This document shows positions 1-64,000 of a stretch of DNA of 64,000 nucleotides, piece after piece. Position 1 is the stretch's first letter; every line of letters begins with the position of its first letter. Both the position numbers and the translations under genes were made by a program. The DNA is from Rikenellaceae bacterium (lineage in GTDB: Bacteria > Bacteroidota > Bacteroidia > Bacteroidales > Rikenellaceae), in contig JAVBVG010000013.1 of the NCBI GenBank assembly GCA_031554415.1, positions 2,352-66,351 on the forward strand, given 5' to 3'. The notes under the pieces are model-generated. The model saw nothing but the letters and a program-made list of their open reading frames with translations. It was not told the origin of the DNA and ran no database searches.

Positions 1-556
1 TATGCCCGTCGGCCCCGTATTGTCCCGTCAGGGCGAGCGAATGGCTCCAGCCCGTATCTCCCCACATATGGCTCTCCTGCAGGTCGATGCCTGCGCGCGA
101 ATAGCGGTCGGCGGCGCGCAGAGCGACAAAAAGTTCTTCCGCGGTTTGTGCCCTTAACGAGTAATTTTCGGACCCGCCGATCCCCGCCGGAACGCCTCCC
201 GCCACCATCGCGGGATTGTAGCTGCGCGAAAGGGCGGTTTTCCACAGCAGCGAGATCAGAGTGTAGTCGGGATAGGAGGATATGTTGTCGGATAGGTCGA
301 AGCCCCCCAGATAAACCTTGCGGAAGCGGTCGTCCAGCCCGCGCTCGCGGTAGCGCACCGTCCCGAAACGGTAGCGTGAAAGGTCGCGGAACGGATCGGC
401 GGCACCCCATGCCGGGGTGTAGAAGATATAATCATCGGTTTCAAGCGTTTGAGGCATCTCCCACGCCTCATGCGGATAGAATTCCGTATCGAGCGTCTGC
501 CCGGACAGAATAAAATTGGTTAGTAAAAGAGTAGCTACGGCGACTGATTTCTTCAT
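1..556 (-). CDS. Secreted/outer-membrane protein, N-terminal part (gene runs off the window start)
   Basis: I translated the minus strand by hand from the ATG at 556. It reads MKKSVAVATLLLTNFILSGQTLDTEFYPHEAW... and stays open to base 1. The N-terminus looks like a signal peptide. It is absent from the ORF track because no stop lies inside the window. An RYRxRG...YLGG stretch faintly resembles Bacteroidetes TonB-dependent-receptor-like barrels, but I am not confident of that. Confidence 0.5.
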   Translation of the reverse strand, partial: MKKSVAVATLLLTNFILSGQTLDTEFYPHEAWEMPQTLETDDYIFYTPAWGAADPFRDLSRYRFGTVRYRERGLDDRFRKVYLGGFDLSDNISSYPDYTLISLLWKTALSRSYNPAMVAGGVPAGIGGSENYSLRAQTAEELFVALRAADRYSRAGIDLQESHMWGDTGWSHSLALTGQYGADGH

Positions 557-680
557 TTATGCGCCTTTTTAAGGCATTGAATACAAAGATGCGTATTTTG
601 AGAGTCGATATATGCGGTAGCAATACAGCAGTTAAGACAAAGTAATTCCGGGATATTTGCGTAGTAATAAAACTACGGCA

Positions 681-899
681 ATGGGGTACGAAGAAGAATG
701 GGGTTATCTCAGAAAAAGGATAAAAGAGCTCAGGAGAGCTAAAGGAATGTCCATACAAGCCCTTGCAGACTATGCGAATATAGACAGAACTAATCTTAGC
801 CGAATGGAGTCTGGTGTGGCAAAAGGTATGTATTTTTCCACTCTATGCCGGATAGCTGAGGCGCTCGAAGTGAGTCCCAGAGAATTGATGAAGGAATAA
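681..899 (+). CDS. XRE-family helix-turn-helix protein (72 aa from the internal ATG of ORF 657..899)
   Basis: The HTH_3-like core is SIQALADYANIDRTNLSRMESG. The protein is a single domain. Local GC is lower than in the flanks. Confidence 0.75.
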   Translation: MGYEEEWGYLRKRIKELRRAKGMSIQALADYANIDRTNLSRMESGVAKGMYFSTLCRIAEALEVSPRELMKE

Positions 900-902
900 A
901 CC

Positions 903-1121
903 ATGGATTACCCCGAGGATTGGGCATACGTAATTAAACGGATCAGGCAGTTGAGGGAGGCGAAAAGTTGGTCTTTGCAGGCCCTTGCTGATTATGCAAA
1001 TATGGACCGAGCGAACCTTAGTCGCATTGAAGCCGGGCAGGCGGTCAATATGTATTTTTCGACTCTGTGCAAGATAGCCGAGGCACTGGAAGTGAGTCCG
1101 GGAGAACTTATTAGAAAATAA
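903..1121 (+). CDS. XRE-family helix-turn-helix protein, tandem paralogue of 681..899
   Basis: The core is SLQALADYANMDRANLSRIEAG. By hand count, 48 of 72 aligned residues are identical to the upstream ORF. It starts 3 nt after the upstream stop. Confidence 0.75.
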   Translation: MDYPEDWAYVIKRIRQLREAKSWSLQALADYANMDRANLSRIEAGQAVNMYFSTLCKIAEALEVSPGELIRK

Positions 1122-1132
1122 ATATAAAAAAA

Positions 1133-1159
1133 CCGCAGAAATTTTCTCTGCGGTTTTTT
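1133..1159 (+). terminator. Intrinsic terminator after the XRE pair
   Basis: The stem is ccgcaga/tctgcgg, followed by tttttt and preceded by an A-run. Confidence 0.6.
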
Positions 1160-1180
1160 CTTAAAAGCTTTTATTAACTT

Positions 1181-1569
1181 CTTTTTGGCCAGCAAAAAGA
1201 AGCAAAAACTGGCCCACCTTCCAAAAATCTACTCCGACTCCCCTAAAATGGTACCCCTTGAGCTATCGCACATGGGGACTTCCATTTTAGTCTTCGTCTG
1301 CGCTCACGATTTTTGAAAAGTGGGATTTGGCGCACGGCCTTTGGCCGTGAAATAAAGAAGCGGAATAAATCCTTTTTTAACACAGCCGTCAGGCTGTGCG
1401 TATTCCCCACTTTTCAAAAAGCGTAAAACAGGAAAAGCGACTAAAATGAAGTCAACGGGGTTACCCCTTGTGGGCGCGATTAGACGCCCGTTGTATCATT
1501 TTAGGCGTTTTTCGGTAGCTTTTGGAACGTGGAGTGGTTTTTTTGTTACTTTTTTGTCCACCAAAAAAG
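1181..1569. repeat. Inverted pair of a ~145-165-nt structured repeat unit (copy A 1181..1324 forward, copy B 1405..1569 reverse) around a hairpin-rich centre
   Basis: The reverse complement of 1405..1569 aligns block by block with 1181..1324 and with 17655..17799. The shared blocks are ctttttgNNNNNcaaaaag, ccacgttccaaaa, ctaaaatg...cattttag and ttttgaaaagYgg. Confidence 0.7.
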
Positions 1570-1587
1570 TAAATAAGAAAAATTCTT

Positions 1588-2769
1588 TTATTTTTTGCCG
1601 GTAAATTTACCATCTTTTCCAGTGCCGCCCATGCTGAAAATGTTCTGGTCGTAGCTCACCGTCTTCTGCTCCTTTTCACGCGCGCGCTTCAATGCCTGCC
1701 CGACCAAAGTGTCCATCAGTTCGGCGAACTTTATCCCCGTCGCCTCCCAAAGATAGAACGAAAGCGACCCGGGAATCGCGTTTATCTCATTGACATAGAT
1801 CCTGTCAGCCTTCCCGTCGAGGATGAAATCGACCCGCGCAACGCCGTCGCACGACAGCATGCGGAATGTTTCCGACGCAAGACGGCGTATCTCGTCCGAC
1901 GTCTTTTCGGGCAGGTCCGCCGGAATGCGCCGCTTGGTGCTCTGCATACCCTTGCTGTTCTTGCCCCCCGACATGTATTTATCCGCGTAGCTCAGTATCT
2001 CGCCGCTGCGAAGCGGCTCCTCGCACACCGATGTCCGATGGCTGTCGGCAGTCCCCAGCACCGAGCAGTTGATCTCGCGTAGGGGGTCGATCATCTGCTC
2101 GACGATGATGCGGGGCGAGTACTGCTGGGCGTTGCCCACGGCCCGGACCAGGCTCTCGCGGTCCGTCGCGCGCGAGATCCCCACGCTCGAACCCAGGTTC
2201 GCCGGTTTTACGATCGCCGGGTAGCCGATGTTTTTCTCGATATCAGCCGCCAGTTTTTCACGCTCCGTTCCCCACTGCTTGTCGGTGAACCACAGGTAGT
2301 CGATGACCGGAACGCCGCTCTCGCGTAGCATCATCTTCATCGCGATCTTGTCCATCCCGACCGCCGACGACAGCACGTTGCAGCCCGCGTAGGGTATACC
2401 CGTCAGCTCCAGGAGGCCCTGGAACGTGCCGTCCTCGCCGTTGGTCCCGTGAAGGACCGGAAGCGCGATGTCCAGCTCCGCGACCGCTTTCGGACCGAAC
2501 AGGCCGCCTTTTTTGTATAGCGTGTGGCTTCCGAACTCCGGCAGCATGTAAACAGCCGTCGAATTTTTCACAAGGCGCGCCATGTCGCGGTAATTCGCGC
2601 TGTCGAGCAGCTCCGCGCCGGTGTACCACTTGCCCTGTTTCGTTATATATACGGGGATGACTTCGTACTTCGATTTGTCGAGCGCTTCGATCGCCTGAAG
2701 CGCGGAAATTACAGATATTTCATGCTCAACGCTTCTTCCGCCGAAAAAGACTCCGATTTTTGTTTTCAT
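1588..2769 (-). CDS. ddl: D-alanine--D-alanine ligase
   Basis: The N-terminus is GVFFGGRSVEHEISVISA. ATP-grasp layout runs through the whole 393 aa. Confidence 0.95.
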   Translation of the reverse strand: MKTKIGVFFGGRSVEHEISVISALQAIEALDKSKYEVIPVYITKQGKWYTGAELLDSANYRDMARLVKNSTAVYMLPEFGSHTLYKKGGLFGPKAVAELDIALPVLHGTNGEDGTFQGLLELTGIPYAGCNVLSSAVGMDKIAMKMMLRESGVPVIDYLWFTDKQWGTEREKLAADIEKNIGYPAIVKPANLGSSVGISRATDRESLVRAVGNAQQYSPRIIVEQMIDPLREINCSVLGTADSHRTSVCEEPLRSGEILSYADKYMSGGKNSKGMQSTKRRIPADLPEKTSDEIRRLASETFRMLSCDGVARVDFILDGKADRIYVNEINAIPGSLSFYLWEATGIKFAELMDTLVGQALKRAREKEQKTVSYDQNIFSMGGTGKDGKFTGKK

Positions 2770-2772
2770 ATT

Positions 2773-4443
2773 TTATTTATAAGTATCCGGTAGATCGTTT
2801 TCATATAATACCACGTCGCCGGGTTTGACCGTTTCGCGCACCTTTCGCGAGGCGTCGGCGAAATCCTTTGCGACGTATATTTTACTCTCGTCGAAGCCTC
2901 CGTCGGCCAGCCCCGCAAGTATCGCATCGCGGTTGTAGGCTCCTACAACTATCGCAAGGTCGCACGAAGATGCCATCTGCGAGCCGAAAACGCGGTTGTA
3001 CTCATACTGTTTCGCGCCCAATTCGACCAGTCCGGGCGTCACGACGACCCTCTGGCCGTCGGTGAACGAGGCCAGAACGTCCAATGCCATTTTCGAACCG
3101 TGGGGATTTGAGTTGAATGCGTCGTCGATGACCGTTATCCCGCCCGGGATGTGCTTGATGTTCAGACGGTGCTCGACCTGCTCGATCTGGCTTATCGCGT
3201 AGCGCATTTCGGTGTCGGTCATACCCAGCTGTTTTCCCGCGATGTACCCGGCAAGGATGTTCGACAGGTTGTGGATGCCCGCGAGTTTCGTCGTGAAAGG
3301 TTCGCTGCGGCCTTCCGGACCCTCGATCGCGAAGGTCGTTTCGCCGCGTCCGTATGTCACGTCCGCGATGCGGTAATCGGCCTTTCCGTCCCCCGAAGCG
3401 TAGCGGAAAACGTTCGCGACGTTAGTAACCGGGCGGTCGGCTATGTACGGGAAATCGTCGTTGAGGATCGCCGTGCCGTTGGCCGGAAGAGCGTCGATCA
3501 GCTCGAATTTCGTCCGCTGCACGTTTTCGATGCTCTTGAAACTTTCGAGATGCTGTTCTCCCACCGCCGTGATGATCCCCATCGAGGGGTTCACAAGTCG
3601 GCATATCTCGGCGATGTCGCCGGGCTGCTTGGCCCCCATCTCGACGATGAAGACCTCGTGGTAGGGTTTCAGCCGCTCGCGCACCGTGCGGACCACCCCG
3701 AGCGTCGTGTTGAAACTGCCGGGCGTCATCACCACGTTGAACCGCTCGGAGAGTATGCGGTAGAGATAATGTTTCGTGCTGGTCTTGCCGTAGCTCCCCG
3801 TGATGCCGATCACCGTCATGCCGGGCATCGACCGCAGGATCCGCCGCGCGTCGTTGTAGTACCAGCGGTTTATCAGACGCTCGAACGGCATCAGCAGGAC
3901 GAGCGACAGGCTTATTGCGACAGGCGACAGCACCGTGCAGGCCATCGCCGCGAATACCGCCCACCAGGCCGTCTCCGTCTTGTACCACACGAAAGAAACG
4001 GCGAAGAGCACAACGGCTATGCCGGTAGAAAAGAGCCTCAGGGCGCGGGCGGTGAAGACCAGCGGTTTCTTGTACTTCACGCGGAACTCGCACAGGCTCT
4101 TGTAGAGCGCCAGCAGACCCATGAGCCCTATGGCGTATATCTCCCAGCGGTTGCCGCGGAAAATAAATATCACCGCCAGCATCAAAAGGTCGGTGATGCG
4201 CGTGATCGAGGCGAGGTCGCCGCGGAGCCACCGCCAATAACGCGCAAGGCGGTAGGAGTTCTGCTGCATCATCTGCAGTTCGTAGCGCAGTCTCACCACA
4301 GCGTAAAAACTGATGAGGACTACCGAGGCTATTTTTACTCCAAGTTCAACTGTTATATTCATTACTATATATGATGTAGATCCCTCGTCGAAACTTCGTT
4401 TCTCTGTCGGGATGACATTATTGGTGTTGCCGGTCCTCCGCAA
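2773..4443 (-). CDS. Mur-ligase family protein (MurF-like UDP-MurNAc-peptide ligase) with an N-terminal polytopic membrane region
   Basis: The P-loop is GITGSYGKTSTK and the C-terminal motif is DDAFNSNPHGS. About five hydrophobic helices precede the ligase core. An alternative start (MNITVELG) lies at 4362. Confidence 0.8.
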   Translation of the reverse strand: MRRTGNTNNVIPTEKRSFDEGSTSYIVMNITVELGVKIASVVLISFYAVVRLRYELQMMQQNSYRLARYWRWLRGDLASITRITDLLMLAVIFIFRGNRWEIYAIGLMGLLALYKSLCEFRVKYKKPLVFTARALRLFSTGIAVVLFAVSFVWYKTETAWWAVFAAMACTVLSPVAISLSLVLLMPFERLINRWYYNDARRILRSMPGMTVIGITGSYGKTSTKHYLYRILSERFNVVMTPGSFNTTLGVVRTVRERLKPYHEVFIVEMGAKQPGDIAEICRLVNPSMGIITAVGEQHLESFKSIENVQRTKFELIDALPANGTAILNDDFPYIADRPVTNVANVFRYASGDGKADYRIADVTYGRGETTFAIEGPEGRSEPFTTKLAGIHNLSNILAGYIAGKQLGMTDTEMRYAISQIEQVEHRLNIKHIPGGITVIDDAFNSNPHGSKMALDVLASFTDGQRVVVTPGLVELGAKQYEYNRVFGSQMASSCDLAIVVGAYNRDAILAGLADGGFDESKIYVAKDFADASRKVRETVKPGDVVLYENDLPDTYK

Positions 4444-5209
4444 GGAAACTGTCGATCACCGCGGCGAACTGCGCCGGACGTTCGAGGAAACTGTAATGGC
4501 CCGCGCCCTCGAAAACCACGAGGCCGGAATCCTTTATCAGCTTCTCCATGATCTTCGCATCACGCAGAGGGGTGGCGGTGTCCGCCGAACCCCATACCAG
4601 CAGGGTCGGAGCGGTTAGCTGCGGCATCGCGCGGCGGAGATCCGTGTTGACCAGTTTCGACAGCGTCGCGCGCATTACCGGCGAAGCGGCTTTGTAATCG
4701 GCCGAGCCTGATCGCGCCAGCCGCCTTTCTATCATCTCGTCCGCCTTTTTCCGCCCGAGGAATACCGGGGCGAGTCTTTTCATAGCCTTGAACGACCACA
4801 CCTTGGCGTAATATTTCAGCGAACGGCGGGGTTTCACGCCCGCGGCGTCCACAAGGACCATCTTGCGGACCGGATTGCGCGAGGCGTAGAGCAGCGAAAC
4901 CCTGCCCCCGTGCGAATGGCCGAAAAGTATGGGTTCTGTTATGCCGGTTTGTTTCAGAAATTGTTCGAGACTGGCGGCGTACTCTTCTATGCCCCACGGA
5001 ACGGAAGGCTCTCCGCTGCCGCCGAAACCAGGCAGATCTATCGAAGTAACGCGGAAATTCTGTTCGAGATGGCGCTGCACCCCCTCCCAGATAGTGTGGT
5101 CGCAGCCCCAGCCGTGGAGCAGAACAATGTCGGCCCCTGTGCCGGCAGTCAGATACCGGACGTCGATGCCGTTTATGTTCGCTGTGGATGTCATGATTGC
5201 AATCCACAA
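4418..5209 (-). CDS. Alpha/beta-fold hydrolase
   Basis: It carries an HGWG oxyanion motif and a GHSHGG nucleophile elbow. A likely alternative start is at 5194. Confidence 0.8.
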   Translation of the reverse strand: MWIAIMTSTANINGIDVRYLTAGTGADIVLLHGWGCDHTIWEGVQRHLEQNFRVTSIDLPGFGGSGEPSVPWGIEEYAASLEQFLKQTGITEPILFGHSHGGRVSLLYASRNPVRKMVLVDAAGVKPRRSLKYYAKVWSFKAMKRLAPVFLGRKKADEMIERRLARSGSADYKAASPVMRATLSKLVNTDLRRAMPQLTAPTLLVWGSADTATPLRDAKIMEKLIKDSGLVVFEGAGHYSFLERPAQFAAVIDSFLAEDRQHQ

Positions 5210-5291
5210 AGATAAAAATATTGGCGGGTTTTCTTAGCGGCAGGCGAATAAAAACTTACAGAATCGCCGCGCACCGCTCTGGTTGGTGATG

Positions 5292-5326
5292 GATTGCTTC
5301 GTCGCCTGCGGCTCCTCGCAATGACG
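5292..5326. repeat. Short palindromic intergenic repeat (gattgcttcgtcg...ctcgcaatgacg family)
   Basis: The same motif recurs as an inverted pair at 33236..33341. Confidence 0.5.
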
Positions 5327-5328
5327 GT

Positions 5329-6054
5329 TCAAAATACCTCTCTCAAAATGTCCACCGAACGGATGTCGCGCACCGCGTCGAGATGGTAGCCCAGATATGC
5401 CAGCATCGAGTTGAGGAACTCCACCCTGCGTCCGCGCCCCAGGGCGATCCCGCCGATCTCCCCGGCGGGGGTATCCATAAGCTCTCCCAAAAGCTGCGAA
5501 TTCTCGCGCGAGAAAGCCATCCCGTGAAGGGGCATCACGGGAGTGAACAATCCCTCGCGGATGTCGAACCAGTGCAGAGGAGAATATTCGTTCCCGGGGT
5601 AAAAACCCAGGTGGCGGCTCAGGGCCACCATGAACCACAGGTGGAAATTGGCCACACCCTCGTTCATGCCGTCGAGGGCGACGACCGAATCCCACACGAA
5701 ATCGAAAAGGGGAGAATCGGCCTCGACCTGCCTCACAAGGCGGTAGAGCATCTCGGCCATGAAGAGCGCCACGGTGCTTTTGCGGACGTCGAACGGAATC
5801 GAACGTAGCGGCACCGCGCTGCGCATCTCCCGGATGCGGTGCATCTCGGCCCTGGGCGATTCGAGCCCCTCGAATTCAAGAATGAACATCGGCTGGAGCA
5901 AAGCCCCCTTGTTGCCGTGCCCGCGCGAACTCTTTACCCCCTGCACCATGTAGGTCTGCCTGCCTCCCGTGTCGGTAAGCAAATAGGCGACCAGTGAAGA
6001 GTCGCCGTATTTGATGGTGTGCAGGACTATGCCCCGGGCCTTATAGCTTTTCAT
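5329..6054 (-). CDS. recO: DNA repair protein RecO
   Basis: The N-terminal OB-fold signature is KARGIVLHTIKYGDSSLVAYLLT. At 241 aa the length fits RecO. Confidence 0.9.
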   Translation of the reverse strand: MKSYKARGIVLHTIKYGDSSLVAYLLTDTGGRQTYMVQGVKSSRGHGNKGALLQPMFILEFEGLESPRAEMHRIREMRSAVPLRSIPFDVRKSTVALFMAEMLYRLVRQVEADSPLFDFVWDSVVALDGMNEGVANFHLWFMVALSRHLGFYPGNEYSPLHWFDIREGLFTPVMPLHGMAFSRENSQLLGELMDTPAGEIGGIALGRGRRVEFLNSMLAYLGYHLDAVRDIRSVDILREVF

Positions 6055-6069
6055 TCTCTATTCTCAAAA

Positions 6070-6126
6070 GACAGACCACCTCCCATGCGCTTTGCGCGGG
6101 TACTCCTCCTAACTTAGGAGGAGAAA
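6070..6126. repeat. Short intergenic repeat (gacagaccNcctccc ... tactcctcctaactNaggaggagaaa family)
   Basis: A near-identical framework recurs at 50544..50603. It contains the hairpin ctcctcc-taactt-aggaggag. Confidence 0.5.
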
Positions 6127-6159
6127 ATTTGTTGCTATTTTTTTCTATCCGTTCACTCT

Positions 6160-7065
6160 TCACTTCTTTTTTTCCCACAAAAGGACGCCGAAACGGAAAC
6201 CGGCGTTGAAGACAAAACCCCGGCGGGCGAAACCGTACATGCCGTCATATTCGGGTTCGTAATATATCTCGCCGTCGTAGTCGGAGATATGGCCGAAGTG
6301 TTTGTCCTGGTCGTAGATCGAATAGCTGAAACCGACACCTATGTAGAGGTCCAGGAAACAGACCGGCGCGATGGCTATATGCTTGCCGAAATTGAAAGTG
6401 GCGGTGGGCTTCACGAACGACATGGCGTATGGAGAGATGCTGGCTTCGTAAAAATACAGACCGGCCAGCCCCTCTTCCTGATACGGCTTGTAGCCGCTGC
6501 GCATCTGCTTGACGTTGAAGTACTCCAGGGTGATCCCGGTGCTGTAATACCAGCCGCGGCGGCTCCATACGTGTTTATACAGCGCCGACGCGCCGACGCC
6601 CCACATGCTGTAGTAATTGTCGAAACCCGAGACGAACGAATAGCGGTTGTTGCCGTAGCCGTCGCCCCACCAGTAAGAGTTTTCGTTTTCGCGATCCGGC
6701 GCGTAATAGCCGATAAGGCTCGTCTGGATCCATTTGCCCGTTTTCAGCTCATATTCGAAGTCGAATTTCAATCCGCCGCTGATCAGGTAGAACGGATTGA
6801 CGGCGATCGTGTAGCGCTGGATGTCGGAATACTTCCCGTCGGGCAGCCAGTTGATCGGGAACGAGGGCCTGATATAGAAAGGATAGTAGTCCGGCGCCGG
6901 AGGCTGGTCGCGGAGCTGTTCCTGCCGTTCCGCCGCTATCTGTTCCTGCGGTGAGGGCTGATACAATTGTTCGGGTCCGAACGCAGGCAGCTGCGGCTCC
7001 TGTGCATAGGCCTGCGAAACAGCGAAAATGGCCGCTATGGTTGTCGTAAATATAACTTTTTTCAT
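6160..7065 (-). CDS. Signal-peptide protein, probable outer-membrane beta-barrel
   Basis: The signal peptide is MKKVIFTTTIAAIFAVSQAYAQ. The rest is rich in alternating aromatic/Gly strands. Its start overlaps the stop of 7062..7865 by 4 nt, so it is probably the last gene of a three-gene operon. Confidence 0.5.
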   Translation of the reverse strand: MKKVIFTTTIAAIFAVSQAYAQEPQLPAFGPEQLYQPSPQEQIAAERQEQLRDQPPAPDYYPFYIRPSFPINWLPDGKYSDIQRYTIAVNPFYLISGGLKFDFEYELKTGKWIQTSLIGYYAPDRENENSYWWGDGYGNNRYSFVSGFDNYYSMWGVGASALYKHVWSRRGWYYSTGITLEYFNVKQMRSGYKPYQEEGLAGLYFYEASISPYAMSFVKPTATFNFGKHIAIAPVCFLDLYIGVGFSYSIYDQDKHFGHISDYDGEIYYEPEYDGMYGFARRGFVFNAGFRFGVLLWEKKK

Positions 7066-7865
7066 ATGCTCTGCTCTCTTAGGTCTATCTTACTGAGGAA
7101 TGTGAAGCCGTCGCGGTCGTAGCCCAGCTGGTAAAGCCCGTCGGAACCGATAACCAGCAGGGTATTGCCGTTCATCGCGATGCAGTCGTAGGCGTCGATG
7201 TTCTTCACCTCCTTCAGGCTGACGGCGGTGTAGAGGCCCTTGACGTTTTTCGGATCGGTGATGTCATAGGCGTCTATGCCCTCGTCGCAGACGAAAAGAA
7301 GATTGTTCGCACCGTCGACAGCCAGTCCGCGCGGAGAAGAGAGGGCTTTCTCGGCGATCCGCACCGGGGCCGTAAGCTCTGTGATGTCGTAGACCTGCAG
7401 CCAATTGCCGCGGCCGCCGCACCACGAGCCCTGCGCATTGTTGAGCGTAACGTAGGCGTAGTCGCCGTAGGCCACCACCGGGTCGCAGCTGCGGAAATGG
7501 CTGATCCCCGAAAGCTGCTCCGGAAATTCGGGGCTGCTGATGTCGTATATGTACATATTTCCCTGAGAACCGATGAAGAGCAGGTTGTCCATTGTGAAAA
7601 TTGTTTCGATGTCCCACCCGATCGATTTTGTGCGGACTTTTTCCGGTTCGGCCGGATCCGCAAGAGTAACCACGTTGAGGCTGCGGCTGTCGACCGTGTA
7701 GAGATAGTCGCCCTTTATGGTGAAACGCGCCATCGAACCGCCCTGGCCCGAATCTCCGCCACCGTCCGACGCCTTATCGCCGCCGGCCATGGAGCATCCC
7801 GCTGCGAAAACGAGGATTGTCGCCAGCACGGCCGGCATATACCTGAGTATGTTTGTCTTTTTCAT
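7062..7865 (-). CDS. LVIVD-repeat (beta-propeller) lipoprotein
   Basis: The lipobox is VFAAGCS. Repeated blocks such as GDYAYVT and NNLLFVCDEG are typical of COG5276-type LVIVD repeats. Confidence 0.6.
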   Translation of the reverse strand: MKKTNILRYMPAVLATILVFAAGCSMAGGDKASDGGGDSGQGGSMARFTIKGDYLYTVDSRSLNVVTLADPAEPEKVRTKSIGWDIETIFTMDNLLFIGSQGNMYIYDISSPEFPEQLSGISHFRSCDPVVAYGDYAYVTLNNAQGSWCGGRGNWLQVYDITELTAPVRIAEKALSSPRGLAVDGANNLLFVCDEGIDAYDITDPKNVKGLYTAVSLKEVKNIDAYDCIAMNGNTLLVIGSDGLYQLGYDRDGFTFLSKIDLREQSI

Positions 7866-7877
7866 GGCTGCCTGATT

Positions 7878-8372
7878 TTATCTGGTTATTTTTTTCCAGC
7901 CGACCCTGACCATATTCGCCGGAGTGGTGTAATGCCTGCCTCTGCCGTCAGGGCTGATCGGCTCGGGAAAGAAATCCTTGAGGCGGTGGGTAACCTCTTT
8001 GGCGTCGAGGTCGAAAGCGACAAGGTCGATGGCATTGTCCATGTAGATGATGTTCCCTTTAACAGCCACGTCCATACATCCGGGAACGATGATGAATCCG
8101 GTCTGCACCGGAGAGGAGGGATCGCTGTTGTCGATCACGTGCACGCCCAGATAGCGTTCGACAACATAGATCCTGGTGCCGTCGCCGTTGACCCAGATCT
8201 TGCCCGGGTCCTTCATTTCGAGTTTGTTCGGAACGTAGGAAACCGACTCGCGGAGTTCGTCGCGATCCATATAAAACGGTGCGTAATAACTGGCGGGGGC
8301 GATGTCGGAACTGGCCAACAGCCAAATTCCGGCGAGCATCACGAAAAATACCAGGGGTTTCAGCTTTTTCAT
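7878..8372 (-). CDS. LVIVD-repeat protein, N-terminal-type module
   Basis: It has a signal/anchor helix. The stretch GVHVIDNSDPSSP...GNIIYMDNAIDLVAFDL matches the start of LVIVD-repeat proteins. Confidence 0.55.
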   Translation of the reverse strand: MKKLKPLVFFVMLAGIWLLASSDIAPASYYAPFYMDRDELRESVSYVPNKLEMKDPGKIWVNGDGTRIYVVERYLGVHVIDNSDPSSPVQTGFIIVPGCMDVAVKGNIIYMDNAIDLVAFDLDAKEVTHRLKDFFPEPISPDGRGRHYTTPANMVRVGWKKITR

Positions 8373-8459
8373 ACAGCGAGGGTTGATTAGTTAAACACAA
8401 AGTTAGTATCTTTTGCTTATTAAACGGACGGATGCCGGAAATACTGCATCCGGAAGGCG

Positions 8460-8490
8460 CAAAAAAAGAGGCCCCTGAAAAAGGGCCTCT
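8460..8490 (-). terminator. Intrinsic terminator of rubrerythrin
   Basis: The stem is agaggccc/gggcctct. On the minus strand it is followed by a T7 run. Confidence 0.6.
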
Positions 8491-8509
8491 TTCGGTATGC
8501 TGCCGCGGT

Positions 8510-9085
8510 TTAATAATTTCCCTTCTTCGGCTCGAAGTAGGACTGCGGGTGCTGGCAGGCGGGACATTTCTGCGGCGCCTTTTTGCCCTTGTGGACGTAA
8601 CCGCAGTTGCGGCACTGCCATTCGGTGTCCTCTTCGCGTTCGAAAACGCCCTCGGCCTCGACCCTTTCAAGAAGGATACGGTAGCGGCGCTCATGTTCGG
8701 CCTCGACCATCCCGATGCGGCGGAAAGCCTCGGCGATCTCCGGAAAGCCCTCCTCGTCGGCATCCTTCGCAAAATCGCGGTAAAGTATATCCCACTCTTC
8801 GTGCTCTCCCTCGGCGGCGGCCAGCAGATTCTCGGCCGTGGTGCCGATCTTACCAGCCGGATAGCTGGCGGTTATCTCGACCATGCCCCCTTCGAGGAAC
8901 TTGAAGAAACGCTTGGCGTGCTCCTTCTCCTGGTCAGCGGTTTCGAGGAAAACGCCCGCGATCTGTTCGTAGCCCTCTTTCTTGGCCACGCTCGCGAAGA
9001 AAGTGTAGCGTGTGCGGGCCTGGGATTCGCCTGCAAATGATTTCAGAAGGTTCTGTTCGGTTTTAGTGCCTTTGATGCTTTTCAT
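8510..9085 (-). CDS. rbr: Rubrerythrin
   Basis: An N-terminal ferritin-like di-iron domain (EHAKRF, EGEHEEW) is followed by a C-terminal rubredoxin domain (CRNCG...CPAC). Confidence 0.95.
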   Translation of the reverse strand: MKSIKGTKTEQNLLKSFAGESQARTRYTFFASVAKKEGYEQIAGVFLETADQEKEHAKRFFKFLEGGMVEITASYPAGKIGTTAENLLAAAEGEHEEWDILYRDFAKDADEEGFPEIAEAFRRIGMVEAEHERRYRILLERVEAEGVFEREEDTEWQCRNCGYVHKGKKAPQKCPACQHPQSYFEPKKGNY

Positions 9086-9210
9086 AATCCGTAAGTTTTT
9101 TAGTTATATATTTTTATCTCCGTCACACAATATACGAGTAATCTACTCTGTTACCTCCGTCGCAAGATGCCTCCACCGGCCTGCTGCCGACAGTCGGCAC
9201 TCCGTCGGTG

Positions 9211-9233
9211 ATTATTTTGCAAAGCAAAATAAT
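9211..9233. promoter_or_regulatory. Perfect 10-bp-arm palindrome ATTATTTTGC-aaa-GCAAAATAAT upstream of rbr (candidate operator)
   Basis: Read directly from the sequence. It lies about 125-150 nt upstream of the rbr start, in an AT-rich divergent intergenic region. Confidence 0.35.
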
Positions 9234-9430
9234 TGGAATGATTACAAAAATCTGGGTTATGCAAATGTACTGTTTTTTGCCTTAATTACAATAATCGGGC
9301 CGATAATAATTTCTTATACAGGTATAAATCCAGGCTATGTGCCGGGGATGACGATCGCCCGCGAAGGATGGCGTTTTAAAAAATGTTAAAAAAAGAACCT
9401 ATATAAATGGGTATTTACAAAAGAGTTCGC

Positions 9431-9463
9431 TAATTTTGCGGCAACTTTAAAGTGTTATTTTTG
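9431..9463 (+). promoter_or_regulatory. Two candidate Bacteroidetes -7 boxes (TAATTTTG, TATTTTTG) upstream of the mce operon
   Basis: Both match the TAnnTTTG consensus. They sit 50-80 nt upstream of the ATG at 9514. Confidence 0.4.
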
Positions 9464-9513
9464 TAACACGCCCTTAACTCGGTTAAAACCACTATCTTAA
9501 AAGAAAAACGGAA

Positions 9514-9921
9514 ATGAACATTTCTCACATCGAGCACCTCGGCATAGCCGTCAGAAGCCTCGAAGAATCGATCCCCTATTACGAAAAAGTACTGGGACTG
9601 AAGTGCTACAGCATCGAAGAGGTGCCCGACCAGAAAGTCCGCACCGCTTTTTTCAAAGTCGGCCAGACCAAGATTGAACTTCTCGAACCCATGAGCGAGG
9701 ACTCCACCATCGCCAAGTTCATCGAGAACAGGGGAGAAGGCGTACACCACATCGCATTTGCCGTCAAGAACATCGAGGATGCGCTGGCCGAGGCGGAAGC
9801 CGACGGGGTGCGCCTCATCGACAAGGCACCGCGCAAGGGAGCTGAAGGGATGACGATCGCCTTCCTCCATCCGAAGTCGACCGGAGGGGTTCTTACCGAA
9901 TTCTGCGAAGATTTGTCGTGA
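9514..9921 (+). CDS. mce: Methylmalonyl-CoA epimerase (VOC family)
   Basis: Signature stretches are HIEHLGIAV...[11 protein letters not shown]. It is 135 aa and heads the mmd operon. Confidence 0.9.
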
Positions 9922-10072
9922 TAAGAGCTATTCTGCTGCCTTTATCTCAAAAATAGCTCGGTCATTTACTATTAGTAAACTCCCTTGCGATTTTTATCGA
10001 CGGCGTTGCAGAACAGCTCTTCTGACGACAAATCGGTCGGGGTAATTTGAAATAAACAATCCAAAAATAGCT

Positions 10073-11644
10073 ATGAGCAATAACAACATTCAGGAAAAGA
10101 TCAACCAGTTGATCGAATACCGCGAGAAAGCCCATCTCGGAGGCGGCCAGAAGAGGATCGACTCGCAGCACGCCAAGGGCAAGTTCACCGCGCGCGAAAG
10201 GATCCACATGCTTCTCGACGAAGGCAGCTTCGAAGAGTTCGACATGTTCGTCGAACACCGCTGCACCAACTTTGGAATGGAAAAGGAGCACTACTTCGGC
10301 GACGGCGTGATCACCGGTTACGGAACGATCGACGGAAGACTCGTCTATGTCTTCGCGCAGGACTTCACCGTTTTCGGGGGCTCGCTCTCGAAGACCATGT
10401 CGGAAAAGATCTGCAAGGTGATGGATATGGCGTTGCGTCTGGGCGCTCCCTGCATCGGCATCAACGACTCGGGCGGCGCGCGCATCCAGGAGGGTATAGA
10501 CGCCCTTGCCGGATACGCCGAGATCTTCCAGCGCAACGTGATGGCTTCGGGAGTCATTCCCCAGATATCCGCCATCTTCGGCCCGTCGGCCGGCGGCGCG
10601 GTCTACTCGCCGACACTCACCGACTTCGTCATCATGAAGAAGAACACCAGCTATATGTTCCTCACCGGGCCCAAAGTCGTCAAGACCGTGACGGGCGAAG
10701 ACGTAACGCAGGAACAGCTCGGCGGAGCTTCGATGCACACCACCAAATCGGGCGTGGCGCAGTTCGCCGTCGAAACCGAGGAAGAGGGTTTCGCCCTGAT
10801 AGCCAAATTGCTAAGCTATATGCCGCAGAACAATATGGAGGATGCTCCGCTGGCGGTATGCACCGACTCGATCAACCGCCTGGAGGATTCGCTGAACGAC
10901 ATAATCCCCGACAGCCCCAACAAGCCTTACGACATGTTCGAGGTTATCCGCGCCGTCGTAGACAACGGGGAAATTCTGGAAGCGCACGACTCTTTCGCCA
11001 AGAATATCATCACCTGTTTCGCGCGCATGAACGGCCAGAGCGTCGGCATCATAGCCAACCAGCCCAAGTACATGGCCGGCGTGCTCGACATCAACGCCTC
11101 GCGCAAGGCCGCAAGGTTCGTCCGTTTCTGCGACGCGTTCAATATTCCCATCGTTACCTTCGTGGACGTTCCGGGATTCCTTCCGGGAACGGGACAGGAG
11201 TACGGCGGGGTCATCACCCACGGCGCCAAACTGCTCTTCGCATACTGCGAGGCCACGGTTCCCAAGGTTACCGTCACGCTGCGCAAATCCTACGGAGGCG
11301 CCTATATCGTGATGTCTTCGAAGCACATCCGAGGCGACATCAACTATGCGTGGCCCACCGCTGAGATCGCGGTGATGGGTGCAAGCGGAGCCGTCGAAGT
11401 GTTGTACGCCAAGGAGATCGCAAAACTCGAAGAGAATCCCGAAGAGAAGGCCGCGTTCATCGCCGAAAAGGAGAAAGAGTACCAGGACAAGTTCTCGAAT
11501 CCCTACCAGGCTGCCAAATACGGCTACATCGACGACGTGATCGAGCCGCGCAACACGCGCTTCCGCGTTATCCGCGCGCTGCAGTCGCTCGCCACAAAAC
11601 GGCTCGTCAATCCGGCCAAGAAACACTCCAACATCCCACTGTAG
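10073..11644 (+). CDS. mmdA: Methylmalonyl-CoA decarboxylase alpha subunit (carboxyltransferase)
   Basis: A 523-aa acyl-CoA carboxyltransferase fold ([20 protein letters not shown]-like motifs). Operon context agrees. Confidence 0.92.
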
Positions 11645-11646
11645 CG

Positions 11647-12549
11647 ATGAGAAGAGTATTATTGACAATCATTGCGGTACTCGGCGCGGCCTCGATGGCG
11701 GCGCAGGGTGTCAACAATGTACGGATAAACGAGGTCCTCGTCATCAACGAAGACAACTATATGGACGACTTCGGGCACCGGTCGTCGTGGATAGAGCTCT
11801 TCAATGCCGGTTACGAGGCTGTGAACGTGGGCGCGTGCTACCTGGGAGCGACGACCGCCGACGGAGAGGAGATACGATACCAGATACCCAAAGGCGACCC
11901 CGCGACCAGGATGAGCGCGCAGACCTACCTCGTGTTCTTCTGCGAGGGAACGGCGACGAAGGGCACGTTCTATACCAGCTTCACGCTCGACGACGTGGTG
12001 AAGATTACGCTCTATAACGCCAACAACAAGACCGTTATAGACGAATTCCCGATAGACCCGGCGGCGCAGGTGGCCGATATTTCGATAGGATATATGCGGG
12101 CGAATGTGCTGGAAGAGGCCGTTATAACTAAACTCCCGAGGACCACGCCCAACGCTACCAACGAAACGCTCGACAATGTTCCCAAACACGAACTTTTCCG
12201 CCAGAGGGACTCCTCTGGCGTCGTGATGGCGATCATAGCCATGTCGGTGGTATTCATTGCTCTGGTGCTTATATTCCTTGTGCTCAAAGGATTCGGCGCG
12301 TTCATGATATGGCTCGGTAAAAGGAAGGACAAGCCGGTGGAAAAGATGACCATCGCCTCCTCCAAAAAGAAAGCGTCGGAGAAGGTCGAGGAGGAGCTCG
12401 CCGCGGTCGCACTGGCCCTCAAGATGTACCAGGAAGACCTCCATATCAGGGAAGCTACCGTCATTACCATTAACCGCGCAAGCAGGGTCTACTCGCCGTG
12501 GAGCTCGAAAATACACGGCATCCCATCAATGCCAACCAAGAAAAATTAG
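11647..12549 (+). CDS. Lamin-tail-domain / OadG-family (decarboxylase small membrane subunit) fusion protein
   Basis: A signal peptide is followed by an LTD-like stretch, VRINEVLVINED...SWIELFNAG. Then come one TM helix (VVMAIIAMSVVFIALVLIFLVL) and an OadG-like tail (EEELAAVALALKMY). Confidence 0.7.
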   Translation: MRRVLLTIIAVLGAASMAAQGVNNVRINEVLVINEDNYMDDFGHRSSWIELFNAGYEAVNVGACYLGATTADGEEIRYQIPKGDPATRMSAQTYLVFFCEGTATKGTFYTSFTLDDVVKITLYNANNKTVIDEFPIDPAAQVADISIGYMRANVLEEAVITKLPRTTPNATNETLDNVPKHELFRQRDSSGVVMAIIAMSVVFIALVLIFLVLKGFGAFMIWLGKRKDKPVEKMTIASSKKKASEKVEEELAAVALALKMYQEDLHIREATVITINRASRVYSPWSSKIHGIPSMPTKKN

Positions 12550-12555
12550 ATTTTT

Positions 12556-13008
12556 ATGAAAGAATATAAGTTCAGGATCAACGGAAACGAATACGAGGTG
12601 GCCGTGGACAATGTCGAGAACGGTGTCGCAAAGGTCTCGGTCAACGGCACAAAATACGAAGTGGAGGTGGAGAGCAACACGCTCATGAAGCCCAAACCCG
12701 CAAAACCGGTGCAGGTCGCCCCGGCAACCTATTCGGCCGCTCCGGCCGTTACGCCGGCCAAGATAAACCAGGCGGCTCCCGCGGGCGGCGGTTCGGCGAC
12801 CCCGCTCAAAAGCCCCCTTCCGGGCGTCATACTCGACGTGAAAGTCCGCGAGGGCGATACCGTTAAAGAGGGGCAGCTGCTGATGATACTCGAGGCCATG
12901 AAAATGGAGAACAACATCGACGCGCACAAATCGGGCGTGGTGAAAAGCATCGTCAAACGCCAGGGCGACTCGGTACTCGAAGGCGATGTGCTGTTAACGA
13001 TAGAATAG
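12556..13008 (+). CDS. mmdC: Biotin carboxyl carrier protein of the decarboxylase
   Basis: It carries the biotinylation motif EAMKMEN and a Pro/Ala linker. Confidence 0.9.
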   Translation: MKEYKFRINGNEYEVAVDNVENGVAKVSVNGTKYEVEVESNTLMKPKPAKPVQVAPATYSAAPAVTPAKINQAAPAGGGSATPLKSPLPGVILDVKVREGDTVKEGQLLMILEAMKMENNIDAHKSGVVKSIVKRQGDSVLEGDVLLTIE

Positions 13009-13014
13009 GCGCTT

Positions 13015-14187
13015 ATGTTGACATTATTGGAAAGCAGCGGGTTCGCCTCGTTCATCGTCGAGAACCTCAAAGTATTCTGGACATTCACCGGTTTCCACAA
13101 CGCAACGTGGGGACACCTGGTGATGATATGCGTCGGCTTGTTCTTCCTCTATCTCGGGATAGCCAAAAAATGGGAGCCGATGCTGCTGGTCCCCATAGGC
13201 TTCGGGATACTGGTGGGAAACATTCCGTTCTTTCCCGGTCTCGGGATCGGCATCTATGAAGAGGGCTCGGTGCTCAACTATCTCTATTTCGGGGTGCTGA
13301 AAGGGATCTACCCCCCGTTGATATTCCTCGGGATCGGGGCGATGACCGACTTTTCGGCGCTTATATCCAATCCGAAGCTGATGACGATCGGCGCCGCCGC
13401 CCAGTTGGGTATCTTCGGCGCCTACCTGCTTGCCCTCGCCTTCGGGTTCACGGCGTCGGAGGCCGGCGCGATAGGCATTATCGGAGGCGCGGACGGCCCC
13501 ACGGCAATCTTCCTTTCGAGCAAGCTGGCGCCCGACCTGATGGGGGCTATCGCCATAGCGGCCTATTCCTATATGGCCCTCGTGCCGCTGATCCAGCCCC
13601 CTATCATGAAGCTCCTCACCACCAGGAAGGAGCGCGTGATCAAAATGAAGCCGCCGCGTCCGGTGTCGCAGACCGAGAAGATACTCTTCCCGATCATCGG
13701 TTTCCTGATGACATGTTTCCTCGTTCCGTCGGGGCTTCCGCTGCTGGGTATGCTTTTCTTCGGCAACCTGCTCAAGGAGAGCGGGGTTACCAAACGCCTC
13801 GCAACCACCGCCGGCGGGCCGCTCATCGACATCGTTACGATCCTTATAGGGCTTACCGTGGGGGCTTCCACGCAGGCCACTACATTCCTGACCACGAAAT
13901 CGATCATGATTTTCGGCCTCGGGGCCATTTCGTTCATCGTCGCCACTTTCGGCGGGGTGCTCTTCGTGAAGTTCCTCAACCTGTTCCTCAGGGAAGGCAA
14001 CAAGATCAACCCCCTTATCGGCAACTCGGGGGTGTCGGCCGTACCCGACGCCGCACGCGTATCGCAGGACGTGGGGCTGCACTACGACAAGACAAACCAC
14101 CTGCTGATGCACGCGATGGGGCCCAATGTGGCCGGCGTGATCGGCAGCGCGGTCGCCGCGGGTATCCTGTTAGGCTTCCTCGGTTAA
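13015..14187 (+). CDS. mmdB: Na+-translocating decarboxylase beta subunit
   Basis: A 390-aa polytopic membrane protein of OadB/MmdB type. Operon context agrees. Confidence 0.92.
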   Translation: MLTLLESSGFASFIVENLKVFWTFTGFHNATWGHLVMICVGLFFLYLGIAKKWEPMLLVPIGFGILVGNIPFFPGLGIGIYEEGSVLNYLYFGVLKGIYPPLIFLGIGAMTDFSALISNPKLMTIGAAAQLGIFGAYLLALAFGFTASEAGAIGIIGGADGPTAIFLSSKLAPDLMGAIAIAAYSYMALVPLIQPPIMKLLTTRKERVIKMKPPRPVSQTEKILFPIIGFLMTCFLVPSGLPLLGMLFFGNLLKESGVTKRLATTAGGPLIDIVTILIGLTVGASTQATTFLTTKSIMIFGLGAISFIVATFGGVLFVKFLNLFLREGNKINPLIGNSGVSAVPDAARVSQDVGLHYDKTNHLLMHAMGPNVAGVIGSAVAAGILLGFLG

Positions 14188-14233
14188 GCGGTAGCGGCCG
14201 CGGCGATTAAAAAATAGACAAATGCCGTATTCA

Positions 14234-14266
14234 AAAAGGCTGCTCTGTTTTTGGGCAGCCTTTTTG
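14234..14266 (+). terminator. Intrinsic terminator after mmdB
   Basis: The stem is aaaaggctgc/gcagcctttt, followed by a T-run. Confidence 0.6.
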
Positions 14267-14309
14267 CTTGATGCATAAATATAATTGTAAAATATTCTTC
14301 GAAAGAAAA

Positions 14310-15101
14310 ATGAAAAATATGAAAAGAACCGCTCTTTACCTTTTTGCCGCAGCCGTCGCTTTGGGTGCGTCAGGCTGCTCTACCCTGAAGAACGTCGATG
14401 CCGGAAGGGTGCTTTCGGCCGGAGCCACCGCTGCCCAGGCTGCCTCCATAACCGATGCCGACATAGTGGAAATGAGCCGCCAGGCGATGGTGGTCAACGA
14501 CAGCGAGAACAAGATCGCGCCGTCGACCTCGCCCTATGCGCAGAGGCTGGCGAAGTTGACGAACGGGCTTACGGGTTACGACGGCCTAAAGCTGAACTTC
14601 AAGGTCTATATTACCAATGATGTGAATGCGTTCGCATCTGGCGACGGGAGCGTGCGCGTCTACTCGGGCCTGATGGACGTGATGGACGACAACGAACTGA
14701 TGGCGATCGTCGGCCACGAGATCGGCCATGTGAAAAACCAGGATACGAAGGACGCCGTGAAGAACGCCTATCTTTCGGCAGCCGCAAGGGAGGCCGTCGG
14801 AGCGGTGGGCGGCACCGTTGGCATGCTGAGCGATTCGATGCTCGGCGATATCGCCCTGTCGCTCACCAGCGCGAAGTATTCGCGGACGCAGGAGACCGCC
14901 GCCGACGAGTACGGGTTCCAGTTTACGGTAAAGAACGGTTTCGACCCCTACGCGATGGCCAATTCGATGAAGAAGCTGCAGGAGATATCGGGCGGCAGCG
15001 GTTCGACGCTGGGGCTGGCGCAGGCTTTCTCGTCGCACCCCGACACTGCGGCCCGCGAAAAGAAGATGCGCGAAAAGGCGGACGCCTATCTAAAGAAATG
15101 A
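14310..15101 (+). CDS. M48-family zinc metallopeptidase lipoprotein
   Basis: The lipobox is GASGCS and the zinc motif is HEIGH (IVGHEIGHVKNQD). The start is taken at MKNMKR inside ORF 14268..15101. Confidence 0.85.
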   Translation: MKNMKRTALYLFAAAVALGASGCSTLKNVDAGRVLSAGATAAQAASITDADIVEMSRQAMVVNDSENKIAPSTSPYAQRLAKLTNGLTGYDGLKLNFKVYITNDVNAFASGDGSVRVYSGLMDVMDDNELMAIVGHEIGHVKNQDTKDAVKNAYLSAAAREAVGAVGGTVGMLSDSMLGDIALSLTSAKYSRTQETAADEYGFQFTVKNGFDPYAMANSMKKLQEISGGSGSTLGLAQAFSSHPDTAAREKKMREKADAYLKK

Positions 15102-15263
15102 AAGATGAAAGATGAAAGAAAGGACATACCGTCCGGCGTGTGGAAATAACATCTCCAAATCAAAATCGGGAACTGCTGGCAGTTCCCGATTTTGTTATAA
15201 GAAGCGGCTGAAAGCCGCACTTAAATCTTTCATCTTTCATCTTTCATCTTTCATTCTTCATCT
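15096..15263. repeat. Composite heptad-arm hairpin element filling a convergent intergenic region (bidirectional terminator module)
   Basis: The left arm is (TGAAAGA)x3 and the right arm is (TCTTTCA)x4-5. Two inner GC hairpins are enclosed: atcgggaactgc/gcagttcccgat and gcggc-tgaaa-gccgc. Confidence 0.75.
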
Positions 15264-16216
15264 CACAGCGATTCGAGGATGCGTTTCAGGACGACCTGGG
15301 CCGAGATCTCGCGGTTGGCCGCCTCGGGAATCACGATCGACCGGGTGCTCTCGATCACGTCGTCCGTGACGATCATGTTGCGGCGCACGGGCAGGCAGTG
15401 CATGAAAAAGGCGTTGTCCGTCAGAGCCATCTTCTCGCTGTCCACCGTCCAGGCGCGGTCCGTGCTCAGTATCTTTCCGTAATTGGGATCGGCCCACGCG
15501 GCCCAGTTCTTGGCGTAGATGAATTCGGCCCCCTCGAAAGCCTTGCGCTGGTCGTACTCCACCTTCGCTTTTCCGACGAACTGCGGGTCGAGTTCGTAGC
15601 CGTGCGGATGGGTGATGACGAAATCGTAGTCCGCGGCGTTCATCCACTCGGCAAACGAGTTGGGAACGGCCTGCGGAAGGGCCTTGGGATGCGGGGCCCA
15701 TGTCAGCACCACTTTCGGACGCTCGGTGCGCTTATACTCCTCTATAGTGATGAGGTCGGCGAAACTCTGAAGCGGGTGGCGGGTGGCTGCCTCCATGCTC
15801 ACCACCGGACGCCCCGAATGTTCGATGAACTGGTTGAGAACCTTCTCGCTGTAGTCGTCGGCCTTGTTTTCGAACTGCGCGAAGGAACGCACCCCGATAA
15901 TGTCGCAGTAGGCGCCCATCACCGGAACGGCTTCGAGGAGGTGTTCGGGTTTGTCGCCGTCCATGATGACGCCCCGCTCGGTTTCGAGTTTCCACGCCCC
16001 CTGGTTGATGTCCAGCACCATGACGTTCATCCCCAGGTTCTGCGCCGCCTTCTGGGTGCTGAGGCGCGTGCGCAGGCTGGAGTTGAAGAATATCATTATC
16101 AGGGTCTTGCTCTTTCCCAGAGTGTCCCAGGCGTAGCGGTCGCGCTTGACCTCCATGGCTTCGGCGACGGCCTTACGCAGGTCGCCGATATCCTTGACAT
16201 TCGTAAAGTGTTTCAT
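15263..16216 (-). CDS. argF: N-acyl(succinyl/acetyl)-ornithine carbamoyltransferase (argF'-type)
   Basis: It has the SLRTR carbamoyl-phosphate motif and HCLP. At 317 aa it matches the length of the Bacteroides argF' class. Confidence 0.88.
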   Translation of the reverse strand: MKHFTNVKDIGDLRKAVAEAMEVKRDRYAWDTLGKSKTLIMIFFNSSLRTRLSTQKAAQNLGMNVMVLDINQGAWKLETERGVIMDGDKPEHLLEAVPVMGAYCDIIGVRSFAQFENKADDYSEKVLNQFIEHSGRPVVSMEAATRHPLQSFADLITIEEYKRTERPKVVLTWAPHPKALPQAVPNSFAEWMNAADYDFVITHPHGYELDPQFVGKAKVEYDQRKAFEGAEFIYAKNWAAWADPNYGKILSTDRAWTVDSEKMALTDNAFFMHCLPVRRNMIVTDDVIESTRSIVIPEAANREISAQVVLKRILESL

Positions 16217-16266
16217 TTTACAGTTATGAGTTATGAGTCGGCGGTGTGATTCGCACGATTTTTTTA

Positions 16267-16905
16267 TTAAACAGACCTCGGCGTTTCGACTTTTGGACGG
16301 GGTTGGAGTTTATCTCCCCACATCTTATCAATTAATTTCCACACCCACAGCATCAGCAGGCCGATTATGGTGCCCGCGACGAGGCCGAAAGTTATGTCGA
16401 GCGGAAAATGGACACCCAGGTACATGCGCGAATAGCACGTAAGCACCACATAAAGCACCGAAAAGATCGTGATCCAGCGGTTTCGGGCTATTCCGGCCGA
16501 GGTGAGCGCGATGGCCATCGAAGTGGCCGCGTGTCCCGACACCGTGCCGTGCCAGCCCCCCTTGTAATAGCCTCCGCCCGGTTTGTAGATGTTCCACACC
16601 GAATCGACCATGTCGTTGATCCGCGGATCGTGGCAGGGCCGGAGCTTGGGGAAGTGGCCTTTGAAAAAATTGGCGGTCTGGTCGGCCAGCGCCAGCGCTA
16701 TCGCCACGACGGCTATCGCCACCAGCATTTTCCGCCAGCCGAACTTGTGCCAGATCACCCAGATAGCCGCAACGTAGAGGGGTATCCAGCACCATCCCTG
16801 GGATACGGTCAGCCAGAAAACGTCCCAGCCGCATCCCCAACTGCCGTTCACGGCCAGGAGCCACTGCCGGTCCAGCTCCCAGATAGAGGTAAGATATGTT
16901 ATCAT
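16267..16905 (-). CDS. PAP2-family phosphatase (membrane)
   Basis: The three PAP2 motifs are present: KLRP, SGHA and SRMYLGVHFPLD. Confidence 0.85.
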   Translation of the reverse strand: MITYLTSIWELDRQWLLAVNGSWGCGWDVFWLTVSQGWCWIPLYVAAIWVIWHKFGWRKMLVAIAVVAIALALADQTANFFKGHFPKLRPCHDPRINDMVDSVWNIYKPGGGYYKGGWHGTVSGHAATSMAIALTSAGIARNRWITIFSVLYVVLTCYSRMYLGVHFPLDITFGLVAGTIIGLLMLWVWKLIDKMWGDKLQPRPKVETPRSV

Positions 16906-16912
16906 AAGCGTA

Positions 16913-17593
16913 TTAGTTTCGGTTGCGGAAGCTAAGATAATACAAAAGTGTGGCTATCGCGCTCAAGGCCGCCACCAGATAAGTCCGGGCCGCCCAGTTG
17001 AGGGCAGTGCGCGCCTGTGAAGCCTCTTCGCCCGTGAGGGTGCCGCTGTCGGTGAGCCACGCCATGGCGCGGTTCGAGGCGTTGTACTCCACCGGAAGCG
17101 TCACAAGCGCGAACAGCGCCGCAATGGCGATCATCCCGATCCCCACCCAGTAGACCGCCGGGAAGGTGTTTATCAGGATTATCCCGACTATCACCACGAT
17201 GAAAGACCACTGCGACGAGAACTGGATCATCGGAACCAGCGCCGAGCGCATTTTCAGCGGGGCGTAACCCACCGCGTGCTGTATGGCGTGGCCGCATTCG
17301 TGCGCCGCGACCGCCGCCGCCGATACGCTGTTCGAGCCGTAGACGCTCTCGCTCAGGTTGACCGTCTTGTTGCGGGGGTCGAAATGGTCGGTCAGGCGTC
17401 CCGGACTCGAGATCACCCTGACATCGTATATGACGTTGTCGCGCAGCATCTTCTCGGCCACGTCGCGGCCGGTCATGCCGCCTCGGAACATAACGTGCGA
17501 ATACTTGCTGAATACCGCCTGGAGCCTCCACTGCACCGCCATCCCCACCACTCCGATCACTATGATCAGTATCCATTCAATGTTTAGCATCAT
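16913..17593 (-). CDS. Membrane zinc metallopeptidase (Zn_peptidase_2 type)
   Basis: The zinc motif is HECGHAIQH. TM helices sit at both ends. Confidence 0.85.
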   Translation of the reverse strand: MMLNIEWILIIVIGVVGMAVQWRLQAVFSKYSHVMFRGGMTGRDVAEKMLRDNVIYDVRVISSPGRLTDHFDPRNKTVNLSESVYGSNSVSAAAVAAHECGHAIQHAVGYAPLKMRSALVPMIQFSSQWSFIVVIVGIILINTFPAVYWVGIGMIAIAALFALVTLPVEYNASNRAMAWLTDSGTLTGEEASQARTALNWAARTYLVAALSAIATLLYYLSFRNRN

Positions 17594-17654
17594 TTTCTAT
17601 CTCTTTATAAGTTTATTCATGTAACGTTTGAATATATGATTTATTTTTCAACTA

Positions 17655-17799
17655 CTTTTTGACCGGCAAAAAGTAGCAAAAACCGGCTCCACGTTCCAAA
17701 AAGCTACTGCGGTTTGTCTAAAATGGTACAGCTCTGAGCTGCGCACACGTTGAATTCCATTTTAGCCCGCACCTTCGTTTTACGCTTTTTGAAAAGCGG
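17655..17799. repeat. Third (solo) copy of the ~145-nt structured repeat unit
   Basis: It is colinear with 1181..1324. The ctaaaatgg/ccattttag stem is kept while the interior differs. Confidence 0.65.
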
Positions 17800-17835
17800 A
17801 GAGTCCGTCCGGCTGATGCCGGATAAGGATTGTAT

Positions 17836-18612
17836 TTACTTTCTATATGTGTAGTAAGCATTTGCTTGTTGTTGGGGCGTGATGGCGATCTCGTCGATGT
17901 TGACATGAGCTGGCTGCGTTACGGCCCACAGTATCGCCGACGCGATGTCTTCGGCGGTCAGGGGTTCCACCCCTTCGTAGACTGCCGCCGCACGGGTTTC
18001 GTCGCCGTGGAAACGCACCTCCGAGAACTCGGTTTCGACCATGCCCGGACGGATCTCCGTCACCTTTATCCCGTGCCGCACCAGATCGACGCGCATCCCC
18101 TCGGAGAGCGCCCTGACGGCGTGTTTCGTGGCGCAATAGACCGCGCCGTTCTCATAGACCTGTTTGCCCGCGATCGAGCCAATGTTCACTATGTGTCCAC
18201 TGCCGCATTCGATCATCAGGTTGGAAACCACGCGCGTTACGTACAGCAGCCCTTTGATGTTGGTGTCGATCATCGCCTCCCAGTCCGGCAGGTCGCCTTC
18301 GTTGATATGTTCCAGCCCGGCGGCAAGCCCCGCGTTGTTGACCAGGATGTCGATGCGGCGCCATTTTCCCGGCAGCGTGCCGAGCGTGGCGGCCACCTGG
18401 TGGTAGTCGCGCACGTCGAAAGGCAGCGCCAGAACGTCCACGCCGTACTCCGCCTTCAGCTCCTGTTTGAACCCCTTGAGCCTTTCGGCGCGGCGTCCGG
18501 TGATGATGACGTTCCACCCCCGGGCCGCGAAAAGCCTTGCGGTGGCCTCGCCGATGCCCGACGTGGCCCCGGTAACCAATGCGTTGAGTTTTGCCGTTTC
18601 CATACCGCTCAA
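17836..18612 (-). CDS. SDR-family NADP-dependent oxidoreductase
   Basis: It carries the cofactor motif TGATSGIGEA and the catalytic YxxxK (YCATKHA). Confidence 0.9.
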   Translation of the reverse strand: MSGMETAKLNALVTGATSGIGEATARLFAARGWNVIITGRRAERLKGFKQELKAEYGVDVLALPFDVRDYHQVAATLGTLPGKWRRIDILVNNAGLAAGLEHINEGDLPDWEAMIDTNIKGLLYVTRVVSNLMIECGSGHIVNIGSIAGKQVYENGAVYCATKHAVRALSEGMRVDLVRHGIKVTEIRPGMVETEFSEVRFHGDETRAAAVYEGVEPLTAEDIASAILWAVTQPAHVNIDEIAITPQQQANAYYTYRK

Positions 18613-18668
18613 TTTTTGGTAAAAGTACTAAATTTATGTTATTTTTGTAAGTTGTTGAAGCATATTGT

Positions 18669-19916
18669 ATGTCTAAATTCAATGCCGAACTTTTTATCGC
18701 ACGGCGCATAGGGTCGTCGCGCGAGGGGAACAGCCGCGGGGTGATGGTGCGCATCGCCATCGCCACCGCCGCCGTCAGCCTCGCCGTGATGATCGTCGCC
18801 GTGGCCGTCATAATGGGTTTCCGCAACGAGATATCGGCGAAAATTTCGGGTTTCGGCGGCCATCTGCGCATCTCGGCGCTCGATTACGGAATGTCCGCCG
18901 AAAGCCGCCCCATACGTCTCGACACCGCGCTCGAAGAGGATATCGCCGCCATTCCGGGATTCCGCTCCATCGCCCCTTTCGCGCTGAAAGGCGGACTGAT
19001 AAAGACCGATGACGCCACCCAGGGGATCATGCTGAAAGGGGTGGACGGGGGTTACGACTGGTCGTTTTTCGAAGGCTATATGCAGGAAGGCGCGCTGCCC
19101 CGCGTGGGCGACAGCGTGCGCCACAAGGATATCCTCATCTCGCGCTCCGTTGCGCGGATGCTCAAATTAGGGGTCGACGACCGCGTCGAAATACTTTTCG
19201 TCCACGCCGACCGTCCTCCGCGCCGCGACCGCTTCCGCGTCAGCGGCATCTATTCGTCGGGCCTCGAGGAGATGGACCGCGGTTTCGTCCTTACCGAGAT
19301 AGCCAACGTGCAGAGGCTCAATGGCTGGGATGCCGGCCAGGTTACAGGCTACGAAATCGCGCTGAACGACCTCGGGCGGTTGGAGGAGTTCGAAAAAGAG
19401 GCTTACGTGCGCGCGCTCGAACACGAGAACGAGCAGCCGCTGATGGCGCGGACCATATACGGCGAGTACCCCCAGCTGTTCGACTGGCTCAAGACGCACG
19501 ATGTGAACGCCGTCGTAATAATCACCATAATGCTTGTCGTGGCGCTGTTCAGCATGATCTCGGCGCTGCTCATAATCCTTTTGGAACGCACCTCGATGAT
19601 CGGCATACTGAAAGCGCTGGGGATGAAGAACGGACAGGTGCGCAGGATATTCATCTTCCGCTCGGCCTATATCCTGCTTGTCGGACTGCTGATAGGCAAC
19701 GCCGTGGGGATAGGGCTCGCCCTCGTCCAGAAGTACACCAGCGCGGTCAAACTCGACGAGTCGGGGTACTTCCTCTCGTCGGTGCCCATCGACCTCGGCT
19801 GGGAGTGGATAGTCGGGCTTAACCTCGTGACGCTCGCCGTGATCCTGGCGCTGCTGGTCCTCCCGACAAATATAGTTAGCCGCATAACTCCCGAAAAAAC
19901 AATTCGTTACCAATAA
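18669..19916 (+). CDS. FtsX/LolE-like ABC transporter permease
   Basis: The layout is an N-terminal TM helix, a MacB-type periplasmic domain, then three C-terminal TM helices. It is 415 aa. Confidence 0.85.
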   Translation: MSKFNAELFIARRIGSSREGNSRGVMVRIAIATAAVSLAVMIVAVAVIMGFRNEISAKISGFGGHLRISALDYGMSAESRPIRLDTALEEDIAAIPGFRSIAPFALKGGLIKTDDATQGIMLKGVDGGYDWSFFEGYMQEGALPRVGDSVRHKDILISRSVARMLKLGVDDRVEILFVHADRPPRRDRFRVSGIYSSGLEEMDRGFVLTEIANVQRLNGWDAGQVTGYEIALNDLGRLEEFEKEAYVRALEHENEQPLMARTIYGEYPQLFDWLKTHDVNAVVIITIMLVVALFSMISALLIILLERTSMIGILKALGMKNGQVRRIFIFRSAYILLVGLLIGNAVGIGLALVQKYTSAVKLDESGYFLSSVPIDLGWEWIVGLNLVTLAVILALLVLPTNIVSRITPEKTIRYQ

Positions 19917-19938
19917 TATGAGTTAAATTGTGAATATT

Positions 19939-20463
19939 ATGAGCAATGTAAATCTCACGGAAATACTACATCCTAAGATGGATATACTCTTCGTGGCACT
20001 TAATCCGCCTCAGAAATCCAACTCAAATGGACATTATTTCTCTGGTAATAAGTCATTTTGGAATTTGTTATATCAGTCAGGACTTATAACTCAAGAAGTT
20101 GTATCGCCATTAACCGGAGATAATGAGGTTTTTAGGCAGAATACAATAAATTATAAAAATAGCGTATTTGGAATTACAGATTTGGTTCATGATGTTGTTC
20201 AAACTAATAGCAGTGGGGTAAAAGTGGCTCAAGACAGAATAGATAGAGTTCTTAAATTATTAGCGAAACATGATGTGAAAAATATGTGTATCATTCATTC
20301 AAAAGTTGGCAAAGCATTTGAAAATATTCCTAGGCTAAACCGCCAACAAAGATACGGTCTAATAGGTCGTTTAGGTAATACATATGTATATGAAATGCCA
20401 TTCCATAATGCGTCAATTGCTAATAAAGAAAAAGAATATCGGAAGCTAATATCTGCGCTTTAG
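19939..20463 (+). CDS. Divergent Mug/TDG-family (UDG family 2-like) DNA glycosylase
   Basis: ILFVALNPPQKSNSNGHYFSGNKSFWNLLYQSGLI aligns by eye with E. coli Mug [41 protein letters not shown] aligns with GVTKLV. The gene is strongly AT-rich; I counted about 38 % GC in its first 100 nt. Confidence 0.65.
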   Translation: MSNVNLTEILHPKMDILFVALNPPQKSNSNGHYFSGNKSFWNLLYQSGLITQEVVSPLTGDNEVFRQNTINYKNSVFGITDLVHDVVQTNSSGVKVAQDRIDRVLKLLAKHDVKNMCIIHSKVGKAFENIPRLNRQQRYGLIGRLGNTYVYEMPFHNASIANKEKEYRKLISAL

Positions 20464-20493
20464 TTTTTAGAGTAACAAAACAAAAACGGATAG

Positions 20494-21201
20494 ATGATTT
20501 CTGCGCCAGGAAAGAAACAGCGGGTCGAGGAGATGTTCGACAGCATTGCGCCGACTTACGACCGGCTCAACCATCTGCTGTCGATGCAGGTCGACCGTTC
20601 GTGGCGCCGTAAAACAGTCCGCATGATTGCGAAGAACCCGCCGGCGGAGATAATCGACGTTGCGACCGGCACCGGCGACCTTGCCATCGCCCTTGCACAG
20701 AAGATGCCGGACGCACGGGTGACGGGTGTCGATATCTCCGAAAACATGCTTGCGATAGGCCGTCGGAAAGTGGCGGAAAAGGGACTCGGCGGGCGGATAA
20801 CCCTGCAGGCGGGCGACGCCGAGGCGCTGGATTTTCCGGACTGCCGGTTCGACTGCGTGACGGCCGCTTTCGGGGTGCGCAATTTCGGCGACATTGGGGC
20901 CGGCCTGCGCGAAATGTGCCGCGTGACGCGTCCCGGAGGCGAGTGTTTCGTGTTGGAATTCTCGGAGCCGACCGTTCCGCTGTTCAGTTGGGCGTACCGC
21001 ATATATTTCCACAGGATACTGCCCGGGGTGGGGCGCATCGTGTCGAAAGACAGAGGCGCGTACAGCTATCTGCCACAGTCCGTCGGAGGTTTTCCTGCGC
21101 CGGAACATTTCGCGGAGATGCTCCGTGAAGCCGGTTTTTCGGAAATTTCCAGACGCCGCCTGACCTTCGGCGTCGCGTATGTTTACACGGCTGTAAAATG
21201 A
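20494..21201 (+). CDS. ubiE: Demethylmenaquinone/ubiquinone methyltransferase
   Basis: It has FDSIAPTYDRLNHLLS and the SAM motif DVATGTGD. Confidence 0.92.
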   Translation: MISAPGKKQRVEEMFDSIAPTYDRLNHLLSMQVDRSWRRKTVRMIAKNPPAEIIDVATGTGDLAIALAQKMPDARVTGVDISENMLAIGRRKVAEKGLGGRITLQAGDAEALDFPDCRFDCVTAAFGVRNFGDIGAGLREMCRVTRPGGECFVLEFSEPTVPLFSWAYRIYFHRILPGVGRIVSKDRGAYSYLPQSVGGFPAPEHFAEMLREAGFSEISRRRLTFGVAYVYTAVK

Positions 21202-21659
21202 GAAAAGCCTTATTCATATTCTGTGCGGCATTTTTGCTGTGCGCGTGTAATCCGGCGGCGAAGTTCAGCGTTATCGAGGCGGGAGAGCCTGCTTTCAACG
21301 GGCTGAAGTCGGTGCACGGTAAGGCCGTTGTGGAGAACGCCGCGAAAAAAAATCTTGTCGTAGAGAGTGCCGATCTGACTTTTCGGTATAAAAACCGCAA
21401 ATTGGCAACTGCACGTCTGATGCTGCCGATAGAGGTTCCGGCAGGGGAGGTTTCGCGCGTGCGATATGACCTTAAACTGGAATCGGAATCGCTGTCGAAT
21501 CTCCAGACGCTGCAAAACCGCATGCAGACGAATCCCTCGCAGATATTCGTCGATGTTACGGCCTGGGTGCGCTACGGCGGGATGCGCAGGAAAATCGAGA
21601 TGAAAGATGTGCCGTATATCGGGATTATTAGTAACTTTGAACGGTTGAAAACGGAATGA
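21198..21659 (+). CDS. Lipoprotein of unknown function (LEA2-like by eye)
   Basis: The lipobox is LLCACN. Its start overlaps the ubiE stop (ATGA). Confidence 0.5.
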   Translation: MRKALFIFCAAFLLCACNPAAKFSVIEAGEPAFNGLKSVHGKAVVENAAKKNLVVESADLTFRYKNRKLATARLMLPIEVPAGEVSRVRYDLKLESESLSNLQTLQNRMQTNPSQIFVDVTAWVRYGGMRRKIEMKDVPYIGIISNFERLKTE

Positions 21660-22159
21660 ACGCCATGAAAAAAATAGTCATACTGTTGGTTTTTGCGACT
21701 TTGGCGCTCGATGCCGGTGCTCAGGGGATACAGCGCGCGCGCGCCGATCTGTCCCGTCAGGGTGCTAACAGGGCGCGTATCGAGGTAATCGAAGAGCCCG
21801 ATGCCGCACGCGCCGTGACTGCTGCAGACCGGGTGACGCGGAAGGATAAGATCACCGGCTACCGCGTCAGCCTCTTCCGCGACAACAGCCAGACCGCGGG
21901 CGAGAACGCGCGCTCGGTTGCGGCGCAGTTCCGCGAGCAGTTTCCCGACATCCCCGTGCAGGTGGCCTACGAAAGCCCCTATTTCAAGGTGACGGCCGGG
22001 AACTTCGTGGATAAGGTCGACGCCATCGCGTTATGCGGTAAGGCGTTGGCGCATTTCCCGAAAGCGGTCGTGATGCAGGAGGAGATATCCGTGCAGGACA
22101 TCGTGTCGCAGCAAAAGCTGGCCGGTAAAGATTTTTTTTCGGAACCGCTTGAAAATTAG
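21656..22159 (+). CDS. SPOR-domain protein
   Basis: A signal peptide is followed by a C-terminal SPOR-like stretch, GYRVSLFRD...YFKVTAGNF. Confidence 0.75.
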   Translation: MNAMKKIVILLVFATLALDAGAQGIQRARADLSRQGANRARIEVIEEPDAARAVTAADRVTRKDKITGYRVSLFRDNSQTAGENARSVAAQFREQFPDIPVQVAYESPYFKVTAGNFVDKVDAIALCGKALAHFPKAVVMQEEISVQDIVSQQKLAGKDFFSEPLEN

Positions 22160-22219
22160 CGAGCATTGAATATATTTGCAGTGTGGTTCATTAAACAAAT
22201 AACTCAAACACTCCCGCGT

Positions 22220-22444
22220 ATGAAAAAAATTTTTACAATGATCGCAATTGCGGCTTTCATGGCCGCTTGCTGCGGAAACGCCAACAAGAAAGCTAAAGCT
22301 GTCGAAGAACAGAAAGCTGAAGTCGAGGCCGTTGTTGACACCTGCAAAGGCGAATGTGCTGAAGACAAAGCCTGCTGCGAAGGCGAAGCCGAAGTTAAAG
22401 CCGAAGTGGAAGAAACCGTGACCGAAGGCGCCGCTGAAATCTAA
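22220..22444 (+). CDS. Small acidic Cys-rich lipoprotein (74 aa)
   Basis: The N-terminus is MKKIFTMIAIAAFMAACCGN. The mature part is Glu/Ala/Lys-rich and contains CKGEC...ACCEGE. Confidence 0.55.
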   Translation: MKKIFTMIAIAAFMAACCGNANKKAKAVEEQKAEVEAVVDTCKGECAEDKACCEGEAEVKAEVEETVTEGAAEI

Positions 22445-22480
22445 GCGACCTCTTTTAACGACGTTTCTTTAGCAATGTAA

Positions 22481-22519
22481 AATCCCCGCGAACCGTCTGT
22501 TCGCGGGGATTTTTATTTT
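22481..22519 (+). terminator. Strong intrinsic terminator
   Basis: A 12-bp stem, atccccgcgaac/gttcgcggggat, is followed by tttttatttt. Confidence 0.7.
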
Positions 22520-22595
22520 GTCGGCTGGCCGCTGATAATCAGTGATATATGGCGGACAGGCGATTATACTTTTTCGGAATTTTACGCCGGGGGTC

Positions 22596-22626
22596 TTGAC
22601 AAGGGCTTCCCGGCGTATTATATTTG
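22596..22626 (+). promoter_or_regulatory. Consensus-like promoter facing the phage-like cluster
   Basis: TTGACA lies at 22596..22601. After a 17-nt spacer comes TATATTTG at 22619..22626, which also satisfies the Bacteroidetes -7 box TAnnTTTG. Confidence 0.4.
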
Positions 22627-22880
22627 TTCCGAATACAGGATGCGCTTCGGACAAATCCAAGCAAGCTTGTTTTGCCTCTCGGCTTTCACTGTATTTGCCG
22701 AAGATCAAAAATTCCGGACGGGCCGGATCCTTCCGCCCGCAACATAAAAAGCGCGCTTTACAGAAATTTTTTTCGCGCCGCCGGAAATCTGAAAACCGAA
22801 TGTTAATAAATCAATGGGAGTTCTGCCTGTTGATAACCGCGCCACCGTTTCCCGTCTTCCGGCGCGCCTAAAAACTCGTT

Positions 22881-23123
22881 ATGAGTCCGAAAAAAACATC
22901 CTGCGAAGAAAATTCCGCACAAACCGGAACCGGCCGCCCGGCCGGCTGCTTCGATCTCAAATCTCTGGAACAGAAAAGTCTGGCATCGATGGAGGATGCC
23001 CTATCCTCGGTGCGCGAACTCTCGGCCGCCAGGCTCGATGCGAAACTCTCGGTGGCGCGCCTTGCCGGTGTCGCCCGCGAACTGCGCGAACTTATCAAGG
23101 TCATGTCGGTCTACGGATATTGA
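22881..23123 (+). CDS. Hypothetical small protein (80 aa), predicted helical
   Basis: The call rests on the ORF only. The C-terminal half has a heptad-like Leu/Ala/Arg pattern. It competes with Arg-rich shadow ORFs in other frames. Confidence 0.3.
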   Translation: MSPKKTSCEENSAQTGTGRPAGCFDLKSLEQKSLASMEDALSSVRELSAARLDAKLSVARLAGVARELRELIKVMSVYGY

Positions 23124-23212
23124 TAAACAAGCCTGTTGTCATCATGTGCTGACAGTTTTTCAACACTCTTTCGACGCGTTTTCAACAAATATTATCAGTA
23201 AAATAAGCACAC

Positions 23213-23614
23213 ATGAAAAAAGAAGAATTAACGGATATCCTGCGCGCCGCCGCGACCGGCGCGGGATACGCATTCCACACGGGAGCCGCCCACCGGATGA
23301 ACGGAGCGATCCGCGTGTATCCGGCGGCGTGGCTCGAACCCCCGGTGCTGAAATCGGCCGAAGGGCGCATGGAGGGCGACCTGACCTACCGCGTGACACT
23401 CCATATGATGGCGCTGCCCGCCTCGGCCGATAAGGAAGCGCTGTGGACGAAACTCGAGGAGGACGCCCTTGCCGTTGCGCGCGCCATCGCTTCAAATCCT
23501 GCGGTAAGCCGGATTGCCGATATTTCGTACGCCCCGGCGGAACAGTCGCTGACCGCACACGGCGAGGTCTCGATCGCGCTCGCCTGCGACATCGCCATGT
23601 GGTATTACATTTAA
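23213..23614 (+). CDS. Hypothetical virion-associated protein (133 aa; size and position compatible with a head-tail/neck protein)
   Basis: Codon usage is clean and it is tightly packed with the downstream ORFs. I recognised no diagnostic motif. Confidence 0.55.
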   Translation: MKKEELTDILRAAATGAGYAFHTGAAHRMNGAIRVYPAAWLEPPVLKSAEGRMEGDLTYRVTLHMMALPASADKEALWTKLEEDALAVARAIASNPAVSRIADISYAPAEQSLTAHGEVSIALACDIAMWYYI

Positions 23615-23634
23615 AAAATACATAACTCATAATT

Positions 23635-24654
23635 ATGAATGTAATCTCTTGTCCAAAGGCCTATCAGTCGGCTTTCCGCGACGCATGTTTCGTGCTGGAC
23701 GGATTCTCGACATCCTCGGGTGTCGACGTGACGATATCCTCGTTTTCGCAGTACGGCGGCTTAGGGGTGAAGCGCGTCTACGCCTCGGGTGAGGTATCCG
23801 TGAACGCCGCCCCCTACATACGCCGCCTGCTGGCGCCCGAACCTGTGTGCGGGACCCCGCTGGGCGTTTATCTCGCCGTGAAACGGGCGGTCACATGTTA
23901 TGTTTCCGCCGAGGGGAGCAACTCGCCGGCCGTTTACCTTACCGGAGGTTCGGAGGACGCTCCCGTAGATACCATCGCTTCGGCGTCGCCCGGCGTGCTG
24001 AAGATACGCATGGGCGAAACCGACGAACTTTCGGTAGTCACAAGTGGAGGCAGGATAAAGCCGCTGATAAAATTCCGCCACGAAGGGGTCGAATACACCG
24101 ACCGCTCGCAGATATACTCCGCCAGCACCGAGATGCAGGCGGTCGTCGTGAATGCGGACGATATAGGAAGGCTGTTTACAGCGAATACGGGCGCCCCCGT
24201 GTCGGAAATGACGGAATTTACGATCTCGCTGGAGATAAGGGTGGGTTCGTCGGATATTTATGTCGACCGCCGCTACGAGATAGACCGCAACACGGGCAGG
24301 GGACGCCGGCTCGCCTGGGTCAACAGATACGGTGCAATAGACTATTACACGTTTCCTTATGTCGCGGGCGGCCGGGTTTCTGGCAGCCGCGGGAGGATAT
24401 ACACTCCCGACGGTTACCGCACTGTGGCCACGTCGGCCGAAACCGCGGAAACGCTCCTGTCGGAGCCGTGCGACGCGGCCTGTGCCGGATGGCTCTCCGA
24501 GATATTCTCGTCGCCCGCCGTATGGACGGTCGACGGAACGCACTTCGAAAAGGTGGAGGTCGCGGCCGGTTCGGCGGAATACCCGTCGGCGCATCCCGCA
24601 ACTGTCGCCGTAACTGTCAGTCCCGCCGAAAAACCATTCTCACGGAAATACTGA
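23635..24654 (+). CDS. Hypothetical structural protein (339 aa)
   Basis: Long ORF, 7 nt from the next gene. I recognised no motif. Confidence 0.6.
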   Translation: MNVISCPKAYQSAFRDACFVLDGFSTSSGVDVTISSFSQYGGLGVKRVYASGEVSVNAAPYIRRLLAPEPVCGTPLGVYLAVKRAVTCYVSAEGSNSPAVYLTGGSEDAPVDTIASASPGVLKIRMGETDELSVVTSGGRIKPLIKFRHEGVEYTDRSQIYSASTEMQAVVVNADDIGRLFTANTGAPVSEMTEFTISLEIRVGSSDIYVDRRYEIDRNTGRGRRLAWVNRYGAIDYYTFPYVAGGRVSGSRGRIYTPDGYRTVATSAETAETLLSEPCDAACAGWLSEIFSSPAVWTVDGTHFEKVEVAAGSAEYPSAHPATVAVTVSPAEKPFSRKY

Positions 24655-24661
24655 CGCGCAT

Positions 24662-27043
24662 ATGGAACTCTACATCGACAACAAGCGGGTGGATACCGAC
24701 GCCGCGACGGCCGTTTCGATATCGCTCTCGGTAACGACCATAACCGATCCGCAGAAAGGGCGCACGGGCTACACGCGCAGCATCAGGATCCCGATGACGC
24801 CCGGTAACGACGCCGTTTTCGGATACGCAGGCGAGATCCACGGACGCGACCGCTTCAACGCCGCGCAGCATATCGGGCGGATCGAACACGACGGCGCCGT
24901 GCTGATCGAGGGGCCGCTCTATTTGAGCCTGTGCGAGCGTTCGGGCGGCGGCGGAAGCTACGAGGTCCACATTATCGGCGCCTCGAAGGAGTGGGCGCGC
25001 AGAGCCGCCGCGCTGGGACTGCAGTCGACGGAGATCGATTTTTCGAAAACTCTGAGCGCCGCCGCCATTTTTGCGAGCTGGACGGGCGACACCCCGGTCA
25101 GGTTCCTGCCCGTGATGCGCGAAAAGACCACCTACGATTACACGTCGGGCAGCGTCATCCCGGCCATGAAGGTGCTCACGTGCGACGATTACCACCCCTT
25201 CATCCACGCCGCGACGCTGCTGAGGGCCGTCTTCGCCGGAAGCGGCTACACGGTCCAATCGGATTTTCTCTCCGGAGGGCTCTTCTCGTCGCTCTATATC
25301 AGCGGCAACTATCCGACCAGCGACGTTTCCGTTCTGAAGTCCAACATGGATTTTCTGGCACGCCGTTTCGCGCCGCGTTCGGCCATAGCCAACGTGATGG
25401 GGCGCGTCTACGCCGATCCCTACCGCACGGCCTACACCGTCGGCAACATCGTCGACACGGCCGATCCGTCGCAGTCGTCGGGAGGGGTGTCGTACGACGA
25501 CGTCTACACCAATAACGGATGCTTCCAGATGGATGACGACCGCGTCATGTTCATGCCCACAGGGACGGTTTCGGTCGGATTCCAGTACCACCTGAAGTAC
25601 ACCACCGACTATTACATGAAGGACCGCACCGAGTTGACCGGGTTCAACCGCGTCTACCTGGGAGGGGATTCGCCGAGGATATTCAAACTGGTTAACACCT
25701 ATCCCGACCGCCGTGCGTCGTTCCGCCAGGCGCGCACCTACACCCTCGCGGTCTTCAACCATGTCGCGGGACGCCAGTACCAGATGCGCTACACGGCGGA
25801 AACCTTGTCCGGGGGCACGACCACGGTGAACCTAGCGGTGGTTTCGACGCGCTTTTCCACGGCGACCATAACGACCTCGCAGCCGGTCAGCAACCCCGTG
25901 CTCTATTACCGCACATCATCAACCGGAAGCTGGTACGCTTACGCCGACGACTGGGCACTGTACGACGGTTTCGTGACGGAAAGAGGGACAGCCGACGTCG
26001 AGCTGACCATGCGCACGGCCCCCGAAACCGTCACGCGGGCAAAACCGAAATTCTTCGACTCGATCTATTTCGGAGGAGCCGATCCGGGAATGACCCTCAC
26101 TGTGAGCGATAAAACATGGGTGCGCCCGGTTTTCTACGCCCAGCCTACCGAGGGGTCGACGGTTTCGTTCGCCGACGTGGCCGCCCACGGCGCGACGCAG
26201 ATGGATTTCATTAACGCCATGCGCCAGATGTTCAACCTCTGCTTCCATACCGACAACCGGGCGAAGATAGTGCGTATCGAACCGCGCGAGGATTTCTATA
26301 CCGCCGGGCGCATTGTCGATTGGACATCCCGGATCGACATGGACAAACCAATCACGGTGGAGGAACTCGGCGGAGACCTGTCGCGGACGATGGCTTGGAG
26401 ATACCGGTCGGGCGACGGCGCCGTGGCGCGCCGCAACCGTTCGGCGGGGGAGACGATGGGGTACTGGAGCGCCGATGTGGAGAACACCGCCGCCGCCGAT
26501 TCGGTGTCGGTTTGGGAGAACGCCATGTTCACCTGCTCGCTCAACGCCTCCAATGCCTATCTCGGCGCACAGTCGGCGTCGCTCGTCCAGGCGGGGGACA
26601 CATCCGTCGAAACGCTCGACCGCACCGAGGATCTCAATTTCGAGCCGAAAGTCGTGCGCTACGAAGGGCTGAAAACGCTTCCCGCCAACGAACTGTGGGG
26701 CTGGCCCTCCGATGCGCCCGCCTATCCCAAACTGGCTTTCCACGATCCGGCGGCAGGCTATACGCTCTGTTTCGAAGACCGCGACGGATGCACCGGGCTC
26801 CATTCGCGATACGACCGTGATGTAAGACTGTGGAACAACTCGCGCCGCGTGACGCTGTGGCTCGACCTCGATCCGGTCGATGTGGAGTCGCTCTCTTTCC
26901 CCACCGGGACCGGTCCCGATTTCCATACGCTCTTCCGCCTCGACCTCGACGGCGAACAGGGCCTCTACACCCTCGAAGAGGTGTGTAATTACGACCCTTC
27001 GGCAGCCTCGACAAAATGTATTTTCATCAAACACATACCGTAA
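24662..27043 (+). CDS. Large hypothetical structural protein (793 aa), putative tail/receptor-binding component
   Basis: It is the largest ORF of the cluster. The N-terminus MELYIDNKRVD... resembles the style of phage tail proteins. No P-loop is visible. Confidence 0.6.
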   Translation: MELYIDNKRVDTDAATAVSISLSVTTITDPQKGRTGYTRSIRIPMTPGNDAVFGYAGEIHGRDRFNAAQHIGRIEHDGAVLIEGPLYLSLCERSGGGGSYEVHIIGASKEWARRAAALGLQSTEIDFSKTLSAAAIFASWTGDTPVRFLPVMREKTTYDYTSGSVIPAMKVLTCDDYHPFIHAATLLRAVFAGSGYTVQSDFLSGGLFSSLYISGNYPTSDVSVLKSNMDFLARRFAPRSAIANVMGRVYADPYRTAYTVGNIVDTADPSQSSGGVSYDDVYTNNGCFQMDDDRVMFMPTGTVSVGFQYHLKYTTDYYMKDRTELTGFNRVYLGGDSPRIFKLVNTYPDRRASFRQARTYTLAVFNHVAGRQYQMRYTAETLSGGTTTVNLAVVSTRFSTATITTSQPVSNPVLYYRTSSTGSWYAYADDWALYDGFVTERGTADVELTMRTAPETVTRAKPKFFDSIYFGGADPGMTLTVSDKTWVRPVFYAQPTEGSTVSFADVAAHGATQMDFINAMRQMFNLCFHTDNRAKIVRIEPREDFYTAGRIVDWTSRIDMDKPITVEELGGDLSRTMAWRYRSGDGAVARRNRSAGETMGYWSADVENTAAADSVSVWENAMFTCSLNASNAYLGAQSASLVQAGDTSVETLDRTEDLNFEPKVVRYEGLKTLPANELWGWPSDAPAYPKLAFHDPAAGYTLCFEDRDGCTGLHSRYDRDVRLWNNSRRVTLWLDLDPVDVESLSFPTGTGPDFHTLFRLDLDGEQGLYTLEEVCNYDPSAASTKCIFIKHIP

Positions 27044-27046
27044 ACC

Positions 27047-27217
27047 ATGGACAATACCGAGAAAAAAGCAGAAATGACAGACCGCCCCATTACCTACGTC
27101 GAAGCCGTGGAGCTGATCGCGCAGTCGCTGGCATCGCTCCGCATCTACGTGGTCGAATCCGACATTACCGACGCGCAGAACAGCGTGCGGGCCATCGTCG
27201 AAAAAGCCAGTTTCTGA
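27047..27217 (+). CDS. Small hypothetical protein (56 aa)
   Basis: Found by hand: MDNTEKKAEMTDRPITYVEAVELIAQSLASLRIYVVESDITDAQNSVRAIVEKASF. Its TGA shares one base with the next ATG (TGATG). It is below the 60-aa cut-off of the ORF track. Confidence 0.4.
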   Translation: MDNTEKKAEMTDRPITYVEAVELIAQSLASLRIYVVESDITDAQNSVRAIVEKASF

Positions 27218-27495
27218 TGGCCGCGCCCATGACACGTTACGAAAAGGAGCTGTCGCGCATGGTGGCCGAGCGGTACGGGAAACTCCCCGCCGCCGAACTC
27301 GTGGCCGAACTGTGCCGCATCGGAGTGGTCGATCACACCTTGTGCAAGGTACTCGCCGTCCGACAATACGTCGACGGACTCGTCAAAGAAGGATCAGGCA
27401 AGGTCGACGCCATGTGGCTCGCCGCCGAACACTTCTGCGCGACCTACGAATACGTCCGCAAGTGCATGTATTATTATATAGATGTCAATATTTAA
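27217..27495 (+). CDS. Small protein (92 aa) with possible C-terminal HTH (Mor/small-DNA-binding-like)
   Basis: It uses the internal ATG of ORF 27016..27495 (MAAPMTRYEKEL...). The upstream part of that ORF is Arg-rich and overlaps the 56-aa ORF. The HTH assignment is by eye only. Confidence 0.45.
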   Translation: MAAPMTRYEKELSRMVAERYGKLPAAELVAELCRIGVVDHTLCKVLAVRQYVDGLVKEGSGKVDAMWLAAEHFCATYEYVRKCMYYYIDVNI

Positions 27496-27579
27496 TGATG
27501 AATGGTTAATGATAAATGATATTGTGTGCCACTTTTTAATTAACCATTAACCATTCACCATTGTCCATTAACCATTATT
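27494..27579. repeat. Heptad-arm hairpin, TAA-type variant (AATGRTD / TAACCAT heptamers)
   Basis: The left arm is aatgatgaatggttaatgataaatgat. The right arm is taaccat-taaccat-tcaccat-tgtccat-taaccat. It lies between 27495 and the protease start at 27587. Confidence 0.65.
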
Positions 27580-27586
27580 TAAAATT

Positions 27587-28513
27587 ATGTTAGCAGAGAT
27601 CAAACTTACAAATGCGGCGCCGGGCGTTACGGTCCTCGATATCGAGGGCGTGATCGGGGTGCCGGAGGAGTGGCAGTTCGAGGAGCCGTCGGGACGCGTC
27701 GCCACCTACCGAAAATTCAAGGACTCCCTCGGCGCCATATCGAGGATACGCTCGGGCGAGGTGGTGGTGAATATCCGCTCGACCGGCGGCGACGTCGGCG
27801 ACGCTCTCCTCATCTACGACGCCCTTACTACCTTGGATGCGACGATCACGACGCGCTGTTACGGCTATGTGGCTTCGGCCGCGACGCTCATCGCCCAGGC
27901 CGCCTCGGAAGGGTGCCGCGAAATTTCGGCGAATTCGCTCTACCTGGTCCACAATGCCGTCAGCAACTGCGAAGGCAACGCCCGCGACTTCCGCCAGAGG
28001 GAGGAACTGCTGCTCAAGACCGACGAGCGCATCGCCTCGATCTACGCCGCGCGTTCGGGACGCGACGCGGGGGAATTCGCCTCGCTAATGGCCGAGAACA
28101 ACGGCGGCGGACGCTGGATGTCCCCCGAGGAGACCCTTGCGATGGGGCTTGTCGACCGGATCACCGATGCCGTGCAGGTTCCCGGCGAGGCCGCCGGGCT
28201 GATGAACGGAAAAACGTCGCCAGGGAAACGCAAAAGCCTTTCGGGACGCATCGCCGCCCTCGTCGACTTCCTGTCGGGCGAAAAAGCCACGCCGCTTCCC
28301 GCCAACGCCGCCGATACCGACGCCATGCGCTGGCAGCAGGATGTCGAGATCGATAAACTCCGCCAGAAGATCACATCGCTTGAAAGCGAGAATGCGCAGC
28401 TTCGCGCCCGTCCCACCGAAACAAAATCAAAGGAAGACCCTTCGCCCGCGGAGAGCCGCCGTTCGGCCAATCATGACGCATACTCGCGCGATGCCGAAGG
28501 ATTCTTTAAATAA
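27587..28513 (+). CDS. ClpP-family (S14) prohead protease with C-terminal scaffold-like coiled-coil extension
   Basis: The motifs are NIRSTGGDVGDALLIYDAL, GYVASAATLIA (Ser) and LYLVHNA (His). The C-terminus DKLRQKITSLESENAQLRA looks like coiled coil. Confidence 0.85.
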   Translation: MLAEIKLTNAAPGVTVLDIEGVIGVPEEWQFEEPSGRVATYRKFKDSLGAISRIRSGEVVVNIRSTGGDVGDALLIYDALTTLDATITTRCYGYVASAATLIAQAASEGCREISANSLYLVHNAVSNCEGNARDFRQREELLLKTDERIASIYAARSGRDAGEFASLMAENNGGGRWMSPEETLAMGLVDRITDAVQVPGEAAGLMNGKTSPGKRKSLSGRIAALVDFLSGEKATPLPANAADTDAMRWQQDVEIDKLRQKITSLESENAQLRARPTETKSKEDPSPAESRRSANHDAYSRDAEGFFK

Positions 28514-28631
28514 TCAACCGAGGCCGTTTACGGCCAAACTCATCGACCGGAGCAGGTCAGTCGCCGCAGGCGGTGCCGTTAAAGCGAAGGGAGGTAACTA
28601 AAATCAAACCAATAAAAAAATCAAAACAGCA

Positions 28632-29621
28632 ATGAGCATTATCACAGAACCAAAAACCTATGCGGGCAAAGACCTCGAAACGATCTTCTTCCGCCCGATA
28701 TTTTCCGGCCCCGACGCGAACGATCTGGGCATCAGGATACTCTACAACACGCCTGTTCCCACGACCCTGAATTTCTGGCGCGGATCGACCAATATCCTCC
28801 AGAAATACACCGCCGGAGGATGGAACGGATGCGGCGTGTCCGAAAGGTTCCAGAAAACGATAGACCTCCATAAGGTGAAGGCCGAAATGGGCTATTCAGC
28901 CGCGGAGTACTTCTCGATGGTCTACGAACTTATCACGGGCCGCGCCGACGTCAACATGGACGACCTGAGCGGAACCGAACTCGAAGAGGCCGAAACCAAA
29001 CTCTTCAAGGAATCGATCGCCGAAAGCATCCGCGCAACGATGTGGTTCGGCAACGTCGATCGCACCGGCGGGATGCTGAATACGTTCGACGGTTTCCTGG
29101 CCAGACTGAGCAAAGACATAGCGGAAGATCCGAATGTATTCGCAGCCAATGAGTTGTCCGCCGAGCAGTACGAAGCCTGCAGCGGCGAAGAGATACTGAA
29201 GAAGGCATGGAAACAGGCGCCGACACTGCTCAGGGAATTCAAGAATCAGGGGGAACTGGTCTACTTCGTTTCGTCCGATGTCTATGCACGGTACGAGGAA
29301 TCGCTCGACAGCGCAACGCTCGAAGCGGCATATCTCGCAAAGCAGCAGGGTCGCGAATCACTCTCTTACAGGGGTATACCAGTCGTGGACATACAGCTCT
29401 CCGGCTACTCCTACATGTTCGGAGATGTGCCCAACGAGTTCGCTCTCCTGACCGACCGCCGCAATCTGGCGCTGGCAGTGAACACGGCCGATTTCCCCGG
29501 TACCGAAGTGCGCATGTGGTACAATCCCGACCAGATGGAGAACCGCCAGAGGGCTGTTTTCATGGCCGGTTGCGACTATCTGCTGCCGGAGCTGATTTCG
29601 TTCATATACTGTTCCCTGTAA
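28632..29621 (+). CDS. Putative major capsid protein (329 aa)
   Basis: Its position directly after the prohead protease and its size fit a major capsid protein. I did not recognise a motif, so the call is positional. Confidence 0.55.
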   Translation: MSIITEPKTYAGKDLETIFFRPIFSGPDANDLGIRILYNTPVPTTLNFWRGSTNILQKYTAGGWNGCGVSERFQKTIDLHKVKAEMGYSAAEYFSMVYELITGRADVNMDDLSGTELEEAETKLFKESIAESIRATMWFGNVDRTGGMLNTFDGFLARLSKDIAEDPNVFAANELSAEQYEACSGEEILKKAWKQAPTLLREFKNQGELVYFVSSDVYARYEESLDSATLEAAYLAKQQGRESLSYRGIPVVDIQLSGYSYMFGDVPNEFALLTDRRNLALAVNTADFPGTEVRMWYNPDQMENRQRAVFMAGCDYLLPELISFIYCSL

Positions 29622-29625
29622 ATCC

Positions 29626-30123
29626 ATGCCGTTATCCGGATTGGAAAGGGTTTCCGCAAAACCCCGCGGAGGGATCGTGACGGTGGAACTCGTTCCGGCG
29701 CACGCTTTCCGGGGGGCGGAATATGACCGGGACACGGAGTGTTTCATTTCCGTCGATACTTCCGAGCCTTTCGCCGCCTATGTTTTCCGTGAAGACCGCG
29801 CTTCCTACACCGAAGAGTCTTCGGACACCGGAGGACTGCCTCTCGTGAAGCACATTCTGAAAATGGAGTTTCCCGCCGGAGCGGAAACGAACCGCGCGCT
29901 GGCCGAACTTTGCGCGCTGTCTGCCGGAGGTTTCGCGGCCATAGTCACCACCGGCAGGGGAGAACGCCTGCTGGCCGGATATTCCACACGCTTCGGCACG
30001 CAGTATCCGCTCCGCCCGGCAAAGGTTTCGTCCGCTTCCGGCTCGCACCCGTCCGACTTCCCGTCGGTAACAGTCACGTTCGAAAGCACCGACGCGGAAT
30101 ACTCGAAACCTCTGCATAACTGA
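29626..30123 (+). CDS. Hypothetical virion protein (165 aa)
   Basis: It starts 4 nt after the capsid ORF and codon usage is clean. Confidence 0.5.
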   Translation: MPLSGLERVSAKPRGGIVTVELVPAHAFRGAEYDRDTECFISVDTSEPFAAYVFREDRASYTEESSDTGGLPLVKHILKMEFPAGAETNRALAELCALSAGGFAAIVTTGRGERLLAGYSTRFGTQYPLRPAKVSSASGSHPSDFPSVTVTFESTDAEYSKPLHN

Positions 30124-30272
30124 AACTTGCTTTTCTTTTGCCACCTTTTAGAAAAAAGGTGGCGCCAAAACCTTTCGACGGAAGCTACGCTTCCTACTAT
30201 ATGTAGTGCTGTGAATGCTTGCTGAGGTAGGCTCTGGTTATGCGGAATGTGCGGGTTGCACGAAGTGTAACA

Positions 30273-30331
30273 ATTCTTGTGTGGGATTTACTTGTGAAAA
30301 TTCATTTTCAACATAAATCCCGCACAAGAAT
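30273..30331 (+). other. Long hairpin (18-bp stem, one G:U on the + strand RNA) in the capsid-portal gap
   Basis: attcttgtgtgggattta pairs with taaatcccgcacaagaat. The loop itself contains tgaaaat/attttca. Confidence 0.6.
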
Positions 30332-30523
30332 ATTTTCAGGCTGCGCCTGCCGCCAAATTCCGAGTAACATACGAAGAGCAGCCATACTTGTAAGCGTTGA
30401 TCCACATCAACACAATATCAAAATAAACCGCTGCGGCCGTTGCCACCGCCGCCGGCGTTCCGGCAATCTTTTGGCTACTTTGTGATTTGACAAAGCAGCA
30501 TAAGAAAAAAAGAAAAATTCAAT

Positions 30524-31759
30524 ATGAAAAAAAACAACAATAACCGTCGTCAGGGGCGGGTTTACGCGGTACGCGGTTCGAAGGAGCCGATGGGCGGATG
30601 GGTTTCGGGCAGGGTTGTGTCCGACGCCAAGTTTTGGCGTTGGGGCGATGACAACCTGCTGCCCAATGCGCTGGCGCTGATGTCGCGCCGTTCGACGACC
30701 CACCGCCGTATCATCAACGACAAGGCCGACTACATTTCGGGCAAGGGTTTTTCGTTCGATCAGGAGCAGGAGCTTCTGGGGCGTTTCGCCGAACGCGCCA
30801 ACGGCCGGGGCGAAACACTGCGCCAGGTGCTCAACAAGCTGGCTTTCGACAAGGCTCTGTTCGGGAATGCGTTTCTGGAGATCGTTACCGATCAGGATCA
30901 TTCGTTCCTGTCGCTGCACCACCAGGACGCCTCCCGCTGCCGCGTTGCCAAGGACGGGCGCAACATTATCCTGCACCACGACTGGACCCGCTACAAACAG
31001 TCCGAGGCTCATGTGCTGCCGCTTTACCCCGATTTCGCGTCGTGCGATGACGGGCTTCTGCGCTCCGTCATCCATTACAAGGACTACGAGCCGATGTTCG
31101 AACACTACGGCGTGCCGTCGTACATCGCCGGGATGAACGTTTCGGCGATCGCCTGGAAGACCGACAAATGGAACATCAGCCGCCTGGACAACTCGTTCCA
31201 GCTTTCGGGCGTGATGATGCTCGACGGCGCGGTGGACAGCGAACAGCAGGCAGACGAGATCGTGAAGACCGCCGAAAGGAAGTTCGCCGGAAATCCCGGA
31301 CAGGTGATGTTCATGATCAAGGAGAGCGACCAGAACGACAATTCGCGCTTCATCCCGATCGCCTCGGCCAACGATGGCGACTGGAAGGCGCTCCACGACC
31401 AGGCCACTTCTGATATCGTCGTGGCGCATTCGTGGTTCCGTTCGCTGAGCGGTCTCGACTATGGCAGCGGTTTCAACGCCGAACGCATCCTGCACGAGTA
31501 CGAGATCGCGCTCAACACAGTGATTCTCGCCGAGCAGGCCGAATTGCTGGAGCCGATCCGCCGGGTACTGGAGCTGATCCTGGCCGTCGACGCCTCGTCG
31601 CTGCAGGTGGTGAACCGTCCGCCGACCAAGGCCAAACCCCTTTACATGAAGGTGTGGGAGGCGCGCAAGGCCGACGGCCTGGAGTACGACCCCGACGACG
31701 AGAACCAGCAGTGGTACCTCGGTCAGATCACTAAATATAACATGAAGAATATAGATTAG
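30524..31759 (+). CDS. Phage portal protein (PBSX/P2-like family by eye)
   Basis: It is 411 aa. Stretches typical of that portal family are INDKADYISGKGF, GNAFLEIV, YGVPSYIAG and IVVAHSW. Confidence 0.7.
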   Translation: MKKNNNNRRQGRVYAVRGSKEPMGGWVSGRVVSDAKFWRWGDDNLLPNALALMSRRSTTHRRIINDKADYISGKGFSFDQEQELLGRFAERANGRGETLRQVLNKLAFDKALFGNAFLEIVTDQDHSFLSLHHQDASRCRVAKDGRNIILHHDWTRYKQSEAHVLPLYPDFASCDDGLLRSVIHYKDYEPMFEHYGVPSYIAGMNVSAIAWKTDKWNISRLDNSFQLSGVMMLDGAVDSEQQADEIVKTAERKFAGNPGQVMFMIKESDQNDNSRFIPIASANDGDWKALHDQATSDIVVAHSWFRSLSGLDYGSGFNAERILHEYEIALNTVILAEQAELLEPIRRVLELILAVDASSLQVVNRPPTKAKPLYMKVWEARKADGLEYDPDDENQQWYLGQITKYNMKNID

Positions 31760-31837
31760 TCATGAGTTATGAATCAGGAGTTGTGGTGCGGCGGATGCCG
31801 CAGGCTTTTTTGATTCGTAATTCGTAATTCGTAATTT
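31760..31837 (+). terminator. Heptad-arm hairpin (ATGAGTT / TAATTCG variant) enclosing an intrinsic terminator
   Basis: The arms form 15 bp, including three G:U pairs that exist only in the + strand RNA. The inner stem tgcggc/gccgca is followed by cttttttg. Confidence 0.7.
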
Positions 31838-31839
31838 AA

Positions 31840-32304
31840 ATGAAGTTATTGATTACACCTGCGCAGGTGGCCGAAACGGCCTTCCGCGCCCCCGATTTCA
31901 TAACCGCCGACGCCGTTCCGGAGGCCACGATCCTCGCCGCGCAGCAGAAGTTCATCCGTCCGGTTCTGGGCGGGCTTTACGAGAAACTGTGCGCGGGGGA
32001 GTATCCGGATTTTCTGTCGGAATATCTCCTGCCGCCGCTCGCTCTGTATGTCAAGATGCTGATGCTGCCGTCGCTGTCGGTGCAGGCCGGTGCGGCGGGA
32101 GTGGTCGAGGTCGATTCGAAGAACCTTTCGCGGGCGGGCGATACGCGCCTTCGCTATGCCGTGCGCCGTCTGCGGAGCGACGCTTCCGCTCTCATGAAAA
32201 GGGCGGTCGGACAGATCGAGTCCGACCCGGACGCTTATCCCGAATACGACGCGCGCCGCAACGTGCTGAACCGCCGCTCCATCGAAGGGCGGATAGTCCT
32301 GTAA
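31840..32304 (+). CDS. Hypothetical protein (154 aa), possible head-tail adaptor by position
   Basis: ORF quality and position between portal and holin support it. No motif recognised. Confidence 0.5.
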   Translation: MKLLITPAQVAETAFRAPDFITADAVPEATILAAQQKFIRPVLGGLYEKLCAGEYPDFLSEYLLPPLALYVKMLMLPSLSVQAGAAGVVEVDSKNLSRAGDTRLRYAVRRLRSDASALMKRAVGQIESDPDAYPEYDARRNVLNRRSIEGRIVL

Positions 32305-32309
32305 CAGTT

Positions 32310-32738
32310 ATGGAAAATACTCTTAAATACATCTGGGGCTGCGTGACCGGAGTGTTCGCGCTCCTGGTGCCGATACAGGGCCTCGTCGTCTGCGCAATGG
32401 TCTTCGTCGCGATAGATTTCGCGACGGGGATCGTCGCCTCGCGGTGCCGCGCCCGCCGCGCCGGACTCCGCTGGAGTTTTTCGAGCCGCAGGGCGTGGGA
32501 CACCGTTACCAAACTGATCTTCGTGATGGCGGGGATCGCGCTTGCGTGGATGCTCGACAGTATGGTGCTCACCTTCGTCGAACTGCACCTGGCAAAGGTT
32601 TTTACCGGATTCGTGTGCGGGGTCGAATTCTGGAGCTACCTCGAGAACGCCGCCGACATAACAGGGCACCCGGTTTTCAGCGCTTTAAAGCGTCTGCTGA
32701 AAGGCAAGGTCGATAAGGCGCTGAAAAATGAAGAGTGA
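32310..32738 (+). CDS. Phage holin family protein (holin_4_1-like)
   Basis: It has three or four TM segments. AIDFATGIVAS ... EFWSYLENAADITG matches the D-x-x-TG ... S-x-x-EN pattern of that holin family. The start is the internal ATG of ORF 31989..32738. Confidence 0.7.
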   Translation: MENTLKYIWGCVTGVFALLVPIQGLVVCAMVFVAIDFATGIVASRCRARRAGLRWSFSSRRAWDTVTKLIFVMAGIALAWMLDSMVLTFVELHLAKVFTGFVCGVEFWSYLENAADITGHPVFSALKRLLKGKVDKALKNEE

Positions 32739-32825
32739 AGAATGAAAAATGAAGAAAGATCTTCAAGAATATTATAAACACGGCTTTGCCGTGCACCATT
32801 CTTAATTCTTCATTTTCTATTCATC
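32725..32825. repeat. Heptad-arm composite hairpin between convergent holin and hslR
   Basis: The left arm is tgaagag-tgaagaa-tgaaaaa-tgaagaa and the right arm is cattcttaattcttcattttctattcatc. The inner stem is cacggc/gccgtg. The arms overlap both stop codons. Confidence 0.7.
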
Positions 32826-33212
32826 GAGGTCCTCGATGAACATATCCTCCATAAGGGCGTCGATATCGCGGCGCTCTTTTTTTGTGGGACGTCCCGTGCC
32901 GCGGTCTCGGCTGATGAAGATGGTTTCGCGCGGAACCAGCAGCTTTTCGAGCTCTTCCCTCGGGGTGATGTTTTCGGCGTAACGCGCCACGTCCCTCGCG
33001 GGCAGGCGGTTGTTAACCAGCTCTAAAACCCGGAACCGGAATGTGATCTGCCCTTTCCGCACGTCGATGATGTCGCCCGTCTTGACGTCGTAAGAAGGCT
33101 TTACCCACGCTCCGCCCACCGACACACGGTTCATCTTTACGGCATCCGCCGCCACCGTGCGCGTCTTGTAGATCCTGACGGACCACAGCCACTTATCGAT
33201 TCTTACGCTCAT
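32817..33212 (-). CDS. hslR: Ribosome-associated heat shock protein Hsp15 (S4 domain)
   Basis: The N-terminus is RIDKWLWSVRIYKTRTVA. It is 131 aa. Confidence 0.85.
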   Translation of the reverse strand: MSVRIDKWLWSVRIYKTRTVAADAVKMNRVSVGGAWVKPSYDVKTGDIIDVRKGQITFRFRVLELVNNRLPARDVARYAENITPREELEKLLVPRETIFISRDRGTGRPTKKERRDIDALMEDMFIEDLDE

Positions 33213-33235
33213 AATATCGTATTGGACGCAGTTGC

Positions 33236-33341
33236 CGTCATTGCGGGGAGCGGTGAACCGCGACGCGGCAATCCTGCTCTTTTTCCTGATTGCTTCGTCG
33301 GCTCGTCCGCCGTCTGCGTTCCGGCCCTTCTCGCAATGACG
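33236..33341. repeat. Inverted pair of the gattgcttcgtcg...ctcgcaatgacg repeat
   Basis: cgtcattgcggggagc...gcggcaatc (33236..33273) faces gattgcttcgtcgg...ctcgcaatgacg (33288..33341). Compare 5292..5326. Confidence 0.5.
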
Positions 33342-33349
33342 TTTATCGT

Positions 33350-33916
33350 TTAGCCTTTAGTATTAAACAGGTTCATGGTACGCTCGATGCCTACCGTGGC
33401 GAACGACTGAATGGCTTTGACGGCCGTGTCGACCTTCTCGGGCAGCTCCTTTTTTTCCTCGTTGGTCCACTGGCTCAGCACGTAGTCGGCCTGCAGTCCG
33501 CGCGGGAAATCGCCGCCTATCCCGAAGCGGATGCGGGGGAAATTGTCGGCTTCGAGCGTCCAGATAATATCGTGCAGGCCGTTGTGGCCGCCGTCGGAAC
33601 CCTTGGCGCGGATGCGCAGTTTGCCGAAAGGCAGCGCGATGTCGTCGACCACCACCATCACATTCTCTATCTCCACTTTCTCCTGCTGCATCCAGTAGCG
33701 CACCGCCTTGCCGCTCAGGTTCATGTATGTCTGCGGCTTCACGAGCACAAGAATGTGTCCCCTGTGGCGCACGGTGCAGGTTTCTCCGTAACGCCCGGGC
33801 GCAAAAACAGCGTTGGACACCGCTGCAAGGGTGTCCAACACTTTAAAACCTATATTATGGCGGGTTTCGGCGTATTCCGGACCGGGGTTACCTAACCCGA
33901 CAATCAAAAATTTCAT
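33350..33916 (-). CDS. pth: Peptidyl-tRNA hydrolase
   Basis: It carries LIVGLGNPGPEYAETRHNIGF. Confidence 0.95.
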   Translation of the reverse strand: MKFLIVGLGNPGPEYAETRHNIGFKVLDTLAAVSNAVFAPGRYGETCTVRHRGHILVLVKPQTYMNLSGKAVRYWMQQEKVEIENVMVVVDDIALPFGKLRIRAKGSDGGHNGLHDIIWTLEADNFPRIRFGIGGDFPRGLQADYVLSQWTNEEKKELPEKVDTAVKAIQSFATVGIERTMNLFNTKG

Positions 33917-33929
33917 ATGGATGAAATTT

Positions 33930-34052
33930 TTAATGAAAGATGATAGATGAAAAATGAAAAATTGTTGTGCGGCATCCGCCGCGAAACTTTAAAAGCCGAT
34001 GCGAAGCATCACCTTAATCTTTCGTTTTTCATCTTTCATTCGTTATTTCTTC
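33930..34052. repeat. Heptad-arm composite hairpin between ctc and pth
   Basis: The left arm is taatgaaagatgatagatgaaaaatgaaaaatt and the right arm is aatctttcgtttttcatctttcattcg. It shares the inner block attgttgtgc with 34737..34880. Confidence 0.7.
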
Positions 34053-34630
34053 GTGTCCGCTGCTGCCGCCGCTGCCGCCGCTGCCGCCGCACGGGTTACG
34101 CGGATGGCGCATACGGCCGTCGAGGCGGGGTTCAGAAGGGTCAGGTTATCGTATTTGAGGTCGCCCACGAAGATGGTCTTGCCGATGCCCAGTTCAGTGA
34201 TGTCCACCGTCAGTTCGTCGGGAAGGTCTTTGATGAGGCCGCTTACGGTAAGTTTGCGCTTGCTCTGGACGAGCTTGCCGCCCATTTTGACCCCTTCCGA
34301 GTTACCGACGACGCTTACCGGAATCTCGATGGTGACGGGTTTCGAGTCATTCACGCGGTAGAAGTCCATGTGCAGGATCTCCTCCCTGACGGGGTGGTAC
34401 TGCACTTCGCGGAGCACGCCGAGTTCCTTCGCGCCCTCGATGTCGAGTTCGACGATGTACGATTTCGGGGTGTAGATGATGGCTTTGGCCTCTTTCGCGT
34501 CGAGCGAGAAGTTAACGGGTTCGCCCTGGCCGTAGATAACGGCCGGAATGCGTTCTTCGCGGCGGACGGCTTTGCTGCCTTTCTTGCCGAATTCTTCGCG
34601 CTTTTTCGCGCTGAGTTTGATTGACTGCAT
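34043..34630 (-). CDS. rplY: 50S ribosomal protein L25/general stress protein Ctc
   Basis: It carries RREERIPAVIYG and has a two-domain length. The C-terminal poly-Ala tail is encoded by a GCN repeat. Confidence 0.92.
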   Translation of the reverse strand: MQSIKLSAKKREEFGKKGSKAVRREERIPAVIYGQGEPVNFSLDAKEAKAIIYTPKSYIVELDIEGAKELGVLREVQYHPVREEILHMDFYRVNDSKPVTIEIPVSVVGNSEGVKMGGKLVQSKRKLTVSGLIKDLPDELTVDITELGIGKTIFVGDLKYDNLTLLNPASTAVCAIRVTRAAAAAAAAAAADTKK

Positions 34631-34736
34631 GTTTTTGAATTTTAATAAGTTAACATTTCACTTCAACGCCACTCAGAGCCGGCACTGCAATCCGTCCGGC
34701 TCCCCATAAGCGTTTGCGGGCACAAAGATACAAAGA

Positions 34737-34880
34737 AAATGAAGAATGAAAAATGAAGAATGAAGAATTGTTGTGCAAAACTTATGTTTTGCGATCATAT
34801 TCACTTTCACAACTCATTTATGACGCGGCTAAAAGCCGTGCATCCTTTCTTCATTTTTCATTCTTAATTCTTCATTCATC
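34737..34880. repeat. Heptad-arm composite hairpin (best-preserved copy)
   Basis: The left arm is aaaatgaagaatgaaaaatgaagaatgaagaatt and the right arm is cctttcttcatttttcattcttaattcttcattcatc. The inner hairpins are gcaaaac/gttttgc and gcggct-aaa-agccg. Confidence 0.75.
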
Positions 34881-36584
34881 GTCAATCCGTTGCAGCGGGT
34901 TGACGATGGGCGAGGGTTTCTCCTTGGTGGTTTCCATTTCACCGATCTCGACATCCTCCATCAGCACGGCCGAGGGATAGATCATCGACGCCGGGACCTG
35001 CCCTGCAAGGTAGTTCCGCGCCTGGCTCTCTGCGGAAACCCCGGCCACGCGCTTGAGCTGTGCGAGGGCTACCGGCGTTACTTCGGCATTGCGGACAAGG
35101 GTTCGTTCGCCCGTGGCCGCGTCGATCCTCCACACCATGTTCACCTTGCCGCTCATCTTTTCCACGACGTAGGCGTACTTCAGACCGTCGGCTTTGGCGA
35201 GAGCCACGAGCTCCTTTTCCAATTCTGCCCCGGGCTTTGTTTCCGACGCGGATACTTCCAATGTTCCCGGCGCGACGATGGGCGTTATGTTGATGCTGAA
35301 GCGGTTGCTGCCGGTCGAAGCTGGGGTTTTCAGCGTCGGGATGCGTCCGTTGAGAAGCCGGCGTAGCATCCCCGACTCGATCACCGCGAGCGAAGCCTCG
35401 GGCACCACACCGTCGGCGTCCACTTCGTAATAACCCAGCAGCGGCACGCCCTTGTATTCCTCCATCGCGGAGTGGTTCGTAACAGTGAATTTGCGGTCGA
35501 GAACCCTCTGCCCGACGCGGTTCTCGAGCCTGCGGGCGGCGGACGAAGGCTGCGCTCCGCCGCCGGTTCCTCCTATATAGTACACGCCCCTCTGGCTCTG
35601 CTGGCTTTCGTTGCGCCGCTTTATCAAAAGGCCGTCGCCGTTGTTGGGCAGCAGGTTGTCGTCGAACATCCGGAACACAGGCTGGCCGACGAAGAGCACC
35701 GGCCCCGAGTAGAACTCCTCGATTTTGGGCGCGGCGGCGAATTCGCTCAGGCCGCTGGCGAAATCCTCGACCCTGCCCAGCAGTTCCTCCTGCGGGGGCA
35801 GCGTCATGTCGGACGTGGCGAAAATTTCGATATTATCCGCGAACTCCTCGCCGTCGGGCGTGCGTACCGAGGCTTTGACCGACAGCGATGCGAACGACGA
35901 CGGGCATCGCGTGCGCACCGCCTCGGAGGTGTATTCGTAATTGGTCCAGTCGTATGCGCTCATGCGGACTTCGGAGCCGTACAGCGAAGGGTATTTCGCA
36001 AAAACGGCCGACAGCTCCGCCGTGCGCCGTTCCCACTCCGCCGCGTCGAAACCGAATATGGGGCTTTCGATCGTTTTTTCGATAGCCGCGACGGGGAGAA
36101 GGTCGGGCAGCGCCTCCTCTTCGGGTGTGCGGGCGCTCTGCCGCCTCAAGGCCGTCTTGCGGGCCATATTGGGCGCGGTCTGCTTGTAATTGGCGTCGGT
36201 GTTGAGCCAGAATTCGCGCCTGATCTGCCCTTCGTCTGTGCCGATGGCCGAGCCGCGGATGTTGTAGGCCGAGTTGTAGTTTATGTCGCTGGTCGTGGCG
36301 TAGCCGCCGAACAGCACCCTCGTTGCGTTGATCCTCTGGGGCTGCGTCTGCGACTGTACCACTTCGCCGAGCGACGCGGCGACCGTCATCACGCGGATGT
36401 CGCAGTAGATGTATCCGATCCAGAACGGCTGTCCGAGATCGTCCATGCGCAGGGAGTCCATATTGCGCTGAAGTTCGGTTTCCATCGCGCGGAAAACGGT
36501 TTCGTCCCGGTTTTGCGCCGCCGCCGTCCAGATGACGAGCAGGCTGAATATTGCTAATATGTATTTTTTCATATTATTCTTCAT
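34872..36584 (-). CDS. Secreted TldD/PmbA-family protein (non-catalytic PmbA/TldE-like partner)
   Basis: The signal peptide is MKKYILAIFSLLVIWTAAAQ. I saw no HExxxH. It is paired with the TldD-like gene upstream. The more likely start is 36572, because the first four codons lie in a heptad arm. Confidence 0.65.
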   Translation of the reverse strand: MKNNMKKYILAIFSLLVIWTAAAQNRDETVFRAMETELQRNMDSLRMDDLGQPFWIGYIYCDIRVMTVAASLGEVVQSQTQPQRINATRVLFGGYATTSDINYNSAYNIRGSAIGTDEGQIRREFWLNTDANYKQTAPNMARKTALRRQSARTPEEEALPDLLPVAAIEKTIESPIFGFDAAEWERRTAELSAVFAKYPSLYGSEVRMSAYDWTNYEYTSEAVRTRCPSSFASLSVKASVRTPDGEEFADNIEIFATSDMTLPPQEELLGRVEDFASGLSEFAAAPKIEEFYSGPVLFVGQPVFRMFDDNLLPNNGDGLLIKRRNESQQSQRGVYYIGGTGGGAQPSSAARRLENRVGQRVLDRKFTVTNHSAMEEYKGVPLLGYYEVDADGVVPEASLAVIESGMLRRLLNGRIPTLKTPASTGSNRFSINITPIVAPGTLEVSASETKPGAELEKELVALAKADGLKYAYVVEKMSGKVNMVWRIDAATGERTLVRNAEVTPVALAQLKRVAGVSAESQARNYLAGQVPASMIYPSAVLMEDVEIGEMETTKEKPSPIVNPLQRIDDE

Positions 36585-36594
36585 TCTTCATTCC

Positions 36595-38289
36595 TCATTT
36601 TTCATTCCGACCGTCAGGCCTCGGCAGGACGGGAGGCGTGTCCGACGATTTGGCCTTTCGCTGCACCTCGACCTTTTTGACGAGCACCTGCGGCGACACG
36701 GCGGTTACGGGAACGCTGCCCGATTCGGCCCCGCAGACTCCGGTGAATATTCCGCTCCGGCCGCCCCCCTCGATTATGTTGGAGAACATCGACAGCGGCG
36801 TGCCGATCAGGTCGACGCCCCTCACAAGTTCATCGGGACGTCCGTCGACGTAGATTTTATAGACCTCCAGCGGCGTGACGTTGAACGAGTTGGCGATGAA
36901 GCGGCCGGTCATGGTAAATCCTCCCGTCACCTCCTTGAAATAGAGTCCGAACTCTTTTCCCTGCGACTTCGCCTCCTTGACGAGGGCCTTTCTCAGCTGT
37001 TCATCGGTCAGGTGCCGGTCGGTTTCGACGACGAGGTTTGACTGCCTCGAAACGGGGTTCATATTTTCCATGGCGCGGGCGTGGCCGTTCGACCGGGCGA
37101 ACTCGTCGGTGGGCACCCGCGTCATCAGGAACTCGTTCAGCGTCCCCTTTTTCACGACATCCACGCGGCGCGCTTTCACCCCCTGGTCGTCGTAGAGGTA
37201 ATACCCGTAGAGGTCGCCGCCGCCGAATGCGGTGAGCGTCGGGTCGTCGTAGACCGAGAAGTACTTCGGAAGCACCCCTTGTCCCACCATTTTCTTGAAG
37301 GTCTGGCCGTCGTCGTCGCTTTTCATGCGCTGTCCCTCGATGCGGTGTCCGAATATCTCGTGGAAGAAGACTCCCGCCGCCTCGCCTGAGAGCAGCGCCG
37401 GGCCGGTATATGGATCGACAACCGGAGCGTCCTTCATTTTTTCGAGCGTCGCGGCCATCAGGCGGGTGTCTGTCAGGACCTCTTCGTCCGTCGGGAGCCC
37501 GTCGGGGGAGAATGCGAAATATGAGTTGTAGAGCGGCAGCTCCATGCCGTCGGCCGTGCGCACCATGGCGTTTATCATCAGGCGGCAGGCGCGGCTGTTG
37601 TGGGCGATTTCGGTGCCCTCGCTCGACACGAGGTATTTGCGCAGCACAGTGTAGTCGATCGAGGCCGAGCCGTTCAGGATGTCGGGTGAAGAGAGGAAGA
37701 CGGCGCTGTAGGCTTTGACACGGCGCTCCATTTCGGGACGGTCGAACGCCTTTTCGGCGTCGGAGAGCGGGGGCTCGTAATATTTTTCGACCGGGGCGTC
37801 CGAGAAATCGGGGGCCTTGTCGTCGCGTTTGGTGTTTACCTTGTCGGCCGCGCGCAGTTTTTCGAGCTCCTCTACCGACGCTTTGTAGGCGTCGGCCACC
37901 TCTTTCCAGATCACCTGGCGGATGGCGTCGGCGTCTTCGTCCGAGAGCGGCAGCAGGGTTTTGCCCCGGTAGCCGCCGGCCTGGTAGCCGTCCATACCGC
38001 CCCGGAAGTTGTCGAAGCCGTAATCGCCCAGCCTCACATGCGGCTTGAAGACGCGTTCGTGCGTCTCGAACTGCGACGACAGCACGCCGAACGAGGCCGA
38101 GGCCGCATTGCGGTCGATCGCGGTAACGCGGAAATTCATGTAATAGGGAGGAGCCCCTGTCTTTGAAAGCTCCCCGGCCTGGTAGCTGAGTTCCTCTTTC
38201 AGGATATCCAGCAGCGGTTCCTGGGCGCGCAGCGCGGCGGTTCCTCCCATTGTTGCGACGAATGCCGCCGTTATCAGCAGTTTATGCAT
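36595..38289 (-). CDS. Secreted TldD-family metallopeptidase
   Basis: The signal peptide is MHKLLITAAFVATMGGTAALRAQ. The zinc motif is HEIFGH (FFHEIFGHRIEGQ). Confidence 0.8.
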   Translation of the reverse strand: MHKLLITAAFVATMGGTAALRAQEPLLDILKEELSYQAGELSKTGAPPYYMNFRVTAIDRNAASASFGVLSSQFETHERVFKPHVRLGDYGFDNFRGGMDGYQAGGYRGKTLLPLSDEDADAIRQVIWKEVADAYKASVEELEKLRAADKVNTKRDDKAPDFSDAPVEKYYEPPLSDAEKAFDRPEMERRVKAYSAVFLSSPDILNGSASIDYTVLRKYLVSSEGTEIAHNSRACRLMINAMVRTADGMELPLYNSYFAFSPDGLPTDEEVLTDTRLMAATLEKMKDAPVVDPYTGPALLSGEAAGVFFHEIFGHRIEGQRMKSDDDGQTFKKMVGQGVLPKYFSVYDDPTLTAFGGGDLYGYYLYDDQGVKARRVDVVKKGTLNEFLMTRVPTDEFARSNGHARAMENMNPVSRQSNLVVETDRHLTDEQLRKALVKEAKSQGKEFGLYFKEVTGGFTMTGRFIANSFNVTPLEVYKIYVDGRPDELVRGVDLIGTPLSMFSNIIEGGGRSGIFTGVCGAESGSVPVTAVSPQVLVKKVEVQRKAKSSDTPPVLPRPDGRNEK

Positions 38290-38498
38290 ATAATGGTTTG
38301 TTTAGAGTTTTATTTTTATTGGGATAACTGCAAAGATAGATTTTTTATTGCCTTATCCGCATCCTGTTATTCGGGTCAAAGGATAAATTTACGCATTGGT
38401 TTGGCGGTTTCGCTAATTTTACATTTTTTTGTAATATGAACCACTGTGTTTTATCGTTTTATCCCTAACCCGACTTACTGAAATCCGGACAATACATT

Positions 38499-40862
38499 AT
38501 GAACAGACATCTTTACCAAATTTGCATCGCAGTCTTGTTGTTCGCGGTTGCGGCGGCCGCCGTGTCGTGCGTCAACAAGGACTACAGGGTCGACGAGATC
38601 AATACCGAAGTCCACCTCGCCCCGAACGGGCTCGGCGTTCCCATAGCCGTTATCGACCGGCAAACGATAGGCGACCTGCTCAAAAAGCAGGAAGACCTCG
38701 TCGTGGGCGACGACGGCAGCTACGCGTTCCGCTACGGCGACGACATCGTGTTCAATGTCGACGGCATAAATGTCGGCGGCGTGGGCGATATCGGCGACGC
38801 TTTCCAGGGCATGCAGGTCGACCTGGGTATTCCCGCGTTCGACTTCGAGGACGACACATCCATGGAGCCGATCAGTATCAATCCCACAGGCAGTTTCCCG
38901 GTCGGCATACCTTCGGTTCCCATAATCGTGGCTGTACCCTATTCGGGTTCCGTAAGCACCAGCGACGGCACCGTGACCATAGACGTCGATTTGCCGGATG
39001 AGATCGAGAAGGTACGTGTCGTGTCACTCGGCGGTATCGGCGCCGGGGGCAATCCCGACGGGAGCCTGATAAAGATAAAATTATATCTCAACGGTCTCAA
39101 ACCCGTGACCGGGAGCCTTAAGATAAACAGCGTAAGCGCGGTCCTGCCCGACATATACACGCTCGGCGTTTACCAGACATACGGGGCATCAACCACCGTT
39201 TCCGGCAACGTATTCTCCATTACCGACTACGATGTGCCCGCGGTCCAGATCCAGAATGACAATATAGAAGTGGCTTTTTACATAAAAAGCCTGGATATGA
39301 GCGAACTGCCCATTGTGAGCGGTAATATACACTTCGACCAGCCGTTTTCATGCAGCGTAAACTACACGATCACGACAAATACCGCAGGTAATATGGTAGG
39401 CGCCACGCCGCCTTCTGCGAGTCTGACCGGGCAGCCCTCGTTCCGCGACGCCTCGTTTACTACAAAGGCGATAAACGTCGACGAATCCGCCGTCGTCCCG
39501 CTCGATTATCAGCTCAGTTCGATTCCTGCCGAGGTCGTCAGGGTCGCAGGCGTGGATTTCGACAACGCTCACAAAACCATAACCGTAACGGTTCCCGATC
39601 CGGGACTTCCTTTCAACACCTCGCCCGATATCAAGGTGACTTTCCCGCCGGAACTGTCGCTTACCGACCCCAACGGCAAGATATCGGGGAATGTGCTTAC
39701 AGCTCCGCTTTCGGCTTTCGCAACGGGTTACACGCTGCAGCTGAACGGTATAAACCTCGGCGCCAAAGGCGTTCCCGTCGGCGGGACTATCGACCTGTCC
39801 GCTTTCGACGATATAAAGGCGGAGATCAAGCACACGTTCCCCTCCCAGGATTTCCTCTGGTCGAGGGATATCCAGAATCTTGAGATCAATTCGCTCATGG
39901 ACATCGGCGTTGCGGCGGATCTGGAGGTTTCGACCGTGCGCGTCGTCCTCGACCTTCCGCTCGACGAACACATCGGCAATATCGACCCCATCGACCTTTC
40001 GTCGCTGACGGATATTCTCGGAAGCGAAGAGCAGCATCCCGACCTCACTCCGCCGACCATAATCATGAGCATAACCAATTCGGCGGGTATCGAGATCAGG
40101 GGCGACCTGGCGCTCGACCCGAAGAACAAGAGCGGCGTTTCGCTCGGCAAGGTGGAGATAGACGACATTGTGATCGCCCCATCCGCCGACGGAACCCCGA
40201 CGGAAACCAATATACTCATCGCCGCGCAGGGCGCCACGGTTCCCACGGGCTACACTCCCTACTACACCGCTCTGGGCAACCTTATGGAGACGCTGCCGTC
40301 GACCGTGGCCGTGTCGCTTTCGGCCTGGGCCACTCCCGAGGTCGAACATTCGATCCGCGTGAACCAGGATTTCCCCTTCTCGATGTCCTATAACATCGAT
40401 ATGCCTATCGAGTTCGGCCCGGATATGGACATTGTCGTGGAGATCGACGAGGACGGCCTCAACGAAACTTTCGCCGACCTTGCCGAATACAAGGTCAAGG
40501 TGGCCGACATCACGGTGCATGCCGAGCTGGCGGTTTCGTTCCCATTCAAAGTCAGCGGCATCACCGCCCAGTTTCTCGACGCCGACGGCGAAAGGATAGA
40601 CGGCCTCGACGCCGACGTTACAGGTGCGATAGAGGGACCGGCTCCCGGAGCGGGCGGAACCAAGACATCCACGCTCTCGATATCGCTCAGCGTTCCCAAC
40701 GGAGGCGACTTCGCGGCGCTGTCGGCGATCGACCGGCTCAAACTGCGCCTGCCGCTTACGGGCACCGGCGCGGCCAACAGCCTCAGGCCCGACGACTACC
40801 TTTCGGGCAGGGTGTGGCTTACACTCGACAAAGGCATACATATCGATCCGAGCAAACTTTAA
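38499..40862 (+). CDS. Large surface lipoprotein of unknown function (787 aa)
   Basis: The lipobox is AAAVSCVNKD. The composition is Asp/Gly/Thr/Val-rich, suggesting beta structure. No motif recognised. Confidence 0.6.
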   Translation: MNRHLYQICIAVLLFAVAAAAVSCVNKDYRVDEINTEVHLAPNGLGVPIAVIDRQTIGDLLKKQEDLVVGDDGSYAFRYGDDIVFNVDGINVGGVGDIGDAFQGMQVDLGIPAFDFEDDTSMEPISINPTGSFPVGIPSVPIIVAVPYSGSVSTSDGTVTIDVDLPDEIEKVRVVSLGGIGAGGNPDGSLIKIKLYLNGLKPVTGSLKINSVSAVLPDIYTLGVYQTYGASTTVSGNVFSITDYDVPAVQIQNDNIEVAFYIKSLDMSELPIVSGNIHFDQPFSCSVNYTITTNTAGNMVGATPPSASLTGQPSFRDASFTTKAINVDESAVVPLDYQLSSIPAEVVRVAGVDFDNAHKTITVTVPDPGLPFNTSPDIKVTFPPELSLTDPNGKISGNVLTAPLSAFATGYTLQLNGINLGAKGVPVGGTIDLSAFDDIKAEIKHTFPSQDFLWSRDIQNLEINSLMDIGVAADLEVSTVRVVLDLPLDEHIGNIDPIDLSSLTDILGSEEQHPDLTPPTIIMSITNSAGIEIRGDLALDPKNKSGVSLGKVEIDDIVIAPSADGTPTETNILIAAQGATVPTGYTPYYTALGNLMETLPSTVAVSLSAWATPEVEHSIRVNQDFPFSMSYNIDMPIEFGPDMDIVVEIDEDGLNETFADLAEYKVKVADITVHAELAVSFPFKVSGITAQFLDADGERIDGLDADVTGAIEGPAPGAGGTKTSTLSISLSVPNGGDFAALSAIDRLKLRLPLTGTGAANSLRPDDYLSGRVWLTLDKGIHIDPSKL

Positions 40863-40904
40863 TCCGCCCGAACGACGTAGAATACTTAAAGAATATCCGG
40901 AAAA

Positions 40905-42320
40905 ATGAAGAAAAATATATACAGATCGCTGCTTACACTGGTTTTCGCGCTTTGCGCGGCGGTAGCCTCGGCCCAGATGAAGACCTCCTATTTTATGGAG
41001 GGTTCCATCCAGCGCTACGAAATGAACCCGGCCCTGACGCCGATGCACAGCTACGTCAATATGCCGCTGCTGCCTATCGGCTATCTGGGAATAAACCTCA
41101 ACAACAACTTCGCGTCCGTCGATAATTTCATATACCCCTATCAGGGAGGACACGTTACGGCCCTGCACAGCTCGGTCGGCGCGAAACAGTTCCTCAGCCG
41201 CATGCCCCGGACCTCGGGCCTCGGCACCGACGTGGTCTACGGCCTGCTGGGTTTCGGCAAGTACAGCAAGAAGCACGACTATTTCTGGTCGTTCGGCTGG
41301 AATCTCCGCATCATAACCGATACGGGCATACCCAAAGAGGTTTTCAGCATACTGAAAGATCTCCGCAACGGCTCCTACGATATTCCCGACGTTACCATCG
41401 ACGCGGTGGCGTACAGCGAAATGGCTTTAGGCTTCACCATGCCGGTGGGGTGGCAGAACCTCGTCGTGGGCGGACGCCTCAAGTTGCTGGTGGGACTGCT
41501 GCAGGCCGAAGCCTCTTTCAATAACCTGAACATGAACGTAGCCACGGACAAGGTGAGGGCCACTTTCGGCGGTGAGATGCACGCCAGCATATCCCTTCTG
41601 GATTACACCAACGGCATGGCCGATGAGAACGGGAATCTCGACTTCAATGAAGTGACCAATTTCAGCGGCCGTCTTCAGGCGGGCAATATCATCAGGAACA
41701 TTGGTCTGGCGGTGGATGCCGGCGCCGAGGCGAAGTTCTTCGATAAGCGGCTGAAGGTTTCCGCGGGGTTCAACGACCTGGGCTTCATCCGCTGGAGCGG
41801 CAATAACTCCGTCCACGGGGCCATCGACGACGCCTATTTCGAATACAACGGCTATAATGTCGGTGACGACAAGTGGGATACCGATAAATCCCTCGATCTC
41901 GATAACATACGCTACACCGGCGGCGACGGTTATAACAGAAGGCTGGCCTGCACCCTTAATTTCGGCGCCGAGTATAACTTCTTCAACAACCTGCTGGGCG
42001 TCGGGCTTCTGTCGAGCACACGCTTCGGCGTCAAACGCACCTGGTCGGAACTGACGCTGGCCGGTACGGTCCGTCCCGCCGGCTGGTTCACCGCCTCGAT
42101 CAGCCAGTCGCTGATACAGAACAAGATCGGAGTGTTCGGTTTAGCGCTGAACTTCCATCCGAACGGAGTTAACTTTTTCATAGGCGTGGATTACATCGCG
42201 GCTCAGATAGCGCAGTTGGACGTTGTCTCCCCGAACTTCAGATACCCCCTGCGCGCCAAGTCGCTGAACCTCTACATGGGGCTGGCTTTCACCATCAAGG
42301 GGCGCACCAAACCTTGGTGA
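40905..42320 (+). CDS. Outer-membrane beta-barrel protein (PorP/SprF- or TraF/DUF5723-like by eye)
   Basis: The signal peptide ends ...VASAQ. The YFMEGS...EMNPAL start and alternating beta-strand pattern fit a barrel. It ends LAFTIKGRTKPW. Confidence 0.55.
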   Translation: MKKNIYRSLLTLVFALCAAVASAQMKTSYFMEGSIQRYEMNPALTPMHSYVNMPLLPIGYLGINLNNNFASVDNFIYPYQGGHVTALHSSVGAKQFLSRMPRTSGLGTDVVYGLLGFGKYSKKHDYFWSFGWNLRIITDTGIPKEVFSILKDLRNGSYDIPDVTIDAVAYSEMALGFTMPVGWQNLVVGGRLKLLVGLLQAEASFNNLNMNVATDKVRATFGGEMHASISLLDYTNGMADENGNLDFNEVTNFSGRLQAGNIIRNIGLAVDAGAEAKFFDKRLKVSAGFNDLGFIRWSGNNSVHGAIDDAYFEYNGYNVGDDKWDTDKSLDLDNIRYTGGDGYNRRLACTLNFGAEYNFFNNLLGVGLLSSTRFGVKRTWSELTLAGTVRPAGWFTASISQSLIQNKIGVFGLALNFHPNGVNFFIGVDYIAAQIAQLDVVSPNFRYPLRAKSLNLYMGLAFTIKGRTKPW

Positions 42321-42336
42321 TGATTATTTGAAAATT

Positions 42337-42378
42337 GAAAGAGGCGGAAAACATTGAGTTTTTCCGCCTCTTTCTTTT
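42337..42378. terminator. Bidirectional intrinsic terminator
   Basis: A 15-bp stem, gaaagaggcggaaaa/ttttccgcctctttc, is flanked by T-runs on both strands. Confidence 0.7.
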
Positions 42379-42539
42379 GCAAGCTCCCTCCCCGGAGCCT
42401 GTCCCGAACGAATGTGAGGGAGCCGGAAGAGATGGGGAGGGGTGATCGTACTTTTCAGCTTCTGAAGAAGCCGGGTTGGGAAAGGCCTGCCGCCCCGAGA
42501 GCGGCTTCTCGTTTGTAAGGTATTTCTTTGTCGCCCGGT

Positions 42540-42857
42540 CTACGCTTCCCCCTGTGTGAAGCCTATCGTAAGATGGTCTTCGGGGGAGTTCTGCTGGCCG
42601 TGGAGGTCGATGCGTCCCACGGCGCTTTCGTAGCGGGTGATGTTATCCTGCAGCGACAGGAGCAGCCTTTTGGCGTGTTCCGGACCGAGGATAATGCGGC
42701 TCTTGATCTTCGCTTTGGGCACTCCGGGCATTATCGCCGCGAAGTCGATGACGAATTCCGTCGCCGAATGCGAAATGATCGCGAGGTTTGCATAGTGCCC
42801 CTGGGCTGTCGCTTCGTCCAGCTCGAGGTCTATGCCCTGTTTTTTGGTCTCTGACAT
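42540..42857 (-). CDS. DUF3467-like small protein
   Basis: It contains YANLAIISHSATEFVIDF...RIILGPEHAKRLLLSL. The start is taken at MSETKKQ. Confidence 0.6.
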   Translation of the reverse strand: MSETKKQGIDLELDEATAQGHYANLAIISHSATEFVIDFAAIMPGVPKAKIKSRIILGPEHAKRLLLSLQDNITRYESAVGRIDLHGQQNSPEDHLTIGFTQGEA

Positions 42858-42942
42858 CAAGGGTTTCTGTTTGTTACAATACAAAAATAACGACAACCCC
42901 CTTTCAAAATGCATTGAGGTGGCATAAGTTATTGTCTGTTTT

Positions 42943-44241
42943 TTAACAATTCTTAAAAATAGGAATGGCTTCCGCTATCGTGAAATTGCTGCCGCCGATA
43001 TAGACCATATCTTCGGCCGACGCCAGCGAGAGAGCTTTGCGGACAGCTTCCGCGACCGGAACGACACATCCGCCTTCGATGCCGCGGGCGGCGAAACGGC
43101 GGGCGAGCTCTTCGGCGGGCATGGCGCGTTCCACCCCCGCCTGTGTAAGGATATAACGGGCATCGCGCGGCAGCAGAGGGATTATCGCATCGAGGTCCTT
43201 GTCGGCCGCGAAACCCAGAACAATATAGAGCGTGCGGTATTTCTGCGCGGCTATCTGGCCCGCCGCCTGTGCTATTCCGTGGGCGTTGTGGGCCGTGTCG
43301 CAGACCACCAGCGGATGTTGGCCGAAAACCTGCCAGCGTCCGGCGAGCCCGGTCCGCGAGGCGGCGTGAGAGAGTCCCTCGCGCAGGGCCGCGCCGCTTA
43401 TATCGAGTTCCGTCCGCAGTTCATCGACCGCAGCCAGAACTGTAACGATATTCATCCGCTGGTAATCGCCAGCAAGGTCGAGGGGAAATGTCTGCCTGTT
43501 GCCATCCGCACAGGCCACCTCTAAAACGGTTCCGAACTCCGAGTGCACGGAGCTTACCACCCTGTATTTTTGGTCGGCGAAAACAATTGATGAACTGAGT
43601 TCGGCGGCTTTTTCGATGAAAACAGGCGCGCTTTCCGGGTCGGTTTCGCCTATTACGACCGGGACGCCCGGCTTGACGATGCCCGCTTTTTCGGCGGCTA
43701 TCAGCGGTATCGTGTCGCCCAGATATTGCGTGTGTTCGAGCCCGATGTTGGTGATGACGCTCAGGAGCGGCGTGATGATGTTTGTGGCGTCGAGCCTGCC
43801 GCCGAGTCCGGTTTCTATGACCGCGGCTTCGACCCCCGCCCGCGCGAACCAATCGAAAGCCATCACGGTCGCCATCTCGAAAAAGGTCATCCCCGACCGC
43901 ACCATTTCGTCCTTATAAAGTTCGGTAAAGCGGACGACCTCCTCTTCCGGGATCATCGCGCCGCCCACGCGTATTCGTTCCCGGAAATCGACCAGATGCG
44001 GCGAGGTGTAGAGACCCGTGCGGTATCCGGCCGCCTGCAGTACCGACGCGAGCATATGCGAGGTCGAACCCTTGCCGTTGGTTCCGGCGACGTGCACGGC
44101 GCGGAATTTCCGCTGCGGATCGCCCAGGCGTGCGGCGAACTCCGCGACGCGTTCCAGTCCCGGCTTATAGGCCCCCGCCCCCTTGTTCTCGAAAACCGGC
44201 AGCGAGTTGAAAAGGAACGTTATAGTGTCTTGGTAGGTCAC
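42943..44241 (-). CDS. folC: Folylpolyglutamate synthase/dihydrofolate synthase
   Basis: The P-loop is VAGTNGKGST. A GTG start at 44241 overlaps the lnt stop (GTGA). The N-terminal 170 codons of ORF 42943..44757 are Arg/Pro-rich junk overlapping lnt. Confidence 0.85.
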   Translation of the reverse strand: MTYQDTITFLFNSLPVFENKGAGAYKPGLERVAEFAARLGDPQRKFRAVHVAGTNGKGSTSHMLASVLQAAGYRTGLYTSPHLVDFRERIRVGGAMIPEEEVVRFTELYKDEMVRSGMTFFEMATVMAFDWFARAGVEAAVIETGLGGRLDATNIITPLLSVITNIGLEHTQYLGDTIPLIAAEKAGIVKPGVPVVIGETDPESAPVFIEKAAELSSSIVFADQKYRVVSSVHSEFGTVLEVACADGNRQTFPLDLAGDYQRMNIVTVLAAVDELRTELDISGAALREGLSHAASRTGLAGRWQVFGQHPLVVCDTAHNAHGIAQAAGQIAAQKYRTLYIVLGFAADKDLDAIIPLLPRDARYILTQAGVERAMPAEELARRFAARGIEGGCVVPVAEAVRKALSLASAEDMVYIGGSNFTIAEAIPIFKNC

Positions 44242-45809
44242 TTGACTATGTGGTCTTTCTTGCGGATGCGGTAGGCGATGAAATAGAGAATGCTCAGCCC
44301 GAGGACCAGCAGCGATATCCGGGCGAGGTAGTCGCCGAAACGGACGTAGAGCGTGGTTTTGCGGTTGAGGGGGATGTCGGCCGTGATGGCTCCGCGCGTT
44401 TCGTAGGCGAGGGTTTCCAGTACGTCGCCGCGGGTGTCGATGAAGCCGGATTTTCCGGTGTTCGCGCTGCGGGCGATCGCCCTGCGGGTCTCGACGGCCC
44501 TCAGGCGGGCGTAGTTGAAGTGCTGGCGGTAGCCGGGGGTGTCGCCCCACCAACCGTCGTTGGTGATGATGAACATCACCTCGGCGCCGTTCCGCACGAA
44601 TTCGGTGTAGTACCGGCCGTAGATCGACTCGTAGCAGATGCCTGCCGCAGCATGCACCCCGCCGTTGTCGAAGACCTTGCGCACGGTGTCGTAGCCCAAC
44701 TGTCCGCTGATGCCGCCCAGGTCGACCACAAGACGCTGCAGGTATTGCACCCACCACCAGTCGGGCATCATCTCGACGCCGATCACCAGTTTCGACTTGT
44801 GGTGCAGGTCGATCTTCCCCTCCGGATCTATCGCAATGGCGGTGTTGTAGACGTCGTAATAGCCTTGCTGCTCATTCCCGCGCGCGGTTTTGGTCTTTTT
44901 CTCCGAGCCGTACAATTTGTAGGTGGTTGCCCCGACAATGACCATGGCGTGAGGGTATTTCTCCCCGGCCACCCGGCGTATCTCAGCCAGCGACTGCGAG
45001 TTTTCCAGACGGCCTTCGGTCAGTCCCTCGTCGATGGCCGTTTCGGGCATAACGATGAAGTCCGCGTCCGCCGGAGCCTTCTGCATGAGGTCTACCAGGT
45101 TGGCGGTCTGTTCTTCCTGCGACAGCGTGAACTTTTCCTCGTAGGAATCTATATTGGGCTGGACCACGGTAACTTTCGCGGTGCGCTGGGGCTCGTCCCA
45201 GGCAAGGAACATGACGATCGACACCAGCGGCGGGATGACGGCGGTCAGCACCGGGGGCAGCCAGTTGCGCGGACGGCGCACGATCAGAAATTCATAGACA
45301 AGTATGTTGGTTACGAGTACCCACAGCGTGCCGCCGTAGACGCCCGTCCATTCGTACCACTGCACCAGCCATATGTCGCTTGCGAAGCCGTTGCCGATGT
45401 TGAGCCACGGGAACGACGCCTGGTTCCAGTTGTAGACCCATTCGCCGACCGTCCATACCGACACCAGCACCGTGTAGGAGAGCGCTTTGGGCGCCCTTTT
45501 CGAGATGAAGAACCACAGCATGAACGGTAGTCCGGTGTAGACGTATGCGAAGAAGGTCGCCGCGATCGGGCCTGCCGGGGTGGAGTTCCACACCCACCAG
45601 ATGGTGAGCGCGTACCACAGCGTGATGAAGAGCATCGTCCAGCCTAACATCTTCCGGAAAGAGCGGCGCGAGCGGTCGTAGCGCGCGGCGAGTATCAGCA
45701 TCGGGACCAGTCCGGCGAGCATCACGAGTCCCGTGAGCTCCATCCAGCCGAACGACATCATCACGGCCGCGAGCACCACCAGTAGCAGGTTTTCAAGATT
45801 TTTCTTCAT
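44238..45809 (-). CDS. lnt: Apolipoprotein N-acyltransferase
   Basis: An N-terminal multi-TM region is followed by a CN-hydrolase domain with MPETA, a K residue and ICYES. Confidence 0.88.
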   Translation of the reverse strand: MKKNLENLLLVVLAAVMMSFGWMELTGLVMLAGLVPMLILAARYDRSRRSFRKMLGWTMLFITLWYALTIWWVWNSTPAGPIAATFFAYVYTGLPFMLWFFISKRAPKALSYTVLVSVWTVGEWVYNWNQASFPWLNIGNGFASDIWLVQWYEWTGVYGGTLWVLVTNILVYEFLIVRRPRNWLPPVLTAVIPPLVSIVMFLAWDEPQRTAKVTVVQPNIDSYEEKFTLSQEEQTANLVDLMQKAPADADFIVMPETAIDEGLTEGRLENSQSLAEIRRVAGEKYPHAMVIVGATTYKLYGSEKKTKTARGNEQQGYYDVYNTAIAIDPEGKIDLHHKSKLVIGVEMMPDWWWVQYLQRLVVDLGGISGQLGYDTVRKVFDNGGVHAAAGICYESIYGRYYTEFVRNGAEVMFIITNDGWWGDTPGYRQHFNYARLRAVETRRAIARSANTGKSGFIDTRGDVLETLAYETRGAITADIPLNRKTTLYVRFGDYLARISLLVLGLSILYFIAYRIRKKDHIVK

Positions 45810-46160
45810 TGTCGAAAGCAAAAAATGATTCGCGTCAAAATATAATCGCCGTCGGCGTTCCGGCAAATATAGTGAAAGGTAAGTGCAATCGAAGAAAATT
45901 TATTTTCTAAAGATTGCCGAACCGTATCCTATATTCTACAAATATAATGATATTCGGCGCGATTTATTACTTTTGTAGCTTAGAGTCCGTCTGAAAGTTA
46001 TTCAATAAATCTGTTATGGCCTTTTTAAGCGCTTTTCACACAACGTCTTCGTTACAATGGAACCCCATTGCGCCTCGTCCGTTGCGTAAAAACCAACTTA
46101 AAAATCATCATAACATTATTATCAATAACCTTAAGACAGACTCTTAGAAAAGAGAAGAGG

Positions 46161-46802
46161 ATGGGATTCGAGATATTGCTGAGGGGTTTGACCGTGGGGC
46201 TGATAGCGTCGATAACGCTCGGACCTGTCGGCGTTATGTGCATTCAGCGCACCCTGAGCAAGAACCGCCAGTCTGGATTCGTTTCGGGCCTCGGGGCGGC
46301 GACCGCCGACTCGATCTTCGCAATCCTCGCCTACTTTTTCATCGCCGTTATCAGCTCTGTCATCGAAAGCCATATGCAGATCCTCAAGATCGTCGGGGGC
46401 ATCTGCGTGGTGATAGTCGGCGTGAACATATTCCTCAAAAACCCTGTCGTCCAGATACGCCGCAACCGCGCCGGCAAGAGCAACCTGTGGCAGGACTACG
46501 CCTCGACGTTCATTCTGACACTCACCAACCCCGGATTCATGCTGTGGCTGCTGGTGATATTTTCGGCCTTCAACGTCGGTTCGGCCGAGATGGGGCGGCT
46601 GACCTTTTCGCAAATGAAGACGGGCCTTTTGATGATAGCCGGCTTTTTCGGAGGCGCGGTCACGTGGTGGTTCCTGCTGACGTCGGTCATCAGCCTGCTG
46701 CGCAAGCGTTTCCGTCCGCGCCACCTGCTGTGGATCAACCGCATAGCGGGCGTTCTCATTGCGGTTTTGGGAGCAAGTGCGATAATCTCGGCATTCGTGT
46801 AG
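46161..46802 (+). CDS. LysE/RhtB-family amino-acid exporter
   Basis: The N-terminus is GLIASITLGPVGVMCIQRTL. It has about six TM helices. The start is the internal ATG (MGFEILL). Confidence 0.8.
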   Translation: MGFEILLRGLTVGLIASITLGPVGVMCIQRTLSKNRQSGFVSGLGAATADSIFAILAYFFIAVISSVIESHMQILKIVGGICVVIVGVNIFLKNPVVQIRRNRAGKSNLWQDYASTFILTLTNPGFMLWLLVIFSAFNVGSAEMGRLTFSQMKTGLLMIAGFFGGAVTWWFLLTSVISLLRKRFRPRHLLWINRIAGVLIAVLGASAIISAFV

Positions 46803-46804
46803 GG

Positions 46805-47494
46805 ATGGAAAAAAGACTTACCATAGCGATAGACGGCTTTTCGTCGAGCGGCAAAAGCACATTTGCCAGGAAGATAGCCTCGCGGCTCGGCTACGTCTTC
46901 ATCGACAGCGGGGCGATGTACCGCGCGGTGACGCTCTACGCCATCGAGCGCGGTATAATCCGGAGCGGCATGCTCGACGAGGACGCCCTGGTGCGTACGC
47001 TCGGCGACATCCGCATCGATTTCCGTTTCAATCCCGCGCGCGGGGCCAGCGACATATACCTCAACGGCGACCGCGTCGACGGCAAAATACGCACCATCGA
47101 GGTCAGCAATATGGTGAGCGAAGTTAGCTCGATAGGGGCCGTGCGCGAGAAGCTGGTTGCCGAACAGCGCCAGATGGGGCGCGACGGCGGGGTGGTGATG
47201 GACGGCCGCGACATCGGCACGGTGGTCTTTCCCGATGCCGACCTCAAGATTTTCCTCACGGCGGACCCTGCTGTAAGGGCCCTGAGGCGCTACGAGGAGT
47301 TGAAGGCGGCCGGGCAGGAGGTTCCGCTCGCCGAGATCGAGCGCAACATCCGCGAGCGCGACCACCTCGACCAGACCCGCAAAATAAGCCCTCTTCGCCA
47401 GGCTCCGGACGCTGTGGTCCTCGACAACAGCCATATGACGCCCGACCAGCAAATGGAGTGGGTAGATGAGCGCCTTGCCGAAATAAAACGATAA
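46805..47494 (+). CDS. cmk: Cytidylate kinase
   Basis: It has the P-loop IAIDGFSSSGKST and the motif DSGAMYR. Confidence 0.92.
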   Translation: MEKRLTIAIDGFSSSGKSTFARKIASRLGYVFIDSGAMYRAVTLYAIERGIIRSGMLDEDALVRTLGDIRIDFRFNPARGASDIYLNGDRVDGKIRTIEVSNMVSEVSSIGAVREKLVAEQRQMGRDGGVVMDGRDIGTVVFPDADLKIFLTADPAVRALRRYEELKAAGQEVPLAEIERNIRERDHLDQTRKISPLRQAPDAVVLDNSHMTPDQQMEWVDERLAEIKR

Positions 47495-47499
47495 AAACC

Positions 47500-48384
47500 A
47501 TGTATGTAGAGGTCGACGACAGGTCGGGTTTCTGTTTCGGGGTGGTGAACGCCATCGCGAAGGCCGGGGAGAGCATATCCGCCGGGCACCCGCTGGTGTC
47601 GCTCGGCGATATAGTCCACAACGGCGCCGAAGTCGCCCGGCTCGAAGGGATGGGCCTTCGGACGGTCCCCGAGAACGAACCCCTCGAAAACCTCGCCGGA
47701 CAGAGGGTGCTGATCCGCGCCCACGGCGAACCTCCAGCGACATACGAAAAAGCCCGCGAACACGGCATAACGCTCGTCGACGCGACCTGCCCGGTGGTGT
47801 CGAAACTGCAGCGTACCGTCGCGGAAGCCTACCGTAAAATGCAGCGCCTGGATGGTCAGGTGGTGATATTCGGCAAGCCCGGACACGCCGAAGTGCGCGG
47901 ACTTGCGGGGCAGGCCGGTGGCGACGTGATCGTCGTCGAGAACGCCGCCGACCTCGATAAGATAGACTTCGGCAGGCCGATATATTTCCTGTCGCAGACC
48001 ACGCGCAGCCTCGCCGATTTCGAGGAGCTGGGGCGCGAGATACGCAAGCGCGCCGCCGATCCGCGGAACGTTACCATCCACGACACGATATGCCGCCAGG
48101 TTTCGGGCCGCGAGCAGCATCTGGCCGAGTTCGCGCGCCGTTTCGACGTTGTGGTCTTCGTGGCGGGCGCGAAAAGCTCCAACGGCAAGGTGCTTTTCGA
48201 GGCTGTGAGGGCCGCAAATCCCGACAGCCATAAGATAGAGAGCGCGGCCGAGCTGCGTCCCGAATGGTTCGCCGGAAAATCATCGGCCGGGGTTTGCGGA
48301 GCGACCTCCACGCCCCTGTGGCTGATGAACGATATTGCAGGAAGAATCGGCGGAATGCAGGATTTTATGGGTAATGAGATTTAA
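47500..48384 (+). CDS. ispH: 4-hydroxy-3-methylbut-2-enyl diphosphate reductase
   Basis: It has the GFCFGV motif near the N-terminus and conserved Cys positions. It is 294 aa. Confidence 0.95.
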   Translation: MYVEVDDRSGFCFGVVNAIAKAGESISAGHPLVSLGDIVHNGAEVARLEGMGLRTVPENEPLENLAGQRVLIRAHGEPPATYEKAREHGITLVDATCPVVSKLQRTVAEAYRKMQRLDGQVVIFGKPGHAEVRGLAGQAGGDVIVVENAADLDKIDFGRPIYFLSQTTRSLADFEELGREIRKRAADPRNVTIHDTICRQVSGREQHLAEFARRFDVVVFVAGAKSSNGKVLFEAVRAANPDSHKIESAAELRPEWFAGKSSAGVCGATSTPLWLMNDIAGRIGGMQDFMGNEI

Positions 48385-48395
48385 TTGTCGCACTT

Positions 48396-49328
48396 ATGGG
48401 AGTTTTTAAATGTTTCGGTAAGGATTCGGAAAGGGCCAAAAAGAGGGCAAAAAAGGAAGCCGCGGAGAAACTGCTCCCGGACATCCTGCGTGACATCGCG
48501 GAACATCCCGAAAGGTATGCCGATCCTGAAATGAGGGAGATTTTGGGTCATGTAAAAGAGCACGGGGTGAGCGTTTTCCCCTATCCTTTTGCGGCGAAAT
48601 ACGACCCTGCCTCGCTGGAGGTCTTCACAGATAAGGATTCGGGATTGAAATACATCATGCAGAATGGGTACAGGCTGTATTATAAGCGGAGCATGCGCAA
48701 GTTCTGGCGCAGGAACGACAAGCCGCTTGATCGCAGGGCGGCCAAATATTTCAACGGCCTTATGGCGGAACAGGACCCGGCGTCGCCGCACTGTTACGCC
48801 GCCGGAGGTTTCGGGGTGGAGGAAGGGAGCGTGCTGTTCGACATAGGCAGTGCCGAAGGAAACTACGCGCTGGCCAACATCGACAAGGTTTCGCGGGTAT
48901 TCATTTTCGAGATCGAGGAGCCGTGGCTCGATGCGCTGCAACATACGTTCGCGCCGTGGAAAGACAAAGTGGTCATCATAAACAAGTTCGTTTCCGATAC
49001 CGACGGCGGGAATACCCTAACCGTGGATACCGTCGTGCGCGATTACGGCATAAAAGAGCCGGTGTTCCTTAAAATGGATGTGGAGGGGGCCGAAAGTTCG
49101 GTCCTGCGCGGGGCGAAAGAGACATTGTCGCGTCCAGATACCAAAGCGGTCATCTGTACCTACCACCGGCAGAACGACCATGCCGAACTCTCGGCGATGA
49201 TGGAGTCCGCCGGATACGACGTCAGGACCTCCCCCGGTTATATGCTGTTTCTGTACGGGGTCTTTGGACTTGAGCCGCCCTATTTCCGCAGAGGGTTGAT
49301 ATACTGCACGAAACGTAAGGAGAAATGA
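48396..49328 (+). CDS. FkbM-family methyltransferase
   Basis: It has the SAM motif DIGSAEGNY and FLKMDVEGAE, which is typical of FkbM. Confidence 0.75.
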   Translation: MGVFKCFGKDSERAKKRAKKEAAEKLLPDILRDIAEHPERYADPEMREILGHVKEHGVSVFPYPFAAKYDPASLEVFTDKDSGLKYIMQNGYRLYYKRSMRKFWRRNDKPLDRRAAKYFNGLMAEQDPASPHCYAAGGFGVEEGSVLFDIGSAEGNYALANIDKVSRVFIFEIEEPWLDALQHTFAPWKDKVVIINKFVSDTDGGNTLTVDTVVRDYGIKEPVFLKMDVEGAESSVLRGAKETLSRPDTKAVICTYHRQNDHAELSAMMESAGYDVRTSPGYMLFLYGVFGLEPPYFRRGLIYCTKRKEK

Positions 49329-50545
49329 AACTGTTAGACAGGTTCCTGGAATATGTGTCACTCGACACGCAGAGCGACGAGAACAGCCCGGCTTTTCCCT
49401 CGACCGGGAAACAGTTGGCGCTGCTGCGGCTGCTGGCAGGTGAGATGCGCTCGCTGGGGATGACCGAGGTCGCTATGGACTCAAACGGCTATGTCATGGG
49501 CACGATCCCCGCGACGAAGGGGTTTGAAGAGTGCCCGGTGATAGGTTTCCTGGCGCACGTCGACACCTCGCCCGATATGCCGGGCCGCAACGTCCGCCCC
49601 CAGATTATCGAAAAATACGGCGGCGGCGACATCCGGCTCAATGCGAAGGTCACGATGCGTGTCGCGGACTTTCCGGAACTTGAGTTTTTCAAAGGCCGGA
49701 CGCTGATCCACACCGACGGCACGACGCTTCTAGGGGCCGACGACAAGGCCGGGGCGGCCGAAATAATGACCGCCGCCGAATACCTGCTCGCCCATCCCGA
49801 AATTCCGCACGGAAAGATCCGCATAGGATTCACCCCCGACGAGGAGATAGGGCGCGGGGTCGATTTCTTCGACGTCGGGGCTTTCGGGGCCGATTTCGCC
49901 TACACCGTCGACGGCGGAATGGAGGGCGAACTCGAATACGAGAATTTCAACGCCGCGAGCGCTAAAATAAAGATACAGGGCCTGAATATCCATCCCGGCT
50001 ACGCTAAGGATAAGATGCTGAACGCGCTCCAGGTTGCCGCCGAGCTGAACTCGATGCTGCCCGCGTGCGAGCGCCCCGAACACACCGAAGGCTACGAAGG
50101 ATTCTATCATCTGACCTCGATGGGCGGGGGCGTCGAAAATGCGTCGATGGAGTATATCGTCCGCGACCACGACCGCGCGAAATTCGAGGCCCGAAAGAAG
50201 TTCCTGAAAGGCGCCGTCAAATCGCTTAACGGCAAATACGGCCGCGGAACGGTCGCCCTGACGCTCAAAGACCAGTACTACAATATGCGCGAAATGGTCG
50301 AGCCGCACCCTGAGATCATTGAAAAGGCCGTCCGCGCGATGGAAGAGGCGGGTGTCGTGCCGGTCATCCGCCCGATCCGGGGCGGGACTGACGGCGCGCG
50401 CCTGTCGTTCATGGGCCTGCCGTGCCCGAATATCTTCACGGGCGGCATGAACTTCCACGGCAAGTACGAATACATTTCGCTACAATCCATGGAAAAAGCC
50501 GTTCAGGTCATCATAAATCTCTCCCGCCTTTGGAGTGAAGAGTGA
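49325..50545 (+). CDS. pepT: Peptidase T (tripeptide aminopeptidase, M20B)
   Basis: It has MKLLDRFLEYVSLDTQSDE, HVDTSPD and GADDKAG. Confidence 0.93.
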   Translation: MKLLDRFLEYVSLDTQSDENSPAFPSTGKQLALLRLLAGEMRSLGMTEVAMDSNGYVMGTIPATKGFEECPVIGFLAHVDTSPDMPGRNVRPQIIEKYGGGDIRLNAKVTMRVADFPELEFFKGRTLIHTDGTTLLGADDKAGAAEIMTAAEYLLAHPEIPHGKIRIGFTPDEEIGRGVDFFDVGAFGADFAYTVDGGMEGELEYENFNAASAKIKIQGLNIHPGYAKDKMLNALQVAAELNSMLPACERPEHTEGYEGFYHLTSMGGGVENASMEYIVRDHDRAKFEARKKFLKGAVKSLNGKYGRGTVALTLKDQYYNMREMVEPHPEIIEKAVRAMEEAGVVPVIRPIRGGTDGARLSFMGLPCPNIFTGGMNFHGKYEYISLQSMEKAVQVIINLSRLWSEE

Positions 50546-50603
50546 CAGACCGCCTCCCCCTCGCCGATGGCGAGGGTACTCCTCCTAACTCAGGAGGAGA
50601 AAT
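50544..50603. repeat. Second copy of the gacagaccNcctccc...tactcctcctaactNaggaggagaaa repeat
   Basis: Compare 6070..6126. The inner hairpin sequence differs (ccctcgcc/ggcgaggg) while the flanks are conserved. Confidence 0.5.
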
Positions 50604-50614
50604 TTCACAAAAAA

Positions 50615-50634
50615 AGCCTGCTGGAAAGCAGGCT
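50615..50634. terminator. Bidirectional terminator between convergent pepT and fabH
   Basis: The stem agcctgct/agcaggct sits between an A-run and a T-run. Confidence 0.6.
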
Positions 50635-50676
50635 TCTCAATTTTTAAACAAATTTAAACCGCCGCGGCCGTTGCCG

Positions 50677-51684
50677 CTACATGCCCCATTTGTAGTACAT
50701 GGCGCCCCAGGTGAACCCGGCTCCGAAAGCCGAGATGATGAGGTTGTCCCCCTTCTTGAACTTCTTCTTGAAGTCCCAAAGCACCAGCGGAATGGAAGTC
50801 CCGGCGGTGTTGCCGTATTTTTCGATGTTGATAAGTATCTTGTCGTCCGACAGGCCCATGCGGTGCCCGGTTGCCGACAGGATGCGCAGGTTGGCCTGGT
50901 GGGGGATCAGGTAGGCGATGTCGTCGGCCTTGAGGTTATGTTTCTCCATCATGTTCACCGAAACGTCGGCCATGTTGCTGACGGCGTATTTGAAGACCGT
51001 CTTGCCGTCCTGGTAGATGTAGTGTTCGCGGCGCGCGACGGTTTCGGCAGTCGGCGGATAGCACGAACCGCCCGCTTTCTGGTAGAGGTAGTGGCGTCCG
51101 ATGCCGTCCACATGGTGTTCGTAGTCTATGAGTCCCTCGCCCGGATCGTCGGTCGGCTCGACGAGCATCGCCACCGCGGCGTCGCCGAACAGGGGGCAGG
51201 TGTTGCGGTCGGTGTAGTCGGTCATCGCGGACATGCGCTCGCCGCACACGAGGATCACCTTTTTAGCCTTTCCTGCGCGGATGAAGGCGTCGACCGTCGA
51301 GAAAGAATATATGAATCCGCTGCATCCGGCGTTGATGTCGAACCCCCATGCGTTTTTGATGCCCACCTTGTCGCAGATGATGTTGGCCGTGGCGGGGAAA
51401 AGCATGTCGGGCGAAACGGTGGCGCAGATCAGCATATCGACATCCTCCGTCTTCGTTCCGGTCGCCTTGAGCAGTTTGCGGACTGCGTCGGCCCCCATTT
51501 CCGAGGTTCCGAGCCCGTCCTGTTTGAGGATGCGGCGTTCGAGGATTCCGGTGCGTTCGCGTATCCACTGGTCGGAGGTGTCGACCATCTTTTCGATCTC
51601 CTGGTTGGTGAGTATGTAGTCGGGCAGCGACCCTTCTATACCTTTAATGACTGCTCTTTTCATTTCCGGAAAAATTGTCCGCAC
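50677..51684 (-). CDS. fabH: 3-oxoacyl-ACP synthase III
   Basis: The active-site Cys lies in NAGCSGFIYS, with HQAN and GNTA motifs further on. Confidence 0.93.
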   Translation of the reverse strand: MRTIFPEMKRAVIKGIEGSLPDYILTNQEIEKMVDTSDQWIRERTGILERRILKQDGLGTSEMGADAVRKLLKATGTKTEDVDMLICATVSPDMLFPATANIICDKVGIKNAWGFDINAGCSGFIYSFSTVDAFIRAGKAKKVILVCGERMSAMTDYTDRNTCPLFGDAAVAMLVEPTDDPGEGLIDYEHHVDGIGRHYLYQKAGGSCYPPTAETVARREHYIYQDGKTVFKYAVSNMADVSVNMMEKHNLKADDIAYLIPHQANLRILSATGHRMGLSDDKILINIEKYGNTAGTSIPLVLWDFKKKFKKGDNLIISAFGAGFTWGAMYYKWGM

Positions 51685-51826
51685 AGGGCGGCCTGATTCT
51701 GTTTAGACGCCAAAAATACCCAAAATATTACTAAGGGCCCGGTTGAGCCGGGTGATTTAACGAAAGGTTAACATTTGTAATATGTCAATTAACCTGCGGC
51801 GGGTATTGTTGTTAAAAAAAAAGACT

Positions 51827-51834
51827 TATATTTG
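51827..51834 (+). promoter_or_regulatory. Candidate -7 box TATATTTG for the surface-lipoprotein operon
   Basis: It matches TAnnTTTG exactly and lies about 155 nt upstream of the ATG at 51991. Confidence 0.4.
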
Positions 51835-51990
51835 CAGATGAAATAATCGAGCGTGTCGAGAAAATAAGCGAATACGTCGATAAAATAACCCGACACGCAG
51901 CCATTTTGATGTAAACCGTGTTCTCTGTCCGCACCGGAAATGATTTACCGGCGAAGGGCAGCGAAATTTGCAATCCACAATATTTCAGAG

Positions 51991-53832
51991 ATGAAAGGAA
52001 TCGTTAGAAACAGGACTTTGTCAGTCTGCCTCGCACTTGCGGGAATCGCGTTGGGCTCTTCCGCCTGCTCGAAGAGCGAAGAATCCCCCGCAAAAAAGAT
52101 TACGCCGCCCGACCGGAAGGCCGGGAGTGTGTGCATAAAAGTATCGCAGCCAGCCGCTACAAGGACCTATATCGGCGGCGCCGGCCTCGACCGCACGGTG
52201 TGGTCCGAACTCGACGTGATAGGCGTTTACTGGCGCGCGCAGGGCAGCGGCGGCGAACTCAGCGGGCAGCGGTTCGGCTATTACCGCGAGCACGCCGACG
52301 AAACGTTCTTCTCGGCCGACATTTCCCCTGTGGCTCCGGGCGACTACATCTACTACGGCGCCTATCCGGTGCCCGCGTCGGTTTCGGGGACGACGGTCGC
52401 ATACGACCTGCCTGCCCTGCAGGACGGGACCTATGACAAGGCCGATTACGACATCCGCGACCAGACGACGCATCCCGCCTACAAGGGCAACCTCGATTTC
52501 CTGATCGCCGATCCTGTCTATGCGGGCTCTCTCACCGAAGGAGGGGAGGTGGCGCTCAATTTCATACGCCAGTGCCATGTGCTGAGAATCCAGGTGCCCG
52601 CAGGGCGCAACAGGCTCGGCAGCGACATCGACAGACTGCGGATAGAGTTTCCGTCGGACGTGGTGGGAACCATGACGATGGACCTTGCCGATCCCCTTGC
52701 CCCGCCTGTGCTCGGCAACGGTAGCAATGTCGTGACGCTCGACCTGCGGAAGCCGGTGTCGGAATCGGCTGCGGGCGAAACCGATCCCGATAAATACGTA
52801 TGGGTATTCGTATGTCCCGGCGAAATAAACGGGCAGGTGACATTCACAGGGTTCGACGTAAGCGGCGGGATGTCGAAAAAAATAAGCGTGGAGATGAACA
52901 AAACGCTGGAGGCGGGACGCATCACGCCGATAGACCTTACCATACCGGCAGAGGCCCCGCTTTCATGGATCGACTTCTCCATAGGCGATTACAGCAGGCT
53001 CGGCGAAAGTCCCAATTCGATCACGGTCAAGGCTCCCGAAGGGGTCGTGTTCCGCAGCGGCCGCAGTGAGGAAACGATCCAAAAGGATGGGAACAACCGG
53101 TTCCGGCTTAATTTTTACTACCAATACGGCGATATCTCTTTCGGCGATATACTCAATGACAAGGGGCTCGACATCACTTACGACACCAACAACGCGATCG
53201 TGTCGGATCACGTGTCGGTTACCGTGGCGTCCGAAACCGGCGTGGCCAAAAGCCTTACTCTTCCCTATTTGTTCGTGGAGGATTTTTCGGGCGTAGGCAC
53301 CATATCGTATGACGGCGATGCCGATGAAATCGGTAATGCGCTCGACTCTTTCGGGCTGCCCGGATGGACAGGCGCACACGTCGGGGCGCAGGCGGGGGCC
53401 AGGGTCAGAGTCGCAAGCAACCGTATTCAAACAGGAACTGTTCTCATTTTTTTTCCCGTATACACGAGTTTTAACGGGCGCATAGATTCTCCGCAATTCT
53501 CAGCATTGAAGCCTGGCAGTGCGGTTAAGGTCAGGGTCAATTTCAGCGGAGGGCTGAACAGCTCGACAGGCCGCTGGGCCGGCGGGTACACGAAAGATAA
53601 CGCCGGTGCGATATCGGGCGGCACGGGCCTGCAGACTACCGTGACCAACGCGACCAGCTCGCCGAACAGCAGCGGCTACAACTATGGTTCGGCGCTGAAT
53701 ACGACTTTGAATTTCACCATACCAAATTGCACGAACACGCACCGCGCGTCGTGGAGGGTAACGAACAATGCCTCGGGTGCCGGCAGCTACTATTTCTACC
53801 TCGACGACGTGAGGGCTACGATCGTACCGTAA
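51991..53832 (+). CDS. Fimbrillin-like surface lipoprotein (613 aa)
   Basis: The lipobox is GSSACS. The N-terminal pattern ATRTYIGG...WSELDVIGVYW ... LNFIRQCHVLRIQV is typical of Bacteroidales fimbrillin/Mfa-like folds. This was recognised by eye. Confidence 0.55.
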   Translation: MKGIVRNRTLSVCLALAGIALGSSACSKSEESPAKKITPPDRKAGSVCIKVSQPAATRTYIGGAGLDRTVWSELDVIGVYWRAQGSGGELSGQRFGYYREHADETFFSADISPVAPGDYIYYGAYPVPASVSGTTVAYDLPALQDGTYDKADYDIRDQTTHPAYKGNLDFLIADPVYAGSLTEGGEVALNFIRQCHVLRIQVPAGRNRLGSDIDRLRIEFPSDVVGTMTMDLADPLAPPVLGNGSNVVTLDLRKPVSESAAGETDPDKYVWVFVCPGEINGQVTFTGFDVSGGMSKKISVEMNKTLEAGRITPIDLTIPAEAPLSWIDFSIGDYSRLGESPNSITVKAPEGVVFRSGRSEETIQKDGNNRFRLNFYYQYGDISFGDILNDKGLDITYDTNNAIVSDHVSVTVASETGVAKSLTLPYLFVEDFSGVGTISYDGDADEIGNALDSFGLPGWTGAHVGAQAGARVRVASNRIQTGTVLIFFPVYTSFNGRIDSPQFSALKPGSAVKVRVNFSGGLNSSTGRWAGGYTKDNAGAISGGTGLQTTVTNATSSPNSSGYNYGSALNTTLNFTIPNCTNTHRASWRVTNNASGAGSYYFYLDDVRATIVP

Positions 53833-53857
53833 CAAACCGAAAATAACGAAACAGGAT

Positions 53858-54649
53858 ATGAAGAGATTTTCATTTATTATGGCCCTGCCGCTCGTGATGC
53901 TGGTTGCCGGATGCGCCGGCGGCAAAGAGCCCGCGGCGGTCGGAAAAGGAAGCGTCGTGCTGGAGTGCTCGGTCGCGGGAGGGGTGGACGCCCTGACCAG
54001 GGCCGAAACCAAACTCCTGCCGGACGGTTCCGTTCCCGATAAGGACGACCTGAAACTGGTGGTGTCGAATGCCGAAGGCGGCGTGGTGAAGAGTTACGGC
54101 CGGGCGGCCGATTACGACGCGCCCCTGTTCTGGACGGGCGACTATACTTTCGAATTTTCTTACGGCGACGCCGACGGGGAAGGCCCCGGAAAGGCCTGGT
54201 TCTACCGTTCGCAGCCGCTTACCATCGTCGCCCGCAAAGAGATGACGCAGACGGTGACGGTAAAGCTCGCCAACTCGCTCTATTCGCTCGTGCTGACCGA
54301 CTGGTTCAAAAACTATTACGACGAATACTCGCTGGTCATCACGACCGGATCGGGATACGCGCACACCTTCGCGGGATCGAAGAGCGAACCTCTGACCGAA
54401 ACGCCCGTGTTCGTCCGGGCCGGGACCAAACTCTATATGAGCGGCACGGCAGTCAAGACCAACGGCGTGGAGGTCGCTTTCAGCAATACCGAGATATGTC
54501 CCGGCACTGCGGCCTGTTCGTGGCACACGGTCACGGCCGACCTTTCCGGCATAGGCGACGGTTCGCTGGCGATAAGGCTCGAGGGCGACGACGAACTTGT
54601 CAACGTCCCCGTGGAGATAGAGCTGAACCCGGATCCGAAAGAAGATTAA
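53858..54649 (+). CDS. Lipoprotein, DUF4493-like (263 aa)
   Basis: The lipobox is LVAGCAG. It has a GSVVLECS...DALTRAE start and a YTFEFSYGD block. Confidence 0.5.
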   Translation: MKRFSFIMALPLVMLVAGCAGGKEPAAVGKGSVVLECSVAGGVDALTRAETKLLPDGSVPDKDDLKLVVSNAEGGVVKSYGRAADYDAPLFWTGDYTFEFSYGDADGEGPGKAWFYRSQPLTIVARKEMTQTVTVKLANSLYSLVLTDWFKNYYDEYSLVITTGSGYAHTFAGSKSEPLTETPVFVRAGTKLYMSGTAVKTNGVEVAFSNTEICPGTAACSWHTVTADLSGIGDGSLAIRLEGDDELVNVPVEIELNPDPKED

Positions 54650-54679
54650 CCCAAACAGGAAATAAAAACTCTTAAAAAT

Positions 54680-56515
54680 ATGAAAAAGACCGCATTAATG
54701 TTTTTCCTGGCGCTCGGAGCGCTCCTTACGGGATGTAAGGAGTCCATCAGCTTCGGCGGCGATGAGGAGGACAAAACCAAGACCGGCAAACTGGTTATTT
54801 CGGGGCTCAACGTAGCCGTTGCCAAATATGACGAAGAGATGTCCTCTTCGGGCAACACCAATGACCCGCAGGCGTCCGCCGATCCGGGCAGGCCTTCTCC
54901 GGCCAAAGCCACGCGCGCCGAGGGTTCCGAAACCGCCGCGGCTCCGGCCGACTACATCGTCAGGATCAGAAACCAGAAAACCGGTGAAGAGGTGGATAAA
55001 TACACCTGCGGCGAACTGGGGCAGCTGGCGGAGGGGAAGATCGAGCTCTATCCCGGCGTCTACGTCATTTCGGCCGAATCCCCCGATTACGAGGCTTATG
55101 CGGGGAACGCCGCCGCGCGGGCGGACTGGGAAACCCCGGTGTATTACGGCTCCGTATCGAAAACCGTCATGCCGAAGGAGGAGACGGCGGTATCGGACCT
55201 GGTCTGCACGCTGGCCAACATTAAAACGACCGTCGCCCTTTCGCAGGACCTTTGCGGCCTTTTCATGAGCGATGCGGAGGCCGAAAGCCTCGGCAAGCAG
55301 AAACTTGCCGTCACGCTTTCGGTCGGAGGAGGCTCACTCACGTTCGACCGCGCCAAAAGCGAAAGCGGAGCCGCCGGATACTTCAAAGCCGCCGCAGGCA
55401 CGAATACGATAAAGGTCGAACTTACCGGTATGTACAACTCCTCGGCGGGCGACGAGGCTCCGGAGTACGACCTTGTGAACTGGGAGCAGGAGATCGCCGG
55501 CTGTACCGCAGGCCAGTGGCGCAAGCTCTCGATCGGCATTCTCAATGCCCACGAGGGTAACGTCAGGTTCGAGCTGATCGTGCAGAACTGGGTCTACGAC
55601 GAGAAGATAAATGTAGACGTGATGGGCCTGTATTCGGCTTTCTTCGGCGAAGAGACCATCAAGGAGGGAGAGGTGTCGGATGCCGACGCTCCGGTGGTGT
55701 CGCTCGCTGGCGGCGCCATAGAGAACGGATACACCATAAGCCCGTCGATATACGACGCCGACCTGGAAAAATGGACCGCGAACCTGAAAGTGCTGATCAC
55801 CCCGGTCGGCGGCGCAGGCGTGGCTTCGGTGGATGTTTCGGTCGATTCGGATAACGCCGCCCTGTTGGCCGCGGCGGGAGGCGAAGAGAACAGGATCGCG
55901 ATATGGCCGTCCAACACCGTTTCGGCGTATCTTACGGTCAGGGAGGACGCTTCGGTCGTGAGCGCGACGCTCAAGGATGCCGGCATGTCGGAGATATTCC
56001 GCTACCCGGGCGTGCACACCGTTAAATACATAGCCACGGACTCGCATGGACGCACCTCCTACACCACGCTCGCGATCACCGTCACGGAATCCGGCGGCGG
56101 ACCGGAGATCGTGTGGACCAACGCCGACGGTTCGTTTACATACGATCTCTCTCAGCGCTATAATCATGACGAGGTTGAGATCCTTATAACGGTGACCACG
56201 GAGAGCGCATTTACGGATTTCTCGGTAGACATTATCAGTCCCGACATACTTTCTCCCGCCGCGCTTGCCGGCGTAGGGCTCTCTTCGCACCTCGACCTGA
56301 TCAATCCGGGAGGGATGGAAGGGGCTCTTAACGGACTGGGATTCCCGACGGGCGGCGATGTAACCTCCAGCAAGGTGGTCCGGTTCGACATCACCGGTTT
56401 CATGGGACTGCTGTCGGCCCTGCAAACCGCAGGCGACTGCGACTTCCGGCTTTCCGTGACCGACGCGTCGGGTACGACTGTCCGGACCGTGCAGCTGGAT
56501 GTCGTAATACCGTAG
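54680..56515 (+). CDS. Lipoprotein, DUF4493-like N-terminal region plus extra C-terminal domains (611 aa)
   Basis: The lipobox is LLTGCK. GKLVISGLNVAV...ATRAEG parallels the preceding gene. The last 137 aa are paralogous to 56564..57082. Confidence 0.5.
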   Translation: MKKTALMFFLALGALLTGCKESISFGGDEEDKTKTGKLVISGLNVAVAKYDEEMSSSGNTNDPQASADPGRPSPAKATRAEGSETAAAPADYIVRIRNQKTGEEVDKYTCGELGQLAEGKIELYPGVYVISAESPDYEAYAGNAAARADWETPVYYGSVSKTVMPKEETAVSDLVCTLANIKTTVALSQDLCGLFMSDAEAESLGKQKLAVTLSVGGGSLTFDRAKSESGAAGYFKAAAGTNTIKVELTGMYNSSAGDEAPEYDLVNWEQEIAGCTAGQWRKLSIGILNAHEGNVRFELIVQNWVYDEKINVDVMGLYSAFFGEETIKEGEVSDADAPVVSLAGGAIENGYTISPSIYDADLEKWTANLKVLITPVGGAGVASVDVSVDSDNAALLAAAGGEENRIAIWPSNTVSAYLTVREDASVVSATLKDAGMSEIFRYPGVHTVKYIATDSHGRTSYTTLAITVTESGGGPEIVWTNADGSFTYDLSQRYNHDEVEILITVTTESAFTDFSVDIISPDILSPAALAGVGLSSHLDLINPGGMEGALNGLGFPTGGDVTSSKVVRFDITGFMGLLSALQTAGDCDFRLSVTDASGTTVRTVQLDVVIP

Positions 56516-56563
56516 GCAAATGCAATAATTCACATGACAGATATAAAATTAACAGATTAAAAA

Positions 56564-57082
56564 ATGAAGACTATGAAAACGATGAAAAATTATATGAAAT
56601 ACCTTGTGGGCTTTTTCGCAATTACCGCAATGCTTCTGACCGGATGCGACAAGAATGAACCCGGAGCCAACGGCCCTTCCGTCACCTGGACCGACACCGA
56701 CGGCACCACCACCTATGACTTCTCGAAGCGTTATAAAAGCGACGAAGTGGAGATACTTGTCAAGGCCACCACAAAAAATGCGTTTACCGGCTTCACAGTG
56801 GATATTATCAGCGCGTCGCTTACAAATGAGGTTCTCCAGCCTTTCGGGCTGGGCACACACCTCGACCTTGTAAATCCTGGAGCGACCGCCACCGCGCTCG
56901 AGACTTTCGGATTCGTGACGGGAACCGGCATCACATCGTCGGCCTCGGTTTCATTTAACATTTCCGGCATGATGACGATGCTGTCGGCGTTCCCTGGCGA
57001 CTGCGATTTCAAACTCACGGTGACAGACGGCGACGGTACGACCGTTAAAACGGTGAAGCTTAATGTGGTCGCACCGAAATAG
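56564..57082 (+). CDS. Small lipoprotein (172 aa) paralogous to the C-terminal domain of the preceding gene
   Basis: The lipobox is LLTGCD. Its mature domain aligns end to end with residues 475-611 of the upstream protein. Confidence 0.6.
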   Translation: MKTMKTMKNYMKYLVGFFAITAMLLTGCDKNEPGANGPSVTWTDTDGTTTYDFSKRYKSDEVEILVKATTKNAFTGFTVDIISASLTNEVLQPFGLGTHLDLVNPGATATALETFGFVTGTGITSSASVSFNISGMMTMLSAFPGDCDFKLTVTDGDGTTVKTVKLNVVAPK

Positions 57083-57116
57083 TTTACACAGGGCCATCAA
57101 TTTACCTCTACAGGAA

Positions 57117-59252
57117 ATGAAGAGACATTTGAAATACCTTGCCGGCTGCGGGCTGTTGCTCGCGCTCCTGTCGGGGTGCGGCAATGAGCGGCCCGAACCG
57201 GCGCCGCGGGAGGCCGGCGGCAATGCGGTGGTTCAGCTGAGTTTTACTCTGCCGGACGCCACGCGCGCCTACGACGCGCTGGAAACCAGCGTGCTGCGCA
57301 TATACAAAGTCGAGGACGACGGGTCCGGAGGCGAAGCCGAAGGGCTGATCCGCAGGTACGAACCGGCTACGGATATCCCGGCGGATCTCTATCTCGCGGC
57401 CGGTAAATACCGCGTAAAAATCGATGCGGGTGACAAAAGCAAAGCCTCCTTTACCAATAAAACGTATCACGGCGAGGCGGACTTCACGCTTACCGACCAC
57501 GAGGTCAAAAACGTGGAAGTCGTCTGCCGCCTGACCAACATCGCGGTAAAGGTGGTGTTCGACCCGACGATCGAAAAATTCGACGAGGGGTATGAACTTT
57601 ATGTCAGCGCCTCGGACGCCTTCTCGAAAACGGCCGCCGAGACCGGAAGCGTGCCGACGCTCAAATATACCGCGGACGGCACCGGATATTTCATCCTTCC
57701 CGCAGGGGTGAGCGACATATCGTGGGGTTTCTACGGCTCCAGTTCCGATCCCATCGTCGCCACGTATCCCACCGAATACACGGGCGTTCTTTCCGCTCCC
57801 CAGGGAGGAATGCTTTACACTCTGACCTACAGGTTCTCGGACTTTGCCGACGGATACCTGTCGGTAAGCGTCGAGTCGCGCAAATACGAGAGCAAACACG
57901 ACGACCACTTCTCGTTCAGCCCGCAGCCGAGGCTGACCGGCATCGGGTTCAGCCTGACGAATGTGGTCGCGGAACGCACCGCGCCCCTGAATTTCCAGCT
58001 CTCGTCGCTCACTCCCTTCTCGTCGCTCACGTTGGAAGCCAACGGAACCCGGTACGACATAATAACGGGCGGCACGGTAAATGGCGATCTCGCTGCGCAG
58101 GGCATCGCGTGCACTATGGATAATAGCGGCGAAAGCGGCCTGCTGACCATCGGCGAAGAATTCATAGCGCAGCTTCCCCCCGGTATCAGCACCCTCTCCT
58201 TCGCAGCGCAGGATGCCGACGGCACCGACGGAAAGGCGGTGGTGAGGGTGGCGGTAACAGGCGCTGCCGGATTAGAGTCGGCAGACCTGTGGATGAGGAC
58301 CGGCACGCTTTCGGCCGTATCCACCGATCCTGCCGCCACGGAAGTAAAGATACGTTACAAAGAGGAGGACGCGGACGAGTGGACGGTTCTCGATGCCGTG
58401 CACGACGGCGATTACAGGTACGTGGCCGAAGATGCGGAGATAAGGGCCGGGCGCAAATACCGGATACAGCTTCTGGAGAACGGTGCGGCGAGCGGCGCCG
58501 TTAAACTCGTTACGACGGAAGAGGGAGTGCAGGTTCCGGGCGCAGGCTTTGAGGAGTGGCACACGCAGAGCAACGGCGCGTGGTACCCATACGCCCAGGG
58601 CGGACAACAGTATTGGGATACAGGCAACCCCGGCTCGATCACGATGAGTGTCAACATTACGACAAAGGGCGCAGCACGCACCGGTTCGAGCGGCTCCGTA
58701 TCCGCAGCGATGGAAACCAAGTTCGTAGGTGTTCTCGGCATTGGCAAGCTTGCCGGGGGCAACATCTACCTGGGCCAATTCATGGGCAGGGAAGAAATGG
58801 GCGGCAAGGTCAATTTCGGACGCGAGTTCGAGTTCAACGCACGCCCCGAGGCGCTGCGCGTGTGGGTCAAATGCAACCCCAAAGGTACCGATCAGGCCCG
58901 CATATTCCTCTGCCTTATCAATATGACCAACGGCAAGAGATACCATATGGTCAACACCAACGATATCGTGAAGACGAAATTCGACGCCCATGCCGAATTT
59001 TGCTACAGCGACAACAACAACAAGGGACCTGCAACCCTCGAGGGGCACATACTCGGTTACGCCGACCTGATGCTCGGCACGGCGATCACCGGATGGACCA
59101 TGATCGACATCCCGATCATCTACCGCGACCAATATATGCATGAAAAGCCCAATATGCTCATGATAACCGCCACGTCCAGCTGGCAGAGCGACGAATTTAT
59201 AGGCGAGGTCGGCAGCACGATGGACCTCGACGACGTGGAGTTCATTTACTAA
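57117..59252 (+). CDS. Lipoprotein with C-terminal PCMD-like domain (711 aa)
   Basis: The lipobox is LLSGCG. The C-terminal blocks are GAGFEEWH...YWDTGNPG...GKLAGGNIYLGQF...RPEALRVWVK...DLDDVEFIY. Confidence 0.55.
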   Translation: MKRHLKYLAGCGLLLALLSGCGNERPEPAPREAGGNAVVQLSFTLPDATRAYDALETSVLRIYKVEDDGSGGEAEGLIRRYEPATDIPADLYLAAGKYRVKIDAGDKSKASFTNKTYHGEADFTLTDHEVKNVEVVCRLTNIAVKVVFDPTIEKFDEGYELYVSASDAFSKTAAETGSVPTLKYTADGTGYFILPAGVSDISWGFYGSSSDPIVATYPTEYTGVLSAPQGGMLYTLTYRFSDFADGYLSVSVESRKYESKHDDHFSFSPQPRLTGIGFSLTNVVAERTAPLNFQLSSLTPFSSLTLEANGTRYDIITGGTVNGDLAAQGIACTMDNSGESGLLTIGEEFIAQLPPGISTLSFAAQDADGTDGKAVVRVAVTGAAGLESADLWMRTGTLSAVSTDPAATEVKIRYKEEDADEWTVLDAVHDGDYRYVAEDAEIRAGRKYRIQLLENGAASGAVKLVTTEEGVQVPGAGFEEWHTQSNGAWYPYAQGGQQYWDTGNPGSITMSVNITTKGAARTGSSGSVSAAMETKFVGVLGIGKLAGGNIYLGQFMGREEMGGKVNFGREFEFNARPEALRVWVKCNPKGTDQARIFLCLINMTNGKRYHMVNTNDIVKTKFDAHAEFCYSDNNNKGPATLEGHILGYADLMLGTAITGWTMIDIPIIYRDQYMHEKPNMLMITATSSWQSDEFIGEVGSTMDLDDVEFIY

Positions 59253-59261
59253 ACCGGACGA

Positions 59262-60044
59262 ATGAAAAAAATCTTTGTAATACTGACCATACTGTCGGTG
59301 TTTGCCGCCGCCGGAGCGTCGGCGCAGGAGGCGGTACAGCCGGACGCTTCCGTACAGGCGCCCTCTAAAAAGGACCGGGGGCTGACGAGCATGTCCAACG
59401 TGTTCGTTCCCAAGGGGCAATGGATTACCGGAATAACTGCCTCGTATTCAGCGCATAAGAATGAAAACTATTCATACGCCTCGCTCATCGAGGGGGTGAA
59501 TTCCAAAGGGCATACCGTCAAAGTGGCGCCCATGCTGGGATACACTTTCCGCAAGAACATGGTCGCGGGGATCCGTTTCGGCTATGCGCGCACCTACCTC
59601 GACGTCGAGAGCGGCGGGCTGCATATGGGCAGCGAGGAGGAGGGCGTGAATATCGACCTGGATTTCTATTACATGCTCAAACACTCGTATGAGGGGGTGC
59701 TCTTCTGGAGGAATTACATACCCTTCGGGGAGAACAAGCGTTTCGCGCTCTTTACCGAGGCTCAGCTCGGCGCCGGAGGGTCGCAGGCCAAATTCGCCAC
59801 CGACAACCCTGTAAAGGGGACTTACCAGACCGGCGGGTTCTTTTCGATCGCCGTGGTGCCGGGCATGGTGGGTTTCGTTACCAACGACATCGCGTTCGAG
59901 GTGAGCCTGGGCGTGTTGGGCATCACATTCAACCACGTGAACCAGACCCAGAACCAGGTGAATACCGGGAAACGGACATCCAGTTCGATGCACTACAATG
60001 TCAATCTGCTTTCGATCAACGTCGGGATGTCTTTTTATCTTTAA
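59262..60044 (+). CDS. Outer-membrane beta-barrel protein (260 aa)
   Basis: It has a signal peptide and an alternating strand pattern. It ends GMSFYL. Confidence 0.55.
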   Translation: MKKIFVILTILSVFAAAGASAQEAVQPDASVQAPSKKDRGLTSMSNVFVPKGQWITGITASYSAHKNENYSYASLIEGVNSKGHTVKVAPMLGYTFRKNMVAGIRFGYARTYLDVESGGLHMGSEEEGVNIDLDFYYMLKHSYEGVLFWRNYIPFGENKRFALFTEAQLGAGGSQAKFATDNPVKGTYQTGGFFSIAVVPGMVGFVTNDIAFEVSLGVLGITFNHVNQTQNQVNTGKRTSSSMHYNVNLLSINVGMSFYL

Positions 60045-60056
60045 CGCGGGTACGAT

Positions 60057-61187
60057 ATGATGAAGAAAAATATAAATCTGTTTTCAGTAACGGTACTTGC
60101 GGCAGCGGCTCTTTCGATGACGGCATGTACCGGCGACGGTGAAAAGGGCGAAGGAATGGACACGGCGCCGGAAACCGCCGTCGTCGCGGCCGAGCCCGCC
60201 ATGAAGCCGCAGGCGGCCGCCGATACTGTCGTTCCGGCCGAAGATGTCCCTGCCCCGCAGCCACGCGTCATCGTGAGCAGGGTGGAGGAGAAGGTGTATA
60301 AGCACATCTACGACACGGTAAGGATATACGTCTATGAGGATAGGATCAGATGGGTGGAGCAGCCGACTGCCGTGATATGTGAAGTAACGGAGCCCGTTAC
60401 GCAGGACGACACTCTGGTTGTGACCGATCCGGAGGAAGGTGCGATGGCTGTAGGACAGGAGCCGGAACAGTCCCGGAAACGGGAGCGTTTCATGCCGATG
60501 ACGCACCGCATCGACCGCCATATCAACGACGTGAAATTCGTCCGCAAGAACGAGTGGGCGGTCGGTCTGACGGTGTCGTACGCGACGCTCAACAGCGACG
60601 ATTCCGATTTCATGCTGCTGCTCGACGACATCAACCTGAAGGGGTCTTATTTCAAGATCAACCCCTCGGTCAGCTACTTTTTCACCGACAACATCAGCGT
60701 CGGCCTCAGGTTCGGGTACAACAACCTGAACGGCACCATAGACAACCTGTCGCTCGACCTGGGCTCGGGCAGCGACATCGACGCCTCGATCACCAACGTG
60801 AGCCTCACCAGCCGCGCCACCACTTACGCGGCATTCCTGCGTTCTTATGCGGGCATCGACAAAAAGGGCAATTTCGGGCTCTTCGGCGAGCTGGAACTCT
60901 CGGTGAAGAACGGGATGACCGACTTCAAATACGAACCCCTCGACGCCGACTCCAGGTATATGTCGAGCACCAGCCTGCAGCTCAAGGCGGCGATGCACTG
61001 CGGTCTGGCGGTCTACCTGATGCCACAGGTGTGCGTTACGTTCTCGTGCGGCTTCGGCGGACTGCAATACAACAAGGTGAAGCAGATGGATCCCGGCGGC
61101 GTGGTGGTCGGCACCCGCGAAGCGTCGCAGATGAAATTCAAACTGAATGTCGCCGACATCAGGTTCGGGGTGAATATACTTTTATAA
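60057..61187 (+). CDS. Lipoprotein with C-terminal beta-barrel paralogous to 59262..60044 (376 aa)
   Basis: The lipobox is SMTACT. The barrel part is colinear with the previous gene (KNEWAVGLTVSYA aligns with KGQWITGITASYS; GLRFGY aligns with GIRFGY). Confidence 0.55.
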   Translation: MMKKNINLFSVTVLAAAALSMTACTGDGEKGEGMDTAPETAVVAAEPAMKPQAAADTVVPAEDVPAPQPRVIVSRVEEKVYKHIYDTVRIYVYEDRIRWVEQPTAVICEVTEPVTQDDTLVVTDPEEGAMAVGQEPEQSRKRERFMPMTHRIDRHINDVKFVRKNEWAVGLTVSYATLNSDDSDFMLLLDDINLKGSYFKINPSVSYFFTDNISVGLRFGYNNLNGTIDNLSLDLGSGSDIDASITNVSLTSRATTYAAFLRSYAGIDKKGNFGLFGELELSVKNGMTDFKYEPLDADSRYMSSTSLQLKAAMHCGLAVYLMPQVCVTFSCGFGGLQYNKVKQMDPGGVVVGTREASQMKFKLNVADIRFGVNILL

Positions 61188-61202
61188 ACAGACTCTTAAG
61201 CT

Positions 61203-62879
61203 TTGAAAACCATGAAAAACCTTATACGGATATTCGCCGCGGCGGTGGCGGGAGGGGTAATGTTCTCGTGCATCGAGAACGACATACCCTATCCGGTCCG
61301 GGAGCTCAAGATACTCGGCGTTACCGGCGATGGTTTCTCCTGCGCGCCCGCGGACATAAACAACAAGGAGCGCATAGTAACGCTTAACCTCGATGAAACG
61401 ACAGACCCTGGCCGCGTCTCCATATCCGCGCTCGAGGTTACCTCCGAGAGCCGGATGTCGGTGGAGTTTCCCGGGGTGTTCGACATCAGGGCGGGCTTGC
61501 CTGTCGTTCTTTCCCAGTATCCCGACCGCGACTACACCTGGTCGATACGCTCCAGCCAGGCGATAGAGCGTTATTTCAACGTGGAGTCGCAGATCGGCAG
61601 CGCCGAGATAGATGCGGAGAACCATACGGCGCGCGTTTACGTGCCCGAGGGAACCGACTTGGCGAATATTAGGATCAAGAGCCTGAAACTCGGCCCTAAG
61701 GATATCACGGCGATGTCGCCGGCGATGGAGACCATCACCTCTTTCGAAACGTACCGCACCGTGACCGTCAGCTACTTCGACGTTGTGGAGCAGTGGAAGT
61801 TGTATGTGCTCGAAACGGATATAAAGGTGCTCGTAACCGACCAGTCCGACGCGTGGACCCGCGTCATGTGGCTCTACGGTCAGAGCCAGGCCGACACCGA
61901 CCAGGGTTTCCGCTACCGCAAAGAGGGTACCGAGGCGTGGACGACCGTTCCTGCATCCAAAATAGAGGTTTCGGGCGGCGATTTCAAAGCGTGCGTCGGC
62001 GGTCTCGAACCGCAGACCGCATATGAGATTATGGCCTACTCCGACTCCGACGTTTCCACGGTTGAAACGAGGACCACCGGAGCCGAAGTGCCGCTTACCG
62101 GCGGCGGTTTCGAGCAGTGGTGTACGGAGAGCGACATCGTCTATCCGGGCAGTTCGAAGGAGGGAGCGTTCTGGGGCACGGGAAATCCCGGCTCAGCCAC
62201 GGTGGGGACGACGCTGACCGACAAGACCACGGAAAAACGTCCGGGATCGGCCGGGCAATACGCGGCTAAACTCGAATCTAAATTTGCCAACACCGCGGGC
62301 CTGGGCAAGTTTGCCGCGGGAAATCTGTTCGTGGGGCAATACGTACGCACGGTCGGCATGAACGGCGTCGTGGGTTTCGGCCGTCCGTTCACCCAGCGCC
62401 CGACGGGGCTTCGCGTGTGGGTCAGGTACAACTGCGGGAATATTACCCATATTCCGGATGAAGCGGACAAACGCCCGCCGGGAGTGGCGCTTGCCAAAGG
62501 CGCCCCCGACCTGGGCTCGATCTATATGGCGCTCGGGACATGGACCAAGGAGGAGTACGGCGTTTACCGCGAGAAAGGCGTCCCATATACGGGCGGGACC
62601 GACGAAACGCCTGTGGTCGTCTATACCAGCGACATCGAGAACACGGCGTTCAATCCGAAATCCAAGGCGGTGGTGGCATACGGCCAGCTGCAGTTCAACA
62701 GCTCGGTGGCTGACTGGACGGAATTCACGATCAAACTCGATTACACGGCTACGAACGTCGTTCCCACGCACCTTATCATCGTCTGTTCGGCGTCGCGCTA
62801 CGGCGACTATTTCACCGGCAGCAAGGACAGCGTGATGTGGCTCGACGATTTCGAGTTCATATACGACGAGATACCGTAA
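61203..62879 (+). CDS. Lipoprotein with C-terminal PCMD-like domain (558 aa)
   Basis: The lipobox is VMFSC. The C-terminal blocks are GGGFEQWC...FWGTGNPG...GKFAAGNLFVGQY...RPTGLRVWVR...WLDDFEFIY. Confidence 0.55.
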   Translation: MKTMKNLIRIFAAAVAGGVMFSCIENDIPYPVRELKILGVTGDGFSCAPADINNKERIVTLNLDETTDPGRVSISALEVTSESRMSVEFPGVFDIRAGLPVVLSQYPDRDYTWSIRSSQAIERYFNVESQIGSAEIDAENHTARVYVPEGTDLANIRIKSLKLGPKDITAMSPAMETITSFETYRTVTVSYFDVVEQWKLYVLETDIKVLVTDQSDAWTRVMWLYGQSQADTDQGFRYRKEGTEAWTTVPASKIEVSGGDFKACVGGLEPQTAYEIMAYSDSDVSTVETRTTGAEVPLTGGGFEQWCTESDIVYPGSSKEGAFWGTGNPGSATVGTTLTDKTTEKRPGSAGQYAAKLESKFANTAGLGKFAAGNLFVGQYVRTVGMNGVVGFGRPFTQRPTGLRVWVRYNCGNITHIPDEADKRPPGVALAKGAPDLGSIYMALGTWTKEEYGVYREKGVPYTGGTDETPVVVYTSDIENTAFNPKSKAVVAYGQLQFNSSVADWTEFTIKLDYTATNVVPTHLIIVCSASRYGDYFTGSKDSVMWLDDFEFIYDEIP

Positions 62880-63066
62880 TCCGCCGTGATATTTGCAGGG
62901 AACCGCGCCTTATATATTAAGGTGCGGCTCTTTTTTTGTGTTCCGGCTCACCCCTCAATTTTTCCGTTTAACAGGATTTTCGGTATAATATTGGCCGCCT
63001 TTTGGCGGAAAAACGGTAATTTTGAAAGATACCGGTGTCAATTCTGTCCGGCAAACGAAATTTACC

Positions 63067-64000
63067 ATGAAAAAGAGTTACAACAGATGGATAGCCGTCG
63101 GAGTGATCGCGCTGCTTGCCGTGGGCGTGGTGCTGTACCAACTGCTCTGGAAGGAAAAGCCGCTCGAAGAAGGACCCGTTGTGAACGGACGGCAGCAGAG
63201 CGTGCTTCCGGTGCGCGGCGTCATAGTTTCGCAGCAGCCGCTCTCGTTCAGCCTCGACAACATCCAGACCACGCTGATCCCCGACGAGGAGGTCGACCTG
63301 TCGTTCGAAACGTCGGGAAAAGTTACCGGCATCTATTTTACCGAGGACAGCGCCGTGCGCAAGGGCGACCTGCTGGCAAAGATCAACGACCAGCCGCTGC
63401 AGGCGCAGCTCAAAAAACTGGAGGCTCAGGTACAGCTGGGCGAGGACAGGCTTTTCCGCCAGAGTGCGCTTCTGGAGAAGGACGCCGTCAGCCGCGAGGC
63501 GTATGAGCAGGCCCAGACCGACCTGGCGATGCTCTACGCCGATATCGACCTTGTGAAAGCCAACATCGCGCAGACCGAGCTGAGGGCGCCGTTCGACGGC
63601 ATCGTCGGTTTCCGATACCTCAGCGAGGGCGCATACGCAACCCCGAACACCGCCGTGGCGAGGCTGACCAAAACGGTGCCGCTGAAACTTAGTTTCGCCG
63701 TTCCCGAACGATATATGGATGCCGTCCGACGTGGGACGAAAGTGCGCTTCTCGGTCGACGGTTTCCTCGAACCCTTCTACGCCGAGGTTTACGCGGTGGC
63801 GGCCGAGGTCGAACTCGGAACGCGCCAGCTGGACGTCAAGGCCCTTTTCCCAAATCTCCGCAACCAGCTGATGCCGGGCCGCTCGGCCAACCTGAGCATC
63901 GTGCTCTATGAACTCGACAACGCGATAGTCGTTCCGGCCGAGGCGGTCATCAAGGAGATGGGCATCGACAAGGTGTACGTCTACCGCGGCGGGCGCGCCG
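63067..64000 (+). CDS. Efflux RND/HlyD-family periplasmic adaptor subunit (partial, runs off the window end)
   Basis: Translated by hand: MKKSYNRWIAVGVIALLAV... It has a coiled-coil segment and TELRAPFDGIVG, the hallmark lipoyl/beta-barrel junction motif. It is not in the ORF track because it has no stop in the window. Confidence 0.8.
   Translation, partial: MKKSYNRWIAVGVIALLAVGVVLYQLLWKEKPLEEGPVVNGRQQSVLPVRGVIVSQQPLSFSLDNIQTTLIPDEEVDLSFETSGKVTGIYFTEDSAVRKGDLLAKINDQPLQAQLKKLEAQVQLGEDRLFRQSALLEKDAVSREAYEQAQTDLAMLYADIDLVKANIAQTELRAPFDGIVGFRYLSEGAYATPNTAVARLTKTVPLKLSFAVPERYMDAVRRGTKVRFSVDGFLEPFYAEVYAVAAEVELGTRQLDVKALFPNLRNQLMPGRSANLSIVLYELDNAIVVPAEAVIKEMGIDKVYVYRGGRA

Follow-up and report, generated by a model that had tools for sequence, protein, structure and literature searches.

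A conserved operon of phage virion and holin genes in Rikenellaceae chromosomes, possibly one part of a split, domesticated, GTA-like particle system

Is the isolated block of phage virion genes in the genome of this gut bacterium of the family Rikenellaceae a decaying prophage, a satellite that depends on a helper, or the maintained structural part of a particle system encoded at more than one locus? The block lies in a 64-kb stretch of DNA, the whole of which was analysed and is called the window, and its positions 22596-32738 form a single operon of co-oriented genes on the + strand behind a conserved promoter. ORF calling in the window gives eleven credible genes, g0-g10 (Table 1). Their products comprise a prohead protease of the ClpP type, a head protein of capsid size, a portal, a tail-hub protein and a holin; the other six are small or unknown. 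The original prediction, made from this DNA alone, had counted twelve co-oriented ORFs; eleven of them stand, and the twelfth (30240-30485, 81 aa) is not a gene, because it sits in an unconserved 400-nt spacer. It had identified the protease, capsid-sized protein, portal and holin correctly, as indicated by Pfam and PHROG matches and, for the capsid, by position and phrog_1623. It had also described the genes as tightly packed, which holds for some intergenic gaps (4-7 nt) and fails for others (80-400 nt). Assorted hairpins are seen in these gaps. A longer version of g4, a 159-aa ORF that starts at 27016, is an artefact, because its first third contains stop codons in orthologues.

Table 1. 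Features of the operon in the window, with their conservation in other loci
Feature	Position	Strand	Assignment	Basis	Loci	dN/dS
Promoter	22596..22626	+	structural-operon promoter	TTGACAA, 17 nt, TATATTTG		
g0	22881..23123	+	80 aa, function unknown, C-terminal half conserved	coding-type conservation vs L005 and L006	homologues in 12	0.24-0.42
g1	23213..23614	+	133 aa, virion-associated, role unknown, possibly head-tail joining or tail		collinear in 45	0.13-0.14
g2	23635..24654	+	339 aa, fast-diverging tail-region protein	21-69% identity	homologues in 54	0.19-0.22
g3	24662..27043	+	793 aa, tail-tip or baseplate-hub protein	AlphaFold/Foldseek	intact in 66/66	
g4	27217..27495	+	88-92 aa, function unknown	alignment of 33 orthologues		0.03
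g5	27587..28513	+	ClpP-type prohead protease	Pfam CLP_protease 8.6e-28; phrog_94 head maturation protease 7.8e-39	intact in 67/67	
g6	28632..29621	+	putative major capsid protein	position between protease and portal; phrog_1623 (head and packaging) 1e-9	intact in 80/80	
g7	29626..30123	+	165 aa, role unknown, position of head-completion or decoration protein		collinear in 63	0.15-0.16
Spacer	30124..30523	+	variable, non-coding, with hairpins	aligns poorly with L005 and L006		
g8	30524..31759	+	portal protein	Pfam Phage_portal 2.6e-11; phrog_11226 portal 1.2e-21	intact in 75/76	0.055-0.062
g9	31840..32304	+	DUF6712 protein, always after portal	Pfam DUF6712 8.5e-11	intact in 73/73	
g10	32310..32738	+	holin	Pfam Phage_holin_4_1 1.1e-12; phrog_199 1e-7	intact in 52/52	

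No family in Pfam or PHROG is matched by g0, g1 or g7, and g2 has no match by sequence in Pfam, PHROG or PDB. The g4 protein matches no Pfam family, also when its orthologues are scanned one by one; of all genes in the cluster g4 is under the strongest constraint, and it occupies the place that the tape measure gene has in the related prophage described below. The assignment of g3 comes from its AlphaFold model (pLDDT 88.4, pTM 0.82), for which the top Foldseek matches in the PDB are the tail tip of Bxb1 (6e-6) and the lambda tail tip complex (2e-5), with Mu gp44 and VgrG-type hubs also matched and with low TM-scores for all best matches. In BFVD all 144 of its matches are tailed-phage proteins (best 6e-43, TM ~0.55). 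The C-terminal tail of g5 is a scaffold-like coiled coil. The g6 protein has further, weak matches to phrog_9953 major head protein (0.005) and to Pfam GP7 (0.0097, below cutoff), and its HK97 fold is unconfirmed, with a structure model of pLDDT only 36.6. The spacer upstream of the portal gene has no Rfam match. Among the large genes that of the portal is the best conserved (60-95% identity in 76 loci), and g9, for which the PDB gives no match by sequence, is inferred to be a head-tail connector. An endolysin gene (phrog_873, ~1e-43) is the next gene after the holin in 21/80 other loci; the window, L005, L006 and L008 have none at this place.

The genes that a prophage would need are absent, as had been predicted. 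A Walker A motif occurs in the cluster only as a chance match inside ClpP, and no integrase, replication gene or endolysin is found there. The other large ORFs of the window include no terminase, the window contains no integrase or replication gene, and a search of it for homologues of the TerS, TerL, tape measure, fibres, endolysin and integrase of the related prophage finds none. Identification of one of the ORFs as a terminase or integrase, which would have refuted the original prediction, is not provided by these searches or by Pfam and PHROG. No tape measure, tail tube, fibre or receptor-binding protein is recognised in the cluster, so that no machinery for adsorption or DNA delivery is identified. 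The surroundings also agree with what had been claimed: the cluster lies between FtsX/MacB permease, UDG, UbiE, lipoprotein and SPOR genes upstream and S4/hslR, Pth and L25 genes (hslR-pth-ctc) downstream, its GC content (0.55-0.61) is inside the range of the window, no direct repeat of at least 10 nt is common to both flanks, and no tRNA gene is present in the 64 kb.

Related prophages that carry an integrase occur in Alistipes (e.g. IMGVR_UViG_3300045988_096262 and loci L128 and L106), and their genes are arranged in the order TerS-TerL-x-g1-x-g2-g3-tape measure-protease-capsid-g7-portal-DUF6712-fibres-holin-endolysin-integrase. They share with the window this gene order and homologues of g1 (143 aa in the prophage), g2 (301 aa, located before the hub), g7, the DUF6712 protein, the protease and the holin, and their portal, capsid and g3 proteins are 62-67%, 56-61% and 25-33% identical to those of the window. 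The gene order of the cluster had been regarded as atypical; it is odd, but from this comparison it appears to be the ancestral order of the Alistipes prophage family and not a rearrangement. The prophages differ from the window in that their TerS has an HTH, their TerL adjoins the structural genes, and they encode a 1478-aa tape measure, fibres, an endolysin, a spanin, a methylase, ParB and a tyrosine integrase and lie at variable sites. Related intact prophages in the same genus could complement the missing functions.

The capsid protein has 1730 homologues, and among the 120 matches listed none falls below 62% identity and all source names are Rikenellaceae. It is encoded in 168 species genomes, the best 80 of which are all Rikenellaceae, Alistipes or Tidjanibacter, and the collinear module is present in at least 80 Rikenellaceae species. 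Nine genomes with only 56-94% identity between their housekeeping proteins have the cluster next to hslR-pth-ctc, as in the window (five match on both sides and four on the hslR side). The dN/dS values of g1-g10 are 0.03-0.24 and those of the flanking genes 0.05-0.19, with similar dS (range of the comparisons, 0.4-1.4), and the pairwise identity of portal, capsid and g3 follows that of pth, ctc and hslR (Spearman 0.73, 0.81 and 0.93). The cluster is, as far as sequence comparison can tell, inherited vertically in Rikenellaceae. The original prediction of a long-resident and maintained locus, neither freshly integrated nor decaying, had named the position in relatives and dN/dS as its checks, and it is supported by the intact collinear copies in 80 species, the synteny in nine genomes, the flank-like dN/dS and dS and the co-divergence; pseudogenised or neutrally evolving orthologues, which would have spoken against it, are not what is observed, given near-universal intactness.

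The terminase of this phage lineage is found elsewhere in the chromosomes of relatives. TerL is an orphan in 6/6 Rikenellaceae chromosomal contexts examined; the housekeeping neighbours differ between these loci, and a CI-like S24 repressor and a small ORF accompany TerL wherever the contig reaches upstream. In the module so formed, the CI-like HTH+S24 repressor is divergent from a 92-99-aa ORF, which is followed by TerS in some genomes and then by TerL, the latter being present in 51/53 metagenomic S24 loci with enough room. The orphan TerL (phrog_38, 1.9e-92) is ~63% identical to that of the prophages, keeps the ATPase and nuclease motifs and evolves with a dN/dS of 0.08-0.21. A TerS-like gene is present in 34/80 S24 loci and absent from the six orphan-TerL loci found via the TerL search; chromosomal TerS aligns only with residues 61-132 of prophage TerS and gives no HTH match, which indicates that its DNA-binding end is lost. 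In one locus (L147) the packaging module and the structural cluster are located on one contig, 6.4 kb apart. The S24 repressor and small ORF are not found in the 64-kb window, and because the rest of its genome is unseen, the presence of the packaging module in that genome is only inferred from relatives.

The promoter at 22596 is the best sigma-70-like match in the region (11/12), with GC-rich inverted arms that flank TTGACAA, and it is conserved in L005 and L006 and in all 44 loci examined. The pattern TTGAC[AT]-N15-21-TAnnTTTG has its single match in the window at this position. Rikenellaceae loci that total 1.30 Mb match it 58 times, in 55 cases just upstream of the cluster, and in four loci (L135, L140, L142 and L143) its sole match stands directly before the small ORF and TerL. 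Judged by these motif matches, the structural operon and the TerL module use the same, otherwise very rare, promoter type. Only L002 and L030 have a candidate operator, TTCAA-N3-TTGAA, close to the structural promoter; the window does not.

With gene identities, conservation, synteny and purifying selection observed, with the split architecture seen in relatives, and with a promoter type common to both parts, the locus is probably, though by no means securely, the operon that supplies structural and lysis proteins to a domesticated, split, phage-derived, GTA-like particle system. The original prediction had offered a GTA-like element with its packaging ATPase encoded elsewhere as one option, and the orphan TerL module at a separate locus in related genomes matches it. 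The family ancestor would have gained a temperate tailed phage, the lineage of which still circulates as the integrase-bearing Alistipes prophages; integrase, replication genes, tape measure and fibres would have been lost since, and a break exactly between TerL and the next gene would have left a structural operon and a separate packaging and control module. A DNA-damage-type signal may then cause self-cleavage of the S24 repressor and de-repression of the TerL module, while the structural operon would fire from its promoter of the same rare type. Protease, capsid and portal would build proheads, TerL would fill them with host DNA without sequence preference, g1-g3, g7 and g9 would provide a short tail tip without a tape-measured tube, and the particles would be released by the holin together with an endolysin from the adjoining gene or from another locus. 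Induction, packaging of host DNA and its transfer are inferred, and particle production is untested. Such a GTA layout is not known to have been described in this phylum, and studies of gut virus-like particles have reported no GTA-type packaging for Rikenellaceae (PMC12946183).

Particles may be made for a purpose other than the transfer of genes, either as PBSX-like particles for killing or lysis, in which DNA is packaged but not delivered, or in a population-level role (DNA release, biofilm matrix). This remains possible, though unlikely. It is consistent with a cluster that has no tape measure, fibres or recognised ejection protein, with the fastest divergence being that of g3 and its neighbour g2 (23-45% identity family-wide), as expected for surface-interacting proteins, and with the example of PBSX, a GTA-like packager that need not transfer DNA (PMC7667829, PMC12946183). 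However, neither the sheath or tube of a contractile killing device nor a toxin-like domain is seen, and conservation is highest for the portal and for TerL, which is intact and keeps its nuclease motifs; this suggests that selection acts on DNA packaging. A defective, satellite-like element that makes its own heads and relies for TerS, TerL, tape measure and fibres on a co-resident prophage of the same lineage is improbable. Integrase-bearing relatives with all of the missing genes do occur in Alistipes, and the missing functions are exactly those that a helper could supply, but the surroundings of the cluster in 83 loci show no att repeat and, up to a distance of 10 kb, no integrase, no replication gene and no homologue of the prophage TerS, TerL, tape measure, fibres or endolysin. 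This absence and the vertical inheritance disfavour the capsid-forming satellite that had been proposed as another option: satellites are sporadic, whereas the cluster is syntenic and its divergence follows that of the flanks over deep splits, and Rikenellaceae chromosomes retain their own orphan TerL under purifying selection and with the same promoter type. Little credence can likewise be given to a role without DNA packaging, either as a structural decoy that interferes with the assembly of related phages or as an empty capsid compartment. The window has no terminase, and related phages infect the same hosts and so offer a target for interference, but a decoy would not need all of the eleven genes, those of portal, tail hub and holin among them, that are intact and collinear in ~80 species, and the orphan TerL is behind the same type of promoter and, in L147, on one contig with the cluster. 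An ordinary cryptic remnant, functionless and slowly decaying, can hardly be maintained: many phage genes are missing and a few copies have lesions (stop codons in g2 of L015, g7 of L014 and L046 and g1 of L018, a frameshift in the portal gene of L039 and a Mu-like insertion in g3 of L086), but the selection and intactness tests already contradict this reading, with dN/dS equal to that of housekeeping neighbours, near-universal intactness over 80 species and a promoter kept in every locus examined.

The GTA-like particle system favoured here can be compared with several known elements. The capsid-forming phage-inducible chromosomal islands (cf-PICIs) resemble the cluster in being small (~10-15 kb) and in having capsid, portal and protease without tail fibres. 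They are mobile and have integrase, replication genes, their own packaging genes, att sites and a sporadic distribution; the Rikenellaceae cluster was tested for these traits and shows none of them. RcGTA, of the alphaproteobacterium Rhodobacter capsulatus, is a chromosomally fixed cluster of phage-derived head, portal and protease genes that is passed on vertically, evolves under purifying selection and has neither integrase nor replication genes, with accessory functions at other loci and expression under cellular control, and the Rikenellaceae system resembles it in all of these respects. It differs from RcGTA in phage ancestor, which is unrelated, in host phylum, and in that its function is unproven. 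TerS and TerL head the main cluster of RcGTA, whereas TerL is detached in Rikenellaceae; RcGTA has a tape measure and tube that give a siphovirus tail, neither of which is recognisable here; and its control is of the CtrA/GafA type, whereas the regulator associated with the Rikenellaceae module is a CI-like S24 repressor. A TerS without a DNA-binding domain is likewise reported for RcGTA and FpGTA (PMC12946183). BaGTA (Bartonella), VSH-1 (Brachyspira) and PBSX (Bacillus subtilis) are similar as domesticated particles with genes at more than one locus or with some canonical genes missing, but differ in ancestry and in type of tail. PBSX is SOS-inducible, and the host DNA in its particles consists of random 13-kb pieces (PMC7667829). 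The Rikenellaceae cluster shows nothing that compares with the complete tail module of PBSX, which is a killer particle with a contractile tail, or with the coupling of BaGTA to run-off replication. FpGTA of Faecalibacterium differs in its phylum (Bacillota), in having the terminase inside the operon, and in the experimental evidence for packaged host fragments of 8.4-8.9 kb, none being known for Rikenellaceae (PMC12946183). In its other features FpGTA is similar, since it is a ~10-kb cluster of about ten genes that is near-ubiquitous in a genus of abundant human gut commensals, with a TerS that has no obvious DNA-binding domain and a short-tailed morphology reported or expected (PMC12946183).

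The cluster is best explained as belonging to a phage-particle system that has been domesticated and split between loci, similar to a gene transfer agent (GTA). It consists of 11 co-oriented genes, g0 to g10, between a terminator and the convergent hslR gene. The original prediction of an orphan phage virion operon flanked by housekeeping genes is borne out by gene calls and family searches, and the assignments are summarized in the table. Further matches of the capsid protein (g6) are weak, to phrog_9953 (major head protein, 0.005) and to Pfam GP7 (0.0097, below the GP7 cutoff), and its AlphaFold model is unusable for the recognition of an HK97 fold (pLDDT 36.6, from a 17-sequence alignment). 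Profile searches of the PDB sequences with the alignments of the capsid, g2, g3 and g9 gave zero matches. The AlphaFold model of g3 (793 aa) is confident (pLDDT 88.4), and its top matches among solved structures are tail-tip or hub chains (Bxb1, lambda tail tip complex, Mu gp44 and VgrG), with low query-normalised TM-scores of 0.08-0.17. Many uncharacterised tailed-phage proteins match this model strongly (best 6e-43, TM about 0.55). Family searches with g0, g1, g2, g4 and g7 gave no match. The g4 protein (88-92 aa) is under very strong constraint; a resemblance to a Mor-like HTH activator was rejected, because Pfam scans of 33 orthologues found no consistent family.

Features of the structural cluster and its surroundings in the window
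Feature	Position	Strand	Evidence or remark
UDG-superfamily gene (177 aa)	19930-20463		between lolE and ubiE
Terminator	22479-22513
Promoter hairpin	22582-22632		GC-rich; TTGACAA in loop
Composite promoter	22596
Structural promoter pattern			TTGACAA-N17-19-TATATTTG
g4	27217 (corrected start)
g5, ClpP-type prohead protease	27587-28513	+	CLP_protease 8.6e-28; phrog_94 7.8e-39
g6, capsid-sized	28632-29621	+	phrog_1623 (head and packaging) 1e-9
g7/portal spacer	30124-30523		400 nt, non-coding
g8, portal	30524-31759	+	Phage_portal 2.6e-11; phrog_11226 1.2e-21
g9			DUF6712 protein, family search
g10, holin	32310-32738	+	Phage_holin_4_1 1.1e-12
hslR	32817-33212	-	convergent

Several components of a phage were not detected. 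The cluster contains no Walker A motif except a chance match within ClpP, none of the remaining large ORFs in the window is a terminase, and neither a tRNA in the window nor a repeat common to both cluster flanks was found. Proteins for adsorption or ejection were not recognised in the cluster, nor were a tape measure, tube or fibre. An endolysin gene is absent beside the holin gene in the window and is present in 21 of 80 loci. An Rfam scan of the cluster gave nothing credible. The 81-aa ORF at 30240, which had been counted as a gene, is not a gene, and the tight packing claimed for the cluster, with gaps of 3-7 nt, does not extend to several intergenic gaps, which measure 80-400 nt. The spacer between g7 and the portal gene, which is rich in hairpins (e.g. 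30140-30163 and 30266-30338), has about the same length but no conserved sequence in one relative (L006), is almost absent in another (L005), and could act as a terminator or promoter within the cluster. Elsewhere in the window, a longest-ORF scan of 42943-46238 gave implausible ORFs only, such as an arginine- and glycine-rich, low-complexity ORF of 604 aa on the minus strand.

Prophages in IMG/VR encode portals and capsids that are 62-67% and 56-61% identical, respectively, to those of the window. Two integrase-bearing Alistipes prophages of this lineage (L106 and L128) have the gene order methylase, ParB, radical-SAM-like, TerS (173 aa, N-terminal HTH), TerL (490 aa), 289-aa protein, g1, 155-aa protein, g2, g3, tape measure (1478 aa; PhageMin_Tail 1.5e-35), ClpP, capsid, g7, portal, DUF6712, fibres, holin, endolysin, spanin-like and tyrosine integrase, followed by host genes. 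The order of the window genes, which had been regarded as atypical, is thus ancestral in this phage group. The window cluster begins exactly at the place expected for TerS and TerL and stops before the fibres; the tape measure is lacking, and g4 is located in its place. For the prophage genes missing from the cluster, including those for integrase, methylase and ParB, no homologue was found in the window, nor less than 10 kb away from the cluster at 83 related loci. The genes for mobility and replication have been lost, and the cluster meets the GTA criterion of chromosomal phage-derived virion genes without integrase, excision and replication genes. It does not meet the criterion for a prophage, which is an integrase, att repeats, replication/lysogeny genes, and complete packaging and tail genes in one block. 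Prophages of the ancestral lineage persist in the same genus, and the steps of domestication are readable by comparison: the integrase, tape measure and fibres were lost, TerL was detached, and TerS was shortened. A portal relative in IMG/VR with 33% identity (L126) was set aside as a different, low-GC phage.

The capsid protein has 1730 homologues, and all of the 120 matches listed are at least 62% identical. When one genome per species was scanned, the capsid was present in 168 species; the best 80 of these are all Rikenellaceae (Alistipes, Tidjanibacter and unnamed genera), and the g1-g10 module is collinear throughout in the best 80 loci. Both flanks, lolE-ubiE-lipoprotein-SPOR and hslR-pth-ctc, are as in the window at L005, L006, L008, L047 and L048, and the hslR side is common to the window and L007, L014, L039 and L044. 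A search for the same SPOR...hslR locus in relatives, proposed as a check, succeeded, with syntenic flanks in nine genomes, in five of them on both sides. Other lineages have different neighbours or inverted flanking blocks (L040 and L041), as chromosomal rearrangement around a fixed element would produce. The best tblastn match contains no in-frame stop or frameshift for the capsid in 80/80, portal in 75/76, g3 in 66/66, protease in 67/67, g9 in 73/73 and holin in 52/52 cases. The dN/dS values relative to L006 and L005 are 0.03-0.24 for g1-g10, 0.24-0.42 for g0 and 0.05-0.19 for the flanking genes. Thus, the proposed dN/dS check reveals purifying selection on g1-g10 comparable to that on the flanks; the dS values of the cluster are also in the same range as those of the flanking genes. 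In the nine syntenic genomes, the pairwise identities of portal, capsid and g3 follow those of pth, ctc and hslR (Spearman 0.73, 0.81 and 0.93).

Recent insertion and neutral decay are excluded because of this distribution, position, intactness, selection and co-divergence. The prediction of a long-resident, maintained locus that is neither fresh nor decaying is in agreement with all of synteny, intactness, dN/dS and co-divergence, and the GTA criterion of vertical inheritance and purifying selection is met, with near-universal intactness. A capsid-forming, cf-PICI-like satellite, which had been offered as an option, is disfavoured by a syntenic, family-wide and not sporadic cluster that has no integrase or repeats. 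The UDG-superfamily gene in the upstream flank, at which GC dips to 0.52, is missing at the five loci that share both flanks with the window, where lolE and ubiE abut, and looks like a lineage-specific insertion adjoining the cluster. The capsid gene of the window is only 72% identical to that of L006 (10001-10978; dS 1.02), compared with 95% for the portal (dS 0.56) and 85% for g3 in the same pair; relative to L005, the identity of the capsid is 80%. These values suggest that lineages have exchanged capsid alleles with one another or with related prophages.

A variant of the cluster without the ClpP protease is present in L002 (8495-11245), L015, L020, L022, L029, L030 and L058. In place of the protease, it encodes a 262-aa protein rich in serine, a g4 homologue (89 aa) and a 104-aa protein. 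Its capsid protein is 414 aa long; an N-terminal scaffold on it was rejected, because the extra 85 residues are C-terminal and unrelated to the protease. The serine-rich protein, which follows g3, was also rejected as a remnant of the tape measure (BLASTP against the prophage tape measure, E = 2). A 286-aa gene between g0 and g1 of this variant is also present in the prophages and not in the window. In L086 (1-7300; IMGVR_UViG_3300014824_000655), g3 is cut by an inserted Mu-like transposable prophage. This insert encodes a transposase of 674 aa, a MuB-like ATPase and an S24 repressor of its own, which has 46% identity to the repressor beside the orphan TerL described below. Public records of 4-16 kb labelled as viral are pieces of Alistipes chromosome with the cluster (L001, and L085-L099 from IMG/VR). 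L001 (GenBank MT838805.1, "UNVERIFIED: Bacteriophage sp.") contains portal, DUF6712, holin and endolysin, followed by ComEC-like and methyltransferase-like host ORFs, as judged only by reading the translations. Either the cluster misleads classifiers into viral labels, or host DNA occurs in particle fractions.

The packaging module is detached from the structural cluster in relatives. Among the thousands of homologues of the prophage TerL, many are 477-483 aa, about 63% identical and located on long Alistipes contigs. In 6/6 contexts examined (L135, L140, L142, L143, L145 and L146), the chromosomal TerL is an orphan. A 223-226-aa repressor with HTH_3 and Peptidase_S24 domains is encoded on one strand, and a 92-99-aa ORF followed by TerL is divergent from it; in L146, the contig ends and the repressor is not visible. 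The surrounding housekeeping genes are different in each of the six contexts. As a control, TerL P0137 is located in a normal prophage. The orphan TerL matches phrog_38 (1.9e-92) and keeps Walker A (PPQHGKS), Walker B (ILDD) and nuclease motifs, and the dN/dS values are 0.08-0.21 for TerL and 0.06-0.11 for the repressor. Judged by its sequence, the orphan TerL looks functional and under selection. In a repressor-centred metagenome scan, 80 loci were found, and the small ORF and TerL are present in 51 of the 53 with enough sequence on the side concerned. L147, a 199-kb contig from the species of L002, contains TerL, a TerS-like gene, the small ORF and the repressor, separated from the structural cluster by 6.4 kb of host genes (in L002, these are NUDIX, DEAD helicase, GroES/EL and UDG). 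Therefore, both parts occur in one genome. The presence of the TerL module in the genome of the window is inferred, since only 64 kb is available and the window contains none. A Peptidase_M15_4 gene is located near the orphan TerL in L145 (13729-14820), L146 (2088-2792), L221 (5490-6206) and L226 (5259-5753). It has weak endolysin PHROG matches and adjoins tsaD and tamB in L145 and L146, and could be simply a host gene, or else the lysin that the system lacks.

A 173-209-aa ORF is located between the small ORF and TerL in 34/80 repressor loci. Its BLASTP alignment to the prophage TerS (2e-8) is confined to residues 61-132 of that protein, and its match to phrog_309, a TerS family, to the C-terminal part of the profile. 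No HTH match was found in this ORF; the prophage TerS has an HTH at residues 4-67. In RcGTA, non-specific packaging has been connected with a TerS without the DNA-binding domain, and such a TerS is also noted for FpGTA (PMC12946183). The HTH-less TerS-like protein bears on random packaging of host DNA as indirect evidence only.

The 64-kb window has a single match to the composite promoter TTGAC[AT]-N15-21-TAnnTTTG, and its other promoter-like sites are of the TTTG or TAnnTTTG type. The composite promoter is kept upstream of the cluster in 44/44 loci examined, and 55 of its 58 matches in 1.30 Mb of Rikenellaceae loci are directly upstream of the cluster on the same strand. In L135, L140, L142 and L143, the sole match is in the intergenic region between the repressor and the small ORF, pointing toward TerL. 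A rare promoter type is thus common to both loci, which argues for co-regulation, in the absence of expression data. The hairpin at the window promoter is present in many loci, including L002 (3220-3271), L018 (3047-3098), L021 (2931-2982), L040 (1808-1859) and L051 (4031-4082). Its arms vary by species and stay complementary, and a T-rich stretch follows, merging with the -7 box. The covariation around the -33 element exceeds that of all 500 shuffles; a partner slid by one column scores equally, indicating that the register varies. The hairpin may serve as terminator and promoter in one, or may have a regulatory role.

The repressor adjoining TerL in relatives has a CI-like HTH and S24 architecture, as in the non-canonical LexA of Bacteroidetes. 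This LexA (HTH_XRE and S24) binds CTAA-N5-TTAG or GGA-N5-TCC and controls SOS genes (PMC8565304). A perfect palindrome TTCAA-N3-TTGAA is located in the spacer of the TerL-side promoter (L142 5456; L145 9009) and is a candidate for the operator of the S24 repressor. In L002 and L030, the only loci with the palindrome on both sides, perfect copies also precede the structural promoter by 100-130 nt, and the palindrome is found inside the S24 gene as well (L002 3103, 20456 and 20667; L030 3295, 20005 and 20216). Such an operator at the window promoter was rejected, because neither the window nor L005 or L006 has the palindrome close to the cluster.

In the proposed GTA-like system, particle production would be induced when the S24 repressor cleaves itself, as inferred from the analogous CI, LexA and non-canonical Bacteroidetes LexA proteins (PMC8565304). 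The heads would be filled with host DNA, the holin would release the particles, and the DNA would be transferred to recipient cells. These four steps are inferred. The full proposal is a family-wide GTA of Rikenellaceae, including Alistipes, which originated independently of the described GTAs, has its structural and TerL loci split, is induced by DNA damage via a CI-like S24 repressor, has a tail tip without a tape measure, and packages host DNA with a TerS lacking the DNA-binding domain. It remains tentative, and we regard it as possible, somewhat short of probable. One rival is a PBSX-like particle that serves another purpose; the cluster has no tape measure, fibre or recognised ejection protein, and the orphan TerL of relatives keeps its nuclease motifs. 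Another is dependence on helper prophages; related prophages are found in Alistipes, and a conserved TerL is encoded on the chromosomes of relatives. A third is a role without DNA packaging; no terminase is found in the window, and the orphan TerL of relatives has the promoter type of the cluster. An inert remnant is the weakest, because neutral decay is excluded by the maintenance tests.

The GTA proposal, if true, would give Bacteroidota their first GTA and would mean that a major route of gene exchange in the gut has gone unrecognised. In the human and animal gut, Alistipes and related bacteria rank among the most abundant. A particle system maintained throughout the family would be a candidate mechanism of gene exchange among them, a possible source of bacterial DNA in virome preparations, and a source of contigs mislabelled as viral, such as the fragments already held in IMG/VR and GenBank. 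This significance is conditional on experimental proof, and the prediction is testable in cultured Alistipes.

To our knowledge, GTAs are found only in a few lineages, namely Alphaproteobacteria, Brachyspira, Desulfovibrio, Methanococcus, PBSX and, recently, Faecalibacterium. In a full-text literature search, no GTA or GTA-like element was found to be described for Alistipes, Rikenellaceae, Bacteroidales or Bacteroidota. In the studies of gut virus-like particles that were consulted, GTA-type packaging is reported for Bacillota families only (PMC12946183). A cf-PICI-like satellite is mobile and sporadic and has an integrase, replication genes and att sites, whereas the window cluster has none of these properties. 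The system of the window is likened in its working to RcGTA, FpGTA and PBSX-type elements, but differs from them in phage lineage and phylum, in that its TerL, as seen in relatives, is located apart from the cluster and next to a CI-like repressor, and in that it has no tape measure and carries g4 in the place of this gene.
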